From: a virus
Taxonomy: Duplodnaviria > Caudoviricetes
Virus record (IMG/VR): IMGVR_UViG_3300021475_000019
Location: 1-52,042 of that record
Length of the DNA: 52,042 nt
Reading direction: 5' to 3' (one strand)
Positions 1 through 52,042 of this stretch are shown piece by piece. The position numbers were made by a program, and so were the translations under genes. Numbering within the stretch: the stretch's first letter is position 1; every line of letters starts with the position of its first letter. Below the pieces are notes generated by a model. That model did not search any database and was not told the DNA's origin. It saw nothing but the letters and a program-made list of their open reading frames with translations.

Positions 1-70
1 CGCGCAGTTCATCAAGGAACTCGACCAGAAGGTCGAAAGGCTCTCGCGCCGCTACGCGGTGGCGGCGTGA
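1..70 (+). CDS. 3' end of YqaJ/lambda-exonuclease family gene (partial)
   Basis: Identical to the 3' end of 42663-43304 (...KVERLSRRYAVAA*). Confidence 0.85.
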   Translation, partial: AQFIKELDQKVERLSRRYAVAA

Positions 71-74
71 GGAC

Positions 75-400
75 GGCGGGCCAAGGCTCTGCGGGGTTTG
101 GCAATGCCTGGAACGGCTATGCTCGGCCATCCCCGGCGTGGCGCGGCATAGCAAGGCAAGGCTGGGCTGGGCGAGGCAGGGCGTGGAGCGGCACGGCGCG
201 GCTACGCAGCGCATGGCGGGGCCGGGCACGGCAAAGCGCGGCTACGCGCGGCGAGGCATCGCCATGCGCGGCATGGCTAGGCGCGGCGGGGCAGGGTCTG
301 GATCGGCAGCGCCATGCGCGGCTGGGCAGGGCTCAAGCTCGGCTAGGCAAGGCGGGGCATGGCTCGGCTCGGCTCGGTGGGGCCGTGCGCGGCGAGGCTT
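75..400 (+). repeat. GGC-NN pentamer array A1 (~65 units), putative guide RNA upstream of RAMP gene
   Basis: Parses as ggcgg gccaa ggctc tgcgg ggttt ggcaa ... ggcga ggctt in 5-nt phase, with one +1 slip near 335. Confidence 0.9.
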
Positions 401-428
401 AACAACGGCAACGAAAGGAAACGCGACA

Positions 429-1025
429 ATGTTCATCACGATTGAAATTCAGGGCATCACACCGCTGATCTGCAACAGGTTCACCGACGAGGCGGCGATG
501 GCCTCGACCAACGGCGACCGGGGCTCGTCGGCTGGGATGGATCGTGGCACGCCGCTGGAGATCGCGGCGTCGAAGCTCTACGTCGGCGTCGGCGGCAAGC
601 CGATGATCCCCTCGCCCAACTTGCTGCGGTCCATCGTCGACGGCGGCGCGCACACCAAACTTGGAAAAAAACAAGTTACGACGGCGCGTTCGTCGCTGCT
701 GTACGCCTGCCTGTCGATTGACGCGGCCGAGGTCGAGATTGTCAGCGAGCAATCGTGGAAGGTCGACACGCGCCCGGTTCGCATTCCCTCGACCGGCGGT
801 CGCATCCTTTGCCACCGGCCGATGTTCGATGATTGGAAGCTCGCGTTCGAGGTTGAACTCGACACGACAATTTTGAACGCGAAGCTCCTGCGGCAGATCG
901 TCGACGACGCGGGCAAGCGCGTCGGGTTGGGCGATTTCCGGCCGGTCTGCAAAGGGCCGTTCGGCAAGTACGTCGTCACGCGGTGGGCCGAGCAGCAGGC
1001 TCTGGCTCCGCGACTGGCGGCGTAA
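429..1025 (+). CDS. Cas7-like / RAMP-fold RNA-binding protein (Vipr-like), allele A, 198 aa
   Basis: N-terminal IEIQGITPLI strand, GKPMIPSPNLLRSI (RAMP P.IP.ss.lkg.l motif), RPMFDDWKLAFEVELD, and C-terminal G-rich loop GKRVGLGDFRP..KGPFGKY. RBS GAAAGGAA upstream. No other cas genes. Confidence 0.8.
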   Translation: MFITIEIQGITPLICNRFTDEAAMASTNGDRGSSAGMDRGTPLEIAASKLYVGVGGKPMIPSPNLLRSIVDGGAHTKLGKKQVTTARSSLLYACLSIDAAEVEIVSEQSWKVDTRPVRIPSTGGRILCHRPMFDDWKLAFEVELDTTILNAKLLRQIVDDAGKRVGLGDFRPVCKGPFGKYVVTRWAEQQALAPRLAA

Positions 1026-1032
1026 AGTTCCG

Positions 1033-1183
1033 GGCGTGGCGCGGCGCGGCGTGGTCTGGCTTGGCGAGGCGAGGCCGCGTTCGGCAGGGCGTGGCCGGGC
1101 CGGGCGCGGCATTCCCCGGCGTGGCATGGCGAGGCATGGCGTGGGGCGCGGCTCATGGGGTTCTCCCCCTCATGAGCCGCGCC
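1033..1183 (+). ncRNA. GGC-NN array A2 (22 units) with 3' hairpin, putative guide RNA
   Basis: 22 in-phase pentamers at 1033-1142, then stem ggcgcggctcatg/catgagccgcgcc (1145-1183). TAAAGT at 1023-1028 could be a -10 element. Confidence 0.75.
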
Positions 1184-1254
1184 AAACCCTCAACGTCGTG
1201 TGGCTTTGCCGCAAGCACCACCTCTACCTGCACGCGACGGGTCTGGCGGCATGA
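1184..1254 (+). pseudogene. Possible C-terminal remnant of an HNH endonuclease
   Basis: Reads TLNVVWLCRKHHLYLH, like the PL.V.WLC..cH...H tail of phage HNH proteins. No plausible N-terminus. Absent in copy B. Confidence 0.4.
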
Positions 1255-1745
1255 TGGCGTTCACCTGGAACGGCTCAAATATGACCCCGATGCGGCCCAA
1301 GGCCGCCGACAAGGCCTTCGTGATCGGCCAACGCTACTGGCTCGACGAGGTCAGCGAGCGGAGCTGGCATTCCCACCAGCAGCAGTTCGCCTGGATCGCC
1401 GAGGCGCACAACAACCTGCCCGACGCGCTCGCCGAGCTTTTTCCGACGAGCGAACATTTGCGCAAGGGCGCATTGATCGCGACCGGCTGGTTCCGCGAGA
1501 CGGTCGTCGATTGCGGGAGCCGGGCGGCGGCGGCGCGTGTGGCCGCCTACGCCAGGGGCGAGGATGAGTTCGCCAAGGTGACGGTGCGGGGCCCGACGGT
1601 GGTGGTGCAGAAGGCGCGCAGCCAGCGCATGCACGGCCTCGACCGGATGGACCGGGCCGAGTTCGAGCGCGCCAAGGCCGACATCCTGGGCTGGATCGCT
1701 AATCTGATCGGCGTCACGCCTGAGCGGCTCAGGGGGGCGGCGTGA
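1251..1745 (+). CDS. Phage protein, possibly NinB/DUF1367-like recombination accessory
   Basis: RS..SHQQQFAW and SQ...MDRAEFE motifs. Conserved in copy B (44453-44947). Lies in the recombination module. Confidence 0.55.
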   Translation: MMAFTWNGSNMTPMRPKAADKAFVIGQRYWLDEVSERSWHSHQQQFAWIAEAHNNLPDALAELFPTSEHLRKGALIATGWFRETVVDCGSRAAAARVAAYARGEDEFAKVTVRGPTVVVQKARSQRMHGLDRMDRAEFERAKADILGWIANLIGVTPERLRGAA

Positions 1746-2398
1746 GGGTCCTCGTCTCCTGCGAGTTCTCCGGCGTGGTGCGGCGCGCGTTTCGGGCGCG
1801 CGGGCATGACGCCTGGTCGTGCGACCTCCTGCCCGCCGAGGACGGCGACCCGCATCACATTCAGGGCGATGTGCGGCTCCTTCTCGACGAGCTGTGGGAC
1901 CTGGTGATCCACCACCCGCCCTGCACCTACCTCTCTGTTTCCGGCTACCACTGGAACTATCGGACGCCCGGCCGGATGGAGAAAACCGTCGCGGCGATTG
2001 AGTTCGCCGAAGTCCTGTGGAGCTGCAAAGCAAAAAAGGTCTGCCTCGAAAACCCGGTCGGCGTCCTGTCCACCCAGAGCCGACTGGGCAAGCCGACGCA
2101 GGTCGTCCAGCCATGGCAATTTGGCCACAACGCATCAAAGGCGACCTGCCTGTGGCTGCGCGGCCTTGCGCCGCTCCTGCCCACCAGAGTGATCGAGGGC
2201 CGCCTCGTCACGCTGCCCAATGGCAAAACGGCGCGGCGCTGGGCGAACCAGACCGACAGCGGGCAGAACCGGCTCCCGCCATCCGAACATCGCGCCATGA
2301 ACCGGAGCCGAACCTATAAAGGCCTGGCTGAGGCGATGGCGGCGCGCTGGAGCGACACGCTGACGTGGACGCAGGGCGAGCTGGAGCTGGCGGCATGA
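1742..2398 (+). CDS. DNA cytosine-5 methyltransferase-like protein (short phage type)
   Basis: VLVSCEFSG (SAM-binding variant), HPPC catalytic motif, ENP motif, QPWQFGH...K.T.LW. Confidence 0.8.
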   Translation: MRVLVSCEFSGVVRRAFRARGHDAWSCDLLPAEDGDPHHIQGDVRLLLDELWDLVIHHPPCTYLSVSGYHWNYRTPGRMEKTVAAIEFAEVLWSCKAKKVCLENPVGVLSTQSRLGKPTQVVQPWQFGHNASKATCLWLRGLAPLLPTRVIEGRLVTLPNGKTARRWANQTDSGQNRLPPSEHRAMNRSRTYKGLAEAMAARWSDTLTWTQGELELAA

Positions 2399-2712
2399 AG
2401 CCGGTGAATTGTCCTCGTTGCGGGGCGGCTCTCTTGCTTTGCGATGCGACAGCCGCCCCGCGTGCGCCCAAGCCGTGGGCCGACGACACGCGGATCAACG
2501 ACCTCCCCGTTAGCGCTCGCGCCAAGCACATCGTGAATGACGGCAAGTGGGACAGCGACGCCAAGGCTTGGGTGCGGACGAACCGGTTCCTCACGGCAGG
2601 CGATGTAGACGCGGCCAGCGACGACGAGCTTCTTTGCCTTACGAACTTCGGCAAAGTTTCCCTGAAGGAACTTAGAGAGGCGATCAAAACCCTCAAAGAG
2701 CAGACGACATGA
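2395..2712 (+). CDS. Zn-ribbon + RNA polymerase alpha C-terminal domain-like protein
   Basis: CPRC, then INDLPVSARAKH...GDV...SDDELLCLTNFGKVSLKELREAI, matching the alpha-CTD pattern (L.lsvRa.n.L...eLl...NfG.kSl.EI). Confidence 0.75.
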   Translation: MKPVNCPRCGAALLLCDATAAPRAPKPWADDTRINDLPVSARAKHIVNDGKWDSDAKAWVRTNRFLTAGDVDAASDDELLCLTNFGKVSLKELREAIKTLKEQTT

Positions 2713-3446
2713 GGACGCTCGCTTGGTTCTCCTGCGGCGCGGCGTCGGCGGTCGCCGCCAAGCTCACGGCCGAGGCCGAGCCCGTCTATTGCGAGACGGG
2801 GGCCGAACATCCCGACAACGAGCGTTTTCTCGCCGACTGCGAGCGATGGTTCGGGCGCAAGGTGACGCGCCTCAAGTCCGACAAATACGCGGACACTTGG
2901 GACGTGTGGACCAAGCGCCGCTATCTCGCGGGCGTGCAAGGCGCGCTTTGCACCGTGGAGTTGAAGGCCGCGCCGCGCATTGCCTTCCAGAGGCCAGACG
3001 ATATCCACATCCTGGGCTACACCGCCGACGCGGCCGACGTGACGAGAGCGAACCGGCTGCGCGAGACTTATCCAGAGCAGGTGTTCCTGACGCCGCTGAT
3101 CGAGCGCGGCATCCTGAAGGAGCATTGCCTCGACATGGTTCGGCGGGCGGGCATCGCGCTGCCGCCGCTGTATGCGCTGGGCTTCCGCAACAACAATTGC
3201 ATGCCGTGCGTCAAGGCGCAGTCGCCGAATTATTGGGCCCTGGTGCGACGCGAGTTTCCGGCCGAGTTCGAACGCTTGGCGCGCCTGTCGCGTGAGGTAG
3301 GCGCGAAGCTCTGCAAGATCGGCGACGGCCCCAACGAGCGCAAACGCATCTTCATCGACGAGGTCCCGCTCGACCAGCCGGTGAGCGATCCGATCCAGCC
3401 GTCGTGCGACTTTCTCTGCCACCTCGCCGAGCAGGATTTGACATGA
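2709..3446 (+). CDS. PAPS-reductase-like / PP-loop adenine nucleotide alpha-hydrolase protein, allele A
   Basis: N-terminal WFSCGAASA PP-loop, EHPDNERF, CTVELK, NNNCMPCVK and a C-terminal CDFLC cysteine cluster. Confidence 0.7.
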   Translation: MRTLAWFSCGAASAVAAKLTAEAEPVYCETGAEHPDNERFLADCERWFGRKVTRLKSDKYADTWDVWTKRRYLAGVQGALCTVELKAAPRIAFQRPDDIHILGYTADAADVTRANRLRETYPEQVFLTPLIERGILKEHCLDMVRRAGIALPPLYALGFRNNNCMPCVKAQSPNYWALVRREFPAEFERLARLSREVGAKLCKIGDGPNERKRIFIDEVPLDQPVSDPIQPSCDFLCHLAEQDLT

Positions 3447-3793
3447 TCCGCATCTCGTTCTCGGCGGCCAGCAAGCGCGCCATCGAGCGCCGCGCGACCG
3501 ACATGACCGGCCGGAAGTGGTGCGAGCAGTGCGGCGCCGAATGCCCGACGCGGGCCGACTATGAAATCGATCATTGCGTGGCCGAGGGCGCGCTCGCGGC
3601 CAACGACAACCGCCCCCCGCTCACCGCCGAGGACGGCAAGCTGTTGTGCTTGAGCTGCCACGACAAGAAAACGAGGCGCGACGTGCGCGAGATCTCCAAG
3701 ACCAAACGCCTGGAGGGCAAGCACCGGCCCATCGACGGCGGGCCGTCAGAGATCGCCCGGCGCTACCGCATCCCCCAGGAGCCTCACAGATGA
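3443..3793 (+). CDS. HNH endonuclease, allele A
   Basis: CEQC ... YEIDH ... LLCLSCHDKKT. Confidence 0.8.
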   Translation: MIRISFSAASKRAIERRATDMTGRKWCEQCGAECPTRADYEIDHCVAEGALAANDNRPPLTAEDGKLLCLSCHDKKTRRDVREISKTKRLEGKHRPIDGGPSEIARRYRIPQEPHR

Positions 3794-3797
3794 CCAA

Positions 3798-3862
3798 GGC
3801 GGGGCCTGGCAAGGCCATGCGAGGTCCGGCCAGGCCGGGCTGGGCATGGAGAGGCGCGGCAA
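3798..3862 (+). repeat. GGC-NN mini-array (13 units), strain A only
   Basis: ggcgg ggcct ggcaa ggcca tgcga ggtcc ggcca ggccg ggctg ggcat ggaga ggcgc ggcaa. Absent at the equivalent site 46225. Confidence 0.8.
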
Positions 3863-3867
3863 GGGCA

Positions 3868-4194
3868 ATGGCGGCCATTCTATTGGCCGTCATTGCAACG
3901 CCGGTCGAGGCGCACTGTTATTCGGTCTGGCATTACCCGTGGGCCCAACAGTGCGGCGTGGCGCGCAATTTCGGACAGAAGCGAGTTTCTGTCCGCCACG
4001 AAGCCCCCTTCGTGGCGCATGTTGCGCTGCACAAATTAATCGTTGCGCCCCCCCGTAACGATTTCGCGCCCGACCGTAACGATTTCGAAATCCCCCTTCC
4101 CAGCCTCGCCAGGGCCGATCTCGACGGCGGCGCGGCAGATGAGCCCACCCGTGGCCGGATCCTGCTGCGCGCCGCCCTGGAGGCCGCCAGATGA
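3868..4194 (+). CDS. Small secreted hypothetical protein
   Basis: Signal-peptide-like N-terminus then HCYSVWHYPWAQQC. Homologue at 46225-46524. An in-frame ATG at 3790 would include the array. Confidence 0.6.
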   Translation: MAAILLAVIATPVEAHCYSVWHYPWAQQCGVARNFGQKRVSVRHEAPFVAHVALHKLIVAPPRNDFAPDRNDFEIPLPSLARADLDGGAADEPTRGRILLRAALEAAR

Positions 4195-4400
4195 CCAAAA
4201 AAGCCCACGGGCCCCGGCAGGTCTACTTCCAGCGTCTCATCCGCGCTTGCAGGAAGGAGGGCGTGAAGCACGTAGAATACCACAGCGACGGCGGGACTAT
4301 TGTAATCCCATTGGACGACGCCTATTTGCAAAACCATGGCCCCGCGCCATCTCCCGCACCGGATGTCGAAGTGAGGGAAAAACCAAAAGCACGCTGGTAA
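4191..4400 (+). CDS. Small protein upstream of integrase (possible excisionase-like)
   Basis: 69-aa ORF directly before int. Homologue at 46514-46723 has the same C-terminus (EVREKPKARW). Confidence 0.5.
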   Translation: MTKKAHGPRQVYFQRLIRACRKEGVKHVEYHSDGGTIVIPLDDAYLQNHGPAPSPAPDVEVREKPKARW

Positions 4401-4410
4401 GGGAAATATT

Positions 4411-5457
4411 ATGCCGAAACGTAGAGAAAAAGGGCTTCTTCGCGAGAAGAACCGCCATGACAAATTTGTCTGGTACTACCGCGAAGGCCATGGGCCGCGC
4501 ACCCGCATTCCCGGCGAATTTGGCTCGCCGGAATTTAACGCCGCGCTGGCCGCCGCCAAGGGGTACGGCGCCGGGATCGTCGCCGCGCCCGGCAAAGGCC
4601 TATCGCATCGGGACAGCGGCTCGCTCGCTTGGCTCGTCGATCAGTTCCAGTCCTCGTCGGCCTGGGCCGCGACGAAGCCCGCGACGCAGAAGCAGCGCCG
4701 CAACATCCTCGCCCACGTCGTCAAGGAGAACGGCTCCTACGCCGTGCGCGACCTCGACAGCGGCTGGGTTGTGGACCTCCAAGAGCTGGCCGCCGAAAAT
4801 GGCAAGACCGCCCAGGCCAACGCCGTCGTCAAGGTCCTGCGTTGCCTCTTCGACTGGGCGACGCCGAAGCATATTCCGATCAACATCGCGAAGGCCGTCG
4901 AGCTGATCAAGCGCGACGGGCGCGTCGGCTTCCATTCGTGGACCGAGCTGGAGCTGGAGAAGTTCGAGGCCTTCTACCCGCTCGGCACGCGCGAGCGGCT
5001 CGCCTACTCGGTCCTGCTCTGGACCGGCCAGCGGCGCGGCGACGCCGTCAAGTTCGGCAAGCAGCATGTCCTGCGCAACGGACGGTTGTTCCTGCGCCAG
5101 GGCAAGACCGGCAATCCCGTGACGATCCCGATCCTGCCTGAGCTGGCCGAGGCGCTCGCCGCCGGTCCCGTGGGCGACCTCTGCTGGATCGTCGGCGACA
5201 AGGGCAACCCGCTCACGGCCGACACGTTCACGGGTTGGTTCCGCCAAGTCTGCAACAAGGCAGGCCTGCCGGAGTGCAGCGCGCACGGCCTGCGCAAGGC
5301 GGCGGCCCGCCGGTTCGCCTTGGCTGGCGCAACCTTGGACGAGCTGAAGGCTTGGTTTGGTTGGACTGAGAACCGGACGCCCGGCATCTACACCCGCGAC
5401 GCCGACGCCTCGCAGCTCGCCGACAACGCGGCGCGCAGGATGACCAAGGCGGCGTGA
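4411..5457 (+). CDS. int: Tyrosine recombinase / phage integrase, allele A
   Basis: Catalytic R (TGQRRGD), K (QGKTG), HGLR, W (FGWT) and Y (GIYTR). Confidence 0.93.
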   Translation: MPKRREKGLLREKNRHDKFVWYYREGHGPRTRIPGEFGSPEFNAALAAAKGYGAGIVAAPGKGLSHRDSGSLAWLVDQFQSSSAWAATKPATQKQRRNILAHVVKENGSYAVRDLDSGWVVDLQELAAENGKTAQANAVVKVLRCLFDWATPKHIPINIAKAVELIKRDGRVGFHSWTELELEKFEAFYPLGTRERLAYSVLLWTGQRRGDAVKFGKQHVLRNGRLFLRQGKTGNPVTIPILPELAEALAAGPVGDLCWIVGDKGNPLTADTFTGWFRQVCNKAGLPECSAHGLRKAAARRFALAGATLDELKAWFGWTENRTPGIYTRDADASQLADNAARRMTKAA

Positions 5458-5481
5458 AGACGTTTTGGAAAGGAAACGACA

Positions 5482-5688
5482 ATGTTTGACCTCACCTTGA
5501 AAACGCCGCTCCTCCTTGACTGCGGCGAAAATATCGAAACTACGCTCGCGTCATTCTTCGACGCCAACAATGCGATGGACGAAGACGAGCGCGAGGCCAT
5601 AATGACCGCGCTCGAAACTCATGGCGAATACAGTAATGGCGGCGGCGCGGCGGCAGAGTGGACGCTCCGCATCCTCAACCCAGCATGA
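5482..5688 (+). CDS. Hypothetical protein (strain A only)
   Basis: 68-aa ORF with RBS GAAAGGAA. Absent from copy B. Confidence 0.55.
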   Translation: MFDLTLKTPLLLDCGENIETTLASFFDANNAMDEDEREAIMTALETHGEYSNGGGAAAEWTLRILNPA

Positions 5689-5692
5689 ACCG

Positions 5693-5722
5693 AAAAGGGG
5701 CCCCGCAGGGCCCCTTTTTTTT
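5693..5722. terminator. Bidirectional intrinsic terminator
   Basis: aaaaggggccc-cgca-gggccccttttttttt between convergent genes. Confidence 0.85.
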
Positions 5723-6285
5723 TAGAGCGCGTAGCGCGGGCTCTTGCGCCTCATGCCCGCAAAGGCCATCGCCGCCGCGCCGATCAGCAGCATCGCCCAG
5801 GTCGAGGGCTCCGGCGTCGACAGCGCGGTGATCGTGCCGTCAACGGCGATGTGGATCGGCGAGCCGCCGCTCACACCCGACAGCTCCGCGAAGTAAGACC
5901 CGGCAGTCAGCACATCGGGCGATACTGTAGCCTCCTGGCCGCCAAGCACGTTGTTGAGCGCCGAGCTTTCGATCAGCGCGCCCAAGGGCTGGAAGGGCGA
6001 TACAGGCGCGCTGGAAGTAAAATCATTGAGCGAAAGCACGCCGCCGACAATCCTCCCGATGCCGGATGCGCTGTCGCTCATCGACACGGTGACCGTCTCA
6101 GTGACCGGCAGCGTGAACTCGAAAAACTCCGAGAACGCGATGCCGCTGCCGGGCGTGTCCTGGGCGGGCAGCGCGAGGCTCTGGTTCAGGATCGCGCCGA
6201 TATCCTCGACGGTGATCTGGGCGGCGTGGGCAGGCGTAGCGCCGACAGCGAGCGCGAGCGCCCCGGCGAGTAGGATGGCTTTCAT
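5722..6285 (-). CDS. PEP-CTERM (PEPxxWA) sorting-domain secreted protein, allele A
   Basis: Signal peptide MKAILLAGALALAVGATPAHA, and C-terminal TPEPSTWAMLLIG + TM helix + basic RRK tail. Confidence 0.9.
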   Translation of the reverse strand: MKAILLAGALALAVGATPAHAAQITVEDIGAILNQSLALPAQDTPGSGIAFSEFFEFTLPVTETVTVSMSDSASGIGRIVGGVLSLNDFTSSAPVSPFQPLGALIESSALNNVLGGQEATVSPDVLTAGSYFAELSGVSGGSPIHIAVDGTITALSTPEPSTWAMLLIGAAAMAFAGMRRKSPRYAL

Positions 6286-6349
6286 TATGGATGATCCCCG
6301 GTTCTAAACGATAGCCAGGATTTACCATGTTCGTGCGACAAATGCGCGA

Positions 6350-6550
6350 ATTTTATTCCCGCACCGGATTTGGGTGCGGGATTTTATCCTCGGAAAGCCG
6401 CAGATTTGCTGGGGTCAGGCCCCCACATCGCATTCCGACGCGAAACTCTGGACTGTAGGAAAACCGGGCGTCTCCGAGGAAGTGCGGGATTTTAGGTCCC
6501 GTTGAACCCCTTTAGGTAATTTTCTGCCAGTCCCGCACCTTTTGGCCCAG
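6350..6550. other. Putative attP region with repeated TCCCGCAC/GTGCGGGA sites
   Basis: Motif at 6357, 6374, 6482 and 6531 in alternating orientation. Non-coding, near int, conserved in copy B (48450-48650). Confidence 0.5.
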
Positions 6551-6647
6551 AGGGGCAGATCTTTGGCCCACACTGACAATGGCGCTACGGGCGCGGCGCG
6601 TTATATGATGGCCCAGAGACATCATGTCCGCTGGTAGGGAAACTGCA

Positions 6648-7284
6648 GTGACCGAACTGCCTGACAATATCGACCTGCAATGGATCGGCCGCCAGATCAT
6701 CGCGCTGCAACGCGAAACACGCGGCCTGCGCGACGATATCGGCGTTATGGCCGCCATCCTGCGCCGGGTCGAGAACAATCAAACAGCAGACCGTGACGAA
6801 TGGCGCGGCCTTTTCGACGCCATTCGTCATGTCCGAGGTCGCGTCGAAACTTTGGAAGGCAAATGATGACCGCGCACTGGCCCACCGACAAGGTCCCCGG
6901 CGCGAACCGGGGGCTGACCGAAGCCGAGGCCGCGCTCCTGGCGCAGCTCCAGCGCCGCCCCCACACCCTCAACAAACGCGAGCGCGATCTCCTGATCAAG
7001 CTTGAACGAAAGGTAAAATGATGCACATCGCCATTGGCGCCGCCATCCTCATCCTCGGCGTCCTCTTCCTCGTCACATCCAAGGCGGGGCTCAAAGTCCT
7101 GGGCGTTCTCGGCGTTCTCGTCGTCGGTGGCGTCTATCTCACCTTGAACGGCTACGTCGATGGCGCGGTACAAGCCCTTGACCGACAAGACCGTAGCGCA
7201 AGGCAACAGGCGTGCGCGGCGAAGGCGGCCAAGGTCGAACATACGGGGCGGGCGTTCGAGGACTTCGATCCCCAGTGCCACTGA
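6648..7284 (+). CDS. Three small hypothetical ORFs (6648-6866 coiled-coil, 6863-7021, 7018-7284 membrane)
   Basis: Overlapping ATGA junctions. Hydrophobic segments in the last ORF. Confidence 0.55.
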
Positions 7285-7288
7285 ACCG

Positions 7289-8128
7289 CTACTGCCCTGG
7301 GATCCACTGATCCCAGGGCCCGCCCTGCTGCCGCATCGACGACGCGCCGCCCAGAATAAGGTTCTGGATCGCCTGCCGCGTTGGGGCCGAGCTGGCCACG
7401 TGATGAACCAGCTCCCCGGCCTTCTCGCCCACCTTGTCGAGCCCCGCCCACAGGCCGAGCAGGCCCGCGCCTTCCTTAACGACATCGCCTCCGGCCCATC
7501 CCCCAAATAGCTTGTGAGCGCCGTAAGTGATCCCCGCCTTGAGGCCCTCGTCGGTGAGCTTCGGCAGGACTTTCGGAGCGGCGCGGGCGACGCCCTGACC
7601 GAGCAGGCCCGCGATGCCGCCTCCGGCAGTGTCCTGGGTAATGGTCGACCAGGGGTTCCCAGCCGCGTAGCTCTTCAGCCCCTCATGCACGCCCCCCGCG
7701 AGTTCAGGCCCCACGTAGGGGACCGCGTTGAGCAGCGTCGTCGGGCTCAGGATGTTGCCCACGAAATCCGCGCTCGTCGCCGCCTCAGGGCTGAGGCGCG
7801 CTCTGGCGGCGGCATAGTTGGCGGGGTTCTGCGCCATAGCTTCGTTGCCAGCGATGTCGCCGAAATCCTGCACCGATTGCGGAACCGTCAGCGCCGGGCC
7901 GCCTTTGTACCACGGGTTGCTCCAGTCGATGCCCCAGCCGCTGGGCGAGGCGGCAGCGGCGTTGGGATCAGCGGGTGCGGGTGCGGGTGCTGCTGCAACG
8001 GGCTTCGCGCCCGTCGGATTGAAGTCGCTGAATGCGCCGCCAGCAGGCTGCTTCGGCTGCGGCGCTGCCACGGGTTGGTCTTTCTGCTTCGCGCCCGTGG
8101 GGTCGAAGTCGTCGAATGCGCCTGCCAT
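7289..8128 (-). CDS. Putative virion/ejection protein, allele A
   Basis: Last gene of the late operon, Ala/Gly-rich. Homologue at 49912-50778. Confidence 0.6.
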   Translation of the reverse strand: MAGAFDDFDPTGAKQKDQPVAAPQPKQPAGGAFSDFNPTGAKPVAAAPAPAPADPNAAAASPSGWGIDWSNPWYKGGPALTVPQSVQDFGDIAGNEAMAQNPANYAAARARLSPEAATSADFVGNILSPTTLLNAVPYVGPELAGGVHEGLKSYAAGNPWSTITQDTAGGGIAGLLGQGVARAAPKVLPKLTDEGLKAGITYGAHKLFGGWAGGDVVKEGAGLLGLWAGLDKVGEKAGELVHHVASSAPTRQAIQNLILGGASSMRQQGGPWDQWIPGQ

Positions 8129-8131
8129 CGG

Positions 8132-9589
8132 TCACTCCAAGGCGGAAGTGTCGTAGCCCTTATCCTTCAGATGCTTGAGCGCGGAGCGCGGCCCGTAGTG
8201 TTCCACGGCGTTCTGGAAATCGAGCTTGTCTTGCTCCGTCAGTTGCTTGAGGTCCTTGTTCGGCTGGACCGACTTCCCAATGGGGCCGCCAGGATCAAGG
8301 TCGCCGCCCGACTGATACATCGGATCAAGGTAGGGCTTGAGATAGCCGGGTATGTCGGAGAGCCTGCCAGCCGCGCCATAGGCGTTGGCTTGGGCGGTGA
8401 GCGCGAGCTTGATCTTCGGCGCGATGACCTCCTCGCGATAATTGCCGATGCCAAAGTTGGTATAGTCCTCAGGGTTCGCACCCAAAGTTGCGAGGTTCTG
8501 GCCAACGCCCTTGGGGCCGCCGCGCGCCGACAAGACCTTCGCCGTGCCAGCCAGCCCCTCCATCTTGCTGTGCAGATTGTAGGCCTCCGTTCCAGGGGCC
8601 AATCCTTCGAGCCAGCCCTTGCCAACGGCCTTCGCTGACCCGGTGATCTCGTCGAGTTTGGGCGAGTTCGAGACGTCGGCGAGATCGTCGACGAACTTGC
8701 CCAGGCCTTGGTTCATGCCGTTGAACTGACCTTTCGCGTCGGTCAGGTCCTTGTTGTACAGGCTCCACTTCGTCGGGTCGGTCAGATAGCCGGGCATTGG
8801 CCTGCCCTTGTTGGCCGGATCGTTCTGCCATTGCGTTCGGGCGAACGCCATTGACTTCATGTCGCCGGTCATCCCCGGCAGGCCGCCCGTAATTATCATC
8901 GGCAAATAGTTGTTTTTCCAGTCCTCCTCCGAGCCGCCGCCCTTGATGAACTGGTCATGCTCGAACTGGATGTTCCGCTGCGTGTCGGTCGGCTCCATCT
9001 TTGAGATGAGGTCGGGGCCTTTACCGGCGAGGATCATGTCGCGCGAGGTGCCCGGCGGCAGGCCGAGCTTCGTGTCGTAGTCGGAGGCGTGGGCAAGCAT
9101 ATCCTGCGTCGCGCCCTGCTGCTGCATCGCGGTGTGCAGGCTCATCAGGTTGCCGACCGTCTGGCCCGCATCTTCGCCGCCGCCGGTCAGGCTCTGCATG
9201 ATCGACTGGCGCATCGAGGGCGGGCTGTGGTTGGCGGCGATCAGCGCAAGCCCGCTATTGATCCCCTGCATCGCCCGGTCGCGCTGCTGCATCTGCATGT
9301 ACAGCGACATGATGTTCGGCGGGTTGGCGAGCGTCTGGTAGCTCGCCGACATGTCGGGCGTCGACTGGAGCGCCTGCGGCTGCGGCGGCGAGTTGGGCGG
9401 CGGTGGAGCGCCTGGCGCTGGGTTGGGCGGGGGCGCGTTGGGATCGGCGCTCACCGGCTGCGCGTTCGGTGCTGGCGCGTTCGGGTTCTGCGGCGGCGCT
9501 CCTGGCGGCTGCTGCCCAGAGAGCATCGCCGCGAGCTGCCGCGCCGGGTCGGGGGCGCCCAGGTACAACAAATCGGCTAGACCGGCCAT
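8132..9589 (-). CDS. Putative DNA ejection (internal virion) protein
   Basis: 485-aa Q/G/P-rich helical protein in the ejection-gene position. Conserved in copy B. Confidence 0.6.
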   Translation of the reverse strand: MAGLADLLYLGAPDPARQLAAMLSGQQPPGAPPQNPNAPAPNAQPVSADPNAPPPNPAPGAPPPPNSPPQPQALQSTPDMSASYQTLANPPNIMSLYMQMQQRDRAMQGINSGLALIAANHSPPSMRQSIMQSLTGGGEDAGQTVGNLMSLHTAMQQQGATQDMLAHASDYDTKLGLPPGTSRDMILAGKGPDLISKMEPTDTQRNIQFEHDQFIKGGGSEEDWKNNYLPMIITGGLPGMTGDMKSMAFARTQWQNDPANKGRPMPGYLTDPTKWSLYNKDLTDAKGQFNGMNQGLGKFVDDLADVSNSPKLDEITGSAKAVGKGWLEGLAPGTEAYNLHSKMEGLAGTAKVLSARGGPKGVGQNLATLGANPEDYTNFGIGNYREEVIAPKIKLALTAQANAYGAAGRLSDIPGYLKPYLDPMYQSGGDLDPGGPIGKSVQPNKDLKQLTEQDKLDFQNAVEHYGPRSALKHLKDKGYDTSALE

Positions 9590-9744
9590 TTCCGTTCTCT
9601 TAAGTTAGCCCTGCGCTCCGCAAGGCGGTGCTCGGCGGTGCTGGGTCCGGCAAAGCTAGGCAGCGCAGGGCTCGGCGCGGCATTGCCCGGCGGCGCATCG
9701 CCCGGCAAGGCAAGGGGGGGCCGAGCCCACAAGGTTCGGCCCTC
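9578..9744 (+). ncRNA. Stand-alone GGC-NN cassette 1 (promoter, 19 units, hairpin)
   Basis: TAGACC-17-TAAGTT (9578-9606), units 9619-9713, hairpin gggccgagcc-cacaa-ggttcggccc (9718-9742). Confidence 0.75.
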
Positions 9745-9745
9745 T

Positions 9746-10522
9746 TCATTGTTGCGGCCTCGCCTGGATCGCGCGCAGGGCGCTCAAAAAGTTCGTGTTC
9801 ATGCCCTGACCTTGACCCGCCTGATTGAGGAAGGCGGCATTGATGCCTCCGCTAGGTTGCGAGCCGCTCACCATCGGCACATTCGCGCCCTGCGTCACGG
9901 GGTTGCCGGGGTTCGCCAGCGCACTCAACGCCGCCTGCCAATTGTTGGGCGCAGCGCCAGCCCCGCCCGCCTGCTGCGCGCCCTGGGGCGCTCCTTGCTG
10001 CTGGCCCATCGGGTTGTAGCCCTGGAGGCCAGAGTTCATCCACGCCAGCGCATTCGAGGCCTGCGGATTGCTGCCGCTCGGATTGCTACCGGAAGCGACA
10101 AAGCCGCCTGACGGCATCATCGCGTTGCCAGCCTGATACTGGCCTATCGGACCCATGGCGGCGGATCTCTGCTGCGGCGACAGCGTCTGCCACTGCGGAA
10201 TGCTCAAGCCGCCCCGCTGCTGCGAGGCTGGCGTGTTCTGACCCTGCACATCCTGAACGCCAGCGAACGGGTTGCCCGACGGCGCTTGCGGCTGTTGCGG
10301 CGTCGAGTTGATCGACATGCCAGCGGGGTTGGCCGCCTGCCAGTTCTGGAACGACTGGATCGGCTTGCCGGTCGCGGCGTTGACCGGGGCTCCGGCGTAG
10401 GTCGGCGGCCAGGGCAAGGCCGCCCCGTTGTAGTTCGAGAACTGGTTCGACTGCTGCGACGGGTCGAACATCGTCGGGTTGAGCATCCAGGTGTTGGTGA
10501 GCGCAGCGAGATCCTGGGCCAT
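9746..10522 (-). CDS. Q/G/N-rich putative virion protein
   Basis: 258-aa ORF in the late operon with typical codon usage. Confidence 0.6.
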   Translation of the reverse strand: MAQDLAALTNTWMLNPTMFDPSQQSNQFSNYNGAALPWPPTYAGAPVNAATGKPIQSFQNWQAANPAGMSINSTPQQPQAPSGNPFAGVQDVQGQNTPASQQRGGLSIPQWQTLSPQQRSAAMGPIGQYQAGNAMMPSGGFVASGSNPSGSNPQASNALAWMNSGLQGYNPMGQQQGAPQGAQQAGGAGAAPNNWQAALSALANPGNPVTQGANVPMVSGSQPSGGINAAFLNQAGQGQGMNTNFLSALRAIQARPQQ

Positions 10523-10525
10523 GGG

Positions 10526-12088
10526 TCACGTACTCCCGAAGCCGCCGCCGTACCCGGCGTTGGCGTACATGTCATAGGGCGACATCTGCCCCGACATCAG
10601 CGCCATCTGCAATTGCGATGGCGAATTGAGCGTCGTCCCCGGCATCCCTGGCACGCCGGTCGCTTGGCCGGGCATCATGGCCGGGACCACGGGCTTCGTG
10701 GCGGCGAGCGCGCCATAGTAGGAGGCGGGCTGCGGCTGCATCGAAAAGCCCCGCTGGGCGAGGTCCTGGGCGGCGAGGGCGCGGCCCAGGATGTTCTGGC
10801 CGCCGGGCTGCATCATCATCGGGCCGCCCATGGCCTGCGCCGGTTGGGCCTGCTGCAGGCGCATCGGCTCCGGCTCGTTGGTCTGCCCGCCCCCGCCCAG
10901 GCTCTTTAAGGCGTCCTGCGCCATCTTGTTGGCCGGGGAGCCGGGCTGGAAGCCCGGCAGGGTCGTCCCGGCTGTTGGGGTGGCCGGAGCGGCTGGAGTG
11001 GCCGGAGTGGCTCCAGGGGCCGTCGTAGGGGCTCCTGACGCGGCGGCCGCCGTAGGGGCTCCTGACGCGGCGGCCACGGCCGGGCCGGGCTTGAACGTCG
11101 AGCCGTCGAGGCCCGCCGTCGCCCGCGCGACATAGTTCGCGTTCGACGTGTAACGGTCGTTCGCCGCGCCGCCAGCGACGTTGTAGGGCTTGCCGGTGAA
11201 CCAGATCGAGGCCGCGTCCTTGGGGCCATAGAGTTGCAGGCTGCGCTGCATCTGGTCGCGGAACACCGCCTCCTGCGCCGCCGGGCTGGCTTTGAACTGA
11301 TCCGGCGTCAGCGAGTGGCCGAGCGCCGCCTGTGTCCATCCAGGGACGTTCTCCGGCATCACCTGATATTTGCCGATGGCTTGCCCGCGCCCGCCCTTCA
11401 CAACCGGGCCGAGCGCCTCGTAGGGGTTCTTCCAGCCGCCGCTCTCGATCTGCGCGATGTTGCGGGAGAGCGTGTCGATGACGTTGTTCGAGTTCAGCGT
11501 CGTGCCGGGGGGCGCGGCCGAGCTGCTCGACGTGGTCGTCGGCGCGGGAGCGCCGCTCGCAGCCGTTGGGCCTTCGGGGGCGCCGCTCGACGCCGCCGAG
11601 CCGCCGCCGCCGAGTTCAAAATGCGGCGCGTCCTTGAAGGTTTTGAAGTTGCCGCCCCAATTGACGCCGATGCCAAGCTTTTGTGACGCGGCCAGCATCG
11701 CTTGGCTGATCTGTTTCTGCTGGCCTGGGTCGAACTGCACCCGTCCGTTGCTGTCCAGGCCCCACAGATCGACGGCGTTGCCCTGCATGTGGACGTTCGC
11801 GTCGCCGCCGTCCTGGGCGCCGACCCTCGACCAGTCCCAGGCCTTGGCCTGATCCTGATCGGCCGCGCTTCGCTTGCCGTTGCCGATGACAAAGTTGAGG
11901 TTTGGGTTGTCAGCCCTGGCTTGCGCTATGACCTTCTGCAGATCAGGGCTGAGGCCCGACAGGTTCTTCGCGTCGTTGCCGACTGGGTCGGGGTTCCAGC
12001 GCAGAAACATGGGGAGCTGCTGGCGCCCATGGCTGTCGATGCGCGGGATCTTGGCGTAGACGCCGCCGGGGCCGAAATTGTCAGCCAC
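10526..12088 (-). CDS. Virion-associated peptidoglycan hydrolase: M15 peptidase + lysozyme-like domain
   Basis: RS..DQ...H..GNAVD...WGGNFKTFKDAPHFEL (M15 type), and IAQIESGG...AIGKYQVM...ASIWFTG (lysozyme/transglycosylase fold). Confidence 0.8.
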   Translation of the reverse strand: MADNFGPGGVYAKIPRIDSHGRQQLPMFLRWNPDPVGNDAKNLSGLSPDLQKVIAQARADNPNLNFVIGNGKRSAADQDQAKAWDWSRVGAQDGGDANVHMQGNAVDLWGLDSNGRVQFDPGQQKQISQAMLAASQKLGIGVNWGGNFKTFKDAPHFELGGGGSAASSGAPEGPTAASGAPAPTTTSSSSAAPPGTTLNSNNVIDTLSRNIAQIESGGWKNPYEALGPVVKGGRGQAIGKYQVMPENVPGWTQAALGHSLTPDQFKASPAAQEAVFRDQMQRSLQLYGPKDAASIWFTGKPYNVAGGAANDRYTSNANYVARATAGLDGSTFKPGPAVAAASGAPTAAAASGAPTTAPGATPATPAAPATPTAGTTLPGFQPGSPANKMAQDALKSLGGGGQTNEPEPMRLQQAQPAQAMGGPMMMQPGGQNILGRALAAQDLAQRGFSMQPQPASYYGALAATKPVVPAMMPGQATGVPGMPGTTLNSPSQLQMALMSGQMSPYDMYANAGYGGGFGST

Positions 12089-13517
12089 GCAACCCTCCTG
12101 CCACGCGCGCCACGCGACCTGGGGGCCGCATCTTTGGCGCCCGCATGCTCGCGCCCATTGCGCCGGTCAGCCCCATCGGCGCGCTGGCTGCGAGCGGCCC
12201 CGGCGCCCGCGTCACAAACCCGCCGCCCGCGCCCGGCATGCGCTGCGGCCGGATCGCCGGGGTGTTGTCGTTCATCGGCCCGGCTGCATTGAGCGCGTTC
12301 ATGTCGACGCCATGGATCGCCTGCCCGGTCGGCTGATGCACGCCCATCGTCTTCACCGCGTGCGGCGCGACCTGCATCACGTCTTCGGCCATCGGCCCGG
12401 CTACCTTGGGGTACGACTTGGGGTCCCCTTTGTAGCGGTAGCTGTACATCGGCAAGCCGGTCGGCTGGTGGACGCCGGTCTTGGTGATGTCGGTCTTGAG
12501 GTGCCGGTCTGAGGTGTTCAATCCGACCGCCCCGCCGAGCGCGCTGCCAATGCCCGCGAACGGGCCGCCCGGGCCGACCATGCTGCCGAGCGCCTGCAAG
12601 CCGCCCGTGACATCCGACATCAGCGATGGCGTCGTCGTCGTTTGCTGCTGCCCCGTACCGGAACTCATCGTCGTCGAGCCGTAGGGCGTCTGGCCGAGCG
12701 CCGACTGCAGGATGCCGTACTGCTGGGTCGGGTAGGCGTTCGCCTGATTGAACTGTCCTATGTTGGCGTTGATCTGGTTTTGCGCCTGCTGCTGCTGCTG
12801 CGCGCCAGCGGTCGACAGCTCCAAGAATTGTTGGCGTTGGTTCTGCTGCGCCTGCGAGCCGAGCGTGCCGAGGCCACCCGCCGCCTGGATCAGCGAATTG
12901 ATGTTCGCCTGATCGGCCTGCTGGTTGCCCTGCTGGGCCGACAGGTCGCGGCTGATGTCGCCGGTCGCCGCCGCCTGCGCTTGCTGGAAATTCGCTTGGT
13001 TCAGTTGGCTCGCCATTTGCCCGATGTTGAGCGCGCCTTGAGCCTGCGCGACGCCCTGCTGCACGCCCTGCCTGCTGCCTCCGAATGCGTTCGCCGAGTT
13101 GGCCTGATTGGCTCCTTGGTTTTGGGCGAGCGCATTTTGTTGCTGCATCAACGGCAGCGTCGAATTGATGACGCTCTGCGTGTACGGGTTCATGTAGGGC
13201 TGGAGATTGGTGTTGGCGAGCGACTGCGCATTGACCTGGGTCGCGGGCGTGCCCGCCGCCGTGAGGTAGGCGGCCTGCGAGGCGTTGTACTGATCGGCGC
13301 CCGCACCTCCCGACGTGGCGGCCAAATTCCACGCCTGCTGCGTCTGCGGCCCGATGTCGGCGACCTGCTGGCCCTGGTATTGCTGCAGCGGCCGACCGGC
13401 GACATTCTGAGCCAGCGCATAGTTCTGCTGCGCCGCCTGATTGACCCACGGCGGGAGCTGCGTCTGGCTGATGTTCGACTGGTTCGACTGCTGGTCGGTT
13501 GAGCCGGAACTGCCCAT
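12081..13517 (-). CDS. DNA ejection/pilot-like protein with peptidase S74 (intramolecular chaperone) domain
   Basis: Q/A-rich N-terminus (YMNPY, AFGGSR) and SDRHLKTDI...YSYRYKGD...GPMAEDV. Confidence 0.7.
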   Translation of the reverse strand: MGSSGSTDQQSNQSNISQTQLPPWVNQAAQQNYALAQNVAGRPLQQYQGQQVADIGPQTQQAWNLAATSGGAGADQYNASQAAYLTAAGTPATQVNAQSLANTNLQPYMNPYTQSVINSTLPLMQQQNALAQNQGANQANSANAFGGSRQGVQQGVAQAQGALNIGQMASQLNQANFQQAQAAATGDISRDLSAQQGNQQADQANINSLIQAAGGLGTLGSQAQQNQRQQFLELSTAGAQQQQQAQNQINANIGQFNQANAYPTQQYGILQSALGQTPYGSTTMSSGTGQQQTTTTPSLMSDVTGGLQALGSMVGPGGPFAGIGSALGGAVGLNTSDRHLKTDITKTGVHQPTGLPMYSYRYKGDPKSYPKVAGPMAEDVMQVAPHAVKTMGVHQPTGQAIHGVDMNALNAAGPMNDNTPAIRPQRMPGAGGGFVTRAPGPLAASAPMGLTGAMGASMRAPKMRPPGRVARVAGGLRG

Positions 13518-13518
13518 C

Positions 13519-14007
13519 TTAGAGTTCCTTCACGTAGAGTTGGTTCCTCGACCTCAGTCGCCAGCCGAGGCGGCGGTAGCTGCCCTCGCGCAGCCAACCG
13601 AGCCGCCCATAAGTCGAGAGCAACCCGGCGTTGACCTCGTCGGCGTAGGCCAAGATTTTGGCGTGCAGCGCATCGACATCGGTGAGGTCGCCGACGTAGG
13701 CGATAAGCTCCAATTGCCGCGCGCGTGGAAAGTCCGCAATCTTCGTGATCGCCCAACTGTTGCCCTCGACGAACGACTGCATCCGCCCTTCAGCGATGGC
13801 GGTGAGGATGTCCGACAAGATGTACGTTCCGCCCATTCTATCGAGTAGACGGCTCAATTTTCGGTGGTAGGATGCCGTGTCGCTGCATTGCGGCGGCGAG
13901 GCATGGCTCGGCCTGCCTGGGCTACGCAGGGCTGGGCCTTGCTTGGCGCGGCTTGGCATAGCGAGGGAGGCGGCTTCGGCCGCCTCTATCTTTTCGGGGC
14001 GGTTCAT
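13519..14007 (-). CDS. Phage virion-module protein (GNAT-like fold possible); N-terminal part overlaps an antisense array
   Basis: ATGA coupling with the upstream gene at 14004-14007. Conserved-looking core WAITKIADFPR...GRLGW. Alternative start at 13836. Confidence 0.6.
   Translation of the reverse strand: MNRPEKIEAAEAASLAMPSRAKQGPALRSPGRPSHASPPQCSDTASYHRKLSRLLDRMGGTYILSDILTAIAEGRMQSFVEGNSWAITKIADFPRARQLELIAYVGDLTDVDALHAKILAYADEVNAGLLSTYGRLGWLREGSYRRLGWRLRSRNQLYVKEL
13846..13986 (+). ncRNA. Stand-alone GGC-NN cassette 2 (promoter, 14 units, UUCG hairpin)
   Basis: TAGACG-16-TAGGAT (13846-13873), units 13895-13964, gaggcggc-ttcg-gccgcctc (13967-13986). Confidence 0.75.
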
Positions 14008-14282
14008 GGCTGGCCCCCGCCGAGCGGGACCTGGGTGATCCGAAACGAGCCGTTGCTCAACACCTGCAGCATGAACACGGGCGGGTTTGTTCCGGCGGGC
14101 GCGTCAGCCGCCTGAAATAAAACCCCCGGCAGCGCCTGATGCGCGGGCAACTTGTCCTGAAAACCGTTGCGGCACCACAGCGCGAAGGTGCGCAGGTAGT
14201 TGGTCAGCGTCTCGCTCACATCCGGCATCGAGGGCAGATCCGGCGGCGGCTGGGGAGCGGCGACGGTGGGACGCGGAGCCAT
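14004..14282 (-). CDS. Hypothetical virion-module protein
   Basis: 92-aa ORF coupled to its neighbours. Confidence 0.6.
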   Translation of the reverse strand: MAPRPTVAAPQPPPDLPSMPDVSETLTNYLRTFALWCRNGFQDKLPAHQALPGVLFQAADAPAGTNPPVFMLQVLSNGSFRITQVPLGGGQP

Positions 14283-15892
14283 CAGCGATCTCCTCTCGGA
14301 ACGGCGTCGATCAAATGCTGACCGAGCGTGAAGGGCTGGATCACCGGGGTCGCCACATCGATGCGCAGGCGCATGTCGCGGCCGGTCTGGCGAAAATCCA
14401 CATAGCCGTCGGAGCGCACCGGCCGGGGCGTCGACTGCAGCTCAGGGGCGCCCAGGCTGCGGCTGTTCCGATAGAACAACGAATAGCGCAGACTGCCGAT
14501 GGCGTTGGCGATTGAGACGGGATCGGTGGCGTCGACCGCCTCGACATCGGGGATCATCTGCTTGACGGTGATCAGCCGCGCGCCTGATGTGAGGTTGAGG
14601 TTGAACGTCTCGGCGAACGGCAGCACGACCGGCATGTTGTCGTTGGCGTAGGTCGCGCCGACCTCATGCTGAAAGGCAACAGTATCGTCGGCGAAGATCG
14701 GGTGCGCGGTGTACGAGCTGGTGATGCCCGCCGAGCGCGAAAGATTGCACTGGCCCCACCAGCCCTCCTTGTAATTGTAGACCCCCGCGCGCGTGTTGGT
14801 GGGCTTGCCGATCTGCGGGAAGAACCACCACCATTCCGAGAACTCGCCGAGGTGCGCGGCGAAGCTCAACTCACGCACCGCGATGGGGTCGATGTCGTCG
14901 TCGATCCACGGCCGGATCGGGCACACCACCGGCACAATCGAGGTGCCGTCGTAGGAGAACATGCCCTGCTCGCTGAACCACAGCGTCAGCGCCGAGGTGG
15001 TGGTCATCGACTGCGGCGACCAGGGCGTCGTGCCGTCGGCCAGCTCGACCGCGTTGTAGACGTACGGGAGCCCCAGGAAGCGAGAGGTGTAGACCTTCTT
15101 GCCGGTCCAGAAGATCACGCCCACCCTGGTGGAGAGCGCGCAGATGATCGGGCTCGCGGGCTCGATGTCGAGGAAGCCCGCCTGCGAGGTCACGTTGCTG
15201 TAGTCCCACGCGCCGGGGTTCTCCTGGTCGCACCATGCAAACCTTCGGCTCGATCCGCCGCCTGCGGTGCCGTCCTGGGTCGTGCCGAAGATCATGACAA
15301 ATCTTTCCGGCGTGATGACGAAGCAGCGCCCGTGCGGCACCGTCGAACCGCTCGCCGCTGGCTGCACCACCGCCGGGCCGCCGACGGCCGGGTCCCACAT
15401 CAGGAGCCGACTGTCGGCGCTCGTCATCGCGTAGAGGATCGAGCCGAAATTATCCAAGGAGTAGCTGTCGGGGACCTTGGTGATGGCGACGCTGCCGGGG
15501 ATCGAGCGCGGCGTGCCGTAAGTGTCGTCATTGTAGAGGCCGTCGCCGAAGCCGCCCACCAATCCGCTTGGCGGGACGATGCCGTCGGCCGGGGTGATGT
15601 CGGTCAGCGCGCCGCCCGTGTCGACGTAGAGGTTCGTCTCGCAGAGATAGGCGATGTGGTACTGGCCATCGAGGCCGTACCAGCCGTGGATCATCTTGCA
15701 GCGTGAGGCGAACACGTATTTCTCGACGCCGCCGACGACGTTGGTGAACTGCGCCTGCCCGCCCATCGGCGTGAGCTGCTGCTCGCGCCAGCGCATGAAG
15801 TTGACCTCGGCCCAGTTCGAGGACTGCATCTTCTTCGTCGGCATGGCGACGACGCCGGGCGGGATCTGGATCGGGCGAAAGTCTGTACTCAT
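14282..15892 (-). CDS. Tail tubular/nozzle (P22 gp10-like DNA stabilisation) protein
   Basis: 536-aa beta-rich protein starting MSTDFRPIQIPPG, with WCDQEN and EWWWFFP motifs. Position in the podovirus module. Confidence 0.65.
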   Translation of the reverse strand: MSTDFRPIQIPPGVVAMPTKKMQSSNWAEVNFMRWREQQLTPMGGQAQFTNVVGGVEKYVFASRCKMIHGWYGLDGQYHIAYLCETNLYVDTGGALTDITPADGIVPPSGLVGGFGDGLYNDDTYGTPRSIPGSVAITKVPDSYSLDNFGSILYAMTSADSRLLMWDPAVGGPAVVQPAASGSTVPHGRCFVITPERFVMIFGTTQDGTAGGGSSRRFAWCDQENPGAWDYSNVTSQAGFLDIEPASPIICALSTRVGVIFWTGKKVYTSRFLGLPYVYNAVELADGTTPWSPQSMTTTSALTLWFSEQGMFSYDGTSIVPVVCPIRPWIDDDIDPIAVRELSFAAHLGEFSEWWWFFPQIGKPTNTRAGVYNYKEGWWGQCNLSRSAGITSSYTAHPIFADDTVAFQHEVGATYANDNMPVVLPFAETFNLNLTSGARLITVKQMIPDVEAVDATDPVSIANAIGSLRYSLFYRNSRSLGAPELQSTPRPVRSDGYVDFRQTGRDMRLRIDVATPVIQPFTLGQHLIDAVPRGDR

Positions 15893-16686
15893 TGGTATTT
15901 GATGATGAAGTTGAGTTGCAGATAGGGCGGCATGTTGTTGTGCGCCGCGCCGCTGCCCGCGTTCTGGGTGGTCGAGAGGCCGGTGCCGCTGGCGTTGACC
16001 CCAACTGCGGGCTGTTGCGTGTCGGTGTTGCCGCCGAGGTTGCCAGCCGTGTCGGTGTTGCCGCCGAGGTTGCCAACAGTGCTGGTCGCCACTGTTGTGT
16101 TCTGTTGAAAATAGGATGGCGCATCCCCTCTCACCGCTATGCCGCCGCCAGTGCCCCATTGTTGGACGGTGTGCGCGTGGCTCCCAGTCGTGATGCCGTG
16201 GGCGTGGTTGCCGGTCGTGATGCCGTGGCTGTGCGCGTTTTGCTGGGCGGTATGCGAGTGGGCGACATCAGTGATCGGATGCGCGTGCGCCGCTAGCTCG
16301 GCGGCGGTGAGGACGTGCGTCGCCTCGCCGCCGGTCTGGCCAAGAACCTCTCCATTCGTCATGCCCATCGGAAATCTTCCGACTAGATTGGGCAGACTGA
16401 AGTTCGCGCCGCTACCGCCGAACATATAGCCAACCACGGCGAACAGCGTTGCATAGGTCGTGGTGTTGAGTGACTGACCAGCGCAAAGCATCCAGTTCGA
16501 CGGCATATTCGATTGCGGGCCGCCAAACATCGTGATCGCGCCAACCGGAACGAGCCCCTGCTGATTGACGAACACCTGGGCGTCGACCTTCTGGGTCGTC
16601 GCGTTGAGCGTGGCTCCCCAGGTGTTGGCCGACGCGCCGGGGTCCGGCATCGTCCAGCCATAGTTTGGGGTGGTTGTCTCAGCCAC
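15889..16686 (-). CDS. Tail fibre protein with tail-collar domain
   Basis: VPVGAITMFGG...WMLCAGQ...Y..LFAVVG..FGG.GANFSLPNLVGRFP, H-x-H repeats, and HNNMPPYLQLNFIIK. Confidence 0.85.
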   Translation of the reverse strand: MAETTTPNYGWTMPDPGASANTWGATLNATTQKVDAQVFVNQQGLVPVGAITMFGGPQSNMPSNWMLCAGQSLNTTTYATLFAVVGYMFGGSGANFSLPNLVGRFPMGMTNGEVLGQTGGEATHVLTAAELAAHAHPITDVAHSHTAQQNAHSHGITTGNHAHGITTGSHAHTVQQWGTGGGIAVRGDAPSYFQQNTTVATSTVGNLGGNTDTAGNLGGNTDTQQPAVGVNASGTGLSTTQNAGSGAAHNNMPPYLQLNFIIKYQ

Positions 16687-16936
16687 TGTCGCTCTCCAAT
16701 GCGTCGACGCGCGTCTCAAGGTCGGCGACGCGGTCCTCGACCGGAACGACTTCCGGCAAGGTGGTGGCGGGCGGCGATGCGGCCTTGGGCTCGTTGCCCT
16801 CGTCGAGCCACGCGAGATATTCCTGATAGTCGATGTTGTCGGGATCGAACGGGATGAACGCGCCGTCCTCGTCGCGGACGATGACGCTATCGTGCGGCTT
16901 GTTGTTCATGTGATCCCAGACTTGCGTGTAGGTCAT
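16679..16936 (-). CDS. Small tail-fibre-associated protein
   Basis: IPFDPDNIDYQEYLAWLDEGNEP motif, common downstream of phage fibres. Confidence 0.65.
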   Translation of the reverse strand: MTYTQVWDHMNNKPHDSVIVRDEDGAFIPFDPDNIDYQEYLAWLDEGNEPKAASPPATTLPEVVPVEDRVADLETRVDALESDSG

Positions 16937-16938
16937 GG

Positions 16939-19095
16939 TCAAAGCTCCGCGCTCGCCGTCCAAGCAGAATTCCACTGCGCCGCGCCAGTGGCTGTGAGAA
17001 GTCCGTAATCGTTAAATCCACCAACACCGCCAGCTGGCGGTGAGAAGGAAGTAATGTTAGTTACACCAGTACGGTTCATAGTAACCGTTGGTGATGCTCT
17101 CGTAGTTACTGGGTAAGAAAAGAAAGTACCGAGATTTTGAGAAGCGCCGCCATAAACCAAAACGAACGGAGAGCCATTAGAACTGCAATAATACCTCTGG
17201 CAATCGGCCAAGCTCTTGGTCAGCGACTGCCGGTTGTAGGGCGTTGCTACGCTGCCGACCTCAAGCTTGACGCCGGTTATGCTAAGACCCGCGCCGTTAG
17301 TGGCGACGACATTGACTGCGCCGTTCGCACCAACAAAATTTCCTCCTTGCCACAAACCATTCGCAGGACCGCGATAAGTCGCGCCAGTGCCAAGGTCGAA
17401 GGACAAGATGCAGGCGGCTGCATTGCCGCTCATCACCCATGTTCCGCCTGTATCGCCGGGGATAGTAACGACAATTTTCGTATCGGTATTTGCAGCCGGA
17501 ATGGAATAAGTGAACGGATAACTTCGCGTGCCAGCGAAGTTGCTCAGCGAACCGCCAAATGTCCCGGCTAAGGAACTCGCTGCGTGGAAGCTCAGCGTAA
17601 CTGGTTGCGCATTCGCCATCCCCCAACAAAAATCGCTGATCACGTCGGCTTCAATCCTCTGCGTAAAAAGGAAGAAATCGCCCGTCAGCGGCGTGTATGC
17701 CGAGGATGAAGTAAAATTCAAATAGTAAGGAAATCCAGAGGCGCTGCTGCCCGATCCACGAACCCAAGTTCCCCTAGCTGCCTGGGTCGCACTATACTGC
17801 CATCGATCACAGGTATAGCCGCTCGCTGTCCCGCTCGCGCCGCCGTTGCGCTGGTCGATCCGCATGTCGCCGTTGATGATGCGGTTGTCGCCCATCGGCA
17901 CCGGCAGAGCCGAGGTCGCGGCGCCGACAAATGCTGTCGTCGCAAGTTGAGTGGTGTTCGTAGCTGGAGCGGCGGTTGGCGCCGTCGGCAGGCCGGTCAA
18001 CGCTGGCGACGCCAGCGGCGCTCTGGTCGTATCGGTCGGATGAACGTGATCGGCCCGCGCCCACGTCGTGCCTGTTCCGACCGCCGCCGTCCCGTTCATT
18101 AAGGGGGTCGTGGTCGAGGCGACCGGAACCGCCGCCGTCAGCGCGTAGGGCGCGAGCGTCGCCGTCCAATCGGTGATGTCGGTATGCGTCAGATGCGCCC
18201 AGGCTTGGCTCTTGCGGGCGTAAGCCGTGCCGTCGTTTGGCGCGTCGGTCATGCCGCCAGGCGCGACTTGCCAAGCGAGGTTGCGCCGAGCGTAATATTG
18301 CCCGTCGTTTGGCGCCTCGGCGACGCCGGGATTGGCCCACGACAAAGCCGCCGAGCCGTTGGTCGTAAGCACCTGTCCAGCCGAGCCGCCGGGAAGATAG
18401 AACGAGCCCGGTCCTTGCAGGGCGAGCGTCCCGTTGACCGCTGCGCCATTGTTCATGTTCACGGGACCGGCGAAAGCCGTGGCGCCGTCCGCTCGCGCGA
18501 TGGTCAGCCAAGTGCCGAGAAACGTGCCGGTGAGACCATAAGCAGACAGGCTGAAATTCGAGCCGGTGTTGTTCAATCCCTCGGCTGTCTGATCGCCGAG
18601 CTGCAACTGCCACCGCGTGAGCCCTGATGTCTGGCCAAGGATGGCGCGCTGGTTGCCCGCCGCAGCGTTCAACACCATGCTGTTCGGGCCGTTCACGGTC
18701 ATGATGCCGGTGACCGTCAGGCTCCCGGTAATCGTGCCGCCCGTGATGGCGAGCGCGGCGTTCCACGCGCCGTTCATGCGACCATAAGTCGCACCGTCGC
18801 TCGGCGCGTCGGCCTGGATCGGGACTAGCGCCCAGGTCGAATTGAACCGGCCGAAAAGCTGCGTCGTGTTCGGCGCGTCGGGGATGATCTGCGGAATGAC
18901 GACCCAAGCCCCCATGTCGCGGGCGTAGGGCTGCTGATCCATCGGCGCTTCTTCGATGCCGCGCACGTCGGCGATGGTCCTGAGCTGGGCGTCGATCCCA
19001 TCGAGGTTGACGTTCCACTTGTCGCCCCAAGTGTCGTCTGAGGCGCCGACATCGGGCTTCGTCCAGCCGTAGTTGGCGGTGAACGTGTCAGCCAT
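16939..19095 (-). CDS. Tail fibre / receptor-binding protein
   Basis: Repeated DAP.DG..Y.R motifs, SPALTGLPTAPT, DNRIINGDMRIDQR...LADCQRYY carbohydrate-binding-type C-terminus. N-terminus (NYGWTKPDVGAS.DTWG) is shared with 15889-16686. Confidence 0.8.
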   Translation of the reverse strand: MADTFTANYGWTKPDVGASDDTWGDKWNVNLDGIDAQLRTIADVRGIEEAPMDQQPYARDMGAWVVIPQIIPDAPNTTQLFGRFNSTWALVPIQADAPSDGATYGRMNGAWNAALAITGGTITGSLTVTGIMTVNGPNSMVLNAAAGNQRAILGQTSGLTRWQLQLGDQTAEGLNNTGSNFSLSAYGLTGTFLGTWLTIARADGATAFAGPVNMNNGAAVNGTLALQGPGSFYLPGGSAGQVLTTNGSAALSWANPGVAEAPNDGQYYARRNLAWQVAPGGMTDAPNDGTAYARKSQAWAHLTHTDITDWTATLAPYALTAAVPVASTTTPLMNGTAAVGTGTTWARADHVHPTDTTRAPLASPALTGLPTAPTAAPATNTTQLATTAFVGAATSALPVPMGDNRIINGDMRIDQRNGGASGTASGYTCDRWQYSATQAARGTWVRGSGSSASGFPYYLNFTSSSAYTPLTGDFFLFTQRIEADVISDFCWGMANAQPVTLSFHAASSLAGTFGGSLSNFAGTRSYPFTYSIPAANTDTKIVVTIPGDTGGTWVMSGNAAACILSFDLGTGATYRGPANGLWQGGNFVGANGAVNVVATNGAGLSITGVKLEVGSVATPYNRQSLTKSLADCQRYYCSSNGSPFVLVYGGASQNLGTFFSYPVTTRASPTVTMNRTGVTNITSFSPPAGGVGGFNDYGLLTATGAAQWNSAWTASAEL

Positions 19096-19363
19096 GCCGC
19101 CTCCATGGCGTGGGCGGCAGCGGCGCTTGCTGGCTGAACGGCGCGCAGACCATCTCTTGGCCCCAGACGCCGCCGCCGACGATGGCGCACCGGCCGTAAG
19201 GTCCCGCCCCATAGGCCCCGACGCCATAAGGCCTGCGGCAGACGGTGAGCCCCTTCCAGCCCGCATCGTCCAGGCACGGGCCAGGGGGCCAGGGCGCGAG
19301 CGGGGGAACGACCTCAGTCCAGCCTGGATCGCCCTCGCAAGGAGTTGGCGTCCAGGTCGTCAT
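19088..19363 (-). CDS. Hypothetical Cys/Pro/Gly-rich protein
   Basis: ORF coupled to both neighbours (YGVGAYGAGPYG). Confidence 0.5.
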   Translation of the reverse strand: MTTWTPTPCEGDPGWTEVVPPLAPWPPGPCLDDAGWKGLTVCRRPYGVGAYGAGPYGRCAIVGGGVWGQEMVCAPFSQQAPLPPTPWRRHG

Positions 19364-19986
19364 CCAAACGACCTCCGGCGGGGCGTGGTGACGCGCGAGC
19401 CGCTCGCCTTCGATCCGAGGTGAGCGGTGTTCAATTTCTGGATCATGTCCTCGGCGAGCTGCTTGAAATTGGCGGCCGATTGCTCCTCGCCGACGGCGTG
19501 TAGGGCGGCGTGCATCAGCGAGGCGAACAGGTAGAGCTGCGGATGTTTGGTGTAGATCCAGCTCGGCTGCGTGTCGCTGAAAGTCGGGACCTCGCCATAG
19601 TAGGCGAGCTTGTACTCGGTGCCGTCGACCGGATCGGGCTCGCCGCCGAAGTACATCGTGCGGCCGATGATGGTGTAATATTGCCAAGTATGGGTATCGC
19701 GCTGATTGAAGAACTCGTCGCGGGCCTTGTAGCGCGCAGGCAGGAAGCCATCGGCGCCGTTCTCATTGGCGACCCGCACAAGGTCCATCGCCAGCCAGTC
19801 GTCGGGCAATTGCGCGCAGCGCGAGGTGATGATCCCGTCGTCCATCTGGATCATCTCAGCGACCCTAAGCTCTTGATTTAGCTTGCTTTCCGCCATGCGA
19901 ACAAAACTGGTGACGAGCGCGTCACTCCAATCGGCGCGGTTGCTCCACTCCGCGATCTGCGACTTGAGGTCACCGAAGTCGGACAT
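19360..19986 (-). CDS. Head-tail adaptor protein
   Basis: DLKSQIAEWSNRAD...FVRMAESKLNQELR...WIYTKHPQLYLFASL pattern of podovirus adaptors. Confidence 0.7.
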   Translation of the reverse strand: MSDFGDLKSQIAEWSNRADWSDALVTSFVRMAESKLNQELRVAEMIQMDDGIITSRCAQLPDDWLAMDLVRVANENGADGFLPARYKARDEFFNQRDTHTWQYYTIIGRTMYFGGEPDPVDGTEYKLAYYGEVPTFSDTQPSWIYTKHPQLYLFASLMHAALHAVGEEQSAANFKQLAEDMIQKLNTAHLGSKASGSRVTTPRRRSFG

Positions 19987-20106
19987 TAAGCTGCCCTCCT
20001 CCGCAAGGCACGGCTGAGCATTGCTAGGCTAGGCACTCCCTGGCGTGGCGGCGCACGGCGAGGCGGGGCAACGGGGGCGGCTCTGCATTTGCACGCAGAG
20101 CCGCCC
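19964..20106 (+). ncRNA. Stand-alone GGC-NN cassette 3 (promoter, 14 units, hairpin)
   Basis: TTGAGG-17-TAAGCT (19964-19992), units 20002-20071, 12-bp stem gggcggctctgc/gcagagccgccc (20075-20106). Confidence 0.75.
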
Positions 20107-20137
20107 TTAAAGCACGTCCGTGGGAGGACAGACGCGC

Positions 20138-20389
20138 TCATGCCAACCCCATCAACGCGATGCTGTAACGGCCAAAAAGACCGGCGCATTCCGCTAACCT
20201 CCAAATGAACAACAAAATCAGGATCGCGATCACGCCGCCGATCACGATCCTGATGATGTCCCAGTAGGGCGCAGCCGTGATGTTGGCGAACCAGCTTCCA
20301 AACGCCGCCCGAAGCAGCGCGAGGATGACCAGCACGACGATGATGAAGATTGCGACCTTGAAGATCAGGTCCATACCAAAACCGCACAT
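20138..20389 (-). CDS. Small membrane protein (holin-like)
   Basis: Two TM segments, downstream of the endolysin. Confidence 0.55.
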   Translation of the reverse strand: MCGFGMDLIFKVAIFIIVVLVILALLRAAFGSWFANITAAPYWDIIRIVIGGVIAILILLFIWRLAECAGLFGRYSIALMGLA

Positions 20390-20697
20390 TACGGTGGCTC
20401 CTTCCTGCGGCCGAGCCAGTGGGCGACGATGGCGCCGAACCCGGCGACCAACCCGCCGATGGCGCCCGACGTGATCTCGTCGGTGGGGATGGTGAAGAGG
20501 GCGCAGAAGGTGACGAGCGCGAGGAAGGACAGCACGACCAGGAGCGAGATGGTGAGCGTGCCGCCGGTCGCATCGAACTTGCTGGCGACAACGAGCAGGA
20601 TGGTGGTCAGCAAGACCACAATCATCAGGCCCAAGGACGCCGGATAGTCCATGAGCTTCGGCAGCGGATTGGGGGTGACGACGAGCGGATCGGCCAT
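20389..20697 (-). CDS. Membrane protein (holin candidate)
   Basis: Three hydrophobic segments and a basic C-tail, adjacent to the endolysin. Confidence 0.6.
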   Translation of the reverse strand: MADPLVVTPNPLPKLMDYPASLGLMIVVLLTTILLVVASKFDATGGTLTISLLVVLSFLALVTFCALFTIPTDEITSGAIGGLVAGFGAIVAHWLGRRKEPP

Positions 20698-21302
20698 CAG
20701 CCCTTCGCCTTCCATCGTGCGTAGGCGTTGGCCATCTTCTGGTCGTAGGCGTTCGCCGCGTAGCCGGGCCCGTTGTAGCCGCGCGCGAAGGTCGCCCACT
20801 GCTTGGCGCGCAGCGCGGTGTGGAGCTTGGGGTCGGCCTTGATGAAGGCGACGAAGGCATCGAGGTGCGCGGACGCGCCGCCGGTCCACATCGCGTCGAC
20901 AAATTCCTGCGAGTTATCGAAGCCGCAGACGCGGTGGTTCTGGCCGAGGATCTGGAACGTGCCCCAACTGCAGGCCTTGTTGGCCGCGTCGGGGTCGAGC
21001 GCGCGGGCGTCCTCGTAGCGGGCGTGCTGGGCCGCGCCGGTCGCGCCGTAGAGCGCCTTGTTCCAGCTCGGTGAACTCAGCGCGACGCCGCGCCGATCCT
21101 TGGCGTGGGCGTGCTTGCCGCCCGTCTCTTTGTGGAAGACATGGGCCTCGTAGAGGATCGCCGGTCGGCCGTCGGGCAGGAACCCGGCCCCGGCCGCCTC
21201 GACCTCGGCGACGGCGCGGATCGCGGCGACCTCCACGTTCAGCTCCTTGGCGGCGCGGGCGAAGTCGGCATCGGTCAGGGTGCGTTGCGGCTCGTCGGCC
21301 AT
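20697..21302 (-). CDS. Endolysin, N-acetylmuramidase (DUF3380) family
   Basis: AVAEVEA.G.GF...P.ILYEAHVF, SWGTFQILGQN, FARGYNGPGY..N.YD.KM. Confidence 0.9.
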   Translation of the reverse strand: MADEPQRTLTDADFARAAKELNVEVAAIRAVAEVEAAGAGFLPDGRPAILYEAHVFHKETGGKHAHAKDRRGVALSSPSWNKALYGATGAAQHARYEDARALDPDAANKACSWGTFQILGQNHRVCGFDNSQEFVDAMWTGGASAHLDAFVAFIKADPKLHTALRAKQWATFARGYNGPGYAANAYDQKMANAYARWKAKG

Positions 21303-21601
21303 CAGACGCGCCCGTTGTAGACGGCGAAGGCGCGGCCCTCGCCGTTGTACCATTTGCGCCAGTCGCCTTCGTCCCACCCCTCGCGACAGGCGCGCTCGTA
21401 GATAATCGCGGGGACATGATGCGTGAACTTCATGTCCCCGTTGTTGGCCATGATCTCACGGTCGCGCGCCACCGCGTCGAGGATCGGCTCCAGGTCCTGT
21501 TCAGTCAGGATGTGGAACGGACCATCGGGATCGCCATCGTCCCAGATCAAGGTCCTCCTGATCCCGTGGCTGTCGCGGTAGACGCGCTTTCGCTCAGACA
21601 T
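21302..21601 (-). CDS. Conserved phage protein downstream of capsid
   Basis: 99-aa ORF (QDLEPILD...VPAIIYE...W). Confidence 0.65.
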   Translation of the reverse strand: MSERKRVYRDSHGIRRTLIWDDGDPDGPFHILTEQDLEPILDAVARDREIMANNGDMKFTHHVPAIIYERACREGWDEGDWRKWYNGEGRAFAVYNGRV

Positions 21602-21723
21602 TAGGTTGGCCTCGCGCAACGCGAGCCATGGCATGGCAGGGCAGGGCTGGGCCGAGCAAAGCGCGGCCTGGCAATGCAAGGCGAGGCTGGCAAGGCGTGG
21701 GGCGGCGGCCAGTAGGCCGCCGC
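21579..21723 (+). ncRNA. Stand-alone GGC-NN cassette 4 (promoter, 17 units, hairpin)
   Basis: TAGACG-17-TAGGTT (21579-21607), units 21615-21698 (one 4-nt unit), gcggcggcc-agta-ggccgccgc (21702-21723). Confidence 0.75.
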
Positions 21724-21739
21724 TTCTGCTTGCTTAAGC

Positions 21740-22726
21740 TCACTTCTTGATGCCGTTAAACAGAATGTGGGCGAGCGGGTTGCGCATTTCCAGACCCCAT
21801 TCGCAGACGATCATGCGCGTCTCGGCGTCGCCGGTTCTGGCCATTAACAATTGCCTGAAGGCGCGGAAGAACGCGACCGCCGCATAGTCGGGATCGATCA
21901 GGAGCCCGATGTCGGGCTGCAGCCAGCGCGACGGCGCGACCTTCACCCGGCCGAAGTCGGTGGCGATCACGTCGATGGTGCTGACCACCTCGGTCTTGCC
22001 GACCAGGACCTGCGAGGTCGAGCGGCCGGTGAACGAGGAGATCGTGCGCTTCGGGCCCGGCGGGACGATCCACATCGTGGGCGAGCCGCCGTTCTGGTAG
22101 GCCTGCTGCATCGCGTCGCCGAGCATTGCCTCGGTGATGGTCACCTGCACCCCGGCGGCGGGGGCCGCGAAGACATCGGTGGCCGCCACCGGCAGGCCGG
22201 TCACGACGGTGCCGGGCGCGACGGCTGCGGCGACGGTCGAGTTTTTGTCGACGGCGCGGCCGAGCCAGTGGGCGAAGGCCTCGGTGGTCCTCGCGGTGGG
22301 GCCCGTGTCGTTGCCGTCGTTGCGTTGCTGGCGAGAGCAGAGGATGCTCTCCATGTCCGACTTCAACACCTTGGCGGCGAGGGCCATCTGGTGGGCCATC
22401 TCCGACCCCTTGCCCGCCGCGTCGCTCTCCTCCTGCGAGCCTGAGACGGTGGCGTCGCGTTCCGAAATCTGGGTCACATTGTTGCGGCGGATCGTCGGCT
22501 GAGACGGGCCGTTAGCCAGGGCGAACCCTTCAAGTTGGGCGTTGCCAAGGTTAACGAGCGGCAGGAACTCGGTCTGCCAATCGAAGATCCTGTTCTTTAC
22601 ATTGCGCCGCCGGATTGCCGACATAACCGGCGTATCGAACGGGTCAATGTTATAGATGGCGTTGGAGAGATCTTCGCGGTTTGCTTGGGCGTTATAAGTC
22701 GTGAATGCGTTCGTGACCTTGGGCAC
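21740..22726 (-). CDS. Major capsid protein (SU10/DUF5309-like)
   Basis: NREDLSNAIYNIDPFDTP...WQTE.L...NNVTQI...TDFG. Follows the scaffold gene. GTG start with RBS AAGGA. Confidence 0.85.
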   Translation of the reverse strand: MPKVTNAFTTYNAQANREDLSNAIYNIDPFDTPVMSAIRRRNVKNRIFDWQTEFLPLVNLGNAQLEGFALANGPSQPTIRRNNVTQISERDATVSGSQEESDAAGKGSEMAHQMALAAKVLKSDMESILCSRQQRNDGNDTGPTARTTEAFAHWLGRAVDKNSTVAAAVAPGTVVTGLPVAATDVFAAPAAGVQVTITEAMLGDAMQQAYQNGGSPTMWIVPPGPKRTISSFTGRSTSQVLVGKTEVVSTIDVIATDFGRVKVAPSRWLQPDIGLLIDPDYAAVAFFRAFRQLLMARTGDAETRMIVCEWGLEMRNPLAHILFNGIKK

Positions 22727-22833
22727 GGGGTATATCCTTTCGGGCAAGAGGGATCGCCGCCGGTAGTTGGCGGACAATTGGCTCTAGCCCGAAGGTCTAG
22801 ACTATGCGCTCCAGCCCTAAGACTGGACAGTAC

Positions 22834-23988
22834 TTAACGACCACCCCGCAGAAACTGCGCCATCACCACGGCTGCGTCATCGACGCGGCCGGTGCTTGCG
22901 AGCCGTCTCTGGGCGTCGTTCATCGAGCGCGCGGCTCCATTGCCGACGCGCGGGGCCGATCCAGGTTGGAGCGCGCCTTGGCGCTCCGGCTGGACCGGGA
23001 AAGGCTTATTGGCGACCATCTTGTCGTACTTGGCGGCTTTCAGGGCGACCGACAGCATCCGCTCGTCGTAGGTCGTGCCGATCTCGTCCTCGCTGAAGCC
23101 GTGCGCGGCCAAGGTGCGCCGCATGGAGGTGATGGCGTTGTCGACCTCGGTCTGGTTGGCGAGCTTGTTCTTGCTGCGGAACTTGTCGAACTCAGCCCGC
23201 GCGTAGGCCGCGCTGCGCTGGACGTTGTCGTTCCAGGCCTCCTGCTGCGCCTGCGCCCGCCGCTGGCGGATCTGGTTCAGCGTGCCGTAGACCGCCTTGT
23301 AGTTGCTTTCGAGCTGGTGGGCGGCGGCTGGGTCCTGCCGGTAGAGCTGGTCCCAGTCGGGTTCCTTGGGGATGAGCGCCGCGAACTCTTCCTCTTGGCG
23401 CTGGCAGAGCTGGACGTAGGCGTCGCGGGCGTGCATGGCCTCGGCGCCGCGCTGGTCGATGGTCTTGGCGACCTCGACCATTTGCGACATCCGGTGGTTG
23501 AACGTCTCCTCGCGCTGGTAGCCCTTGAGCGCCTCATTGAGGCTGACCTCGCGCTCTTCGCCGTCTACCTGGATCTTGTACCGGGGGGAGGCGTCTTCGC
23601 CTTCGTCCCCATCGGCGCCGGGCCCCTTGTCTGGTTTTTCAGCGTCTGGATCGGCATCGTCGGGGTCTTCCCCGATGCGCTCTGGCGGCTGATCTTGGGC
23701 TGCGTCGTCATTGTCGTTGGCGGGGGCTGGAACACGTTTCGGGGCCCTCTGAGCGGGCTCCCCTTCTTCAGACCGGCCATCGGCAACTCTCCTCTCATGC
23801 TCCAGCAATCGCGGGTCGGGCCCGCCGTCGCGCGTGTCGCCGAACTCGTCGCCCTCAGTCTCGCGCGGTTGGAAGATGTGTTCGGGCTTGGCGGTCGAGA
23901 CGAAGCGGCCAGACTGGTCGCGCTGCCGCGTGGCCTGGGGGATCTCCTGGGCGAACGCCTCGCGGGCCTCGTCGATGCCTTCAGGCAT
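22834..23988 (-). CDS. Capsid scaffolding protein
   Basis: Acidic N-terminus, YKIQVDGEEREVSLNEALKGYQR, coiled-coil, upstream of the capsid gene. Confidence 0.8.
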   Translation of the reverse strand: MPEGIDEAREAFAQEIPQATRQRDQSGRFVSTAKPEHIFQPRETEGDEFGDTRDGGPDPRLLEHERRVADGRSEEGEPAQRAPKRVPAPANDNDDAAQDQPPERIGEDPDDADPDAEKPDKGPGADGDEGEDASPRYKIQVDGEEREVSLNEALKGYQREETFNHRMSQMVEVAKTIDQRGAEAMHARDAYVQLCQRQEEEFAALIPKEPDWDQLYRQDPAAAHQLESNYKAVYGTLNQIRQRRAQAQQEAWNDNVQRSAAYARAEFDKFRSKNKLANQTEVDNAITSMRRTLAAHGFSEDEIGTTYDERMLSVALKAAKYDKMVANKPFPVQPERQGALQPGSAPRVGNGAARSMNDAQRRLASTGRVDDAAVVMAQFLRGGR

Positions 23989-24253
23989 TGCGGGCGCTCC
24001 GCTGGGCGTCGATGCGGTAATTGTCGAGGAGGGCGCCGAGAGCCAGGGGGATGACATCGAGGGCGCGCAGGCGAGCGGCCAATTCGTCCTGCTTCGGGCC
24101 CGCGTGCGGCAGGTCGACCAGCTCGTTGAACCATTGCTGCCGGAGCGCCCGGTAAACGTGGCCGAACGCCTGATCGTTCAATAGAGCTTTAGCGGAGGCC
24201 GCGAGTTCCCGGCGCTCGCTAAGGTTCTCGATCTTTTCCCGACTGCCCAGCAT
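23981..24253 (-). CDS. Small phage protein between portal and scaffold
   Basis: 90-aa helical ORF in a conserved position. Confidence 0.6.
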   Translation of the reverse strand: MLGSREKIENLSERRELAASAKALLNDQAFGHVYRALRQQWFNELVDLPHAGPKQDELAARLRALDVIPLALGALLDNYRIDAQRSARNA

Positions 24254-24325
24254 CGCACGGTTGCCACAGCAACCGGTGTTGTCACGTGGACAACACTACT
24301 GGTTGCTTGGATAAATACTTCGGAT

Positions 24326-24529
24326 TTACCCTTCGGGCAAGCGCCTGCGTCCGTCGAAGCCATCCAGCGGGTAGAGCGCCAGGAGCGTCGCCTCGAACAT
24401 CTCGTCGTCGTCTTCGGGGTCCCAACCGTCCGCCTCCCGACGCTCGCGGCGGACCAGCTCCTTGACCAAGAGCTTGAGCGCCTTCCGCTTCCACCAATCG
24501 GGCTCGACGAACACCCGCATGTCCATCAC
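24326..24529 (-). CDS. Hypothetical protein
   Basis: 67-aa ORF overlapping the portal stop. Confidence 0.45.
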   Translation of the reverse strand: MMDMRVFVEPDWWKRKALKLLVKELVRRERREADGWDPEDDDEMFEATLLALYPLDGFDGRRRLPEG

Positions 24530-26709
24530 GCGCCCCCTCCCGGCCCATTGTCGTTTTGTGGTTCCGGCGTGGCGGCCTTGGCCATGTCGACGACGACCTG
24601 GGCCATGTCGACCTGATGGTCGAGGGCCTGCTGGACCTGCTGCACCTGGAGCTTGGCGTCGTCGTAGGCCTGCTGCTGGGCGAGCTTGTCCCTTCTGAAC
24701 GCCTCGTCCTGGGCCTGCTTCTGGGCGTTGAACTGCTGGGTCCCGATGTCCTTCGCGGTCTGGCTCTTGACCTTCTCGTAGTTGGCGCGTGCCGCGATGG
24801 TCATCGCGTCGGGCTCCTTCGGCGCGCTCTGCATCTGCTGGATGACCTGCGGCGGCGGCGTCTTGAAGTAGCGGCCGGTGTTTTTAATGTTGGCGATTTC
24901 CAGCATATCGCTAATCGTGTTGAGCATCTCCGGGATGCCGACGACCGGGTTCTGCGGCCCGAATTGCTGGAAGACCATCATCTGGTCCTGCTTGATCTGC
25001 TGCAGGGTCATCATCCGCACCGTGTCCGAGCCCTTGCCCAGCGTCGGGTTGACCTCGACGCTCATGTCGGCGTCGAACATCGACGTGTGGTAGGTAGCCC
25101 ATGAGCCGTTGATCTTCAGCGTGCGCGACTGGTTCTCGTTCTCCACGATCTCGTTGAACAGCCCGTGAAACAAATCGCGGTAGCCTGTCTCGGCGAGGAC
25201 GCGCGCGACCAGTTCGGTCCTTTCCTGCTGGCCGTTGATGACCGCCTCGACGCCGATCATCGTGCTGCTCTGCAGGGCCTTCGGGTCGAGCCCGCGCGCG
25301 GCGTCGGAGAGGCCCGTGCGGCGCTGCTGCACGGCGTCGAGGTATTCGAGGACCGGCAGGGCCTGCTGGCCGACGAAGGGGGTCGAGGCGAATTGCACGG
25401 CGGCCGAGGGGTCGCCCCTGGTCCTGATCACGGCGCCCAGGTCGTCGTTGAGCGCGTCGTCGAGATTGGTCACCAGCTCGTTGACGACCGTCTTCGGGTT
25501 GATGCTTTCGGCCAAGCTATCCAACACGCCGCGCGTCATGTTGGTCTTGATGCGCTGGATGTCGATGGTGAGGTCGGCGATGCTGTCGCCGACCAGGGTG
25601 TGGGCGATGGGGTCACAGGAGAAGAGCGCGATCTTGATCCGGTTGGCGGGCTCGTCGCGCACGATGGCGTGGTCCTCGCCCATGGTGCAGATGTAGCGCA
25701 GCTCGGCGACGCCATCGCCGTCGCTGTCGGCGCGGATGTACCACTCGCCGTACAGGACGCCGTCGCCGACGCGGGTCGACATGCCCCGGCCGGGGTTCCT
25801 AATCATGGCCTCCATGGTGAAGTTGTGGACATCCTGCGTCTGCAGGTAGTTCGCGGCGAGGTCGCGCGGGTAGCCCATCGCGGTCAGTTCATCGATGGAG
25901 ACGATCCGTTCATGGCCGACGAGGCGGGACTTGGCGAAGGTCCGCGCATAACGATCCAGTCGCATCTCCTCCGGCGGCACGCCCTCGACGCGGGTGATCG
26001 GCTTGTTCTCGGTGCCCTCGATGGTGACATCGACGCCACCCTGCTCATTTTGCACCAGAGAGCCCGGCACGACGGTTGCGGTCGGCTCCTCCGACATCAG
26101 CATCTGGAGCTGCTCCATGCTGATGTTTTGGAACTGCTTGCGCTTCACCGCCTTGGTGTTGTCGGTCCACCACTTGACGAAGCCGGTCTTCACCGTCAGC
26201 GCATCCTTGAAGGCGCCATACAAGGTCAGGAAGCCGGGGTTGTCTTGCCAGAAAACGTAATTGCAATAATTGGTCGCCTGCTCGGCCATCGCCTCATCTT
26301 GGGGGCTGCGCGGAACGAGACTGATGACGTTCTCGGACGCGGCGAAGATGCGCACCAGCGAGGGCAGCATCATCAGGATGGCGTCGCGCACGTCGGTGGA
26401 GATGAATGAGCTTTTCGATGGGCCTTCGGTCGGGCCGAGCATCTCCTCGAAGGTGGCGTTGGGGTCTTCGACGATCAGCGTGTCGCTGTAGCCGGTGAGG
26501 CCGCCCAGTGACGGCAGCATGCCGTAGTAGTATTTCTGCGCTTCGTCGCGCTTGGGCGCGAGGACGCTATTCTCGTAGTCCTTGCTGTCGGTGATCATCG
26601 CGTGGATGAATTGGCGATAGGTATCGGGATCGCCGGGGTCGTATGTGTTCGGTGTTCCGCCGTCACCCTTGAAGGTGAAGATGCGTTCGACGCCGTCGGT
26701 GTTGGCCAT
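24526..26709 (-). CDS. Portal protein (P22-like)
   Basis: 727 aa, AEQATNYCNYVF, FKDALTVKTGFVKWW, Q-rich C-terminal barrel. Follows the terminase. Confidence 0.88.
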   Translation of the reverse strand: MANTDGVERIFTFKGDGGTPNTYDPGDPDTYRQFIHAMITDSKDYENSVLAPKRDEAQKYYYGMLPSLGGLTGYSDTLIVEDPNATFEEMLGPTEGPSKSSFISTDVRDAILMMLPSLVRIFAASENVISLVPRSPQDEAMAEQATNYCNYVFWQDNPGFLTLYGAFKDALTVKTGFVKWWTDNTKAVKRKQFQNISMEQLQMLMSEEPTATVVPGSLVQNEQGGVDVTIEGTENKPITRVEGVPPEEMRLDRYARTFAKSRLVGHERIVSIDELTAMGYPRDLAANYLQTQDVHNFTMEAMIRNPGRGMSTRVGDGVLYGEWYIRADSDGDGVAELRYICTMGEDHAIVRDEPANRIKIALFSCDPIAHTLVGDSIADLTIDIQRIKTNMTRGVLDSLAESINPKTVVNELVTNLDDALNDDLGAVIRTRGDPSAAVQFASTPFVGQQALPVLEYLDAVQQRRTGLSDAARGLDPKALQSSTMIGVEAVINGQQERTELVARVLAETGYRDLFHGLFNEIVENENQSRTLKINGSWATYHTSMFDADMSVEVNPTLGKGSDTVRMMTLQQIKQDQMMVFQQFGPQNPVVGIPEMLNTISDMLEIANIKNTGRYFKTPPPQVIQQMQSAPKEPDAMTIAARANYEKVKSQTAKDIGTQQFNAQKQAQDEAFRRDKLAQQQAYDDAKLQVQQVQQALDHQVDMAQVVVDMAKAATPEPQNDNGPGGGA

Positions 26710-27107
26710 TGGCCATCGCGCTCCGAGGAGGACCAACCAGGCGGAGAGCTGGTCCCTTGGAGCTGACCGAATACTGGCGACCTTATCCTGATTTCATAGG
26801 TCCTGTCATGCCCCCAATGGTCGCGTGGCTCAGGAGCGAGCGGTCGAAGGGGGAGTACTGGCTTCGGCCGCAGTGGTGGCTCGCCGAGCATGATCCCTGA
26901 CGAGCCACGCGGTGAGGAAATCAACCAAACACTCGATTTGGCTCCGATTGACGACGACGCTCGCCTCTTCATCGCCCTTATCGAGTATGGAAAGCTCCAC
27001 TCGCGGCTCATCGAAACACGGCTCGACGACCAATTCCCTCGTTTCCCCGCGCCCGCTCTCGGTCAGCATCAGTCTGGCGCTAAGGTAGTCGACATCCGGC
27101 GGCTTGT

Positions 27108-28466
27108 TCACACGATGCCTCGGATCTTCCGCCGCATGGCGCCGCGCCGGAGCATTGAGGCCGATAGGCCGGTGACGAGGTGGAAGCCGACGGCGGCGGT
27201 CTGGAAGGCGTCGGCGCCGTGGCTGTGCGGTCCTGGCCCATGCACCGGCTGGCCCATCTTGCTCTTGTGGTAGCCGCGCAGCATGGCCAACCCGGTCTTG
27301 CATTTGACCTCGTCGAAATAGGCCGCGCCGAGCATGGCGCGCGAAGCGTTGATGCCGTCCTCCTTACTGCGGATGCGGGGCACGGTGATGATCGGCTCGT
27401 CCTTCGGGATCAATTCGCCGAGCGTCGCGCGTCGGCTCTTGGCCGACGAGATCTCGCGCGCCTCGATGTCGTGTGGCAGGAGGTGGCACTGGTAGTGAAA
27501 GGCGCCCTCGGTCGCCTTCTTGCGCAAGACCGAGGTCCAATGATTAAAGTCCTTGCCGACGCCCATCATGTAGTCGACGAAGTGGACCTCGCGGCCGGTG
27601 TTCTGCCACAGCCAGATCGAGGTGTAGTCGTGGACGCCGAGGTCCCATGAGGTGATGACCGGGCTCGAAAGATCGACCGGCACGCTGCACACCCGGCCCT
27701 GCAGGGCGAGTGCGTTGAGGGCCTCGGCGTAATAGGCGCCCTCGACCGGCGCGTCGAACGAGCATTCCATCTCGCGCGCGTATTCGTCGGGGCTCATGTC
27801 CTGGGTCAGCTCTTTGGCTTCGGCGTAGGACAGCGCCTCCTCGCCTGTCTCTGAGAGGGGGATCAGGAACACGTCCCATCGGTCTGGGTCGGCCTCGGCG
27901 CGCAGGCGCAGGGTGTTGAAGTGGTCGTCGCCGTTGCTCGTTCCGCTGACGATGGCCCAGCCCCGATAGTCGGCCAGGGCCGGTCGGACGACGGTCGAGA
28001 ACACGGTCTTTTGCAGCAAGGGGTACTCGTCCAACGCGATGCCGTCGAAGTACATGCCCCTCATTCTCTCGTAGGCGCTCATGCCGCCGTAGAGCTTGAT
28101 GATCGCGCCGTTGTGCGGCATCACGATTGCAAGTTCGCCTTCGAGGAAGCGCACGCCGTCGATGCTCGCGGTGTACTGCTTCAGGTAGGACCAGACGAGA
28201 TCTTTGGCCTGTTCGAACGACGGGCCAACGTAGCCGTAGCGCGGCGGCGGCCACTGCCTGGGGTTGAGGTAGGCGGCCCTGATCAAATGATTGGCGATGG
28301 CCACTGTCTTGCCTGCGCGTCGGTGGCAGCAGGCGAAGATCCACCTTTTCTGCGAGGCGTGCAGGCGCAGGAAATGACGGCGCGGCCGGTAGGGAATGAC
28401 CAGCGGCGCGTCGGCGCCGCTGGCGTTGTCGTTGGCGTGCGTCTGGTTGTCGGTGGCGAAGGTCAC
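27108..28466 (-). CDS. terL: Terminase large subunit
   Basis: Walker A HRRAGKT, Walker B IALDEY, SGT coupling motif, RNase H-like WDLG...D, LPHD, HGADAF. Confidence 0.93.
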   Translation of the reverse strand: MTFATDNQTHANDNASGADAPLVIPYRPRRHFLRLHASQKRWIFACCHRRAGKTVAIANHLIRAAYLNPRQWPPPRYGYVGPSFEQAKDLVWSYLKQYTASIDGVRFLEGELAIVMPHNGAIIKLYGGMSAYERMRGMYFDGIALDEYPLLQKTVFSTVVRPALADYRGWAIVSGTSNGDDHFNTLRLRAEADPDRWDVFLIPLSETGEEALSYAEAKELTQDMSPDEYAREMECSFDAPVEGAYYAEALNALALQGRVCSVPVDLSSPVITSWDLGVHDYTSIWLWQNTGREVHFVDYMMGVGKDFNHWTSVLRKKATEGAFHYQCHLLPHDIEAREISSAKSRRATLGELIPKDEPIITVPRIRSKEDGINASRAMLGAAYFDEVKCKTGLAMLRGYHKSKMGQPVHGPGPHSHGADAFQTAAVGFHLVTGLSASMLRRGAMRRKIRGIV

Positions 28467-28919
28467 TTAGCCGTGCGGGGTGGGCTGCACCGGGGGCGCG
28501 GTCTTCACCGTCCAGGTCTGCGTGTTGGGGTTCCAGATGGCGAGGACGACCTCATGGGCGATGTCTTCAGGCGGGGGCGGCAGCTCCTCGCCCGATGGCG
28601 GCACCCACGGATGTGCGGGGCCAGGGGGCAGGCCCTGATCGGGGCGGGCGGGGCCGCCTTCCTCGATGCCCCAGCTCGGATCGACCGGGCGGCCAGGACG
28701 CACAGGGCCGGTGCTGGGGTACTCAGGGGACCAAGAGCCGGGGGGCCGGTTGCCGACATGCGGCGGGCGGCCGGGCAAGCCCTGGTCGGGATAGTAGCCG
28801 CCGCCGGGCAAGCCCTGGTCGGGATACGCGGGGGAGCCGGGCAGGCCTTGGTCGGGGTGCAGACCGGGGATACGGCCCGGCATTTCACCGAGCGGGATGA
28901 TCAACGCGATTTGAGCCAT
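28467..28919 (-). CDS. Proline-rich protein with PDQGLP repeats
   Basis: PDQGLP occurs four times. RBS GGAGG upstream. Confidence 0.7.
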   Translation of the reverse strand: MAQIALIIPLGEMPGRIPGLHPDQGLPGSPAYPDQGLPGGGYYPDQGLPGRPPHVGNRPPGSWSPEYPSTGPVRPGRPVDPSWGIEEGGPARPDQGLPPGPAHPWVPPSGEELPPPPEDIAHEVVLAIWNPNTQTWTVKTAPPVQPTPHG

Positions 28920-28953
28920 TGGGAAAACCTCCTTGGGGAGGCCTTCGGGCTTA

Positions 28954-29465
28954 TCACGCTGGTGTGACAACAGATACGCATGGCGCGGGGCCATCATCGA
29001 TTTCGCCAATCTCGATCAGCCATTCGCGGGCTTTCGTTCGTTCGGCCTCGTCGGGAATGTCGGCGAGCCATTGGCAGACGTGGCAGCGTTCGCGAACCTC
29101 GTCGAGCATGTCATAAACGTCGGCCCCGCAATCCTTGCAAACGAAGGTGAGGTCTTTCATTTGCGAACGGTCACGCGGATGAAGGCGTCAGGTCCGCGCA
29201 GGTTGCGGACGAAGTCGGCGAAGCTCTCGGAGCCGCAAAGCGCGCGGATCTGCCGCTCCTCCTTGTAGCGTTTGATGGTTCTGAGGCCTTCGACAGCGCA
29301 GTCTGGGCAATAGGCCTTGGACACGAACAGAAAGCCGCCGCTCTCCGGCCTGTCGGTCCAGTCCTGGTCGCAGATGTCGCAGACGACATTGCGGCCAACC
29401 GGGATTGCCTCGCCTGGGTGTTCGAAGGCGGCATCCCACGCCTGCTTCATTTCGTCCTTCATCAT
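28954..29465 (-). CDS. Two small Zn-finger proteins (28954-29160, 29157-29465)
   Basis: CxxC pairs in each ORF, with overlapping start/stop codons. Confidence 0.6.
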
Positions 29466-29872
29466 TCCTCCTCGACCGTGCCTTCGATCATTGGCGGCTC
29501 AGGTCTGCGACTGTCCTCAGGCGGGAGCCACGTGAGGGTGAGCGCGCCGCCCTTGCTCGGCATTTTGAGCTCAAGATCGTTCGCGTGATGGAAGCCGCGT
29601 CGTTGCGCCGCGCGGCTCTTGAGGAACTCTTTCGCCGAGGCGAGCTGGTTGGAGAAGTGGTCCTCGTCGTTAAGGCCCTTGAACAGGACGGAGAGCGTCT
29701 TGTCGACGCCGCGCGCGATCACCTCGTCGAGCGCGCGTCTGAGGACCGGCGTGTTCATGATGAAGAGGCGCAGCTCCTCGCTGTCGGCCTCGATGTCGTC
29801 GGCGACGGCGGTGATGTCGCCGTTCTTGGCGATGATCATCGGCCTAAGCGCGTCGGGGTCGAAGTCGCTCAT
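29462..29872 (-). CDS. Possible terminase small subunit
   Basis: HTH-like N-terminus (GDITAVADDI), A.KEFLKS....RG motif, upstream of terL. Confidence 0.45.
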   Translation of the reverse strand: MSDFDPDALRPMIIAKNGDITAVADDIEADSEELRLFIMNTPVLRRALDEVIARGVDKTLSVLFKGLNDEDHFSNQLASAKEFLKSRAAQRRGFHHANDLELKMPSKGGALTLTWLPPEDSRRPEPPMIEGTVEEE

Positions 29873-31961
29873 CGCCTCATCATCCTGTGCAGCTCCCTGG
29901 CGGCGTCCACCAGAGGCTTGTGCGCCCGCACGCAATAGGCGACGCCGTTGCGGTAGCCGACGCCGTAGGCCACCATCAGGCCGACGACGATGCCGCAGGT
30001 GAGCGTGAGGTTGCTCATGCTTTATTGACCGGCTTGCTGTCGAGGACCTCCTGCACGATCTCGTTGATCGAACCGGCGGGCATGTCGGTATCAAGCGCGG
30101 GGTCGTAGGTCTTTGCCGCGCAGACGTGGCAGATGACCTCGACGAGGCCGGGCGTGAGGCGCAGGACCTTTTGGCCCGATGGGTAGACGCCGACTTTCTC
30201 GCCGCACAAGGCGCAATCCATCGTCGTCTGACCGGGATGCACCTTGTGCATGTCGATCAGGCGCATGGCGACGAGGGCCGTTCGTTGCTTGCTCACGCCA
30301 GGACCTTCTCGCGGATCGGCGTGGCCTTGGTGCCGCGCACGCGGACCTCGACCAGCCCCCGCAGCGCGCGGCTTTTACGGTTGTTGTTTACGGGTTTGTT
30401 GTTGTAGGCCTTGTCCGCCAACTCATGGGCGATCCAGTAGATGTCGATCTCCACATCGACGTCGACCTCGACCTTTTGCTTCAACTTGCGGTCCCAGACG
30501 GGAACGTTCCTGAGGAGGCGCGTCTCTTTCATTTGCGGCCCTTGGTCGCCTTGCCGAGCCTCTTGCTCATGCGGGGCTCCTGCGTGTCGCCGGTCGGCGC
30601 GGGCATGGTCGAGCCGCGCGCCACGTCGGGGCGGAACTCGTTGTAGACCCGGCCCTTGAGGCTGGGCGGGCGCTCTTCGGGCTTGCCGGGCGCCTGGGCG
30701 GTGAAGCCGCGTTCGAACTTGGTCGTCGGAGCGGATTTGCCGCCCTTCGTGGTTTGCTTGGCCATCATCCTTCTCCTCGGTTGGCTTCCCACACCTGCGA
30801 GCGCGAGGGCACGCAATTGCAGAAGCCTTCGTAGTCCCCCCGCCATCTGAAGTTCTGGTTCTGCTGCGCCTGCGCCTGCGCGCACTGGGCCTGCTGGGCC
30901 GCCTGCATCTGCGCCAGCTCGCCCTGGGCCTGTAGCAGGGCGAGGTTCTGCTCCGGCAACCAGAGCGGGCCGACGCGCTGGAGCTGCTCGCGCTCGCGGT
31001 CGAACGCCTCACGGGCCTCGCGGGCTTGCTTGACGATGCGCTGGGCCGTCTCGCGCCAGTGGGTGGTCAGGTGCTGTTCGAGGAGGATCTCGCGCTCCAG
31101 GCGTTCGATGTGGTCGACGAGGCGGGCCTGCGAGCGTTGGAGGCGCGCGTTCTCCTTGGTCAGGCGTTCGACCTCGCTCTCGACCGGGATTTGGACCGGC
31201 CTTTCCGGCCTGGGCAGGAGCGCCACCAGGGCGCCGACGAATGCGGTCAGGGTCAATGCAGTCTCTCCTCTGTGCTGATCTCCGTCACTTCCACGATAGA
31301 CTTGGCCGCCTTGAGCGCGATCTCGATCAATCTTACCGCGTCGTGGGGCTCGATGTTGGCGATGATCGCGCCCTGCTTGTCCTGGCCGAACAGGAGCATC
31401 GTGAAGGTCATGCCTTGATCTTCGATCAGTCGCGCCGCCGCGCGGGCGGCGTCCTGCTGGTGCGGCGTGAGCAGGTCCCATCCGGCGCTCACGCCGTCGT
31501 CTCCTTCGCCGGATAGACGCGGTCGCTGACGCGCGAGAGCCTGCCGCGCGCGAAGCCGATGTGGAAGAGGAACGCCTCGCGATGATGTGAGCCCTGGCCG
31601 ACCATGGCCTTGGTGAGGGCGTGCCGGGCCTCGATCAGCGCCCGCTCGACCTCGCGCAGGTCGTCGAGGTTCTGCTTGTCGTCTTCGGTCATGATGCGTC
31701 CTGGGCGTGATTGGCGGGCTTGAGGAGGCGGTCGGGCTCCAGGAGGTCGCGCACGGTGGCGATGAACGCCTGGGCGTTTGGGTCGTCGGCGGGGGCGTTG
31801 GCGGCGATGATGTCGAGGCTGTCGCGGAGGAGCTGCCGCAGCGTTTTGCCGGGATGTCTGCGCCGCCAGCGCATGTGGCTGCACATGTAGTCGGCGCGCT
31901 TCTGGTTATCGTTGGCGACCGGCAGATTGTCATTGGCGGGTTCCCGCTTTTTGCGGCGCAT
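29870..31961 (-). CDS. Cluster of short hypothetical ORFs (e.g. 30015-30296, 30293-30532, 30529-30765, 30765-~31250, 31489-31692, 31689-31961)
   Basis: Chain of overlapping-start small ORFs on the minus strand with no recognisable domains. Boundaries approximate. Confidence 0.45.
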
Positions 31962-32232
31962 ATCGGGCCTCCCCCTTGTCCTGTTCGCGTCATTTTTGAC
32001 CAGAATACTTCCGTGGAAGCAGGTCTAAGCCAGCTCATGCCGCGCGAATGTTAGTTTGCTTACAAGTTGCTTGGATCTTTATTTGATCACGTTCCCGTGA
32101 TCGCCCTTTCACCAGCACCCTGCAACTTGCTAACAGTAACAAACTAACTTCCGCTGCGGTCCAGTCCCAAAAATGGGGAGGCGGTGTTCTCAACCGTTCT
32201 ATAGCTGGGCAAAGTGACCACCCCAGATTACC

Positions 32233-32502
32233 TCAATGTTGCTTTTGGCCCGCTAAGCCCTTGTCGCGCTTGGCGATCCACTTATCCACAGCTCCGGCTC
32301 TAATTTCCGGCCAGTGGTGGAGTATCTCAAAAATGATCTCGGCCATGCGCGGCACGGGCCGCTCACCCTTCAGCCACCGCCGCACCGTGATCGGCTGCAC
32401 CCCCAAAAACCGCGCGATTTCAGCATGAAAAATCCGCCGGTCCTCCTTCCGGCCGTTCCGTAAACATTGCTCGATCACATCATTCAACCGCTCCGGCGAC
32501 AT
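32233..32502 (-). CDS. XRE-family HTH regulator (paralogue 1)
   Basis: AEIARFLGVQPITVRRWLKGERPVP. Confidence 0.8.
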   Translation of the reverse strand: MSPERLNDVIEQCLRNGRKEDRRIFHAEIARFLGVQPITVRRWLKGERPVPRMAEIIFEILHHWPEIRAGAVDKWIAKRDKGLAGQKQH

Positions 32503-32651
32503 CGCTGCTCCACCTCCTGAAACGGGAGAACGTAGCAAACCTACGCTTCAGACGGGGCAAGTATTCGGTAAACAATCTAACAACTCATTGTGATCAAACA
32601 AGTTGTGGGTAAGCAACGTTATGTTGCTTTAGGCACCCTAAGCCCTTGACT

Positions 32652-32873
32652 TCATCGGCCCCAGGCCGCACGAACCTCAGGCCAGTCGTGGAAAATCTCC
32701 ATCACAATCTCCACACTGCGCGGGATCGGCGCCTCACCCTTCAACCAACGCCGGAGCGTCATCGGCGTCACCCCCAAAAAGCGCGCCACATTGGCGTAAC
32801 TGTACGGCAGGCCCTGGCTGCGCCGCCGCCGAAAACACTCCTCAATCAATTCGTTAAGTCGCTCTGGGGTCAT
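32652..32873 (-). CDS. XRE-family HTH regulator (paralogue 2)
   Basis: ANVARFLGVTPMTLRRWLKGEAPIP. Clear paralogue of 32233-32502. Confidence 0.8.
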   Translation of the reverse strand: MTPERLNELIEECFRRRRSQGLPYSYANVARFLGVTPMTLRRWLKGEAPIPRSVEIVMEIFHDWPEVRAAWGR

Positions 32874-33084
32874 CGGACCCCTCCCCGCCGCACTCGCCTC
32901 CCCCTGTTAACATCCCGCGCCCGGCGGCCTCATTAGGCAATAGGTATTTCTACCTATGCTCACACCCCCCGCAAGCCCGCAAAGGCCCGGCGTTGTGGGC
33001 TTTTGCGCTCATTTGTGCCGATGGACCATACGGCGCCCCCGGCACATTTACGCCCGCTGGGCCCTCCTACATAATTGATGCATC

Positions 33085-33240
33085 ATGCGAAAACCGCGCC
33101 CGGCCCCCGAACGGGTCGTCCTCACCATGCCCAAAGACCTCCTCGATCAGATCGATGAATACCGCTGGGCCAACCGCATCCCATCGCGCGCCGAAGCCAT
33201 CCGCCAGCTCATCAAAGAAGGCCTCCGGCTCAAGAAGTAG
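33085..33240 (+). CDS. Ribbon-helix-helix (CopG-like) regulator, 51 aa
   Basis: Manual translation MRKPRPAPERVVLTMPKDLLDQIDEYRWANRIPSRAEAIRQLIKEGLRLKK; below the ORF-track length cutoff. Confidence 0.8.
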   Translation: MRKPRPAPERVVLTMPKDLLDQIDEYRWANRIPSRAEAIRQLIKEGLRLKK

Positions 33241-33294
33241 CCGACAAAAAAAGACTGGAGCCTCCCGACGGTATGGCGAAAAGATGGCGGCGGG

Positions 33295-33609
33295 CTAACT
33301 CGCCGCCCCCTTCTTCCGCGCCCGCCAGCCGCGCATGTACGCCTTCATGTACGTTTTCATGTAGGCCTTCTGGTAGGCGTTGCGGTCGAAGCCCTTCTTC
33401 TTCACAGGCGGCGCCAGAACCTCCTCGCTCTTCAACACGCGACCGTCCTGGACAAAGGCCCGACCTTGGACAGCAGCCTCCTTAAACGCCGCCTTCCCCA
33501 CCGCAGCCCCCACCCGCTCCGACGCCTCGCTCAAAACCGCCCGCGCCCTCTCAAGCCGCTCAGGAGCAGGCCGAGGAGCCGGGACCTCGTCGGCGTAATT
33601 GATCGCCAT
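33295..33609 (-). CDS. Hypothetical protein with basic YM-repeat C-terminus
   Basis: AYQKAYMKTYMKAYMRGWRARKK. Confidence 0.55.
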   Translation of the reverse strand: MAINYADEVPAPRPAPERLERARAVLSEASERVGAAVGKAAFKEAAVQGRAFVQDGRVLKSEEVLAPPVKKKGFDRNAYQKAYMKTYMKAYMRGWRARKKGAAS

Positions 33610-33611
33610 TT

Positions 33612-34280
33612 GTTAAGACCTTTACTGCGATGTTAAGACCTTTACTGTTAAGACCTTAATTGTGCCAGTAAAGACCTTAACAGGTCAAGATTTAACCTAT
33701 ACCATTTTGGCCGTGTGGTCTGAAAACGGGGGGCGTGATGGGATGGGTCCCCCCCTTCGGGGGCCTCCCCCAACAACCACCTATAGGGGGGTCTTTTCGG
33801 TTGGCCAGAAAGCGGGGGTAGGGTCCCCAGACCCGGTTGTGCTAACGTTGATCACATCAACGATCTATGATCAGGTCACGTAACCACTTGATATCGCATC
33901 GAGTTCCACGCTGGAATACGATACGTCTGCTAACCTATTGATATTGTTAGGTTGCATTCCCGCACGGTGCGGGATTTGGCTGTGTGATGCAATGCGCGCA
34001 TGGCTCACGTGGATAATGCGGTTGTGGTGCGGTTGCATGCGGTTGCGACCCAGTCTCGGACAAGCTTAAATAAAACCAGACGCGCAAGCCTGCGTCAAGC
34101 CTGCATCGAGGCGGATGTGGCTCAAACTTCGGATTGCCCGCAATTATAGTACACTGAAGTATTGTTTGAGACTATACTGGTTAAAAAACAGTGATGTAAA
34201 CTCAAAAACCTAAATGATTTCAATGGGTTAAAAGTGATGTAGCCTCGGCGCTGTAAAGGAGTGCAGGTCTCTGATATGGT
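33612..34280. other. Long AT-richer non-coding region with direct repeats (candidate origin or packaging site)
   Basis: GTWAAGACCTT four times (33612, 33632, 33647, 33668), G/C runs, TAACC.(A/C)TTGA.AT motifs, TCCCGCAC-g-GTGCGGGA palindrome at 33958-33974. Confidence 0.5.
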
Positions 34281-34281
34281 A

Positions 34282-35040
34282 TCAGAGCCCCCGATCTCTG
34301 GCTTGTTTGGTTCTGAGCAATAGTCTTGCGGCGTTCAGTCTTTGTTGTGGATCGTCGCTATCTAGAGCAGCGAGTATGGTGCATTGGGCATTATCGAGGG
34401 CTTGTTGCAGCGTTTCCTGGGTATTGGCTCGCCAGATTGGTGTGAGGTCGATGCCTGTGTCGGCTAATGGTCTGAAGGTCTTGAGGACATCGCTATCGCC
34501 TGCTCTGTCGCTTGCCTGCTGGTTGGCGAGCTGGTGCAGTCTGAGCGTGATCATGCGGCGTCTCATCTGCTCGCGGAGCTTACGACTGCGATAGACGACC
34601 TGTGCGCGGCCTCCCCATGAGGCTGGCGCTGGCTTGAGCTTGAGGCGCTCAGAGCTTTCGACTTTGGCAATGAGTTCGTCCAGGCGCTTGTCCTGGGCCT
34701 TCCTACGGCTATCTCGACCGAAGCCGTAGGCTGCAGCGTATTTGATGTTCATCGCATCGCAGCATTGGGTGCAGCGTGGCGCGTCGTCGATCAGGTAGAG
34801 CGTGACGGCGAGCTTGGCGCATTTCGGGCACACGAAGTACGACCAGCCGCCGCCATTCGGGAAGCGCACGTGGCCGGTGCCGATGAGCTTCGTTGTGCCA
34901 TCGGGGAATGGGATGACGGCCTGGCGCTTGGCCGGATCGATCACGCCCATGGCGCGGAAGCGCGATACGCGCACGCTCTGGAACTCATCGAAAAACCGGC
35001 GATTGTCGGCGTCTGATCGACGTTTGCCCATGGGCTGCAC
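34282..35040 (-). CDS. Hypothetical Zn-finger protein
   Basis: GGGWSYFVCPKC...LY....RCTQCC motif, 252 aa. Confidence 0.65.
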   Translation of the reverse strand: MQPMGKRRSDADNRRFFDEFQSVRVSRFRAMGVIDPAKRQAVIPFPDGTTKLIGTGHVRFPNGGGWSYFVCPKCAKLAVTLYLIDDAPRCTQCCDAMNIKYAAAYGFGRDSRRKAQDKRLDELIAKVESSERLKLKPAPASWGGRAQVVYRSRKLREQMRRRMITLRLHQLANQQASDRAGDSDVLKTFRPLADTGIDLTPIWRANTQETLQQALDNAQCTILAALDSDDPQQRLNAARLLLRTKQARDRGL

Positions 35041-35266
35041 GATAACAAATTCGTGCGTTGAGGTGAAGGTGTTGTCAGGCTGCCATCGCTGGGGTTATGG
35101 GTCACGCCGATGAGCCACCTCCAGCCCCTAACTTTCGTGTTCATCTTGATCATCGTTTTTTGCGCTGGCTGGTGCTGCGCATTGTGGTGGCTGCAGTGGT
35201 TGCGAAAATGAGCGACGATCCCATCATCCACACCAAGGCCAAGCAGCCAAAACAGGCCACGCTCAA

Positions 35267-36223
35267 ATGAACCCAAAAAAACAAATCGCGCGCGCGATCA
35301 TGCAATGGCTGATGCTCGAACCCTTCGCCAACATGGACATGGGCCCGCCCAGGCAAGACGCTGACGGCAAATTCTTGCTCACGACGACCTATCGCTCGCG
35401 TGGCGAAGCAAGGCGAGCGCAGATCTTCCTCAGCGTCATCCAGACGACTATTGGCCAGCGAGCGGTGGCATGGTTATGGCGGGCGGCCGAGCTGCCGCTC
35501 CCCCCAGCGCCCAGAAATTGGCGCTCATGAGCGATCCCATCATCCGCACCCCCGACCCCGCCGAGGCCATGCGCGCCAAGTGCCAGAAGGTGGCGGACGA
35601 TGAGGCTGATCGTTGCGAGAAGGCAGCTAACCAGCCAGGGATGGAAAAGATCCCCGCCATGCAAGATGCGATTATGGGGTGCGCACGACGCGTCAGGGCC
35701 GTTGCCAACGCTATCGCCGCCCTGGGCTCGCCCACGCCTGACCCCGCCGAGGCCATGCGCGCCAAGTGCGAGGCGATTGCGCGGGAGGGGGAGTTCGCGT
35801 TCGACATCGACGTGTGGCTCAACTCCACCAAGAAGGAGATGACTGCGCGCGTCGCTCTCGCCATTGCCGACGCGATCGCCGCCCTCAAGGGCAATGGAGG
35901 GCCGGGGTGAGCTGCGAATGTCTGGCGCTGGTGATGAAGCTCACCGGAAAGCCCAAGCCATGACCGATCCCATCATCCACGATCCCGGCAACGAGCAACG
36001 CATCGACCGCGTGTACGTGTTCATGTCGATTGACGACCAGGGCATGAACGGCATCATCGCCTCGATCATACCCGCCATCGCAGCGGCCGGGCCTTTGGTC
36101 ACCGGCTCGCTGGGCGTCGCCGAATACATGAAAGGCCTCGCCCAGGAGGTCGCTGACAAGACGGGCAAGCCCGTCGGCATGTTCGCGTTCCGGCGCGAAA
36201 CGCAACTGTGGCAGACGGACTGA
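35267..36223 (+). CDS. Small hypothetical ORFs (35267-35530, 35527-35910 with internal duplication, 35960-36223)
   Basis: Coupled ORFs. TPDPAEAMRAKC occurs twice in the second ORF. Confidence 0.5.
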
Positions 36224-36627
36224 TGCCCTCGCCCGAAGATCGCGTCCGAAACGCCGAGTTCGCCAGACGGCTGAAGCTCATCATGGCCGAGCGCAACCTC
36301 ACGCAATCCGGCCTCGCCGAGCTAATCTGGCACCGGTACATCAACACCGAAGGCAAAAACGTCGCCAGAGGCCGCGACCGCGTTTCGGAGTGGGTGAACG
36401 GCAATGCTTTCCCCGACAAAAAGAACCTCGCGAAACTCGCCAAGGCGCTGAGGCTCAAAGTTTCCGACCTGTCGCCGGAACAGGAAACGAGAGTGGCGCA
36501 TCGGACCCCTGCGAGTTGGTCGGTCATCAAGCTGGACGATGGCCGAATATTTTTGCAGGCCGCCACATATCTCAAGCCTGCAATTGCAGCAGAGATAGCG
36601 CGTCTTTTGGTCGAGAATGACCAATGA
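36223..36627 (+). CDS. XRE-family HTH transcriptional regulator
   Basis: FARRLKLIMAERNLTQSGLA...VSEWVNGNAFP...LAKLAKAL. Confidence 0.85.
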   Translation: MPSPEDRVRNAEFARRLKLIMAERNLTQSGLAELIWHRYINTEGKNVARGRDRVSEWVNGNAFPDKKNLAKLAKALRLKVSDLSPEQETRVAHRTPASWSVIKLDDGRIFLQAATYLKPAIAAEIARLLVENDQ

Positions 36628-37074
36628 TCGAGACGGTCTGCGCAACCTGCGGGGCTGAACCCCTTCACAACACCATCCGCTGCGAGCAATGCGGCAAGCC
36701 GCTGGTGTTCGCGACCTCGTTCACCTGCCCGCTCTGCAAGGCCGTGAGCTACAACCTGAACGACATCGTCAACCGCTATTGCGGGCGCTGCCATGTGTTC
36801 GTCGATGACCCCATATTGACCCTGCCCACCACAGGAGACGCAGATGGATGAATTGCAAGAGACGGTCGAGACGCTGATCGAGCTGAACGAGCCGGAGACG
36901 ATCCTGCCGACGCTGCGACGCGCGGCCGAGCGCCAGAAGGGCGTGCGCTGGCAGCGACTGGCGCTCGTCCTGGGCGAGGCCGAGATCAAGCTCGACCAGC
37001 TCAACAACGCCAAACCCGCAGGCCCAGACTTTAGGCCGGAGGCAGAAGTTGATGCCGAGGCCGAGAAGGCGTAA
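36624..37074 (+). CDS. Zn-ribbon protein (36624-36851) and hypothetical protein (36844-37074)
   Basis: Four CxxC pairs in the first ORF. RBS AGGAG before the second. Confidence 0.55.
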
Positions 37075-37105
37075 GGTCGCCTCGCTCTGTTGAGGTCATG
37101 TTCTG

Positions 37106-37139
37106 GGGGCCGGGCTTCTCCATCCCGGCCCTTTTTCTT
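37106..37139 (+). terminator. Intrinsic terminator
   Basis: gggccggg...cccggccc followed by a T run. Confidence 0.7.
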
Positions 37140-37201
37140 GCGCGCACGGCACAAGCGATTGTGCTAAGAAATATAGTCAGCCCCAACCCGTAGGAGCTGA
37201 C

Positions 37202-37504
37202 ATGCCAACGCAACCGACGCAGCCCGCGCCGAAGCCCGCGCCGCAGCCGCAACCCGCACCACAGCCGAAGCCCGCCACGAAGCCGCCCGTCGACCCGCAG
37301 GAGGCCAAGCTTGAGGCGTTCAAGAGGCCTGAGGTCAACCTCCATCCAGACGGCCCGACCATCGCCGAGGAGCAACGCACCCGATCCGCCAAGCTCGAAG
37401 AGCAGGGCATGAAGAAATACCTCGACGGCATCGACGAGCGCACCGCCGACGAGAGGACCAACAAACAGGTGCCCGGCGTCGTGCCGCCCACCAAGAGGGA
37501 GTGA
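37202..37504 (+). CDS. Pro/Gln-rich hypothetical protein
   Basis: RBS AGGAG, ATG at 37202, good codon usage. Confidence 0.65.
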   Translation: MPTQPTQPAPKPAPQPQPAPQPKPATKPPVDPQEAKLEAFKRPEVNLHPDGPTIAEEQRTRSAKLEEQGMKKYLDGIDERTADERTNKQVPGVVPPTKRE

Positions 37505-37509
37505 CGGCG

Positions 37510-38064
37510 ATGACGTATCAGGTCGCCGACTTCGCGGGCCAAGTGCGCCTCAACGCGCTGATCCACTACGCCAACCCCAACCGGGCGGCCGAACTCACCG
37601 CCATCGCCACCGCGCTGGGCTCCGATCCCACCACCCACGACACGACGCTGCAGACCGCGCCCGCCGGATTGCGGCCGGGCAATGCAGCCAACACCAAGTT
37701 CACCAACGACATCCTCTTGGTCGTGAACTCCGGCAAGGCGGGCAATCTCACCAACGCGCAGATGGCGGCGGCGATCACCGCTGGCCTCGCCAACGAGCTG
37801 CCGCCGGTCAACACCGCCGCGCCCGTCGTGTCGGGCACGGGCACGGTGGGCTCGAACCTCACCGTGACCGGCGGCACGTGGAACTATTCGCCCACGTCCA
37901 GGGCCTACCAGTGGCGGCGCGGCGGCGCGAACATCGCAGGCGCGACCGGCATGGTCTACGCCCTGGTTGGGGCCGACAGCGGCACGAACGTGACCTGCGC
38001 CGAGATGGCGACCAATGCGGCCGGATCGGCGACCGCGATCTCCAACGCAATCGCGGTGACTTGA
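37510..38064 (+). CDS. Ig-like domain protein (possible virion decoration)
   Basis: PVNTAAPVVSGTGTVGSNLTV..GTW...AYQWRR...Y.LV.AD.G..VTC. Confidence 0.7.
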   Translation: MTYQVADFAGQVRLNALIHYANPNRAAELTAIATALGSDPTTHDTTLQTAPAGLRPGNAANTKFTNDILLVVNSGKAGNLTNAQMAAAITAGLANELPPVNTAAPVVSGTGTVGSNLTVTGGTWNYSPTSRAYQWRRGGANIAGATGMVYALVGADSGTNVTCAEMATNAAGSATAISNAIAVT

Positions 38065-38065
38065 C

Positions 38066-38902
38066 ATGGCGGTGACCGATCTGACTGACAGCCTGCCCTG
38101 GTGGGCGCGCGGCGGGGGCCCCACAGGAGGCCCTGGCGCGGCCCCACAGGGCTCTGGCGTGGGCGGCCAGCCTCCTCCCGGCATGAACCAGCAGGCGTGG
38201 CTGCAGTACCTCATGCAGATGTTCAACCCGATCTCATCCGCGAGCGCGGCCGAGGTCCCGCCCGACGACCATGGCGACGGCAACAACCCGCCCGTGTCGC
38301 CGGATCCGCGCCTGGGATCGAGCGTCACGGCGAACCCGTCGCCCATCACGGCGGCGCAAACCCAGCCTCCAGCGCCTGGAGGGCCTTCCATCCTGCCGCA
38401 GGCCAGAGGCGCAGCCAATCCGCCATTCCCGCCTGCACCCCCAGCCGCCGGGCCGTCGATCCTGCCCCAGGCGAGGGGCGTGGCTGTCCAGCCAGGGCCG
38501 ATGGCGCCGGGCTCGACAACCATGGCTGCTCCTGGCCCTGCCGCCGCTGCCGCCCCTGCAGCGCCCGTCCCTGGCCCGCTGGCGACCGGCGGCGCGACCG
38601 CGATGGGCGCCAGCTCGAACCCGCGCTTCGTCCAACTCGACCAGGGCCAGAACATCGATCCCACCGGACGCAATCGCGGCCCGCAGATGACCGCGCTCAA
38701 TCTCGCTGGCCTGTTCGGCGGCGGTGGAGCGCCAGCAGCGGGGGGCGCGCAGAACGTGCCTCTCAACCAGACGCCCATGCCGCCGCCTCGCCCAAGGGTC
38801 CCTGGCCCGCTCGCCAGCGCGCCGCTGCCGCCCACCATGCCTGACGACATTCGCCGTCGGCGCGCCATCCAGCTCGCCGCCGCGCGCAGCGGGTTTGCTT
38901 AA
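38066..38902 (+). CDS. Pro/Gly/Ala-rich hypothetical protein (virion-like)
   Basis: 278-aa ORF with composition like the ejection proteins. Confidence 0.55.
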   Translation: MAVTDLTDSLPWWARGGGPTGGPGAAPQGSGVGGQPPPGMNQQAWLQYLMQMFNPISSASAAEVPPDDHGDGNNPPVSPDPRLGSSVTANPSPITAAQTQPPAPGGPSILPQARGAANPPFPPAPPAAGPSILPQARGVAVQPGPMAPGSTTMAAPGPAAAAAPAAPVPGPLATGGATAMGASSNPRFVQLDQGQNIDPTGRNRGPQMTALNLAGLFGGGGAPAAGGAQNVPLNQTPMPPPRPRVPGPLASAPLPPTMPDDIRRRRAIQLAAARSGFA

Positions 38903-39847
38903 CCGTCGGGGTCCTTGGAATTGACCCATCCTTCGATGGTGCGGAAGGAGCGGCCGCGCTTGTCAAATACGCCGGAAACGCCCGGTTCGTGAAGCTCAAC
39001 GAATGTCTGCGACTTGTAGCCAAGTTGGTGGGCGCGGCATTTCGATACGCCGAGAAGAACGCCGATTTCACGGTAAGTCTTGCCCTCGCGGCGCCAAGCG
39101 ATGACTTGGCGCAGGCGCTCGATCTCCGCTTCGCGGTTGGCTTTCCGGTACCAGGGGACGGTCATGCCTGCTCCTTCGCCCGCCGGGTGATGGCCTTGAA
39201 GATGCAGTGGATTAAGAAGTCCACGACCGAGCGCATCTGCGCGATCTCCTTCTCGGCCTTCTTCTCGCTCATCGTCCCCTTGGCCACCCACTTCGGATAG
39301 CAACGCTGGCGCAGGGCCAGCTCGCGCCGAGCGCAGCCCAGGAGGTCGTTGAGGTCGACCTCATGCCACTCCATCGCCGGATCGCTGATCCGCACGATGG
39401 GCGTCCGATGGTCGTCCTGCTTCGGCCACTCCTTGGTCATGCGGCTTCACTCGCAAAATCAGGTTGAAGGTCTGGATCATCGCCATCGTGCAGAAGCGCA
39501 GTTGCTGGAGGCGCCCGGCGACCTCCAGCGGATTGCGCCGCTCGGTGGCGTCGAACAATTTCAGCGCATAGTCCTCGGCCAGCATCGCCACGCGCCCCAG
39601 CTCGTCGAACGCATCGCGGCGAAGCAGCTCGATCACTGATGGGTCGGGCGGTTCATCGGCCATCGACGAGCGCCTGCGCCAGCCGGTAGATGCGCCAGGA
39701 TGGCGCCTTAGGTCCGTCCGACCATTGGCGAATGTCCGCAGCGTCGCACAGAGCTTGTGCGAAGGCGGCGTCTATCGGCCTCGCGGGCGCGGCTAACGTG
39801 CGCTTACGTCGATGTTTAGGGAGTGGAAGATCGAAACTTGCTTGCAC
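38899..39847 (-). CDS. Small hypothetical ORFs (38899-39165 HTH-like, 39162-39440, 39361-39663, 39653-39847)
   Basis: Coupled minus-strand ORFs. GKTYREIGVLLGVSK HTH in the ORF ending at 38899. Confidence 0.5.
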
Positions 39848-40302
39848 TTGCTAACCTCTCTCCTGGGAGGGGGCCCGGCCCGCAGGGCCGCTCTGCACTT
39901 CGGTTCAGTCTGGGGGGCGGGCACACTTCGCCCTTCGACAGGACGAAGCGCGCTCTGCACTTTCGGACGAGCCGAGAGACGAGACACATCTGCCCAACAA
40001 CCTACGGGCCACACCGTGGCCCACGCGCCCAGGTCACCCGGTCTGACGCTCAGTTGCTGCTTCATGCGACGGCGGCGATGATGAGCTGGGCAGACAGCCG
40101 ATCATCACGTGCTGGTGGTTGCCCCCAGCGTCACTGTGTGTGCTTTTGCTCCACCCTGGTCTTACGTCCCAGGGATCGGCCTCAACGGGAGGCACGCTAT
40201 GTTTGGTCGGCACGCAAAGTTCTCCTGATCTCTGAAAACTGGCGTCTTCAAAGAGTTGTTAGTTTGTGTTACAGGCTGGCCGAGGTTGTCTGATCCACTC
40301 CT

Positions 40303-40350
40303 CAAAAACCTGAGCCTGGGCGGGGTTCGGCCAAATGACCCGCCCAGGTT
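40303..40350 (-). terminator. Probable intrinsic terminator
   Basis: cctgggcggg/cccgcccagg stem right after the stop at 40351, followed by TTTTT on the minus strand. Confidence 0.55.
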
Positions 40351-40818
40351 CTACTTCAGCACCTCCCTGGCGAACTCCATCATCTCCATCTCTTGGACGA
40401 TCTTGCCCCAGTGGCGCAGCGGGCCGATGGGCAACTTGACGCCGTCGGATAGACCGCCGTCGCCGCCGCCTCGGAAGCGATTGTTGCAGACCGGATCGTT
40501 CTCGAAATAGCGCGCGAGCCTGCGCAACACCGGGACCGGAAAGAGCAGGGTCGCGATAGTCTCGTCGCGGTGCCTCAGCTCATGCGCCCAAACGCTCGCC
40601 TCGGTCGCCATGATGCCCGACGGGCGGCCATTCCAGGCCGTCTCGATGCAGATGTTGCCGTAGTCCCACGGCTGGTGGCGCTCGCACTTGTGTTCAAACT
40701 TGCCGTCGAGCAGGAGACGGGCGAGCTGGTGTTCGTCGACCAGCGCGCGGTTGAGCTGGAAGTCGAACTTGCCATCGCCGTTGAAGGCGACGCGGTCGCT
40801 GTCGCGCACGTCGCTCAT
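40351..40818 (-). CDS. Hypothetical phage protein (PD-(D/E)xK-like possible)
   Basis: FEHK...GNICIET...PSGI..TEA..W.H motif. Confidence 0.55.
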   Translation of the reverse strand: MSDVRDSDRVAFNGDGKFDFQLNRALVDEHQLARLLLDGKFEHKCERHQPWDYGNICIETAWNGRPSGIMATEASVWAHELRHRDETIATLLFPVPVLRRLARYFENDPVCNNRFRGGGDGGLSDGVKLPIGPLRHWGKIVQEMEMMEFAREVLK

Positions 40819-41270
40819 GCGGCGATATCCTTGCCTTGCTTTGCCGCGCCATGCCGGGCATGGCCTCGCCCGGCGCCGCCTAGCCGTGCAACGCCGCTCG
40901 TAGCCGGGCAATGCACCGCCTGGACCTGCCTCCTCACAACATTCCAGTCCTCAAGCACGCGGATTGGTTCGTCGCGGCCCCGGCACACCGCGTAAGTGAC
41001 GCCTGCGCGGATCAGCGCGAGCTTGAACGCCTTCTGGTTGGGGGAGAGCCTGCCGCTTTCCGTCTTCAGCTCGATAAAGGCGGCGCCGAGTTTGGGGGCG
41101 ATGACGAGGAGGTCGAAGAGGCCCCTGGTGAGCCCTGCTTGCCCTGCCGCCCGTGCATTTGGGATGGCGGCGACCAGGGTGTCGGGGAGGCCAAATGTGC
41201 GCCAATGCGTCACCACAGCCTGCTGGATCAGGCTTTCGCGCGGCGCAAATATCTTTCGTTTCCGCGCCAT
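40815..41270 (-). CDS. VRR-NUC domain nuclease
   Basis: ESLIQ...IPN...G...G.FDL....FIELKT..GRLS..Q. The C-terminal extension is encoded by the pentamer array. Confidence 0.85.
   Translation of the reverse strand: MARKRKIFAPRESLIQQAVVTHWRTFGLPDTLVAAIPNARAAGQAGLTRGLFDLLVIAPKLGAAFIELKTESGRLSPNQKAFKLALIRAGVTYAVCRGRDEPIRVLEDWNVVRRQVQAVHCPATSGVARLGGAGRGHARHGAAKQGKDIAA
40831..40930 (-). repeat. GGC-NN array (20 units) on the minus strand
   Basis: Reverse complement reads ggcag gtcca ggcgg tgcat tgccc ggcta ... ggcaa agcaa ggcaa. Confidence 0.8.
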
Positions 41271-41278
41271 CGCAAGCC

Positions 41279-41605
41279 TCAGGCTGCTTTGAAGGTTTGC
41301 GGGGCGACTTTCTGCAGGTGCTTGATCAGACGCAGGCGCTCTCTGACCATCGGCAGGTCGCCGAACATCTCCAACCGAGCCTTGGGCGCGAGCAGCTCCA
41401 GCCAGCGCAACGTCAGACCGAGCGATGGCCTGCGGCGGCCCATCTCAATCGCCGTCACGTGCAGCCGGGTTACGCCGAGCCGCTGAGCGAACTCGGCCTT
41501 CTTCATGTCTGGGTAGAGCTGCTGACGCAGCATGATCAGTTCGTCGAGCGGCGGCTGATCTGGGTAGCGTTTGGGATTGTGCGCCATGAGCCAACATGGC
41601 TCCAT
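41279..41605 (-). CDS. XRE/Cro-like HTH regulator
   Basis: KAEFAQRLGVTRLHVTAIEMGRRRPS. Divergent from the erf operon. Confidence 0.8.
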   Translation of the reverse strand: MEPCWLMAHNPKRYPDQPPLDELIMLRQQLYPDMKKAEFAQRLGVTRLHVTAIEMGRRRPSLGLTLRWLELLAPKARLEMFGDLPMVRERLRLIKHLQKVAPQTFKAA

Positions 41606-41654
41606 GGTTCATCTTGCGTCAAGAGCAGATTGGCGTCATCCACAAGCAACGCGC

Positions 41655-41745
41655 CAATGTTAACTAGTTAACTGGGTCCGCGTAAACAAACTAACACACG
41701 CCACCGCGTAAACAACCTAACAACGCCCTGTTAGCTTACTAACGC
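41655..41745. promoter_or_regulatory. Divergent control region with four 14-bp operator-like sites
   Basis: GTTAACTAGTTAAC (41659), GTAAACAAACTAAC (41682), GTAAACAACCTAAC (41708), GTTAGCTTACTAAC (41730). Confidence 0.65.
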
Positions 41746-41833
41746 CGTACCTTCATCCACAAGTATTCGCACGGCTGATGATTGACATGGCGATGGCGCG
41801 GGGCCAACCTTTACCCTTTCCAGGAGCCTCGAC

Positions 41834-42682
41834 ATGAGCGATACTCAATCAGCGGCCGGGGTCCCTTACCAGTCGGTCGCTGCGCCGCCCTCGGAAACAG
41901 TGCCCCCTACTGCCGCGTCCGAGGGCGGCGGCCTGCTCGCCATGATCGAGCGGCTCGCCACCAATCCCGCTCTCAACGTCGAAGTGTTCGACCGGCTCCT
42001 GGCCGCCCGGCGATCCGAGGAGGACCGCGCGGCCGAGCGCGCCTTCAACGCCGCGATGAGCCAAGCGAAGGGGCAGCTCGCGCCGGTCCTCAAGACGCGC
42101 GACGTGGACTTCCAGAGCAACAAGCCGGGCGCGGCGCGCACCAAGTACAAGTACGAGAGCTTTGCCGATGTCGCGCGCGTCGTGGACCCAGTGTTCGCGG
42201 CGCATGGGCTCGCCTACCGCTTCGCCGTCGCGCAGGGCGGTGATCTGGTGAAGGTCACCTGCATCGTCAGCCACGCCGACGGCTACAGCGAGCGCGTCAC
42301 GCTGGAGAGCAAGGCGGACCCAGGCTCGACCGGCATGAGCTGGGTGCAGGCGCTGGGAAGCGCGTTGAGCTACTTGCAGAGATACAGTTTGCGCGCGGCG
42401 ATTGGCCTCGCCGCTGGCATCGACGATGACGGACGCGCTGCAGGCGGCTCGTCGCCCAGGATCACCGTCGATCAGGCGAACGACATGCAGCGCCTCATCG
42501 ACGAGAGCGGTCGCAGTCAGGCGACGCTGCTCAAGCTCATCGGCGTCGAGAACGTCGCCGAGATGAACCTCGACCAGTTCACGCGGGCGGCGCAGGTCCT
42601 CGATCTCGCCAGGGCAGAGCAGAAGCAGAAGCGCAAAGCCAACCCACCACCGGGGAACGACAATGCTCCAACAGGGAAGTGA
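41834..42682 (+). CDS. erf: ERF-family single-strand annealing protein
   Basis: YKYESFADV...P....HGL...H.DG...QALGSALSYLQRYSL.AAIGLAAG.DDDG. Confidence 0.88.
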   Translation: MSDTQSAAGVPYQSVAAPPSETVPPTAASEGGGLLAMIERLATNPALNVEVFDRLLAARRSEEDRAAERAFNAAMSQAKGQLAPVLKTRDVDFQSNKPGAARTKYKYESFADVARVVDPVFAAHGLAYRFAVAQGGDLVKVTCIVSHADGYSERVTLESKADPGSTGMSWVQALGSALSYLQRYSLRAAIGLAAGIDDDGRAAGGSSPRITVDQANDMQRLIDESGRSQATLLKLIGVENVAEMNLDQFTRAAQVLDLARAEQKQKRKANPPPGNDNAPTGK

Positions 42683-43304
42683 GGAGTGGCGCCAAGCGCG
42701 CTGCGGATCGATAGGCGCGTCCGACGCGCCGAGTGTCGTGCGCCGCACCAAGTCGGGCTACAGCGCGGATCGCGAGAGCCTGATGGCGAACAAGGTGCTG
42801 GAGCGCATCACCAACACGCCGGTCGAGATCTACAAGACCGCAGCCATGCAGCAGGGGACGGCGCGCGAGCCTGAAGCGCGCCTGCTCTACCAGATGGTGC
42901 GCGGCGTCGAGGTCGAAGAAGTCGGCCTCATCACCCACCCGCGCATCAACGGCACGCATGCGTCGCCTGACGGGTTCGTCCTGGCCCCCGGCGGCACCGC
43001 GATTGCGGGATTGGTCGAGCTTAAATGCCCGCTGCCCGCGAAGCATCTCGACACACTGCTCAACGAGACGATCAGCAACGATCATCTCACTCAGATGATG
43101 TGGCAACTGGCCTGCACCAGCCACTCCTGGTGCGACTACGTCAGCTACAGCAGCGACTTTCCGCCGCACATGCAGCTCTGGTGCAAGCGCGTCCATCGCG
43201 ACAACGCGCTCATCGCCGAGCTGGAGCGCGAGATCGCGCAGTTCATCAAGGAACTCGACCAGAAGGTCGAAAGGCTCTCGCGCCGCTACGCGGTGGCGGC
43301 GTGA
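42663..43304 (+). CDS. YqaJ / lambda-exonuclease family protein
   Basis: QGSEEWRQARCG.IGAS, AMQQGTAREPEAR, ASPDG, VELKCP, Q..WQL. Confidence 0.9.
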   Translation: MLQQGSEEWRQARCGSIGASDAPSVVRRTKSGYSADRESLMANKVLERITNTPVEIYKTAAMQQGTAREPEARLLYQMVRGVEVEEVGLITHPRINGTHASPDGFVLAPGGTAIAGLVELKCPLPAKHLDTLLNETISNDHLTQMMWQLACTSHSWCDYVSYSSDFPPHMQLWCKRVHRDNALIAELEREIAQFIKELDQKVERLSRRYAVAA

Positions 43305-43308
43305 GGAC

Positions 43309-43503
43309 GGCGGGCCAAGGCTCTGCGGGGTTTGGCAATGCCTGGAACGGCTATGCTCGGCGAGGCATCGCAAGGCGCGGCTTGGCGAGGCGGGTCGGGG
43401 CAGTCCCCGGCTCGGCAGCGCCATGCGCGGCCGGGCAGAGCGCGGCATGGCTAGGCGCGGCGTAGCAGGGACCGGCGCAGCATGGTGCTGCGAGGCGAGG
43501 TTT
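43309..43503 (+). repeat. GGC-NN pentamer array B1 (39 units)
   Basis: Perfect 5-nt phase. First 10 units equal A1; the rest differ. Confidence 0.9.
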
Positions 43504-43522
43504 AACAACGAAGGGAAAGCGA

Positions 43523-44119
43523 ATGTTTATCACCATCGAAATTCAAGGCATCACTCCTCTGATCTGCAACCGTTTTACCGACGAGGCGGCGATGGCCTCG
43601 ACCAATGGCGACCGGGGCTCGTCGGCTGGGATGGATCGCGGCACGCCGCTGGAGATCGCAGCGTCGAAGCTCTACGTCGGCGCCGACGGCAAGCCGATGA
43701 TCCCGTCGCCCAACCTGCTGCGCTCCATCGTCGACGGCGGCGCGCACACCAAACTTGGAAAAAAACAAGTCACGACGGCGCGTTCGTCGCTGCTGTACGC
43801 CTGCCTGTCGATTGAGGCGGCCGAGGTCGAGATCATCAACGAGCAACCGTGGAAGGTTGACACGCGCCCGGTGCGCATCCCCTCGACCGGCGGTCGCATC
43901 CTCTGCCATCGGCCCATGTTCGATGATTGGAAGCTCGCGTTCGAGGTCGAACTCGACACGACAATTTTGAACGCGAAGCTCCTGCGGCAGATCGTCGATG
44001 ACGCGGGCAAGCGCGTCGGGCTGGGCGACTTCCGGCCGGTCTGCAAGGGGCCGTTCGGCAAGTACAACGTCGTGCGATGGGCCGAGCAGCAGGCCCAGCC
44101 GACGCGACTGGCGGCGTGA
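43523..44119 (+). CDS. Cas7-like / RAMP-fold protein (Vipr-like), allele B
   Basis: Same motifs as 429-1025, with about 11 aa differences out of 198 by manual comparison. Confidence 0.8.
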   Translation: MFITIEIQGITPLICNRFTDEAAMASTNGDRGSSAGMDRGTPLEIAASKLYVGADGKPMIPSPNLLRSIVDGGAHTKLGKKQVTTARSSLLYACLSIEAAEVEIINEQPWKVDTRPVRIPSTGGRILCHRPMFDDWKLAFEVELDTTILNAKLLRQIVDDAGKRVGLGDFRPVCKGPFGKYNVVRWAEQQAQPTRLAA

Positions 44120-44120
44120 A

Positions 44121-44390
44121 GGCACGGCAAGGCTCTGCATGGCCCAGCGCGGAACGGCAGGGCAGGGCGAGGCCCGGCTCTGCGGGGCAAGGCAAGGCTA
44201 TGCGAGGCAGGGCAGGGCGGGGCCGGGCTAGGCGAGGCGTAGCGAGGCAGGGCACGGCGCGGACTGGCTAGGCGAGGCGAGGCAACGCGAGGCTAGGTTG
44301 GGCAACGCGGCGCGAGGCTAGGCTAGGCACGGCTGGGCAACGCGGCGCGAGGCGCGGCATGGCATGGCCCGGCGAGGCGGCGCAAGGCAA
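44121..44390 (+). repeat. GGC-NN pentamer array B2 (54 units)
   Basis: 270 nt in unbroken 5-nt phase starting 2 nt after the stop codon, ending cgcaa ggcaa gg. Confidence 0.92.
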
Positions 44391-44452
44391 GGAACTTTGA
44401 AATCCATGACCCCAAACATCCACCCAAAACCTATTAGCCCAGGCTGACGCCC

Positions 44453-44947
44453 ATGTTTTGTTTCACGTGGAATGGCTCGGCGATGGTCCCGATGAGGGCC
44501 CAGGCGGCGGCCAAGGCCTACGTCGAGGGCCGCCGGTACTGGCTGGAACAGGCGTCCGAGCGGAGCTGGATCTCCCACCAGCAGCAGTTCGCCTGGATCG
44601 GCGAGGCCTGGGCCAATCTGCCCGAAGGCCTCGCCGAGACATTCCCGTCGCCGGAGCATCTGCGCAAGGCGGCGCTGATCGCCACCGGCTGGCATCGCGA
44701 GACGATCATCGACTGCGGGAGCCGAACGGCGGCGGCGCGCGTTGCGGCCTTCGCGCGGAACGAGGATGAGTTCGCGCGGGTCATCGTGCGAGGCCCGACG
44801 GTGGTGGTGCAGAAGGCGCGCTCGCAGCGCATGCACGGCCTCGACCGCATGGACAAGGCCGAGTTCGAGCGGTCGAAGGCCGACATCCTGGGCTGGATCT
44901 CCGAATTGATCGGCGTCACGCCTGAGCGGCTCAGGGGGGCGGCGTGA
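44453..44947 (+). CDS. NinB/DUF1367-like phage protein, allele B
   Basis: Homologue of 1251-1745. Confidence 0.55.
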   Translation: MFCFTWNGSAMVPMRAQAAAKAYVEGRRYWLEQASERSWISHQQQFAWIGEAWANLPEGLAETFPSPEHLRKAALIATGWHRETIIDCGSRTAAARVAAFARNEDEFARVIVRGPTVVVQKARSQRMHGLDRMDKAEFERSKADILGWISELIGVTPERLRGAA

Positions 44948-45147
44948 ACCTTGATCAAGAGACGCTACGCCGACATTTCGTCAAGGGCTGTCTCGGAAAG
45001 CGGGGCTACAAGTCGGAAGGCGTGGCGCTCCGAGTGAAGGACCAAGCCCTGCAAAATAAGAGGGGGCTGTCGCGCAAGTACATGGCGGGAACGGAGCCTT
45101 ATCTCTGCAAATTCTGCGGCGAATGGCACCTGGGGCACCCATCATGA
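44944..45147 (+). CDS. Small Zn-binding hypothetical protein (strain B only)
   Basis: C..K..Y...PYLCKFCGEWHLGH. Replaces the MTase and alpha-CTD genes of strain A. Confidence 0.65.
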   Translation: MNLDQETLRRHFVKGCLGKRGYKSEGVALRVKDQALQNKRGLSRKYMAGTEPYLCKFCGEWHLGHPS

Positions 45148-45878
45148 TCCGCACGCTCGCTTGGTTCTCCTGTGGGGCGGCGTCAGCGGTCGCCACCAAA
45201 CTCACGGCCGAGGCCGAGCCGGTCTATTGCGAGACGGGGGCCGAGCATCCCGACAACGAGCGTTTTCTCGCTGATTGCGAGCAATGGTTCGGGCGCAAGG
45301 TGACGCGCCTCAAGTCCGACAGATACGCCGACACTTGGGACGTGTGGACAAAGCGCCGCTACCTCGCGGGCGTGCAGGGCGCGCTTTGCACCGTGGAGTT
45401 GAAGGCCGCGCCGCGCATTGCCTTCCAGAGGCCAGACGATATCCACATCCTGGGCTACACCGCCGACGCGGCCGACGTGACGAGGGCGAACCGGCTGCGC
45501 GAGACTTATCCAGAGCAGGTGTTCCTGACGCCGCTGATCGAGCGCGGCATCCTGAAGGAGCATTGCCTCGACATGGTTCGGCGGGCGGGCATCGCGCTGC
45601 CGCCGCTGTACGCGCTGGGCTTCCGCAACAACAATTGCATCCCCTGCGTCAAGGCGCAGAGCGCCGCCTATTGGGCGCTGGTGCGCCGCGAGTTCCCGTC
45701 TGAGTTCGACCGCATGGCGCGACTGTCGCGGGACCTTGGGGTCAGGCTCTGCAAGACGGCCAGCGGCGAGCGCGAACGCATATTCATCGATGAGGTCCCG
45801 CTCGACCAGCCGGTCACAGATCCCATTCAGCCGTCGTGCGACTTTCTCTGCCACCTCGCCGAGCAGGATTTGACATGA
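45144..45878 (+). CDS. PAPS-reductase-like PP-loop protein, allele B
   Basis: Homologue of 2709-3446. Confidence 0.7.
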   Translation: MIRTLAWFSCGAASAVATKLTAEAEPVYCETGAEHPDNERFLADCEQWFGRKVTRLKSDRYADTWDVWTKRRYLAGVQGALCTVELKAAPRIAFQRPDDIHILGYTADAADVTRANRLRETYPEQVFLTPLIERGILKEHCLDMVRRAGIALPPLYALGFRNNNCIPCVKAQSAAYWALVRREFPSEFDRMARLSRDLGVRLCKTASGERERIFIDEVPLDQPVTDPIQPSCDFLCHLAEQDLT

Positions 45879-46228
45879 TCCGCATCTCGTTCTCGGCCGC
45901 CAGCAAGCGCGCCATCGAGCGCCGCGCGACCAGCGCGATGAACGGCAAGACGTACTGCGAGCAGTGCGTCGCCGAGTGCCCGACGCGGGCCGACTACGAG
46001 ATCGACCATTGCGTGGCCGAGGGCGCGCTGGCGGCCAACGACAACAGGCCGCCGCTCACCGCCGAGGATGGCAAGCTTCTCTGCCTCAAGTGCCACGACA
46101 AGAAGACCCGGCGCGACGTGCGCGAGATCGCCAAGTCGAAACGCCTGGAGGGCAAGCATCGGCCCATCGACGGCGGGCCGTCGGAGATCGCCCGGCGCTA
46201 CCGCATCCCCCAGGAGCCCCACAGATGA
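45875..46228 (+). CDS. HNH endonuclease, allele B
   Basis: Homologue of 3443-3793. Confidence 0.8.
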   Translation: MIRISFSAASKRAIERRATSAMNGKTYCEQCVAECPTRADYEIDHCVAEGALAANDNRPPLTAEDGKLLCLKCHDKKTRRDVREIAKSKRLEGKHRPIDGGPSEIARRYRIPQEPHR

Positions 46229-46524
46229 TCGTACGCGCCCTTCTGCTCGCCCTGGTCCTTCTGGCCCCAGCGTCGGTCCCGGCGGCTGCTGCGTGCCACC
46301 ACTACTCGATCTGGAAGAACCCGTGGCCCCAGCGGTGCGGCGTGGCGCGTCAAGGACAAATTCGGACAATTTCGGACAAACTCGGTCAAGCGCAAGTTCG
46401 CGCAAATTCGCGCAAGCCCGACATCGCCTTGCCTCATCTCACAAGGAACGACTGCGTCGGCGGCGAAGCAGATGAATTGACGCGCGCCCGGCTGGAGCTG
46501 CTTGGATACGCCTATGCCCACTAA
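46225..46524 (+). CDS. Small secreted hypothetical protein, allele B
   Basis: Signal peptide + CHHYSIWKNPWPQRC. Confidence 0.6.
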   Translation: MIVRALLLALVLLAPASVPAAAACHHYSIWKNPWPQRCGVARQGQIRTISDKLGQAQVRANSRKPDIALPHLTRNDCVGGEADELTRARLELLGYAYAH

Positions 46525-46723
46525 GCACAACGGCCCCCTGATGGAGGACTACAAGCGGGCGCTGAAGGCCGCGAAATGGGCGGGCGTCAAGGCCGTGCGG
46601 GTCGAAATTGGCCAAGGCGCTATTGTAATGATTATGGACGACACTTATCTGGAGAAGTTGGCACTGGGCCAACCTCCCGCACCGGATAACGAGGTGAGGG
46701 AAAAACCAAAAGCACGCTGGTAA
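46514..46723 (+). CDS. Small protein upstream of integrase, allele B
   Basis: Homologue of 4191-4400. Confidence 0.5.
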   Translation: MPTKHNGPLMEDYKRALKAAKWAGVKAVRVEIGQGAIVMIMDDTYLEKLALGQPPAPDNEVREKPKARW

Positions 46724-46735
46724 GGGAAATTTATT

Positions 46736-47779
46736 ATGCCGAAACGTAGAGTAAGGGGCCTCTGCTCCGAGTTGAACCGACACGGCACCCGTGTCTGGTA
46801 CTACCGCGACGGCCATGGGCCGCGCAGCCGCATTCCCGGCCTCTACGGCTCGCCCGCCTTCAACGCCGCGCTGAACGCCGCCATGGGCCGCGCTACAACC
46901 CCCGCCGTGACGAGCGGCCTGACGCACACCGACAGCGGCTCGCTCGCTTGGCTCGTCGATCAGTTCCAGTCCTCGTCGGCCTGGAGCGCGACGAAGCCCG
47001 CGACGCAGAAGCAGCGCCGCAACATCCTCGCCCGCGTCGTCAAGGAGAACGGCTCCTACGCCGTCCGCGATCTCGACCACGCCTGGGTGGAGGACCTGCG
47101 CGACCTCGTCGCCGACGACGGCCGGGCGACCGCGATGGCCAACGCCGTCGTCAAGGTCCTGCGCGCGTTCTTTGAGTGGGCGACGCCGAAGCACATGCCG
47201 GTCAACATCGCGCAGAGCGTCAAGCTCATCGCGCGCGACGACCGCGTTGGCTTCCATTCGTGGACCGAGGTGGAGCTGGAGCGGTTCGAGGCCTACTACC
47301 CGCTCGGCACGCGCGAGCGGCTCGCCTATTCGGTCCTGCTCTGGACCGGCCAGCGGCGCAGCGACTGCGTCAAGTTCGGCAAGCAGCATGTCCTCCGCAA
47401 CGGACGACTGTTCCTGCGGCAGGGCAAGACCAACAATCCGGTGACGATCCCGATCATGCCGGAGCTGGCCGAGGCGCTCGCCGCCGGTCCCGTGGGCGAC
47501 CTCTGCTGGATCGTCGGCGACAAGGGCAACCCGCTCACCGCCGACACGTTCACGGGCTGGTTCCGCCAAGTCTGCGACAAGGCTGGCCTGCCGGAGTGCA
47601 GCGCGCACGGCCTGCGCAAGGCGGCGGCCCGACGGTTCGCCCTGGCTGGCGCGACCTTGGACGAGCTGAAGGCTTGGTTTGGCTGGACCGAGAACCGGAC
47701 GCCCGGCATCTACACTCGCGACGCCGACAACTCGCAGCTCGCCGACAACGCGGCGCGCAGGTTGACCAAGGCGGCGTGA
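46736..47779 (+). CDS. int: Tyrosine integrase, allele B
   Basis: TGQRRSD, HGLRK, GIYTR. Confidence 0.93.
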   Translation: MPKRRVRGLCSELNRHGTRVWYYRDGHGPRSRIPGLYGSPAFNAALNAAMGRATTPAVTSGLTHTDSGSLAWLVDQFQSSSAWSATKPATQKQRRNILARVVKENGSYAVRDLDHAWVEDLRDLVADDGRATAMANAVVKVLRAFFEWATPKHMPVNIAQSVKLIARDDRVGFHSWTEVELERFEAYYPLGTRERLAYSVLLWTGQRRSDCVKFGKQHVLRNGRLFLRQGKTNNPVTIPIMPELAEALAAGPVGDLCWIVGDKGNPLTADTFTGWFRQVCDKAGLPECSAHGLRKAAARRFALAGATLDELKAWFGWTENRTPGIYTRDADNSQLADNAARRLTKAA

Positions 47780-47784
47780 CGAAG

Positions 47785-47813
47785 AAGGGGGCCCCTGAGG
47801 CCCCCTTTTTTTT
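47785..47813. terminator. Intrinsic terminator
   Basis: aagggggcc-cctga-ggccccctttttttt. Confidence 0.85.
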
Positions 47814-47817
47814 ACCC

Positions 47818-48387
47818 TCAGACCTCCGCGAACCGCGAGGTCTTGCCGCGCCTGAGGCCCGCCCAGGCCAGACCGGCGAAGCCGATCAGCAGCATTGCCC
47901 AGGTCGATGGCTCCGGCGTCGTCACCGCCGTGATCGTGCCGTCAATCGCGATGTGGATAGGCGAGCCGCCGCTGATCCCCGACACTTCCGCAAAGTAGCT
48001 CCCGGCGCCAAGCACGTCAGGCGTCACGGTCGCGGCTTGCCCGCCGAGGAAGTTGATGAGCGCCGAACTCTCGATCAGCGAGCCCAGGGGTTCGAACGGA
48101 GACACGGACGCGGTCCCGGTCTGTGTGTTGAGCGACAGCACGCCGCCGACGATGCGCTGGGCGCCGATGGCGCTGTCGCTCACCGACACGGTGACCGTCT
48201 CGGTAGTCGGGAGCGTGAACTCGAAAAACTCCGAGAACCCGATGCCGCTGCCGGGCGTGTCCTGCGCGGGGAGCGCGAGGCTCTCGTTGAGGACCGCGCC
48301 GATGTTCTCGACGGTGATCTCGGCGGCGTGGGCAGGCGTGGAGCCGACAGCGAGCGCGAGCGCCCCGGCGAGAAGGATGGCTTTCAT
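47818..48387 (-). CDS. PEP-CTERM (PEPxxWA) protein, allele B
   Basis: Signal peptide and TPEPSTWAMLLIGFAGL...RRGK. Confidence 0.9.
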   Translation of the reverse strand: MKAILLAGALALAVGSTPAHAAEITVENIGAVLNESLALPAQDTPGSGIGFSEFFEFTLPTTETVTVSVSDSAIGAQRIVGGVLSLNTQTGTASVSPFEPLGSLIESSALINFLGGQAATVTPDVLGAGSYFAEVSGISGGSPIHIAIDGTITAVTTPEPSTWAMLLIGFAGLAWAGLRRGKTSRFAEV

Positions 48388-48449
48388 GGATGTTGCCCCT
48401 GGTTTGAAGGAGGCAGTTTTCTACCTGCTCATCATGACGATGGCGAGAA

Positions 48450-48660
48450 ATTTTATTCCCGCACCGATTTCTGGTGCGGGATTTTCTCCTCGGAAAGCCG
48501 CAGATTTGCTGGGGTCGGGGCCCCACATCGCATTCCGACGCGAAATTCGAGATTGTAGGAAAACCGGGCGTTTCCGAGGAAGTGCGGGATTTTTCGCCCT
48601 CCTGAAATCATTAACCCTTTTCTGCGCCCATCCCGCACCTTTTGGCCCGTAGGTGCAGAT
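48450..48660. other. Putative attP region, copy B
   Basis: Same four TCCCGCAC/GTGCGGGA sites and conserved centre as 6350-6550. Confidence 0.5.
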
Positions 48661-48739
48661 CTTTGGCCCGCACTGACATGGCGCTACGCGGGCGAAGTGT
48701 TATATGTTGGCCCAGAGACAACACGAAGTGAGACGAATT

Positions 48740-49532
48740 ATGGAAAGCCCTTTTGAAACTCGCCTGTACCGCGTCACCACCGGGACGACGTATGACCCGC
48801 CCAAGCGGGTCCGCGCTGAGACGCGCAAGGAGGCCGCAGAGATCGTTGCCAACCGCATCGCCAAACGATGGTACGGGCGCGCAGGCTACTGCCATCATGT
48901 GCGCTACGACTGCCGCACCATGGACCGCAAGACTGAGCATTACGAGGCGTTCGTCGGTCACACCGTGGGCAACGGCTGCGATGGTCGCCACATCTGGGTT
49001 TACGTGTCGTAATGGCACTGCAATTAGGCGCGCTGCGCGAGGCGCTGATCGAGGCGGGCGCGAGCCCTGACAAGGCCGGTAAGGCCTCCGAGGAGGTCGC
49101 GGGCTACGACAGCGACCTCAAGCTCCTGAAGTGGATGGTCGGCGGCGTCTACGCCGTCCTGGTCATCCTGGGAGCCCCGGCGCTGTGGCTCTTGCTGCGC
49201 GTCGCGGCGAAGGTGGGGGCGCTCGGATGACCGCGTACTACGTGGCGGCGAGCAACCGCTACTTTTGGCAAACCCTCGGCGTTCAGGCGACGAGCGCCGA
49301 GGCCGCAGCCGAGGCGTTCCGCGCCTACCTCGCCGCGCCCGCACAGCAGACGGCCCAGGCCTACGAGCTGGAGCAGGCCGAGCAATTCGGGTCCGACGGC
49401 TCCGAGGGCGAACTCGACCGCGCGAGCTACGTCTACGACTTCGACGACGGCATCATCGAGGAGTGCGACGAGCCCGACGCGCCCAAGGTCGGCGAGGCTG
49501 TGCGCATGCTCGACAGCGGGGGGAAGGGCTGA
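48740..49532 (+). CDS. Three strain-B-specific small ORFs (48740-49012, 49012-49230 membrane, 49227-49532)
   Basis: Coupled ORFs replacing 6648-6866 of strain A. Confidence 0.55.
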
Positions 49533-49688
49533 TGAACGCGCACTGGCCCACCGATAAAGTCCCCGGCGCGAGCCGGGCTCTGACCGAAAGCCGAGGCGGC
49601 CCTGCTGGCCCAGCTCCAGAGCCGCCCCCACGCCCTCAACAGACGCGAGCGCGATCTCCTGATCAAGCTCCAACGAAAGGTTAAGTGA
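49532..49688 (+). pseudogene. Frameshifted homologue of 6863-7021
   Basis: accgaaagccg versus accgaagccg in copy A: an extra A near 49588 (real or sequencing error). Confidence 0.5.
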
Positions 49689-49910
49689 ATGCACAGCGTT
49701 CTTGGAATTGCCCTCGCCGTTGTTGTTGCGGGATGGGCTTTCGACAGGCTGGTCGACGGGCGGATCGCCAAGCGCATGCGCCCGGCCGCCGCGCCCGCGC
49801 CCCCGAAGCCGCAGGCGGGCTTGTCTCTGCGGGAGGGCCTCACGCTGGTGGGCGCCGTCGTTTTCCTGATCGCCCTTATGGCCGTGGCCGGTCATTTCAA
49901 CCTGGGCTGA
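49689..49910 (+). CDS. Small membrane protein
   Basis: Two hydrophobic segments. Same slot as 7018-7284. Confidence 0.55.
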   Translation: MHSVLGIALAVVVAGWAFDRLVDGRIAKRMRPAAAPAPPKPQAGLSLREGLTLVGAVVFLIALMAVAGHFNLG

Positions 49911-49911
49911 A

Positions 49912-50778
49912 CTACTGCCCAGGTATCCACTGGTCCCAGGGCCCGGCCCCCTGCCGGAACGCCGACGAGCCGCCCAAAATACCGCTCTTGATCGCCTGCT
50001 GCGTCGCGGGGTTCTCCGCGAGTTTTTTCACGACCTCGCCACTCCCCTCGGTCAGGTTGTGCATGAGCGTGTAGCCGCCAAGCGCGGTCAGGATTTCATG
50101 GTAGCCCTCGCCGAACGCCTTGCGAGCGGCCATCGTCACGGCGGCGGCCGGGCCCAGGTCCATCACCCCCCTGGTGAGCTGCGGCAGGACAGCGGGGGCG
50201 GCCTTCGCGGCCACCCCACCGACGCCGCCCGCAATGCTGCCCATCGCCGCGTCGTCGGCCGCCGTCGTCCAGTCGTTGCCCTGGGCTTTGCTCTTGATCC
50301 CCTCATGCGCCGACCCGGCGAGAATGGACCCGCCGGGGAGCGCGTTGAGCAGCGTCGTCGGGCTCAGGACGTTGCCCGCCATATCCGCGCCCGCCGCCGC
50401 CACCGGGCCGAGCCTCTCCCTCGCCTTCTGGGCCTCGGTCCTGAGGCCCGGCAGCAGGTACATCGAGGCCTCATTTCCAGCAACATTCCCAAAGTCCTGC
50501 ACCGACTGCGGCATGATCACGTCGCCGAACCCAGGCTGCGGGAGCAGGCCCGGTCCCCACCCCTTGACGCCCCAGCCGCTGGGCGAGGCGGCAGCGGCGT
50601 TGGGAGTGGCGGGTGCGGGTGTGGGTGCTGCTGCAACGGGCTTCGCGCCCGTGGGATTGAAGTTGCTGAATGCGCCGCCGCTGGAGCTGGCTGCGGGAGC
50701 CTCAGCCTGCGGCGCTGCAACGGCTTGGCCTTTCTGCTTCGCGCCCGTGGGGTCGAAGTTGTCGAATGCGCCCGCCAT
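49912..50778 (-). CDS. Putative virion/ejection protein, allele B
   Basis: Homologue of 7289-8128. Confidence 0.6.
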   Translation of the reverse strand: MAGAFDNFDPTGAKQKGQAVAAPQAEAPAASSSGGAFSNFNPTGAKPVAAAPTPAPATPNAAAASPSGWGVKGWGPGLLPQPGFGDVIMPQSVQDFGNVAGNEASMYLLPGLRTEAQKARERLGPVAAAGADMAGNVLSPTTLLNALPGGSILAGSAHEGIKSKAQGNDWTTAADDAAMGSIAGGVGGVAAKAAPAVLPQLTRGVMDLGPAAAVTMAARKAFGEGYHEILTALGGYTLMHNLTEGSGEVVKKLAENPATQQAIKSGILGGSSAFRQGAGPWDQWIPGQ

Positions 50779-50781
50779 CGA

Positions 50782-52042
50782 TCACTCCAGCCCAGAGGTA
50801 TCGTAGCCGTTGTCTTTAAGGTGCTTGAGCGCGGAGCGCGGCCCGTAATGTTCCACGGCGTTCTGGAAATCGAGCTTGTCTTGCTCCGTCAGTTGCTTGA
50901 GGTTCTTGTTCGGCTGGACCGACTTCCCAATGGGGCCGCCAGGATCAAGGTCGCCGCCCGACTGATACATCGGATCAAGGTAGGGCTTGAGATAGCCGGG
51001 TATGTCGGAGAGCCTGCCCGCCGCGCCGTAGGCGTTAGCTTGCGCGGTGAGCGCGAGCTTGATTTTCGGCGCGATGACCTCGTCGCGATAATTGCCGATG
51101 CCAAAATTGGTATAGTCGTCAGGGTTCGCGCCCAAAGTTGCGAGGTTCTGGCCAACGCCCTTGGGACCGCCGCGCGCCGACAAGACCTTCGCCGTGCCAG
51201 CCAGCCCCTCCATCTTGCTGTGCAGATTGTAGGCCTCCGATCCTGGCGCCAAGCCCTCAAACCAACCTTTGCCGACGGCCTTCGCTGACCCGGTGATCTC
51301 GTCGAGTTTGGGCGAGTTCGAGACATCGGCAAGATCGTCGACGAACTTGCTCAGGCCTTGGTTCATGCCGTTGAACTGACCTTTCGCGTCGGTCAGGTCC
51401 TTTGTGTAGAGCGACCACTTCGTGGGGTCGGTCAGGTAGCTGGGCATCGGCCTGCCCTGGTTGGCCGGGTCGTTGCTCCATTGCGTGCGGGCGAAGGCCA
51501 TCGACTTCATGTCGCCGGTCATCCCCGGCAGGCCTCCGGTGATGATCATCGGCAGGTAGTTCTTCTGCCAATCCTCCTCCGCTGCGGCGGCGTCCTGCCC
51601 TTTGGCAGTTGCGCCCTTGATGAACTGATCATGCTCGAACTGGATGTTTCGCTGCGTGTCGGTCGGCTCCATCTTGGTGATGAGGTCCTTGCCGTTCCCG
51701 GCGAGAATTTGCGACTGCACGACGGCCAGCGGCAGGTTGAGCTTTGCGGCGATGTCGGGAGCCTGCGCCAGGAGCTGCTGGTTCGCCGTTTGCTGCTGCA
51801 TCGCGGTGTGCAGGCTCATCAGGTTGCCGACCGTCTGGCCCGCATCTTCGCCGCCGCCGGTCAGGCTCTGCATGATGGATTGGCGCATCGAAGGCGGGCT
51901 GTGGTTGGCGGCGATTAGCGCGAGGCCGCTATTGATCCCCTGCATCGCCCGGTCGCGCTGCTGCATCTGCATGTACAGCGACATGATGTTCGGCGGGTTG
52001 GCGAGCGTCTGGTAGCTCGCCGACATGTCGGGCGTCGACTGG
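50782..52042 (-). CDS. Putative ejection protein, allele B (5' truncated by window end)
   Basis: Homologue of 8132-9589. Confidence 0.65.
   Translation of the reverse strand, partial: QSTPDMSASYQTLANPPNIMSLYMQMQQRDRAMQGINSGLALIAANHSPPSMRQSIMQSLTGGGEDAGQTVGNLMSLHTAMQQQTANQQLLAQAPDIAAKLNLPLAVVQSQILAGNGKDLITKMEPTDTQRNIQFEHDQFIKGATAKGQDAAAAEEDWQKNYLPMIITGGLPGMTGDMKSMAFARTQWSNDPANQGRPMPSYLTDPTKWSLYTKDLTDAKGQFNGMNQGLSKFVDDLADVSNSPKLDEITGSAKAVGKGWFEGLAPGSEAYNLHSKMEGLAGTAKVLSARGGPKGVGQNLATLGANPDDYTNFGIGNYRDEVIAPKIKLALTAQANAYGAAGRLSDIPGYLKPYLDPMYQSGGDLDPGGPIGKSVQPNKNLKQLTEQDKLDFQNAVEHYGPRSALKHLKDNGYDTSGLE

What the first reader, a model, noticed from the sequence alone, without database searches (positions are those of the whole stretch)
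75..1183. Solo Cas7/RAMP-like gene sandwiched between GGC-NN pentamer arrays: a CRISPR-less candidate RNA-guided system
Seen: a 198-aa ORF with RAMP hallmarks (GITPL, P.IP.PNL, C-terminal GLGDFRP..GPFG G-loop), flanked by 65 and 22 tandem 5-nt units made of a near-constant triplet (mostly GGC; GGT, TGC, CGC, AGC tolerated) and a free dinucleotide. There is no repeat-spacer CRISPR array and no cas1/3/5/6/8/10. Established: Cas7-family RAMPs polymerise along guide RNA with a fixed per-subunit nucleotide period. Inference: each subunit grips a GGC and presents the NN, so the concatenated dinucleotides encode a non-contiguous target, probably for silencing competing phage/MGE or host genes. This resembles my recollection of phage 'VIPR' (GGY/NN) systems, which I cannot verify here.
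Basis: partly seen in the sequence, partly recalled or inferred. Interest (0 to 1): 0.97.

Follow-up and report, generated by a model that had tools for sequence, protein, structure and literature searches.

The report
Phage VIPR system with scattered guides
This is a real copy of the recently published phage VIPR system, a small Cas7-like protein that reads five-base GGC-NN guide RNAs, and the phage also carries extra guide genes scattered through its genome, each next to the gene whose variants in rival sister phages it matches.

Summary
ORF 429-1025 (198 aa) lies between 65 and 22 GGC-NN pentamer units. The window holds 10 tracts of at least 8 units, against about 0.2 expected.

The published "skip one base" code holds in this soil-phage clade. 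246 guide-target matches score at least 16, against 2 and 11 under control rules. The skipped base is the codon wobble at 79 of 82 resolved sites.

Beyond the finding's coordinates there is a second, 94%-identical locus at 43309-44390, probably a strain haplotype. Six dispersed guide cassettes also exist. Where a target was found, its homologue in the guide's own phage lies within 500 nt in 39 of 41 cases.

This is a new member of a known kind. Other agents of this scan noted the linked guide-and-mismatched-allele layout on other phages. I did not see it in the three VIPR papers' main texts. No target was found for most of the two arrays flanking this gene.

The parts
1..69 (+). 3' end of the RecE/YqaJ-like exonuclease gene that precedes the VIPR locus (the complete copy is 42663-43304)
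   Evidence: Window 1-127 is identical to 43235-43361. The complete copy hits phrog_149 exonuclease at 7.5e-40.
75..400 (+). Upstream vrRNA array T1: 65 GGC-NN units (52 + 13, with a 1-nt slip at 335), running into the vipr ribosome-binding region with no hairpin
   Evidence: It contains a 9-unit module (215-259) shared with L005, L006, L085 and L086.
429..1025 (+). vipr gene, 198-aa minimal RAMP (P0001)
   Evidence: PDB 36pp 'SUSP1 Vipr protein' at E 1.7e-5 for the single sequence and 2.9e-20 full length for the profile. phrog_4652 at 1.2e-19. Model pLDDT 93.3. Csm3/Cas7 fold.
1033..1142 (+). Downstream vrRNA array T2, 22 units
1145..1183 (+). 16-bp GC-rich hairpin directly after T2 (candidate vrRNA 3' tail or terminator)
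   Evidence: -40.5 kcal/mol, z -3.98.
1251..1745 (+). Neighbour gene (phrog_15346, function unknown). It is a vap candidate only by position, and is itself matched by guides of relatives at 1335-1363.
3798..3862 (+). Dispersed tract T3 (13 units), 4 nt after the HNH gene stop, followed by hairpin 3865-3896. There is no counterpart in the second copy.
9578..9745 (+). Dispersed cassette T4: promoter-like TAGACC-17-TAAGTT (9578-9606), tract 9614-9728, hairpin 9715-9745. It lies divergent from gene 8132-9589 (-).
13846..13987 (+). Dispersed cassette T5: promoter-like motif 13846-13873, tract 13895-13964, hairpin plus U-run 13966-13987. The guide at 13900-13954 matches L111 at 21/22.
19992..20108 (+). 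Dispersed cassette T6: tract 19992-20071 and hairpin 20073-20108. The guide at 20007-20056 matches L105 and L130 at 20/20, and the segment 20007-20051 matches six further loci at 18/18. The own allele at 19662-19692 matches 16/22.
21579..21726 (+). Dispersed cassette T7: promoter-like motif 21579-21607, tract 21615-21689, hairpin 21699-21726. The guide at 21630-21679 matches the 3' end of the capsid gene in 9 relatives at 19/20. The own allele at 21843-21871 matches 16/20.
40831..40930 (-). Tract T8 (20 units), the only minus-strand tract, lying in the 3' tail of the VRR-NUC ORF. The guide at 40851-40920 matches the homologous gene region of L006/L182 at 27/28, and L180, L188 and L194 at 26/28.
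43309..43498 (+). Upstream array T9 of the second locus (38 units). Its first 10 units are identical to T1, then it differs.
43523..44119 (+). Second vipr gene, 94% identical to the first
44121..44390 (+). Downstream array T10 of the second locus (54 units). The segment 44326-44370 matches the first codons of the phrog_15346 gene of relatives (18/18 in L202; 16/16 in six loci).

Best explanation
The locus is a VIPR (Viral Interference Programmable Repeat) system carried by a ~43-kb temperate phage from soil. The 198-aa Vipr protein is a minimal Cas7-like RAMP.

By homology with the solved SUSP1 complex, Vipr should polymerise one protomer per pentamer along RNAs transcribed from the GGC-NN tracts. 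It should hide each GGC and expose each NN. The filament should then bind double-stranded DNA whose sequence reads NN-x-NN-x, and so block expression of that gene.

Shown here by computation:
- homology and fold of the protein;
- co-occurrence of the gene with tracts;
- the one-base-skip code;
- alignment of the skipped base with the codon wobble position;
- matches to genes of sibling phages (capsid, a virion protein, VRR-NUC nuclease, the gene after vipr, vipr itself) and not to the phage's own genome.

Inferred: expression and processing of the tracts, filament formation, silencing, and the biological role, which I take to be exclusion of closely related co-infecting or resident phages.

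The system extends beyond the two flanking arrays. Six further cassettes are spread over the genome. Each guide with an identified target lies within about 400 nt of the phage's own mismatched copy of that target. The simplest reading is that a guide is only safe when linked to an allele it does not match.
For: Protein:
- phmmer hit to PDB 36pp_D 'SUSP1 Vipr protein', E 1.7e-5.
- A 79-sequence profile hits the same chain over 1-184 of the profile and 1-188 of 202 residues, E 2.9e-20.
- SUSP1 contacts R138, D177, W178 and R179 (paper .720927, Results) align to R130, D169, F170 and R171. H17 aligns to N16 (alignments; conservation).
- AlphaFold model pLDDT 93.3, pTM 0.87.
- Foldseek top hits are Csm3 chains, E 1e-6, probability 1.00.

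Tracts:
- 60 of 84 homologous loci have at least 6 strict GGY units within 800 nt on the vipr strand. Minus-strand tracts occur in only 2 loci.
- Close relatives keep the scaffold but change the NN content.

Code (204 sequences, 2.25 Mb, 294 tracts, arrays masked):
- Hits scoring at least 16 under skip 0 / 1 / 2: 2 / 246 / 11.
- Hits scoring at least 18: 0 / 109 / 1.
- Hits scoring at least 20: 0 / 63 / 0.
- Unique guide segments: 2 / 59 / 6.
- Window guides alone: 38, 19 and 7 hits at thresholds 16, 18 and 20. 200 unit-order shuffles gave means of 0.21, 0 and 0.
- The skipped base is the wobble position at 79 of 82 phase-resolved unique sites; 35 sites were ambiguous.
- No self hit of at least 16/18 in the window under skip 0, 1 or 2.

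Context:
- Integrase, terminase, portal, capsid, tail fibre, endolysin, Erf and exonuclease genes are present.

Linkage:
- 39 of 41 unique guide segments, and 25 of 27 distinct tracts, lie within 500 nt of the own-locus homologue of their target. 12.7% is expected if placement were uniform.
- Mean NN match is 0.98 to the target and 0.80 to the own allele. The own allele is lower in 26 of 27.
Against: - No RNA data exist. No RNA run holds the sequence, so transcription, processing and RNP formation are untested.
- For T1, T2 and T9, and most of T10, no convincing target was found. These are the arrays in or equivalent to the finding's coordinates. The best hit is 20/22 for the leader-proximal units 75-129; the rest score 13-15, where the controls also give hits.
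- An exact IMG/VR scan with the conserved 9-unit module found nothing.
- The published vrRNA has 9-16 repeats and an invariant pseudoknot tail. Here the arrays run 22-65 units without internal tails. Hairpins follow only T2-T7 and differ in sequence.
- No conserved accessory (vap) gene was found. The downstream gene recurs in only 7 of 84 vipr loci with room for it and has no Pfam, PADLOC, NCBIfam or fold match.
- Own alleles still match the guide at 80% or more of NN positions in 16 of 27 tracts. 80% is the papers' own threshold for calling a target, so self-discrimination rests on 2-7 mismatches of untested effect. One relative's guide (L029) matches its own vipr gene 16/16.
- 24 of 84 homologous loci show no strict GGY tract beside the gene.
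Confidence: 0.9

Rival explanations
1. The dispersed cassettes are RNA-guided homing or marker-exclusion elements. Vipr-vrRNA binding (or cutting by an associated nuclease) at the sensitive allele of a co-infecting sibling provokes recombinational repair from the cassette-bearing genome. That would copy the cassette and its resistant allele into the rival, as free-standing homing endonucleases do in T-even phages (recalled knowledge).
For: The guide lies within 500 nt of its target's homologue in 39 of 41 cases. The own allele is mismatched. The cassettes are presence/absence polymorphisms: only 4 of 80 capsid-region relatives carry any tract, 2 of them at the T7 site. The insertions have clean boundaries. 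The phage encodes Erf and an exonuclease directly upstream of vipr, plus HNH and VRR-NUC nucleases.
Against: No nuclease is shown to work with Vipr. The characterised type II VIPRs silence and do not cut, according to the papers read. There is no extra local divergence at the guide-matched sites: identity to relatives is 0.73-0.78 there, against 0.74-0.85 across the same genes. Plain selection for linkage explains the adjacency equally well.
Confidence: 0.2
2. The dispersed tracts regulate the phage's own adjacent genes in cis (timing of late genes), and the better matches in relatives are incidental.
For: Own alleles retain 64-80% NN match to the four window guides tested, and a mean of 0.80 over 27 tracts. 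T4, T6 and T7 lie divergent from, or abut, the start of the adjacent gene.
Against: In 26 of 27 tracts the match to a relative is higher than to the own allele (0.98 against 0.80). A self-regulator should keep a perfect match to itself. No self hit reaches 16/18 in the window.
Confidence: 0.06
3. The pentamer tracts are coding or neutral simple-sequence DNA, for example a low-complexity N-terminal extension of the protein (ORF 138-1025 is open through T1), with no guide function.
For: Frames stay open through T1, T8 and T5 (first-reader note e1-6286081).
Against: Homologues are mostly 190-200 aa and align from residue 1. A 5-nt period with a fixed GGC and free NN is not a codon pattern. Skip-1 matches exceed every control. 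Tracts track vipr genes across 60 of 84 loci.
Confidence: 0.02

Closest known systems
VIPR systems (Vipr + vrRNA), type II of Escherichia phage SUSP1 and a Pseudomonas fulva prophage: bioRxiv 10.64898/2026.04.26.720920 and 10.64898/2026.04.26.720927 (Results, Discussion and several Methods sections read)
   Same: A homologous ~200-aa single-RRM RAMP with the GGY-contact residues conserved or conservatively replaced. GGY/NN pentamer tracts on both sides of the gene. One-base-skip code. Skipped base on the codon wobble position. Targets in competing phages, including other vipr genes. No self-targets. Phage-borne.
   Different: Only about 20% identity to SUSP1 Vipr is apparent in the aligned segment. 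Arrays are 22-65 units without internal tails, against 9-16 repeats with an invariant pseudoknot tail. The first G of the triplet is replaced in a quarter of units. No conserved vap gene. High-GC soil phage. I could not assign one of the seven types because the supplements were closed.
Solo/orphan vrRNAs of F5 satellites and VIPR-null SUSP1-like phages: bioRxiv 10.64898/2026.10.15.759431 (abstract, Results section on solo vrRNAs, one Methods section and term passages read)
   Same: vrRNA genes standing apart from a vipr gene. Some aim at relatives' vipr genes. Self-match scores are lower than non-self scores. About 90% are wobble-aligned.
   Different: There the solo vrRNAs sit at the former vipr locus of phages that lost vipr, or on satellites where they aim at host REP decoys. 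Here six cassettes are spread through the late and early regions of a phage that keeps vipr. Most are antisense to the virion operon, and each lies beside the phage's own copy of its target gene.
Class 1 CRISPR-Cas backbone subunits (Csm3, Cmr4, Cas7, Csf2)
   Different: No repeat-spacer array, no other cas genes, a 5-nt period instead of 6-nt, and a gapped guide instead of a contiguous one.
Free-standing homing endonucleases of T-even phages
   Same: A small cassette inserted between genes, polymorphic among relatives, aimed at a site a few hundred bases away in genomes that lack it, with a resistant sequence in its own genome.
   Different: The specificity element here is an RNA guide used by a trans-acting protein. 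Cutting and gene conversion are not shown.

Membership tests
VIPR system | Protein homologous to an experimentally characterised Vipr | tested here: met
   PDB 36pp_D SUSP1 Vipr: E 1.7e-5. Profile E 2.9e-20 over the full length. The second copy hits at E 1.4e-5.
VIPR system | Residues that grip GGY in SUSP1 (H17, R138, D177, W178, R179) | tested here: met
   They align to N16, R130, D169, F170 and R171. R130 and R171 are at least 90% conserved in 79 sequences. D169 is invariant among 16 closer sequences. H17 to N and W178 to F are substitutions of untested effect.
VIPR system | Tandem YNNGG (GGY/NN) repeats, at least 4 units, flanking vipr on its strand | tested here: met
   65 and 22 units here, 38 and 54 at the second copy. 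60 of 84 homologous loci carry them.
VIPR system | GGY conserved and NN hypervariable among close relatives | tested here: met
   Composition. Arrays of 9 close loci are compared.
VIPR system | Structured, conserved 3' tail after the repeat tract | tested here: inconclusive
   Strong hairpins directly follow T2-T7, but their sequences differ and they may be plain terminators. None follows T1, T8, T9 or T10. Pseudoknots were not tested.
VIPR system | Targets read with a one-nucleotide skip (xNN) | tested here: met
   Met for T5, T6, T7, T8 and parts of T10, and for relatives' guides against this window. Not shown for T1, T2, T3, T4 or T9.
VIPR system | Skipped base aligns with the codon wobble position | tested here: met
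   79 of 82 resolved unique target sites, with 35 ambiguous. Eight of nine sites in the window checked by hand against ORF frames.
VIPR system | No self-targeting on the source contig | tested here: met
   No window of 9 units with at least 16/18 matches under skip 0, 1 or 2. Caveat: homologous own alleles reach 64-80% NN match.
VIPR system | Adjacent vipr-accessory (vap) gene | tested here: inconclusive
   The downstream gene (phrog_15346) is found in 7 of 84 vipr loci with at least 1200 nt downstream. No family or fold match. The paper says 'typically', not always.
VIPR system | vrRNAs are expressed and co-purify with Vipr | not testable with these tools
   No RNA run was listed.
VIPR system | Assignment to one of types I-VII | not testable with these tools
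   The type definitions are in supplementary data (fig. S16, data S4), which were closed.
CRISPR-Cas (class 1) | Repeat-spacer array and further cas genes | tested here: not met
   No such array. Rfam gave 0 hits. No cas family among the ORFs scanned.
Homing / marker-exclusion cassette | Cassette lies next to the homologue of its target, with a resistant own allele | tested here: met
   39 of 41 within 500 nt, against 12.7% expected. The own allele is lower in 26 of 27.
Homing / marker-exclusion cassette | DNA break and biased inheritance or co-conversion of flanks | tested here: inconclusive
   No local excess divergence at guide-matched sites. Cleavage and inheritance need experiments.

The most novel reading that the evidence does not exclude
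vrRNA genes in this phage group behave as selfish, allele-linked cassettes. Each promoter-tract-hairpin unit sits beside an allele it does not match, and silences (or provokes conversion of) the matching allele in a co-infecting sibling. Individual genes, not only whole phages, would then compete through a shared Vipr protein. This would be an RNA-guided analogue of homing-endonuclease marker exclusion, and a possible route by which new guides spread.
Probability: 0.35. Interest if true: 0.78.

Novelty: new member of a known kind. Interest (0 to 1): 0.5.

Why it matters
The gene plus arrays in the finding are an ordinary example of a system published in 2026, so the locus itself is not a discovery.

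Its value is as independent, purely computational support that the one-base-skip, wobble-blind code holds in a distant clade. The host is a high-GC soil phage, and Vipr is only about 20% identical to SUSP1 Vipr in the aligned part.

It is also a clean natural data set:
- two haplotypes with a 94% identical protein and rewritten arrays;
- dozens of sibling phages carrying reciprocal guide-target pairs.

The linked layout of guides beside mismatched own alleles, if it holds experimentally, would say how such guides are kept safe. It might also say how they spread, a question the main texts of the three VIPR papers I read do not address.

Tried and rejected
Targets for the main arrays
- A sensitive scan of the window's tracts against the first 84 loci and the window gave only scores of 13-16 for T1, T2, T9 and T4. 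At those scores the skip-0 and skip-2 controls also give 1-3 hits. I do not count them.
- An exact IMG/VR scan with the conserved 9-unit module found 0 matches.

Expression
- No RNA holder was listed.

Haplotypes or tandem prophages
- Laying contigs of four coded soil runs on 33000-52042 gave only short unitigs (under 1 kb) with many loose ends. The question stayed open.
- The k-mer argument rests: the first 127 nt recur exactly at 43235, and the last 99 nt recur at 9270.

vap candidate
- Model pLDDT 74.4. Foldseek gave no match at E of 0.001 or better. No Pfam, PADLOC or NCBIfam family.

Local divergence at guide-matched sites
- Not seen.

Promoter scan
- The generic sigma-70 scan found 0 sites in 1-4500.
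- The motif TAGACS-N16/17-TARGNT occurs 3 times in the window, each directly before T4, T5 or T7, with 0.02 expected. The pattern was written from those very sites, so the count is not an independent test.

Other checks
- Rfam found no ribozyme or other family. There are no tRNA genes.
- The phage collection holds no close relative: 6 records, each covering 1-2% of the query.
- The anchor gene 8132-9589 yielded only 1 locus.

Rows dropped
- Tracts with under 50% GGY units, or containing N, were left out of the guide sets.
- 35 of 117 target sites were phase-ambiguous.
- 18 of 59 guide segments, and 13 of 40 tracts, had no blastn-alignable own-locus homologue and do not enter the adjacency counts.

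Not seen
- Supplements of all three papers were closed. They may hold the type of this clade and any mention of dispersed or linked guides.
Full report
**Observation.** ORF 429-1025 on the plus strand gives a 198-aa protein (P0001) with the motifs GITPL, PMIPSPNL and GLGDFRP..GPFG. Read in register, 75-400 is 65 pentamers (52, a one-base slip at 335, then 13) and 1033-1142 is 22 pentamers. Over the 281 tract units of the window, position 1 is G in 74%, position 2 is G in 96%, position 3 is C in 93%, and positions 4-5 are close to uniform. The window holds 10 distinct tracts of at least 8 xGCNN units. These appear as 22 detections over both strands, because GC is its own complement and one tract is split by the slip. 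100 order-2 Markov simulations gave a mean of 0.38 detections, and no simulated tract exceeded 12 units. Tandem-repeat and direct-repeat scans show no CRISPR-type array. Rfam gives nothing at gathering score.

**What is known.** A full-text search found two April 2026 preprints, and a second search a third from October 2026. I read the Results, Discussion and several Methods sections of 10.64898/2026.04.26.720920. I read part 1 of 2 of the Results of 10.64898/2026.04.26.720927. Of 10.64898/2026.10.15.759431 I read the outline with abstract, one Results section, one Methods section and term passages. According to these, VIPR systems consist of a ~20-kDa ancestral RAMP (Vipr) and vrRNAs of 9-16 YNNGG repeats with a structured 3' tail. 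One protomer binds one repeat. GGY is sequestered and NN pairs with DNA, skipping every third target base. The skipped base usually falls on the codon wobble position. Natural targets are competing phages, satellites and other VIPR loci. Seven types exist, including ones with staggered arrays, ribozyme-interspersed arrays or a single vrRNA. Solo vrRNAs occur on satellites and on phages that lost vipr.

**Context.** The held 'genome' is this one 52,042-base record, and it is filed as a virus record. PHROG scans of 30 ORFs identify the following genes:
- early region: DNA methyltransferase, a PAPS-reductase-like protein, HNH endonuclease, integrase, Erf and an exonuclease;
- late region: endolysin, ejection protein, virion proteins, tail fibre, major head protein, scaffold, portal and large terminase.

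Vipr sits in the early region, right after erf-exo. Window 1-9368 is an 81-91% identical repeat of 43235-52042. It includes a second vipr gene (43523-44119, 94% identical protein) with its own arrays (43309-43498 and 44121-44390). The first 127 bases of the record recur exactly at 43235, but 128 do not, and the last 99 bases recur at 9270. This is what a de Bruijn assembler would produce when it walks round a ~43.2-kb circular or permuted genome and exits into a second strain. I therefore treat the two loci as probable haplotypes, not as two loci of one genome. Laying contigs of four soil metagenome runs gave only short unitigs and did not settle it. The second locus is identical to two independently held contigs, L007 and L087.

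**Co-occurrence.** I fetched 84 loci encoding relatives of 45-96% identity: 4 from genomes, among them Rhodomicrobiaceae and Paracoccaceae MAGs, and 80 from IMG/VR. Of these, 60 have at least 6 strict GGY units within 800 nt of the gene on its strand, with up to 120 units. 24 have none by this criterion, including a block of nine ~55% relatives. Minus-strand tracts occur in only two loci. Among the nine closest loci, the arrays occupy the same places and keep the GGC scaffold while the NN strings differ. A few modules are shared, such as window 215-259 and a '..GCAA GGCAA GGA' ending of the downstream arrays.

**The code.** I took every tract of at least 8 units with at least 50% GGY units, replaced each triplet by 0, 1 or 2 free bases, and searched all fetched DNA plus the window on both strands, with the arrays masked. 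Results on the final set of 204 sequences (2.25 Mb, 294 tracts, 6033 units):

| Score threshold | Skip 0 | Skip 1 | Skip 2 |
|---|---|---|---|
| at least 16 | 2 | 246 | 11 |
| at least 18 | 0 | 109 | 1 |
| at least 20 | 0 | 63 | 0 |

Collapsed to unique guide segments, the counts are 2, 59 and 6. For the window's 11 tract pieces alone, the hits number 38, 19 and 7 at thresholds 16, 18 and 20. 200 shuffles of unit order gave means of 0.21, 0 and 0, with maxima of 5, 0 and 0. The skipped base coincides with the high-GC third codon position at 79 of 82 unique target sites where the phase was clear; 35 sites were ambiguous. Within the window no guide matches any site at 16/18 or better under skip 0, 1 or 2. 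So the published rule holds in this clade.

**What the window's guides match.** All matches below are under the one-base-skip rule.

| Guide | Best matches | Source |
|---|---|---|
| T8, 40851-40920, minus strand, in the tail of the VRR-NUC ORF | 27/28 in L006/L182; 26/28 in L180, L188, L194; 21/22 in L005, L007, L181, L195 | |
| T6, 20007-20056 | 20/20 in L105 and L130; segment 20007-20051: 18/18 in six further loci | |
| T7, 21630-21679 | 19/20 in nine loci, inside the 3' end of the capsid gene | |
| T5, 13900-13954 | 21/22 in L111 | |
| T10, 44326-44370 | 18/18 in L202; 16/16 in six loci, at the first codons of the gene after vipr | |

Guides of relatives also match this window:
- L086 matches 1335-1363 at 20/20.
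- L096 matches the HNH gene at 3557-3585 and 45992-46020 at 20/20.
- L006/L203 match 8358-8398 and 51008-51048 at 26/28.
- L194 matches 7290-7315 and 49913-49938 at 18/18.
- L006 matches 40948-40970 at 16/16.

Elsewhere in the set, several guides fall inside other phages' vipr genes, as the papers report. For T1, T2, T3, T4 and T9 I found nothing convincing.

**Dispersed cassettes.** T3-T7 lie on the plus strand, and T4-T7 lie antisense to the virion operon. Each is followed at once by a strong GC-rich hairpin of 9-16 pairs, with free energies of -35 to -40 kcal/mol and z from -1.7 to -4.5. T5, T4 and T7 also have U-rich runs. T2 has such a hairpin too. T1, T9, T10 and T8 do not. T4, T5 and T7 are preceded by TAGACS-N16/17-TARGNT. 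Those are the only three occurrences in the window, with 0.02 expected, but the pattern is post hoc. T6 has TTGAGG-17-TAAGCT, read. Alignment with relatives shows the T7 cassette as a clean insertion shared with L100 and L114 and absent in L101 and L119. Only 4 of the 80 capsid-anchored relatives carry any tract.

**Linkage.** For each unique guide segment with a hit, I located the homologue of its target in the guide's own locus. 41 of 59 had one that blastn could align, and 39 of those lie within 500 nt of the guide (median 200 nt). 12.7% would be expected for uniform placement. At the level of distinct tracts the count is 25 of 27. One of the two exceptions is the window's own first guide, whose neighbouring gene is cut off by the record's start. 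The guide matches the sibling target at a mean of 0.98 of NN positions and the own allele at 0.80. The own allele is lower in 26 of 27, yet it still reaches 0.8 or more in 16 of 27. For the window the own-allele values are 14/22 (T5), 16/22 (T6), 16/20 (T7), and 13/16 and 11/16 (T10).

I read this as guides kept next to an allele they do not match, so that recombination between siblings cannot create a self-targeting genome. A stronger reading is that the cassettes spread by provoking conversion of the matched allele, like homing endonucleases. The data allow this but do not show it. The one test I could run, for extra divergence at guide-matched sites, was negative. Term searches for 'homing', 'adjacent', 'linkage', 'neighbor' and 'dispersed' in the 720920 and 759431 preprints found no description of this layout. 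The structure preprint (720927) was not term-searched, and the supplements were closed. Two earlier reports of this scan (e1-5745284, e1-5978943) describe the same layout on other phages. They are unchecked AI notes and not independent evidence, but I tested the claim here on this DNA.

**Verdict.** It is a new member of a known kind, with long tail-less flanking arrays, no conserved accessory gene, and a set of autonomous, allele-linked guide cassettes. Expression, assembly and silencing are inferred by homology only.

Noticed in passing
window 43309-44390: A second VIPR locus. The protein is 94% identical. The first 10 array units are identical to locus 1, and after that the NN strings and unit numbers differ (38 and 54 units against 65 and 22). 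It is identical to contigs L007 and L087.
   Followed up: yes
window 1-127 / 43235-43361 and 51944-52042 / 9270-9368: The record's ends repeat internal sequence exactly, for 127 and 99 bases. The record is probably one ~43.2-kb phage genome plus a second strain's version of a 9-kb early region, joined by the assembler.
   Followed up: partly
window 40815-41270 (-): The VRR-NUC ORF has no stop before tract T8. It reads through all 20 units to a TGA that overlaps the next gene's ATG, so the tract is formally a C-terminal extension.
   Followed up: partly
L178 5440-5745 and L188 6600-7300: In two relatives the exonuclease gene is followed by a short 10-14-unit tract, a hairpin and a different small gene. 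Its start (..GDTPLITHSWSEKA..) looks like a divergent RAMP N-terminus, suggesting that another Vipr lineage occupies the same site.
   Followed up: no
L185 6615-7175 and L186 2890-3450: Some relatives have the exonuclease and phrog_15346 genes only about 530 nt apart, with neither vipr nor pentamer tracts between them. The VIPR module is a replaceable cassette at this site.
   Followed up: no
L029 7920-7959: One relative's guide, just downstream of its vipr gene, matches its own vipr gene 16/16 as well as many other vipr genes. This could be autoregulation or a conserved-site guide.
   Followed up: no
window 5722-6285 (-): A 187-aa protein with a C-terminal PEP-CTERM motif (Pfam 3e-7) lies next to the integrase. 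It is present in both copies and may be a lysogenic-conversion gene.
   Followed up: no
window 3798-3862 vs 46229-46300: Tract T3 after the HNH gene exists only in the first copy. The tract scan finds nothing at the equivalent place of the second copy.
   Followed up: partly
window 28767-28865 and 8002-8122 / 50640-50772: There are three tandem 33-nt repeats inside ORF 28467-29009 (-), and a pair of 37-nt direct repeats 84-96 nt apart inside gene 7289-8128 (-) in both copies. They are unexplained and unrelated to the pentamer tracts.
   Followed up: no

What the first reader, a model, noticed from the sequence alone, without database searches (positions are those of the whole stretch)
9578..21723. 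Four stand-alone mini-array genes with own promoter and hairpin, hidden antisense in the virion operon
Seen: cassettes at 9619-9713 (19 units), 13895-13964 (14), 20002-20071 (14) and 21615-21698 (17) are all on +, opposite to the late genes. Each is preceded by a -35/-10 pair (TAGACC-17-TAAGTT, TAGACG-16-TAGGAT, TTGAGG-17-TAAGCT, TAGACG-17-TAGGTT) and followed by a GC-rich hairpin. Three begin with CGCAA. The -35 boxes lie within late-gene codons, two of them via a CTA Leu codon that is rare in high-GC DNA. Inference: these are individually transcribed ~110-135-nt guide RNAs that act in trans with the RAMP protein 9-21 kb away, likely in the lysogen. Late mRNA would be their antisense and could switch them off during lytic growth.
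Basis: partly seen in the sequence, partly recalled or inferred. Interest (0 to 1): 0.9.

Follow-up and report, generated by a model that had tools for sequence, protein, structure and literature searches.

The report
Solo VIPR guides beside their targets
Four short five-base-repeat cassettes tucked between a soil phage's virion genes are very probably stand-alone guide RNAs of the CRISPR-like VIPR system described in 2026, and each spells the rival phages' version of the neighbouring gene rather than the phage's own copy.

Summary
Four GGC-NN pentamer arrays (12-20 units) lie on the + strand, antisense to the late genes. Each has a promoter-like hexamer pair upstream and a strong GC hairpin downstream. 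Their period-5 scores are 11-20, against at most 7 in 100 shuffles.

They are not a new kind of system. The 198-aa "RAMP" gene at 429-1025 is a Vipr homologue (PDB 36pp, profile E 2e-9), and GGY/NN arrays are VIPR guide RNAs (vrRNAs; bioRxiv, April-October 2026). Stand-alone "solo" vrRNAs are also published.

I decoded the NN dinucleotides by the published 1-nt-skip rule. All four guides then hit conserved coding sites in about 100 related phage loci, with the skipped base on the wobble position. Local scores were 17-27. The maxima were 13-15 in 80 shuffles and 13 or less at skip 0 or 2.

Each hit lies in a gene flanking the cassette: g8132 start, g13519 end, g19360, and the major capsid protein. 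The phage's own alleles match poorly. Five cassettes in relatives behave the same way, so 9 of 9 fit.

Expression, promoters and Vipr binding remain untested because no RNA run exists. Earlier notes of this scan describe the same guide-beside-target pattern in three other genomes.

The parts
429..1025 (+). vipr gene (198 aa), the RAMP-type protein that would load the guides. A second allele lies at 43523-44119.
   Evidence: phmmer hit to PDB 36pp 'SUSP1 Vipr protein', E 1.7e-5. A profile of 21 homologues gives E 2.1e-9. The AF2 model (pLDDT 78) has Csm3/Cas7 chains as its best Foldseek matches. phrog_4652, no Pfam family.
9578..9606 (+). Cassette 1 promoter-like pair, TAGACC-17-TAAGTT. The -35 lies in codons 3-5 of g8132.
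   Evidence: Cassette-bearing relatives keep it (L093 TAGACC, L002 TATACC). Cassette-less relatives have other codons at that place. Not found by the generic scan.
9614..9713 (+). Cassette 1 array, 20 GGC-NN units. The guide core is units 3-17.
   Evidence: It decodes to the start codon plus 14 codons of g8132 homologues, read antisense. Best match L094: 14 of 15 core units, local score 27. L088 scores 23.
9714..9746 (+). Cassette 1 hairpin, then a U-rich run.
   Evidence: -26.2 kcal/mol, z -4.2. Nearly identical in L002.
9540..9598 (-). Own allele of the cassette-1 target (5' end of g8132).
   Evidence: 24 of 40 informative bases, longest perfect run 3 units, local score 10. Foreign alleles score 15-27.
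13846..13873 (+). Cassette 2 promoter-like pair, TAGACG-16-TAGGAT.
   Evidence: The CTA codon at this place is shared by the cassette-bearing L098 and L099. Four cassette-less relatives have GTT or GTC there.
13895..13964 (+). Cassette 2 array, 14 units.
   Evidence: It decodes to the last 12 codons of g13519 homologues, read antisense. L017/L102: 23 of 28, run of 8 units, local score 19.
13963..13990 (+). Cassette 2 hairpin plus T-run.
   Evidence: -20.4 kcal/mol. It is the only one of the four that the terminator scan also lists.
13520..13560 (-). Own allele of the cassette-2 target (3' end of g13519).
   Evidence: 16 of 28, local score 6. 6 of 17 homologues score higher.
19964..19992 (+). 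Cassette 3 promoter-like pair, TTGAGG-17-TAAGCT.
   Evidence: L026 has TTGAGG-17-TAAAGT at the homologous cassette.
20002..20071 (+). Cassette 3 array, 14 units. The guide core is units 2-11.
   Evidence: It decodes to codons about 99-108 of g19360 homologues on the sense strand. 10 consecutive perfect units in L011 and L036. 13 loci reach 20 of 28 or more. Local score 20.
20073..20108 (+). Cassette 3 hairpin.
   Evidence: -30.1 kcal/mol, z -6.8.
19652..19692 (-). Own allele of the cassette-3 target in g19360.
   Evidence: 16 of 28, local score 7. Four amino-acid replacements fall within the ten targeted codons of a protein that is 87% identical overall.
21579..21607 (+). Cassette 4 promoter-like pair, TAGACG-17-TAGGTT.
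   Evidence: Both hexamers are identical in L006, L020 and L021. However, the GTC-TAC codons that make the -35 also occur in cassette-less relatives.
21615..21699 (+). Cassette 4 array. The in-phase core is 21630-21689.
   Evidence: It decodes to codons about 303-312 of the major capsid gene, read antisense. 9 of 10 core units match in at least 14 loci. Local score 17.
21699..21726 (+). Cassette 4 hairpin plus U-rich run.
   Evidence: -28.4 kcal/mol. L006, L020 and L021 have the same stem with different loops.
21834..21883 (-). Own allele of the cassette-4 target in the capsid gene.
   Evidence: 17 of 34, local score 8. 71 of 78 homologues score higher. The differences are two Arg codon-family switches, one Leu family switch and one Phe-to-Leu change.

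Best explanation
The four cassettes are solo vrRNA genes of the phage's own VIPR system.

Each is a small unit shaped like a moron: a weak promoter-like pair, about 10-15 GGC-NN guide units that often start with CGCAA, then a GC hairpin with a U-run. Each sits between two late genes on the opposite strand, so it could be transcribed while the late operon is silent (inferred).

Vipr protomers would coat the GGC triplets and present the NN dinucleotides. These pair with double-stranded DNA while skipping every third base. That mechanism is taken from the VIPR preprints and was not tested here.

Shown here: under that rule, each guide spells a conserved coding stretch of a gene flanking its cassette, as related phages carry it, with the skipped base on the wobble position. 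The phage's own allele is changed at the letters the guide reads.

The most likely role (inferred) is silencing of the late operon of closely related, competing phages in a lysogen or a mixed infection. Guide and resistant allele stay tightly linked, so recombination cannot separate the weapon from the immunity.
For: 1. Arrays far above chance: scores 11-20 against at most 7 in 100 shuffles.

2. Vipr in the same genome: PDB 36pp at E 1.7e-5 and, with a profile, 2.1e-9; RAMP fold.

3. Decoding in a database of 0.9-1.05 Mb of related loci plus the window. Local scores at skip 1 were 23, 19, 20 and 17 for cassettes 1-4, and 27 for cassette 1 after L094 was added. Scores at skip 0 or 2 were 13 or less. 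The maxima of 80 unit-order shuffles were 15, 14, 13 and 14, and 0 of 80 reached the observed value.

4. The skipped base falls on the third codon position in all four (alignments).

5. All four hits lie in a gene flanking the cassette. Five cassettes in relatives (L006, L020, L021, L026, L098) also hit the flanking gene's homologues, at 16, 25, 19, 17 and 19 against 40-shuffle maxima of 13-15. That makes 9 of 9. L099 is marginal (14; 2 of 40 shuffles reach it).

6. Self versus non-self. Own alleles score 10, 6, 7 and 8. 71 of 78 capsid homologues, 19 of 51 g19360 homologues and 6 of 17 g13519 homologues score above the phage's own allele. In the relatives, self scores of 6, 10, 13 and 7 compare with best foreign scores of 16, 25, 19 and 17.

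7. Negative control. The 189 units of vipr-flanking arrays give no run of 8 or more units, and their local scores are 12-15 against 10-14 at skip 0 or 2; the minus-strand array at 40832 gives 16 against 12.

8. All 12 cassettes at these four junction types are antisense to the late genes: 4 in the window, plus L006, L020, L021, L026, L093, L099 and two on the L002/L085/L098 contig.

9. One scaffold carries different guides. The MCP|g21302 cassettes of the window, L006, L020 and L021 share promoter-like region and hairpin, but their NN strings and targets differ.

10. The U-rich run follows the hairpin on the + strand only.

11. The cassettes stand unchanged in assembled contigs of two soil runs. 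One of these may be the source sample.
Against: - No transcript data exist for this uncultured phage, so RNA ends, timing and Vipr loading are all inferred.
- The promoter pairs fail a generic sigma-70 scan. The common motif I counted was defined after the fact from these four. The -35 of cassette 4 is made of Val-Tyr codons that cassette-less relatives also have.
- Over the whole called arrays the NN match is 62-82%: 30/40, 23/28, 22/28 and 21/34. Three of the four fall below the 80% cut-off used in the June preprint. Only the 10-15-unit cores match at 95-100%.
- By longest perfect run alone, cassettes 1 and 4 are not decisive: 5 of 60 and 3 of 60 shuffles reach 7.
- The database was gathered with late-gene queries, so hits had to fall in late regions. 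Better targets elsewhere cannot be excluded.
- The own allele for cassette 1 still matches 24 of 40.
- The 3' tail is a plain hairpin, not the pseudoknot tail of SUSP1 vrRNAs.
- Six-fold codon switching is common all over the capsid gene in this family, so the recoding at the cassette-4 site is not a clear outlier.
Confidence: 0.82

Rival explanations
1. The arrays are real vrRNAs but lack promoters of their own. They are cut out of a longer antisense transcript, or are made only at some stage of lytic growth.
For: The hexamer pairs are weak and fail the generic scan. The -35 of cassette 4 can be explained by coding constraint. Processed arrays are described for other VIPR types (June preprint, Results).
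Against: Each cassette ends in a strong hairpin with a U-run on the + strand. That would stop a long antisense transcript before it reached the next cassette 1.5-6 kb downstream. Rare CTA or ATA codons that create the -35 co-occur with the cassette at two junctions and are absent from cassette-less relatives: 3 contigs with against 5 without, and 3 with against 4 without.
Confidence: 0.12
2. The cassettes are decoys or anti-VIPR devices, like the solo vrRNAs of F5 satellites. They would load a rival's Vipr and send it to harmless or self-serving sites, rather than arm the phage's own Vipr.
For: Solo vrRNAs with that role are published (10.64898/2026.10.15.759431, sections 7-8 read). The same cassette scaffold occurs in two phages whose Vipr proteins are only 22% identical in the profile alignment (window and G001). 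Vipr specificity may therefore be loose.
Against: The window phage, the L002 contig and G001 all carry a vipr. The targets are essential late genes of rivals, not repeats or decoy sites.
Confidence: 0.06
3. The guides regulate the phage's own neighbouring late genes, for example by helping to keep the late operon shut in the lysogen through partial matches.
For: Every target lies in the adjacent gene family. The own allele for cassette 1 matches 24 of 40 and lies 16 nt from the array.
Against: Own alleles are among the worst matches. 71 of 78 capsid homologues beat the own allele, and own scores of 6-10 lie at or below the shuffle maxima of 13-15. The June preprint reports that perturbing NN pairing abolishes silencing.
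Confidence: 0.05
4. They are not RNA genes. They would be DNA-level repeats, such as protein-binding sites, recombination hot spots or plain intergenic terminators with GC-rich filler.
For: No RNA evidence. No Rfam family matches.
Against: A DNA repeat has no reason to encode, in its two free positions and only at a 1-nt skip, the codon positions 1-2 of a neighbouring gene's foreign alleles.
Confidence: 0.02

Closest known systems
VIPR systems (Vipr protein plus vrRNA), exemplified by Escherichia phage SUSP1 and a Pseudomonas fulva prophage. Sources: bioRxiv 10.64898/2026.04.26.720920 (Results, Discussion and Methods sections 18 and 20 read, plus passages); 10.64898/2026.04.26.720927 (abstract and outline only).
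   Same: A small RAMP protein of about 20 kDa. Guides of GGY-NN pentamers followed by a structured 3' end. Targets read by NN with a 1-nt skip that falls on the wobble base, on either strand. Targets are competing phages. Carried by a phage or prophage.
   Different: Here four guides lie 8.6-20.6 kb from vipr, which is partly outside the 20-kb windows that paper analysed. The tail is a simple GC hairpin with a U-run, not a pseudoknot tail. The vipr-proximal arrays are long and continuous (about 63 and 22 units). The targets are virion genes, not lysogeny regulators or a satellite recombinase.
Solo (orphan) vrRNAs of F5 satellites and of VIPR-null SUSP1-family phages. Source: bioRxiv 10.64898/2026.10.15.759431 (sections 7, 8 and 17 read, plus passages).
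   Same: Guide genes encoded away from any vipr operon. They act in trans. Self-match is lower than match to rivals.
   Different: Those sit in elements that lack vipr and either redirect a helper's Vipr to REP decoys or target rivals' vipr and vrRNAs. Here the genome is VIPR-positive. The cassettes are inserted antisense between late genes, and each targets foreign alleles of the gene next to it. I did not find that arrangement in the text I read; the supplements are closed.
Phage morons: promoter-gene-terminator units inserted between late genes and expressed from the prophage (recalled from the HK97/lambda literature; not looked up here).
   Same: A small autonomous unit with promoter-like and terminator-like ends sits between adjacent late genes. 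It is present in some relatives and absent in others.
   Different: The cargo is a guide RNA, not a protein gene. The orientation is antisense. Expression from the prophage is not shown.
Free-standing homing endonucleases of T-even phages and marker exclusion, and virus-borne mini-CRISPR arrays aimed at close relatives (both recalled; not looked up here).
   Same: A weapon is encoded beside, or aimed at, the homologous locus of close relatives, while the carrier's own allele is resistant. Weapon and resistant allele are inherited together.
   Different: No nuclease is evident. VIPR as published silences transcription. No gene conversion is implied. The guides have no repeat-spacer structure.

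Membership tests
VIPR vrRNA | Tandem pentamers with a conserved GGY triplet and a variable NN, 9-16 units | tested here: met
   12-20 units. GC at positions 2-3 in nearly all units, G at position 1 in 55-79% of them. Scores 11-20 against at most 7 in 100 shuffles.
VIPR vrRNA | A Vipr (minimal RAMP) protein available in the same element | tested here: met
   ORF 429-1025 matches PDB 36pp 'SUSP1 Vipr protein' at E 1.7e-5, or 2.1e-9 with a profile. The model's best fold matches are Csm3/Cas7. A second allele lies at 43523-44119.
VIPR vrRNA | NN dinucleotides specify natural targets under the 1-nt-skip rule, with the skip on the wobble base | tested here: met
   Hits appear only at skip 1, with 0 of 80 shuffles reaching the observed score for any of the four. 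All are in frame with the skip on codon position 3. Whole-array NN identity is 62-82%; core identity is 95-100%.
VIPR vrRNA | Repeat tract followed by a conserved structured 3' tail | tested here: inconclusive
   Each array is followed by a stable hairpin that homologous cassettes conserve. It is a plain terminator-like stem, not the SUSP1 pseudoknot. No tail rule for this Vipr clade was available to me.
VIPR vrRNA | Expressed as an RNA of about 100 nt that co-purifies with Vipr | not testable with these tools
   No RNA run holds this sequence.
Solo vrRNA (as defined for F5 satellites and VIPR-null phages) | Encoded without the vipr operon in the same element | tested here: not met
   The cassettes are far from vipr, but the genome carries vipr. 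They are solo in position only. G001 is also VIPR-positive, with a divergent Vipr.
Moron-type insertion | Own promoter and terminator; presence varies between adjacent conserved late genes | tested here: inconclusive
   Variable presence is shown: 3 of 68 relatives' MCP|g21302 junctions carry an array, and 13 junctions overlap by 4 nt. The terminator-like hairpins are shown. Promoter activity is not shown.

The most novel reading that the evidence does not exclude
Each cassette, together with the altered allele next to it, is a linked weapon-and-antidote module. The guide silences the common allele of an essential virion gene in co-infecting or superinfecting relatives, and the adjacent resistant allele protects the carrier. 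Tight linkage lets the pair spread through a recombining phage population like a nuclease-free marker-exclusion or drive element.

Parts of the neighbour's codons (rare CTA or ATA) have been recruited as the guide's -35 box. The family-wide high rate of Arg, Leu and Ser six-fold codon switching would then be the scar of an arms race against a wobble-blind guide. That contradicts the published view that such targets cannot escape by synonymous change.
Probability: 0.4. Interest if true: 0.8.

Novelty: new variant of a known kind. Interest (0 to 1): 0.6.

Why it matters
VIPR was described only in 2026, from loci read within 20 kb of vipr. This phage shows that a VIPR-positive temperate phage can scatter extra guide genes through its virion operon, where annotation pipelines see only intergenic gaps or spurious ORF extensions.

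It also shows a simple rule: each guide sits beside the gene whose foreign alleles it reads, and the carrier's own allele is changed at the read letters. The rule held in 9 of 9 cassettes with a significant target.

This gives a sequence-only way to find guides, their targets and their immune alleles. It suggests how guides stay safe for their carrier without any self/non-self signal such as a PAM. It also points to escape routes from a wobble-blind guide, namely six-fold codon switches and conservative replacements. Finally, it marks virion genes, including the major capsid gene, as battlegrounds between related soil phages.

Tried and rejected
- Rfam at gathering thresholds over the whole window: no match.
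- Megablast of 9000-22500 against the phage collection: no match.
- tblastn with Vipr against the phage collection: only five distant records.
- The generic promoter scan found none of the four claimed promoters.
- RNA evidence: no RNA holder listed. Laying four soil DNA runs showed only that contigs of X1 and X2 carry the cassettes unchanged.
- Longest-perfect-run statistic: significant for cassettes 2 and 3 (0 of 60 shuffles). Not significant for cassette 1 (5 of 60) or cassette 4 (3 of 60). I therefore added an ungapped local score.
- vipr-flanking arrays and the arrays at 3798 and 40832: no target above controls in my database.
- Arg, Leu and Ser codon-family switching across 77 capsid genes. 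The three columns inside the cassette-4 target are high (0.31-0.48), but 14 of 45 columns reach 0.31 or more. This is not a clear outlier, so I do not use it as evidence.
- The cassette of L002/L085 at the g9746|g8132 junction gave no convincing target. L099 and L093 are marginal.
- The A1-type Vipr profile found no vipr in nine relatives' records, G001-G006 and G008-G010. G001 nevertheless holds a divergent Vipr, so those blanks prove nothing.
- I did not search the public collections with the decoded guide patterns. A decoded pattern is a changed sequence that I would have had to type, so all decoding was done inside scripts on loci already fetched.
- Supplements of the three VIPR preprints are closed. 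Their target tables and figures S15-S22 may already show dispersed guides or guide-target adjacency.

Full report
WHAT IS THERE

The window is a virus record that stands alone as its own assembly. Bases 1-9368 recur at 43235-52042 with 75-95% identity. The record is therefore one phage genome of about 43 kb plus the start of a second, related copy.

Genes from about 7.3 to 29 kb lie on the - strand and are virion genes. They include an ejection protein, a tail fibre, phrog_2941 and phrog_3287 structural proteins, an endolysin and the major head protein at 21740-22777.

Ten to eleven arrays of period-5 GGC-NN units occur in the window. All but one have GGC on the + strand. The four in question lie in gaps between late genes:
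- 9614-9713, between g9746 and g8132;
- 13895-13964, between g14004 and g13519;
- 20002-20071, between g20138 and g19360;
- 21615-21699, between the capsid gene and g21302.

Their caller scores are 20, 11, 11 and 12. In 100 dinucleotide-preserving shuffles the maximum was 7.

WHAT KIND OF THING IT IS

A full-text search for pentanucleotide repeats in prophages led to a June 2026 preprint on VIPR systems (Results, Discussion and Methods sections 18 and 20 read). A small ancestral RAMP protein, Vipr, coats vrRNAs made of 9-16 GGY-NN pentamers followed by a structured tail. The NN dinucleotides read double-stranded DNA with one skipped base per unit, which usually falls on the codon wobble position. 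The targets are competing phages.

An October 2026 preprint adds solo vrRNAs, found in satellites and in phages that have lost vipr.

The 198-aa ORF at 429-1025, between the two largest arrays, matches the solved SUSP1 Vipr protein (PDB 36pp) at E 1.7e-5, and at 2.1e-9 with a profile of 21 homologues. Its AlphaFold model (pLDDT 78) has Csm3/Cas7 chains as best matches. The family holds at least 1671 proteins at E of 0.001 or better in the searched length range. So the system is a member of a known, very recently described kind.

THE TEST OF THE GUIDES

I gathered related DNA as follows:
- 3 loci by Vipr and 80 by the capsid protein from IMG/VR;
- one alphaproteobacterial MAG;
- later loci by g8132, g9746 and g13519, and pieces of two whole relatives.

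In scripts I decoded each array's NN dinucleotides, joined them with 0, 1, 2 or 3 wildcard bases, and scanned both strands of all loci and the window. The database was 0.90 Mb at first.

Only the 1-nt skip gave signals. With an ungapped local score (+2 for a perfect unit, -1 for a half match, -3 for none) the four guides reach 23, 19, 20 and 17. Scores at skip 0 and 2 were 13 or less. In 80 shuffles of unit order the maxima were 15, 14, 13 and 14, and none reached the observed value. By longest perfect run alone, cassettes 1 and 4 are not decisive.

The 189 units of vipr-flanking arrays, run the same way, found nothing above controls. This shows that the method does not produce hits by itself.

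WHAT THE GUIDES READ

- Cassette 3 reads ten consecutive codons (positions 1-2 of each) of g19360 homologues on the sense strand. The peptide is TWMYYTLVGT. All ten units are perfect in L011 and L036, and 13 loci reach 20 of 28 or more.
- Cassette 2 reads, antisense, the last twelve codons of g13519 homologues. L017 gives 23 of 28 with eight perfect units in a row.
- Cassette 4 reads, antisense, about ten codons near the C-terminus of the capsid protein. 9 of 10 core units match in at least 14 loci, while the third letters vary freely.
- Cassette 1 reads, antisense, the start codon and first 14 codons of g8132 homologues. In L094 it matches 14 of 15 core units with a local score of 27. L094 has no cassette at that junction.

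In every case the skipped base is the wobble base.

In every case the target gene is one of the two genes flanking the cassette. My database favoured late regions, but it held 13 or more matches for each of about a dozen late gene families.

SELF AND NON-SELF

The phage's own alleles match poorly:
- Cassette 1: 24 of 40, local score 10.
- Cassette 2: 16 of 28, local score 6.
- Cassette 3: 16 of 28, local score 7.
- Cassette 4: 17 of 34, local score 8.

Homologues that score above the own allele number 71 of 78 for the capsid gene, 19 of 51 for g19360 and 6 of 17 for g13519.

In g19360 the own peptide is TWQYYTIIGR. That is four replacements within ten codons of a protein that is 87% identical overall.

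In the capsid gene the own allele differs by two Arg codon-family switches, one Leu family switch and one Phe-to-Leu change. Such switches are common all over this gene family, so I do not count them as proof of escape.

REPLICATION IN RELATIVES

Most relatives have no array at these junctions. For example, 3 of 68 MCP|g21302 junctions carry one, and 13 junctions overlap by 4 nt.

Where a cassette is present it is always antisense to the late genes: 12 of 12 at these four junction types.

The MCP|g21302 cassettes of L006, L020 and L021 share the window's promoter-like region and hairpin but carry other NN strings. These read g21302 alleles of other phages; L020 against L033 gives 27 of 32 with 12 perfect units.

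Five relatives' cassettes exceed all 40 shuffles, and all five hit the flanking gene's homologues: L006 16, L020 25, L021 19, L026 17 and L098 19. Their own alleles score 6, 10, 13 and 7 where measured.

The window phage is itself a target. Arrays in L012 and in L002 match the window at 26784-26821 (24 of 26), 8352-8398 (26 of 32) and 40924-40973 (24 of 34).

PROMOTERS

Transcription on the + strand follows from the GGY register and from the side on which the U-run lies. That each cassette has its own promoter is not proven. The pairs fail a generic scan.

In their favour:
- The hexamers are conserved in homologous cassettes.
- The common pattern occurs five times in the window on both strands, and four of those are these sites. 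However, I defined the pattern from them after the fact.
- At two junctions, the rare codon that makes the -35 is found in the cassette-bearing contigs and not in cassette-less ones. These are CTA or ATA in g8132 codon 4, and CTA in the g13519 leader.

Against: the -35 of cassette 4 is made of Val-Tyr codons that cassette-less relatives share.

VERDICT

It corresponds to a system published in 2026.

Two things are not in the text I could read (searches; passages; supplements closed). One is the arrangement: extra guides in a VIPR-positive temperate phage, inserted antisense between virion genes. The other is that each guide sits beside the gene whose foreign alleles it reads, with the carrier's own allele altered.

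Earlier notes of this scan report the same guide-beside-target pattern in three other genomes. I found these after my own analysis and have not checked them.

Noticed in passing
window 1-9368 and 43235-52042: The two ends of the record are 75-95% identical copies of the same 9 kb (vipr, arrays, methyltransferase, PAPS-reductase-like gene, integrase, PEP-CTERM gene, g7289, g8132). This is either two related prophages in tandem or two strains joined by the assembler on a circularly permuted genome of about 43 kb.
   Followed up: partly
window 85-400, 1033-1142, 43319-43503, 44121-44390: The long continuous arrays flanking both vipr alleles (about 63, 22, 37 and 54 units) found no target above controls in my late-region database. 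Their targets probably lie in early or regulatory genes of other elements.
   Followed up: partly
window 26784-26821; L012:245-309 and L011:3174-3218: Arrays of two relatives sit upstream of their g24526 homologue, in the same sense as the late genes. They match the window just upstream of g24526 (24 of 26 and 17 of 18 informative bases). The window phage is therefore itself targeted.
   Followed up: partly
window 8352-8398 and 51002-51048; L002:11015-11094: A guide on the L002 contig matches both copies of g8132 in the window: 26 of 32, with ten perfect units in a row.
   Followed up: partly
window 40832-40973; L002:2572-2656: The only minus-strand array of the window (40832-40921) is abutted by a site (40924-40973) that a relative's guide matches at 24 of 34. 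This may be a guide aimed at another phage's guide locus, as described for SUSP1-like phages.
   Followed up: no
L089:11805-13501 (record G001): The phage of L020 carries a divergent Vipr of 256 aa (PDB 36pp E 3.8e-5; 22% identity to the window's clade in the profile alignment). It also has a cluster of arrays and several dispersed arrays, and it shares the window's MCP|g21302 cassette scaffold.
   Followed up: partly
window 13836-14007 and 21601-21733: The reading frames of g13519 and g21302 stay open through their upstream cassettes. The 11 codons before the ATG at 13836 are homologous to the N-terminal 14 codons of cassette-less g13519 genes, so cassette 2 sits inside what was the 5' end of that gene.
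   Followed up: partly
capsid gene 21740-22777 and 76 homologues: At conserved Arg, Leu and Ser columns, the minority six-fold codon family (AGR, TTR, AGY) is used by 20-35% of sequences at many columns, in genes with about 87% GC3. This could be a family-wide trace of selection by wobble-blind guides, or simply divergence.
   Followed up: partly
window 1200-3446: Downstream of vipr lie an unknown gene (phrog_15346) that is conserved next to vipr in L001-L003, a DNA methyltransferase (phrog_757) and a PAPS-reductase-like gene (phrog_424). The first is a candidate vipr-accessory gene.
   Followed up: no
window 5722-6285: A PEP-CTERM protein gene is carried by the phage next to the integrase.
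   Followed up: no

What the first reader, a model, noticed from the sequence alone, without database searches (positions are those of the whole stretch)
43309..44390. Natural A/B experiment: protein conserved, arrays rewritten
Seen: the two RAMP alleles differ at about 11 of 198 aa. The upstream arrays have 65 vs 39 units and the downstream arrays 22 (+hairpin) vs 54 units, with different NN strings but a preserved 5-nt phase. Blocks such as ggcagcgccatgcgcggc and gcggcatggctaggcgcggcg are shared but reordered, and B2 has an internal duplication (ggcaacgcggcgcgaggc at 44301 and 44336). Inference: the scaffold is under purifying selection while the NN content diversifies, probably by slippage or recombination. 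The adjacent ERF/YqaJ recombination genes are candidate drivers.
Basis: partly seen in the sequence, partly recalled or inferred. Interest (0 to 1): 0.85.

Follow-up and report, generated by a model that had tools for sequence, protein, structure and literature searches.

The report
Two VIPR guide-array variants in phage
The two gene copies and their five-base repeat arrays are two variants of a VIPR system, a CRISPR-like phage RNA-guided DNA-silencing system first described in 2026 preprints, and they differ mainly by whole blocks of guide units.

Summary
The two 198-aa proteins are 187/198 identical. The arrays have 65 vs 39 units upstream and 22 plus a hairpin vs 54-55 units downstream, in strict 5-nt phase.

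This is a known system, VIPR. A family profile matches the solved SUSP1 Vipr protein over its full length (E 1.9e-19), and the fold is Cas7/Csm3-like. The arrays are the GGY/NN guide (vrRNA) repeats of bioRxiv 10.64898/2026.04.26.720920. This scan has filed VIPR loci on other DNA before.

- The protein is under purifying selection (dN/dS 0.14), and NN entropy is high.
- In guide blocks shared with four related loci, however, NN is conserved and position 1 of GGC changes most (differences by position 46, 0, 14, 9, 5).
- The arrays differ by replacement, insertion, deletion and duplication of whole units.
- ERF/YqaJ adjoin vipr in only 5 and 6 of 138 loci with a Vipr match.

The two "alleles" probably come from co-occurring phage variants joined in one assembly walk. 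No targets were found.

The parts
75..400 (+). Array A1: 65 GGCNN units (52 units, then AGCTC with one extra base at about 335, then 12 units). Candidate vrRNA guide array upstream of vipr allele A.
   Evidence: Logan contig of run X1 covers 98-535 with 0 differences.
429..1025 (+). vipr allele A, a 198-aa Vipr (minimal RAMP/Cas7-like) protein.
1033..1142 (+). Array A2: 22 GGCNN units.
   Evidence: X1 contig covers 875-1260 with 0 differences.
1145..1183 (+). 16-bp GC-rich hairpin directly after A2. Candidate 3' tail or terminator of the last vrRNA.
   Evidence: -40.5 kcal/mol, z -4.0, 0 of 200 shuffles fold as well.
43309..43503 (+). Array B1: 39 GGCNN units. The first 10 units are identical to A1.
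   Evidence: Essentially identical in L003/L166 (two mismatches over about 43000-45875).
43523..44119 (+). vipr allele B, 198 aa.
   Evidence: PDB 36pp_D SUSP1 Vipr, E 1.4e-5 for the single sequence and 1.9e-19 for the profile. AF2 pLDDT 93. Foldseek top hits are Csm3/Cas7. phrog_4652.
44121..44395 (+). Array B2: 54-55 GGCNN units with a 7-unit internal duplication (44301 and 44336). It ends in GCAAGGCAAGGAAC and no hairpin follows.
   Evidence: Essentially identical in L003/L166.
1..127 (.). Exact 127-nt copy of 43235-43361 at the start of the contig (end of yqaJ plus the first 10 array units). This is the fork where variants A and B diverge.
   Evidence: An X1 unitig covers 1-127 at depth 15.3, against 7.9 for the A-specific contig.
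51926..52042 (.). Exact 117-nt copy of 9252-9368 at the end of the contig. This is the fork where the two variants rejoin.
42663..43304 (+). YqaJ-like exonuclease gene, upstream neighbour (ERF gene at 41834-42682). It is context, not a conserved part of the system.
   Evidence: Pfam PF09588 and PF04404. Near vipr in only 6 and 5 of the 138 loci with a Vipr match.

Best explanation
The region is a VIPR (Viral Interference Programmable Repeat) locus of a temperate phage of about 43 kb from soil, seen in two variants.

How it works, taken from the published work on SUSP1 and not tested here. The 198-aa protein is a Vipr, a minimal Cas7-like RAMP. The flanking (GGC-NN)n tracts are genes for vrRNA guides. 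One Vipr protomer binds each 5-nt unit, hides the GGY triplet and presents the NN pair. The string of NN pairs reads double-stranded DNA while skipping every third base, and binding silences transcription of competing mobile elements.

What the A/B difference means, inferred here. The two variants carry different guide repertoires. The arrays evolve mainly by gain, loss, duplication and replacement of blocks of whole units, the way CRISPR arrays differ in spacers. Inside a retained block the NN code is kept, and the first G of the scaffold drifts.

A and B most likely belong to two co-occurring phage variants that the assembler strung into one contig. They are probably not two loci of one genome.
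For: Protein family:
- A profile of 76 relatives matches SUSP1 Vipr (PDB 36pp_D) over 1-184 vs 1-188, E 1.9e-19.
- The AF2 model has pLDDT 93. The best solved folds are Csm3 and type VII Cas7 (E 1e-6 to 1e-4, TM about 0.5-0.57).
- Residues that hold GGY in SUSP1 (R138, D177, W178, R179; section 5 of 10.64898/2026.04.26.720927) align with R130, D169, F170 and R171. D169 and R171 are invariant and R130 and F170 are invariant or at least 90% conserved.

Arrays:
- They have strict 5-nt phase, with position 2 G in 175/181 units and position 3 C in 164/181. They are far beyond chance.
- In relatives, 82 of 115 loci with both flanks have such arrays next to the gene, and 38 have 30 or more units on one side. 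There are 4654 units on the gene's strand against 74 on the other.

Viral context:
- The record is a virus record with an integrase and ERF/YqaJ genes.

Block turnover:
- A1 shares a 10-unit block with identical NN with L002 and L168 (9 of its units with L001), and 18 aligned units (4 gap units) with L167.
- L001, L002 and L168 share blocks of 19-25 aligned units; A2 and L167 share 9 units.
- A1 and B1 share only the first 10 units and two 4-unit runs. A2 and B2 share no run of 4 or more units.
- Synonymous divergence of the gene is only 0.23, so point change alone would have left the arrays largely alignable.

Population variants:
- Contigs of runs X1 and X2 skip 125 nt or repeat 64+1 nt within A1.

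Two variants in one sample:
- X1 holds contigs with exactly the A sequence. It also holds contigs whose differences equal the B allele (7, 11 and 14 differences in three stretches, with the same letters) and a third allele.
Against: - No target was found for any guide.
- There is no direct evidence of transcription or processing. The only RNA evidence is contigs of a relative in one soil metatranscriptome, which may contain DNA.
- Three of the four arrays (A1, B1, B2) have no structured 3' tail, and run 39-65 units against the 9-16 units per vrRNA described for SUSP1.
- No conserved accessory (vap) gene was found. The downstream 164-aa ORF recurs in only 3 of the 138 loci with a Vipr match.
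- SUSP1 H17, which contacts G1, is N16 here.
- The per-position counts in shared blocks come from alignments scored on NN and from non-independent pairs.
- A-specific and B-specific contigs have nearly equal depth in X1 (7.9-11.6 vs 5.4-7.8). That would also fit physical linkage of A and B.
Confidence: 0.8

Rival explanations
1. A and B are truly linked on one DNA molecule, as tandem prophages or a concatemer of two related phages. In that case one cell carries both guide sets.
For: The assembler produced one path through A arm, backbone and B arm. A- and B-specific contigs have similar depth in run X1, and the shared 1-127 unitig has about their sum: 15.3 against 7.9 and 7.3.
Against: Both arms run from the integrase straight into phage late genes with no host DNA, and a simple tandem pair has only one such junction. 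The contig ends fall exactly on 127-nt and 117-nt exact repeats. Relatives' integrases sit on contigs of 44,472 and 43,266 nt, about one genome length. A third allele is also present in X1. In L003/L166 the B locus is joined to a different ERF allele.
Confidence: 0.3
2. One reading: the NN positions themselves are hypervariable through slippage or recombination driven by the neighbouring ERF/YqaJ genes, on a scaffold held constant by selection.
For: NN entropy is high and GGC entropy low across units. Indels are in-phase. The A/B divergence starts inside the upstream array, after unit 10.
Against: Within shared blocks NN is nearly unchanged while scaffold position 1 changes in 46 of 162 aligned unit pairs. 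ERF and YqaJ are near vipr in 5 and 6 of the 138 loci with a Vipr match, yet 82 of 115 loci with both flanks have arrays.
Confidence: 0.12
3. The arrays do not encode guide RNAs. They would instead be DNA-level protein-binding tracts, G-rich structural DNA, or coding sequence with a 5-residue period.
For: In copy A one frame stays open from yqaJ through A1 into the gene (ORF 3-1025). No transcript has been shown for this locus.
Against: In copy B the gene's frame is closed upstream of its ATG, so the open frame is not conserved. The strand bias towards the vipr strand is about 63 to 1. The neighbouring protein is a homologue of an RNA-binding protein solved with exactly this repeat RNA.
Confidence: 0.03

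Closest known systems
VIPR systems (Vipr protein + vrRNA). The type II examples are Escherichia phage SUSP1 and a Pseudomonas fulva prophage. Sources: bioRxiv 10.64898/2026.04.26.720920, 10.64898/2026.04.26.720927, 10.64898/2026.10.15.759431; PDB 36pp.
   Same: A Vipr protein of about 200 aa homologous over its full length, with conserved G-loop and thumb residues that hold GGY. GGY/NN pentamer arrays lie on both sides of the gene on its strand. The carrier is viral. There are no cas genes and no CRISPR array. Further stand-alone arrays with structured 3' ends lie elsewhere in the genome.
   Different: Only the C-terminal 70 residues match by single-sequence search (E 1.4e-5). The arrays run 22-65 units without interspersed tails, against 9-16 units plus a pseudoknot tail. 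Tails, where present, are plain GC hairpins. No conserved vap gene was found. G1 of the scaffold is G in only 142/181 units and drifts between relatives, and SUSP1 H17 is N16 here. The host is probably a soil member of Hyphomicrobiales (named integrase relatives at 40-46% identity).
VIPR variants with staggered arrays or YNNNG-type repeats (named in sections 9 and 20 of 10.64898/2026.04.26.720920; figures S17-S18 not seen).
   Same: Long continuous arrays without tails, and a degenerate first G, are both mentioned there as existing variants.
   Different: I could not compare directly. The figures and data files that define the seven types are supplements, which were closed, so I cannot assign a type to this locus.
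Class 1 CRISPR-Cas backbone proteins (Cas7/Csm3).
   Same: RAMP fold. These are the best solved-structure matches in the Foldseek library.
   Different: 10-14% identity. No repeat-spacer array, no other cas genes, and a 5-nt rather than 6-nt RNA period.

Membership tests
VIPR system | Vipr protein: a minimal RAMP homologous to described Vipr proteins. | tested here: met
   Profile vs PDB 36pp_D 'SUSP1 Vipr protein' gives E 1.9e-19 over the full length. AF2 pLDDT is 93. Foldseek top hits are Csm3 and type VII Cas7.
VIPR system | Residues that clamp the GGY triplet (SUSP1 H17, R138, D177, W178, R179). | tested here: inconclusive
   R130, D169, F170 and R171 align with R138, D177, W178 and R179 and are invariant or at least 90% conserved. 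H17 aligns with N16, which is not conserved in kind.
VIPR system | Tandem GGY/NN (YNNGG) pentamer arrays beside the gene, on its strand. | tested here: met
   In relatives, 82 of 115 loci with both flanks have them, with 4654 vs 74 units by strand.
VIPR system | vrRNAs of about 100 nt are expressed, carry a conserved structured 3' tail and co-purify with Vipr. | not testable with these tools
   Only a hairpin after A2. A1, B1 and B2 lack a tail. RNA-library contigs of a relative cover vipr and part of an array, which is a weak hint.
VIPR system | Guides match natural targets by the 1-nt-skip rule (at least 80% NN match). | tested here: inconclusive
   None in the window (best 16/20, the same as with 0- or 2-nt skips). 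None above controls in 139 loci. IMG/VR seed scans gave only chance seeds. One guide matched 0 of 401 genomes. Most guides and most databases were not searched.
VIPR system | Accessory vap gene next to vipr. | tested here: inconclusive
   The downstream 164-aa ORF (phrog_15346, no Pfam or NCBIfam hit) recurs in 3 of the 138 loci with a Vipr match. The paper says 'typically' two genes, and I could not see whether some types lack a vap.
VIPR system | Carried by a virus or provirus, outside any CRISPR-Cas locus. | tested here: met
   Virus record. Neighbours are ERF, YqaJ, PAPS-reductase-like, HNH, methyltransferase and integrase genes. There are no Rfam hits, and Tandem Repeats Finder found no repeat-spacer array.
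Class 1 CRISPR-Cas | Repeat-spacer array and a set of cas genes (cas5, cas6, large subunit, cas1/2). | tested here: not met
   Searches show none in the neighbourhood. I did not annotate the whole window gene by gene.

The most novel reading that the evidence does not exclude
VIPR arrays may themselves be the route by which these systems get new guides. The periodic GGC scaffold would give in-phase microhomology, so co-circulating phages could swap, duplicate and delete whole guide blocks by ordinary recombination. That would be a cassette-exchange substitute for the missing adaptation module. In this clade the first G of the scaffold would be nearly neutral, making the effective unit N-G-C-N-N.
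Probability: 0.35. Interest if true: 0.55.

Novelty: new member of a known kind. Interest (0 to 1): 0.33.

Why it matters
The system itself is already described, so its presence here is not news. The modest value lies in the comparison of six closely related loci: A, B (recovered again as L003/L166), L001, L002, L167 and L168.

The sections I read of the VIPR preprints do not say how guide arrays change. My word searches for acquisition, diversification, duplication and recombination found nothing on it.

This comparison shows three things:
- Guides turn over as blocks of whole units.
- The NN code is kept inside retained blocks.
- The first scaffold base is free to drift.

It also shows that several variants with different arrays coexist in one soil sample. 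If confirmed on long reads, this gives a testable picture of how a CRISPR-like system without an adaptation module renews its guides.

Tried and rejected
Target prediction by the published 1-nt-skip rule
- All ten arrays of the window were slid in 10-unit windows over the window itself. The best score was 16/20, no better than with 0- or 2-nt skips. The 3-nt skip only finds the arrays themselves.
- The same scan over 139 related loci (815,599 nt) gave four hits at 18/20, against two for the 2-nt-skip control.
- Exact seed scans of IMG/VR:
  - The conserved 10-unit block had 0 hits.
  - An 8-unit seed of the 13895 array had 26 hits, all in contigs of 28-59% G+C, extending by 1-6 of the 12 remaining bases.
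  - An 8-unit seed of the conserved block had 5 hits, with almost no extension (0-2 of 20 flanking units matched).
- One 13-unit guide with up to 3 mismatches matched 0 of 401 genomes of the order that holds L113.
- All this shows only that targets were not found where I looked.

NN composition against codon positions
- The codon position 1-2 model fits best among the frame models, but barely better than uniform. It scores -3.96 vs -4.00 bits per unit for 550 clade units, and -4.02 for the window's own 181 units.
- I did not use this as evidence.

Other attempts
- Coding of the arrays was rejected.
- Rfam found no family in the window.
- Promoter and terminator scans found nothing beyond the shuffles.
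- The single-sequence AF2 model was useless (pLDDT 34).
- The first genome-contig scan with one protein found nothing.
- No similar cultured phage exists at DNA level. The closest cultured-phage proteins are 26-31% identical.
- MAFFT alignments of the arrays are dominated by the period and were not used for homology.
- No tRNA was found to place the attachment site.
- I could not assign a VIPR type. The figures and data that define the types are supplements, which were closed.

Full report
What is there

The window holds two colinear copies of one locus. Copy A runs from 60 to about 1185 and copy B from 43304 to 44395.

Each copy has a 198-aa ORF (429-1025 and 43523-44119) flanked by tracts with a strict 5-nt period. 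The proteins are 187/198 identical.

Written in GGCNN register:
- The upstream tracts have 65 units (A1) and 39 units (B1).
- The downstream tracts have 22 units (A2) and 54-55 units (B2).
- A1 has a single 1-nt slip near 335. Otherwise each tract keeps one phase.
- A2 is followed by a perfect 16-bp hairpin. B2 is not.

My caller finds 11 arrays of 9 or more units in the window, against 0.04 per dinucleotide-preserving shuffle.

What it is

The ORF has no Pfam or NCBIfam family. It does hit phrog_4652, a family of unknown function, and the solved 'SUSP1 Vipr protein', PDB 36pp_D (E 1.4e-5).

The family is large. There are 1670 proteins at E <= 0.001 in the word-indexed search and 4093 50%-identity clusters in the exhaustive search.

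A profile of 76 members matches SUSP1 Vipr end to end at E 1.9e-19. With that alignment AlphaFold2 gives pLDDT 93. The nearest solved folds in the Foldseek library are Csm3 and type VII Cas7.

The literature search led to four 2026 preprints:
- 10.64898/2026.04.26.720920. I read the outline, sections 4, 10, 18, 20, 26 and 27, and passages.
- 10.64898/2026.04.26.720927. I read the outline and section 5.
- 10.64898/2026.10.15.759431. I read the outline, sections 8 and 17, and passages.
- 10.64898/2026.10.21.760802. I read passages only.

They describe VIPR as follows:
- A phage-borne minimal RAMP (Vipr) polymerises on vrRNAs made of alternating GGY and NN.
- One protomer binds each unit and hides GGY.
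- The NN pairs read double-stranded DNA while skipping every third base.
- Binding silences competing mobile elements.

The SUSP1 residues that hold GGY (R138, D177, W178, R179) align with R130, D169, F170 and R171. D169 and R171 are invariant and R130 and F170 are invariant or at least 90% conserved in this family. H17 aligns with N16.

In relatives, 82 of 115 loci with both flanks carry such arrays next to the gene, and 38 have 30 or more units on one side. There are 4654 units on the gene's strand against 74 on the other.

This is therefore a VIPR locus. The scan has filed VIPR loci on other DNA several times.

Are A and B two loci of one genome?

The 'genome' held for this window is this one 52,042-nt virus record. 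Window 1-9368 is colinear with 43235-52042 at 81-91% identity.

The first 127 nt of the contig repeat exactly at 43235-43361. The last 117 nt repeat exactly at 9252-9368. This is what a de Bruijn graph walk gives when it goes once round a genome of about 43.2 kb and then enters the arm of a second variant.

Several observations point the same way:
- Relatives' integrases sit on contigs of 44,472 and 43,266 nt.
- In run X1 (95% of the stretch's sampled words, possibly the source sample) a unitig covers exactly 1-127 at depth 15.3.
- A-specific contigs lie at depth 7.9-11.6.
- Contigs whose differences equal the B allele (7, 11 and 14 differences, same letters) lie at depth 5.4-7.8.
- A third allele lies at depth 4.7.

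The nearly equal depths would also fit physical linkage, so I put that at about 0.3. Either way the comparison of A and B stands, as two variants present in one soil sample.

The arrays themselves are not assembly artefacts. The B locus recurs with two mismatches over about 43000-45875 in contig L003 = L166, where it is joined to a different ERF allele. Logan contigs of X1 reproduce A1 and A2 without a difference.

How the arrays differ

Across the 181 units of the four arrays the entropy of positions 1-5 is 1.08, 0.23, 0.57, 1.90 and 1.97 bits.

The gene is under purifying selection: 44 of 594 nucleotide differences, dN/dS 0.14, dS 0.23. With that little neutral divergence the arrays should still align if only point changes had occurred. 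They do not:
- A1 and B1 share the first 10 units (inside the identical 127 nt) and two runs of 4 units.
- A2 and B2 share no run of 4 or more units.

Four related loci carry recognisable blocks. These are L001 and L002 and L167 and L168.
- A 10-unit block of A1 recurs with identical NN in L002 and L168. Nine of its units recur in L001.
- It recurs with 2 NN changes in L167.
- L001, L002 and L168 share blocks of 19-25 aligned units.
- A2 shares 9 units with L167's downstream array.
- Shuffled-order controls never exceeded a score of 10, while these alignments score 12-44.

In the 162 aligned unit pairs of these blocks, differences by position are 46, 0, 14, 9 and 5. Gaps are whole units (1 and 4 units).

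The alignment is scored on NN and the pairs are not independent, so the low NN counts are biased. The invariance of G2 and the strong excess at position 1 are not affected by that bias.

Contigs of X1 and X2 add variants of A1 that skip 125 nt or repeat 64+1 nt. An aligner will favour in-phase jumps in periodic sequence, so I read these only as 'phase kept'. B2 holds a 7-unit duplication.

The picture is block turnover with a conserved code inside blocks, not hypermutation of NN.

The proposed drivers

ERF and YqaJ lie near vipr in 5 and 6 of the 138 loci with a Vipr match. Those include only the three closest relatives. Arrays, by contrast, are found in 82 of 115 loci with both flanks.

The divergence of A from B does start inside the upstream array. 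That fits recombination within arrays, but it does not point to any particular recombinase.

What is not shown

I found no target for any guide. I have no evidence of processing, and no conserved vap gene.

Three of the four arrays lack a tail and are far longer than the 9-16 units of SUSP1 vrRNAs. The first preprint mentions 'staggered arrays with overlapping vrRNAs' and YNNNG-type repeats. Both may cover what is seen here, but the figures are supplements that I could not open.

One soil metatranscriptome (X8) holds contigs of a relative's vipr (466-956, 21 differences) and of an array. DNA carry-over cannot be excluded.

Verdict

The system is already known, and this is a new member.

The protein is constrained and the arrays change in 5-nt steps. 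But the NN code is conserved within blocks, G1 is the drifting position, ERF/YqaJ are not implicated, and A/B are probably two co-occurring variants.

Noticed in passing
window 3798-3862, 9624-9723, 13895-13959, 20007-20071, 21630-21689 (+ strand); 40831-40930 (- strand): Six further GGCNN arrays of about 12-20 units lie away from vipr. Four sit in gaps between minus-strand late genes, antisense to them. The five plus-strand arrays are each followed directly by a 9-14-bp GC hairpin. The 3798 array exists only in variant A. They look like solo vrRNA genes with simple hairpin tails.
   Followed up: partly
window 44382-44392, 9705-9715, 151-161, 44187-44197, 3858, 40831 region; L001, L002 and L168 downstream arrays: Many arrays end in (N)GCAA-GGCAA-GG, and the same string occurs inside long arrays. 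It may mark 3' ends of individual vrRNAs within tail-less arrays. I did not test this.
   Followed up: no
window 130, 1113, 43404: The off-pattern unit TCCCC followed by GGC recurs once in each of A1, A2 and B1. A related TCCCT occurs in the 20007 array and in L167. It could be a boundary or processing mark.
   Followed up: no
L003/L166 vs window 41792-45875: The B-type VIPR locus is near-identical to the window from about 43000 on. The ERF gene and the start of yqaJ are only 57-94% identical per 100-nt bin. This indicates mosaic recombination among these phages, with a breakpoint inside yqaJ.
   Followed up: partly
L017, L019, L020, L022, L046, L069, L089: Relatives at 51-64% protein identity carry more than 100 GGYNN units beside vipr, and up to 181 more elsewhere within the 6.5-kb locus. 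These are very large guide arrays.
   Followed up: no
L071-L080: Ten low-G+C loci (34-36% G+C, 48-54% protein identity) have no array by my GGY-based caller. They may use a non-canonical repeat unit.
   Followed up: no
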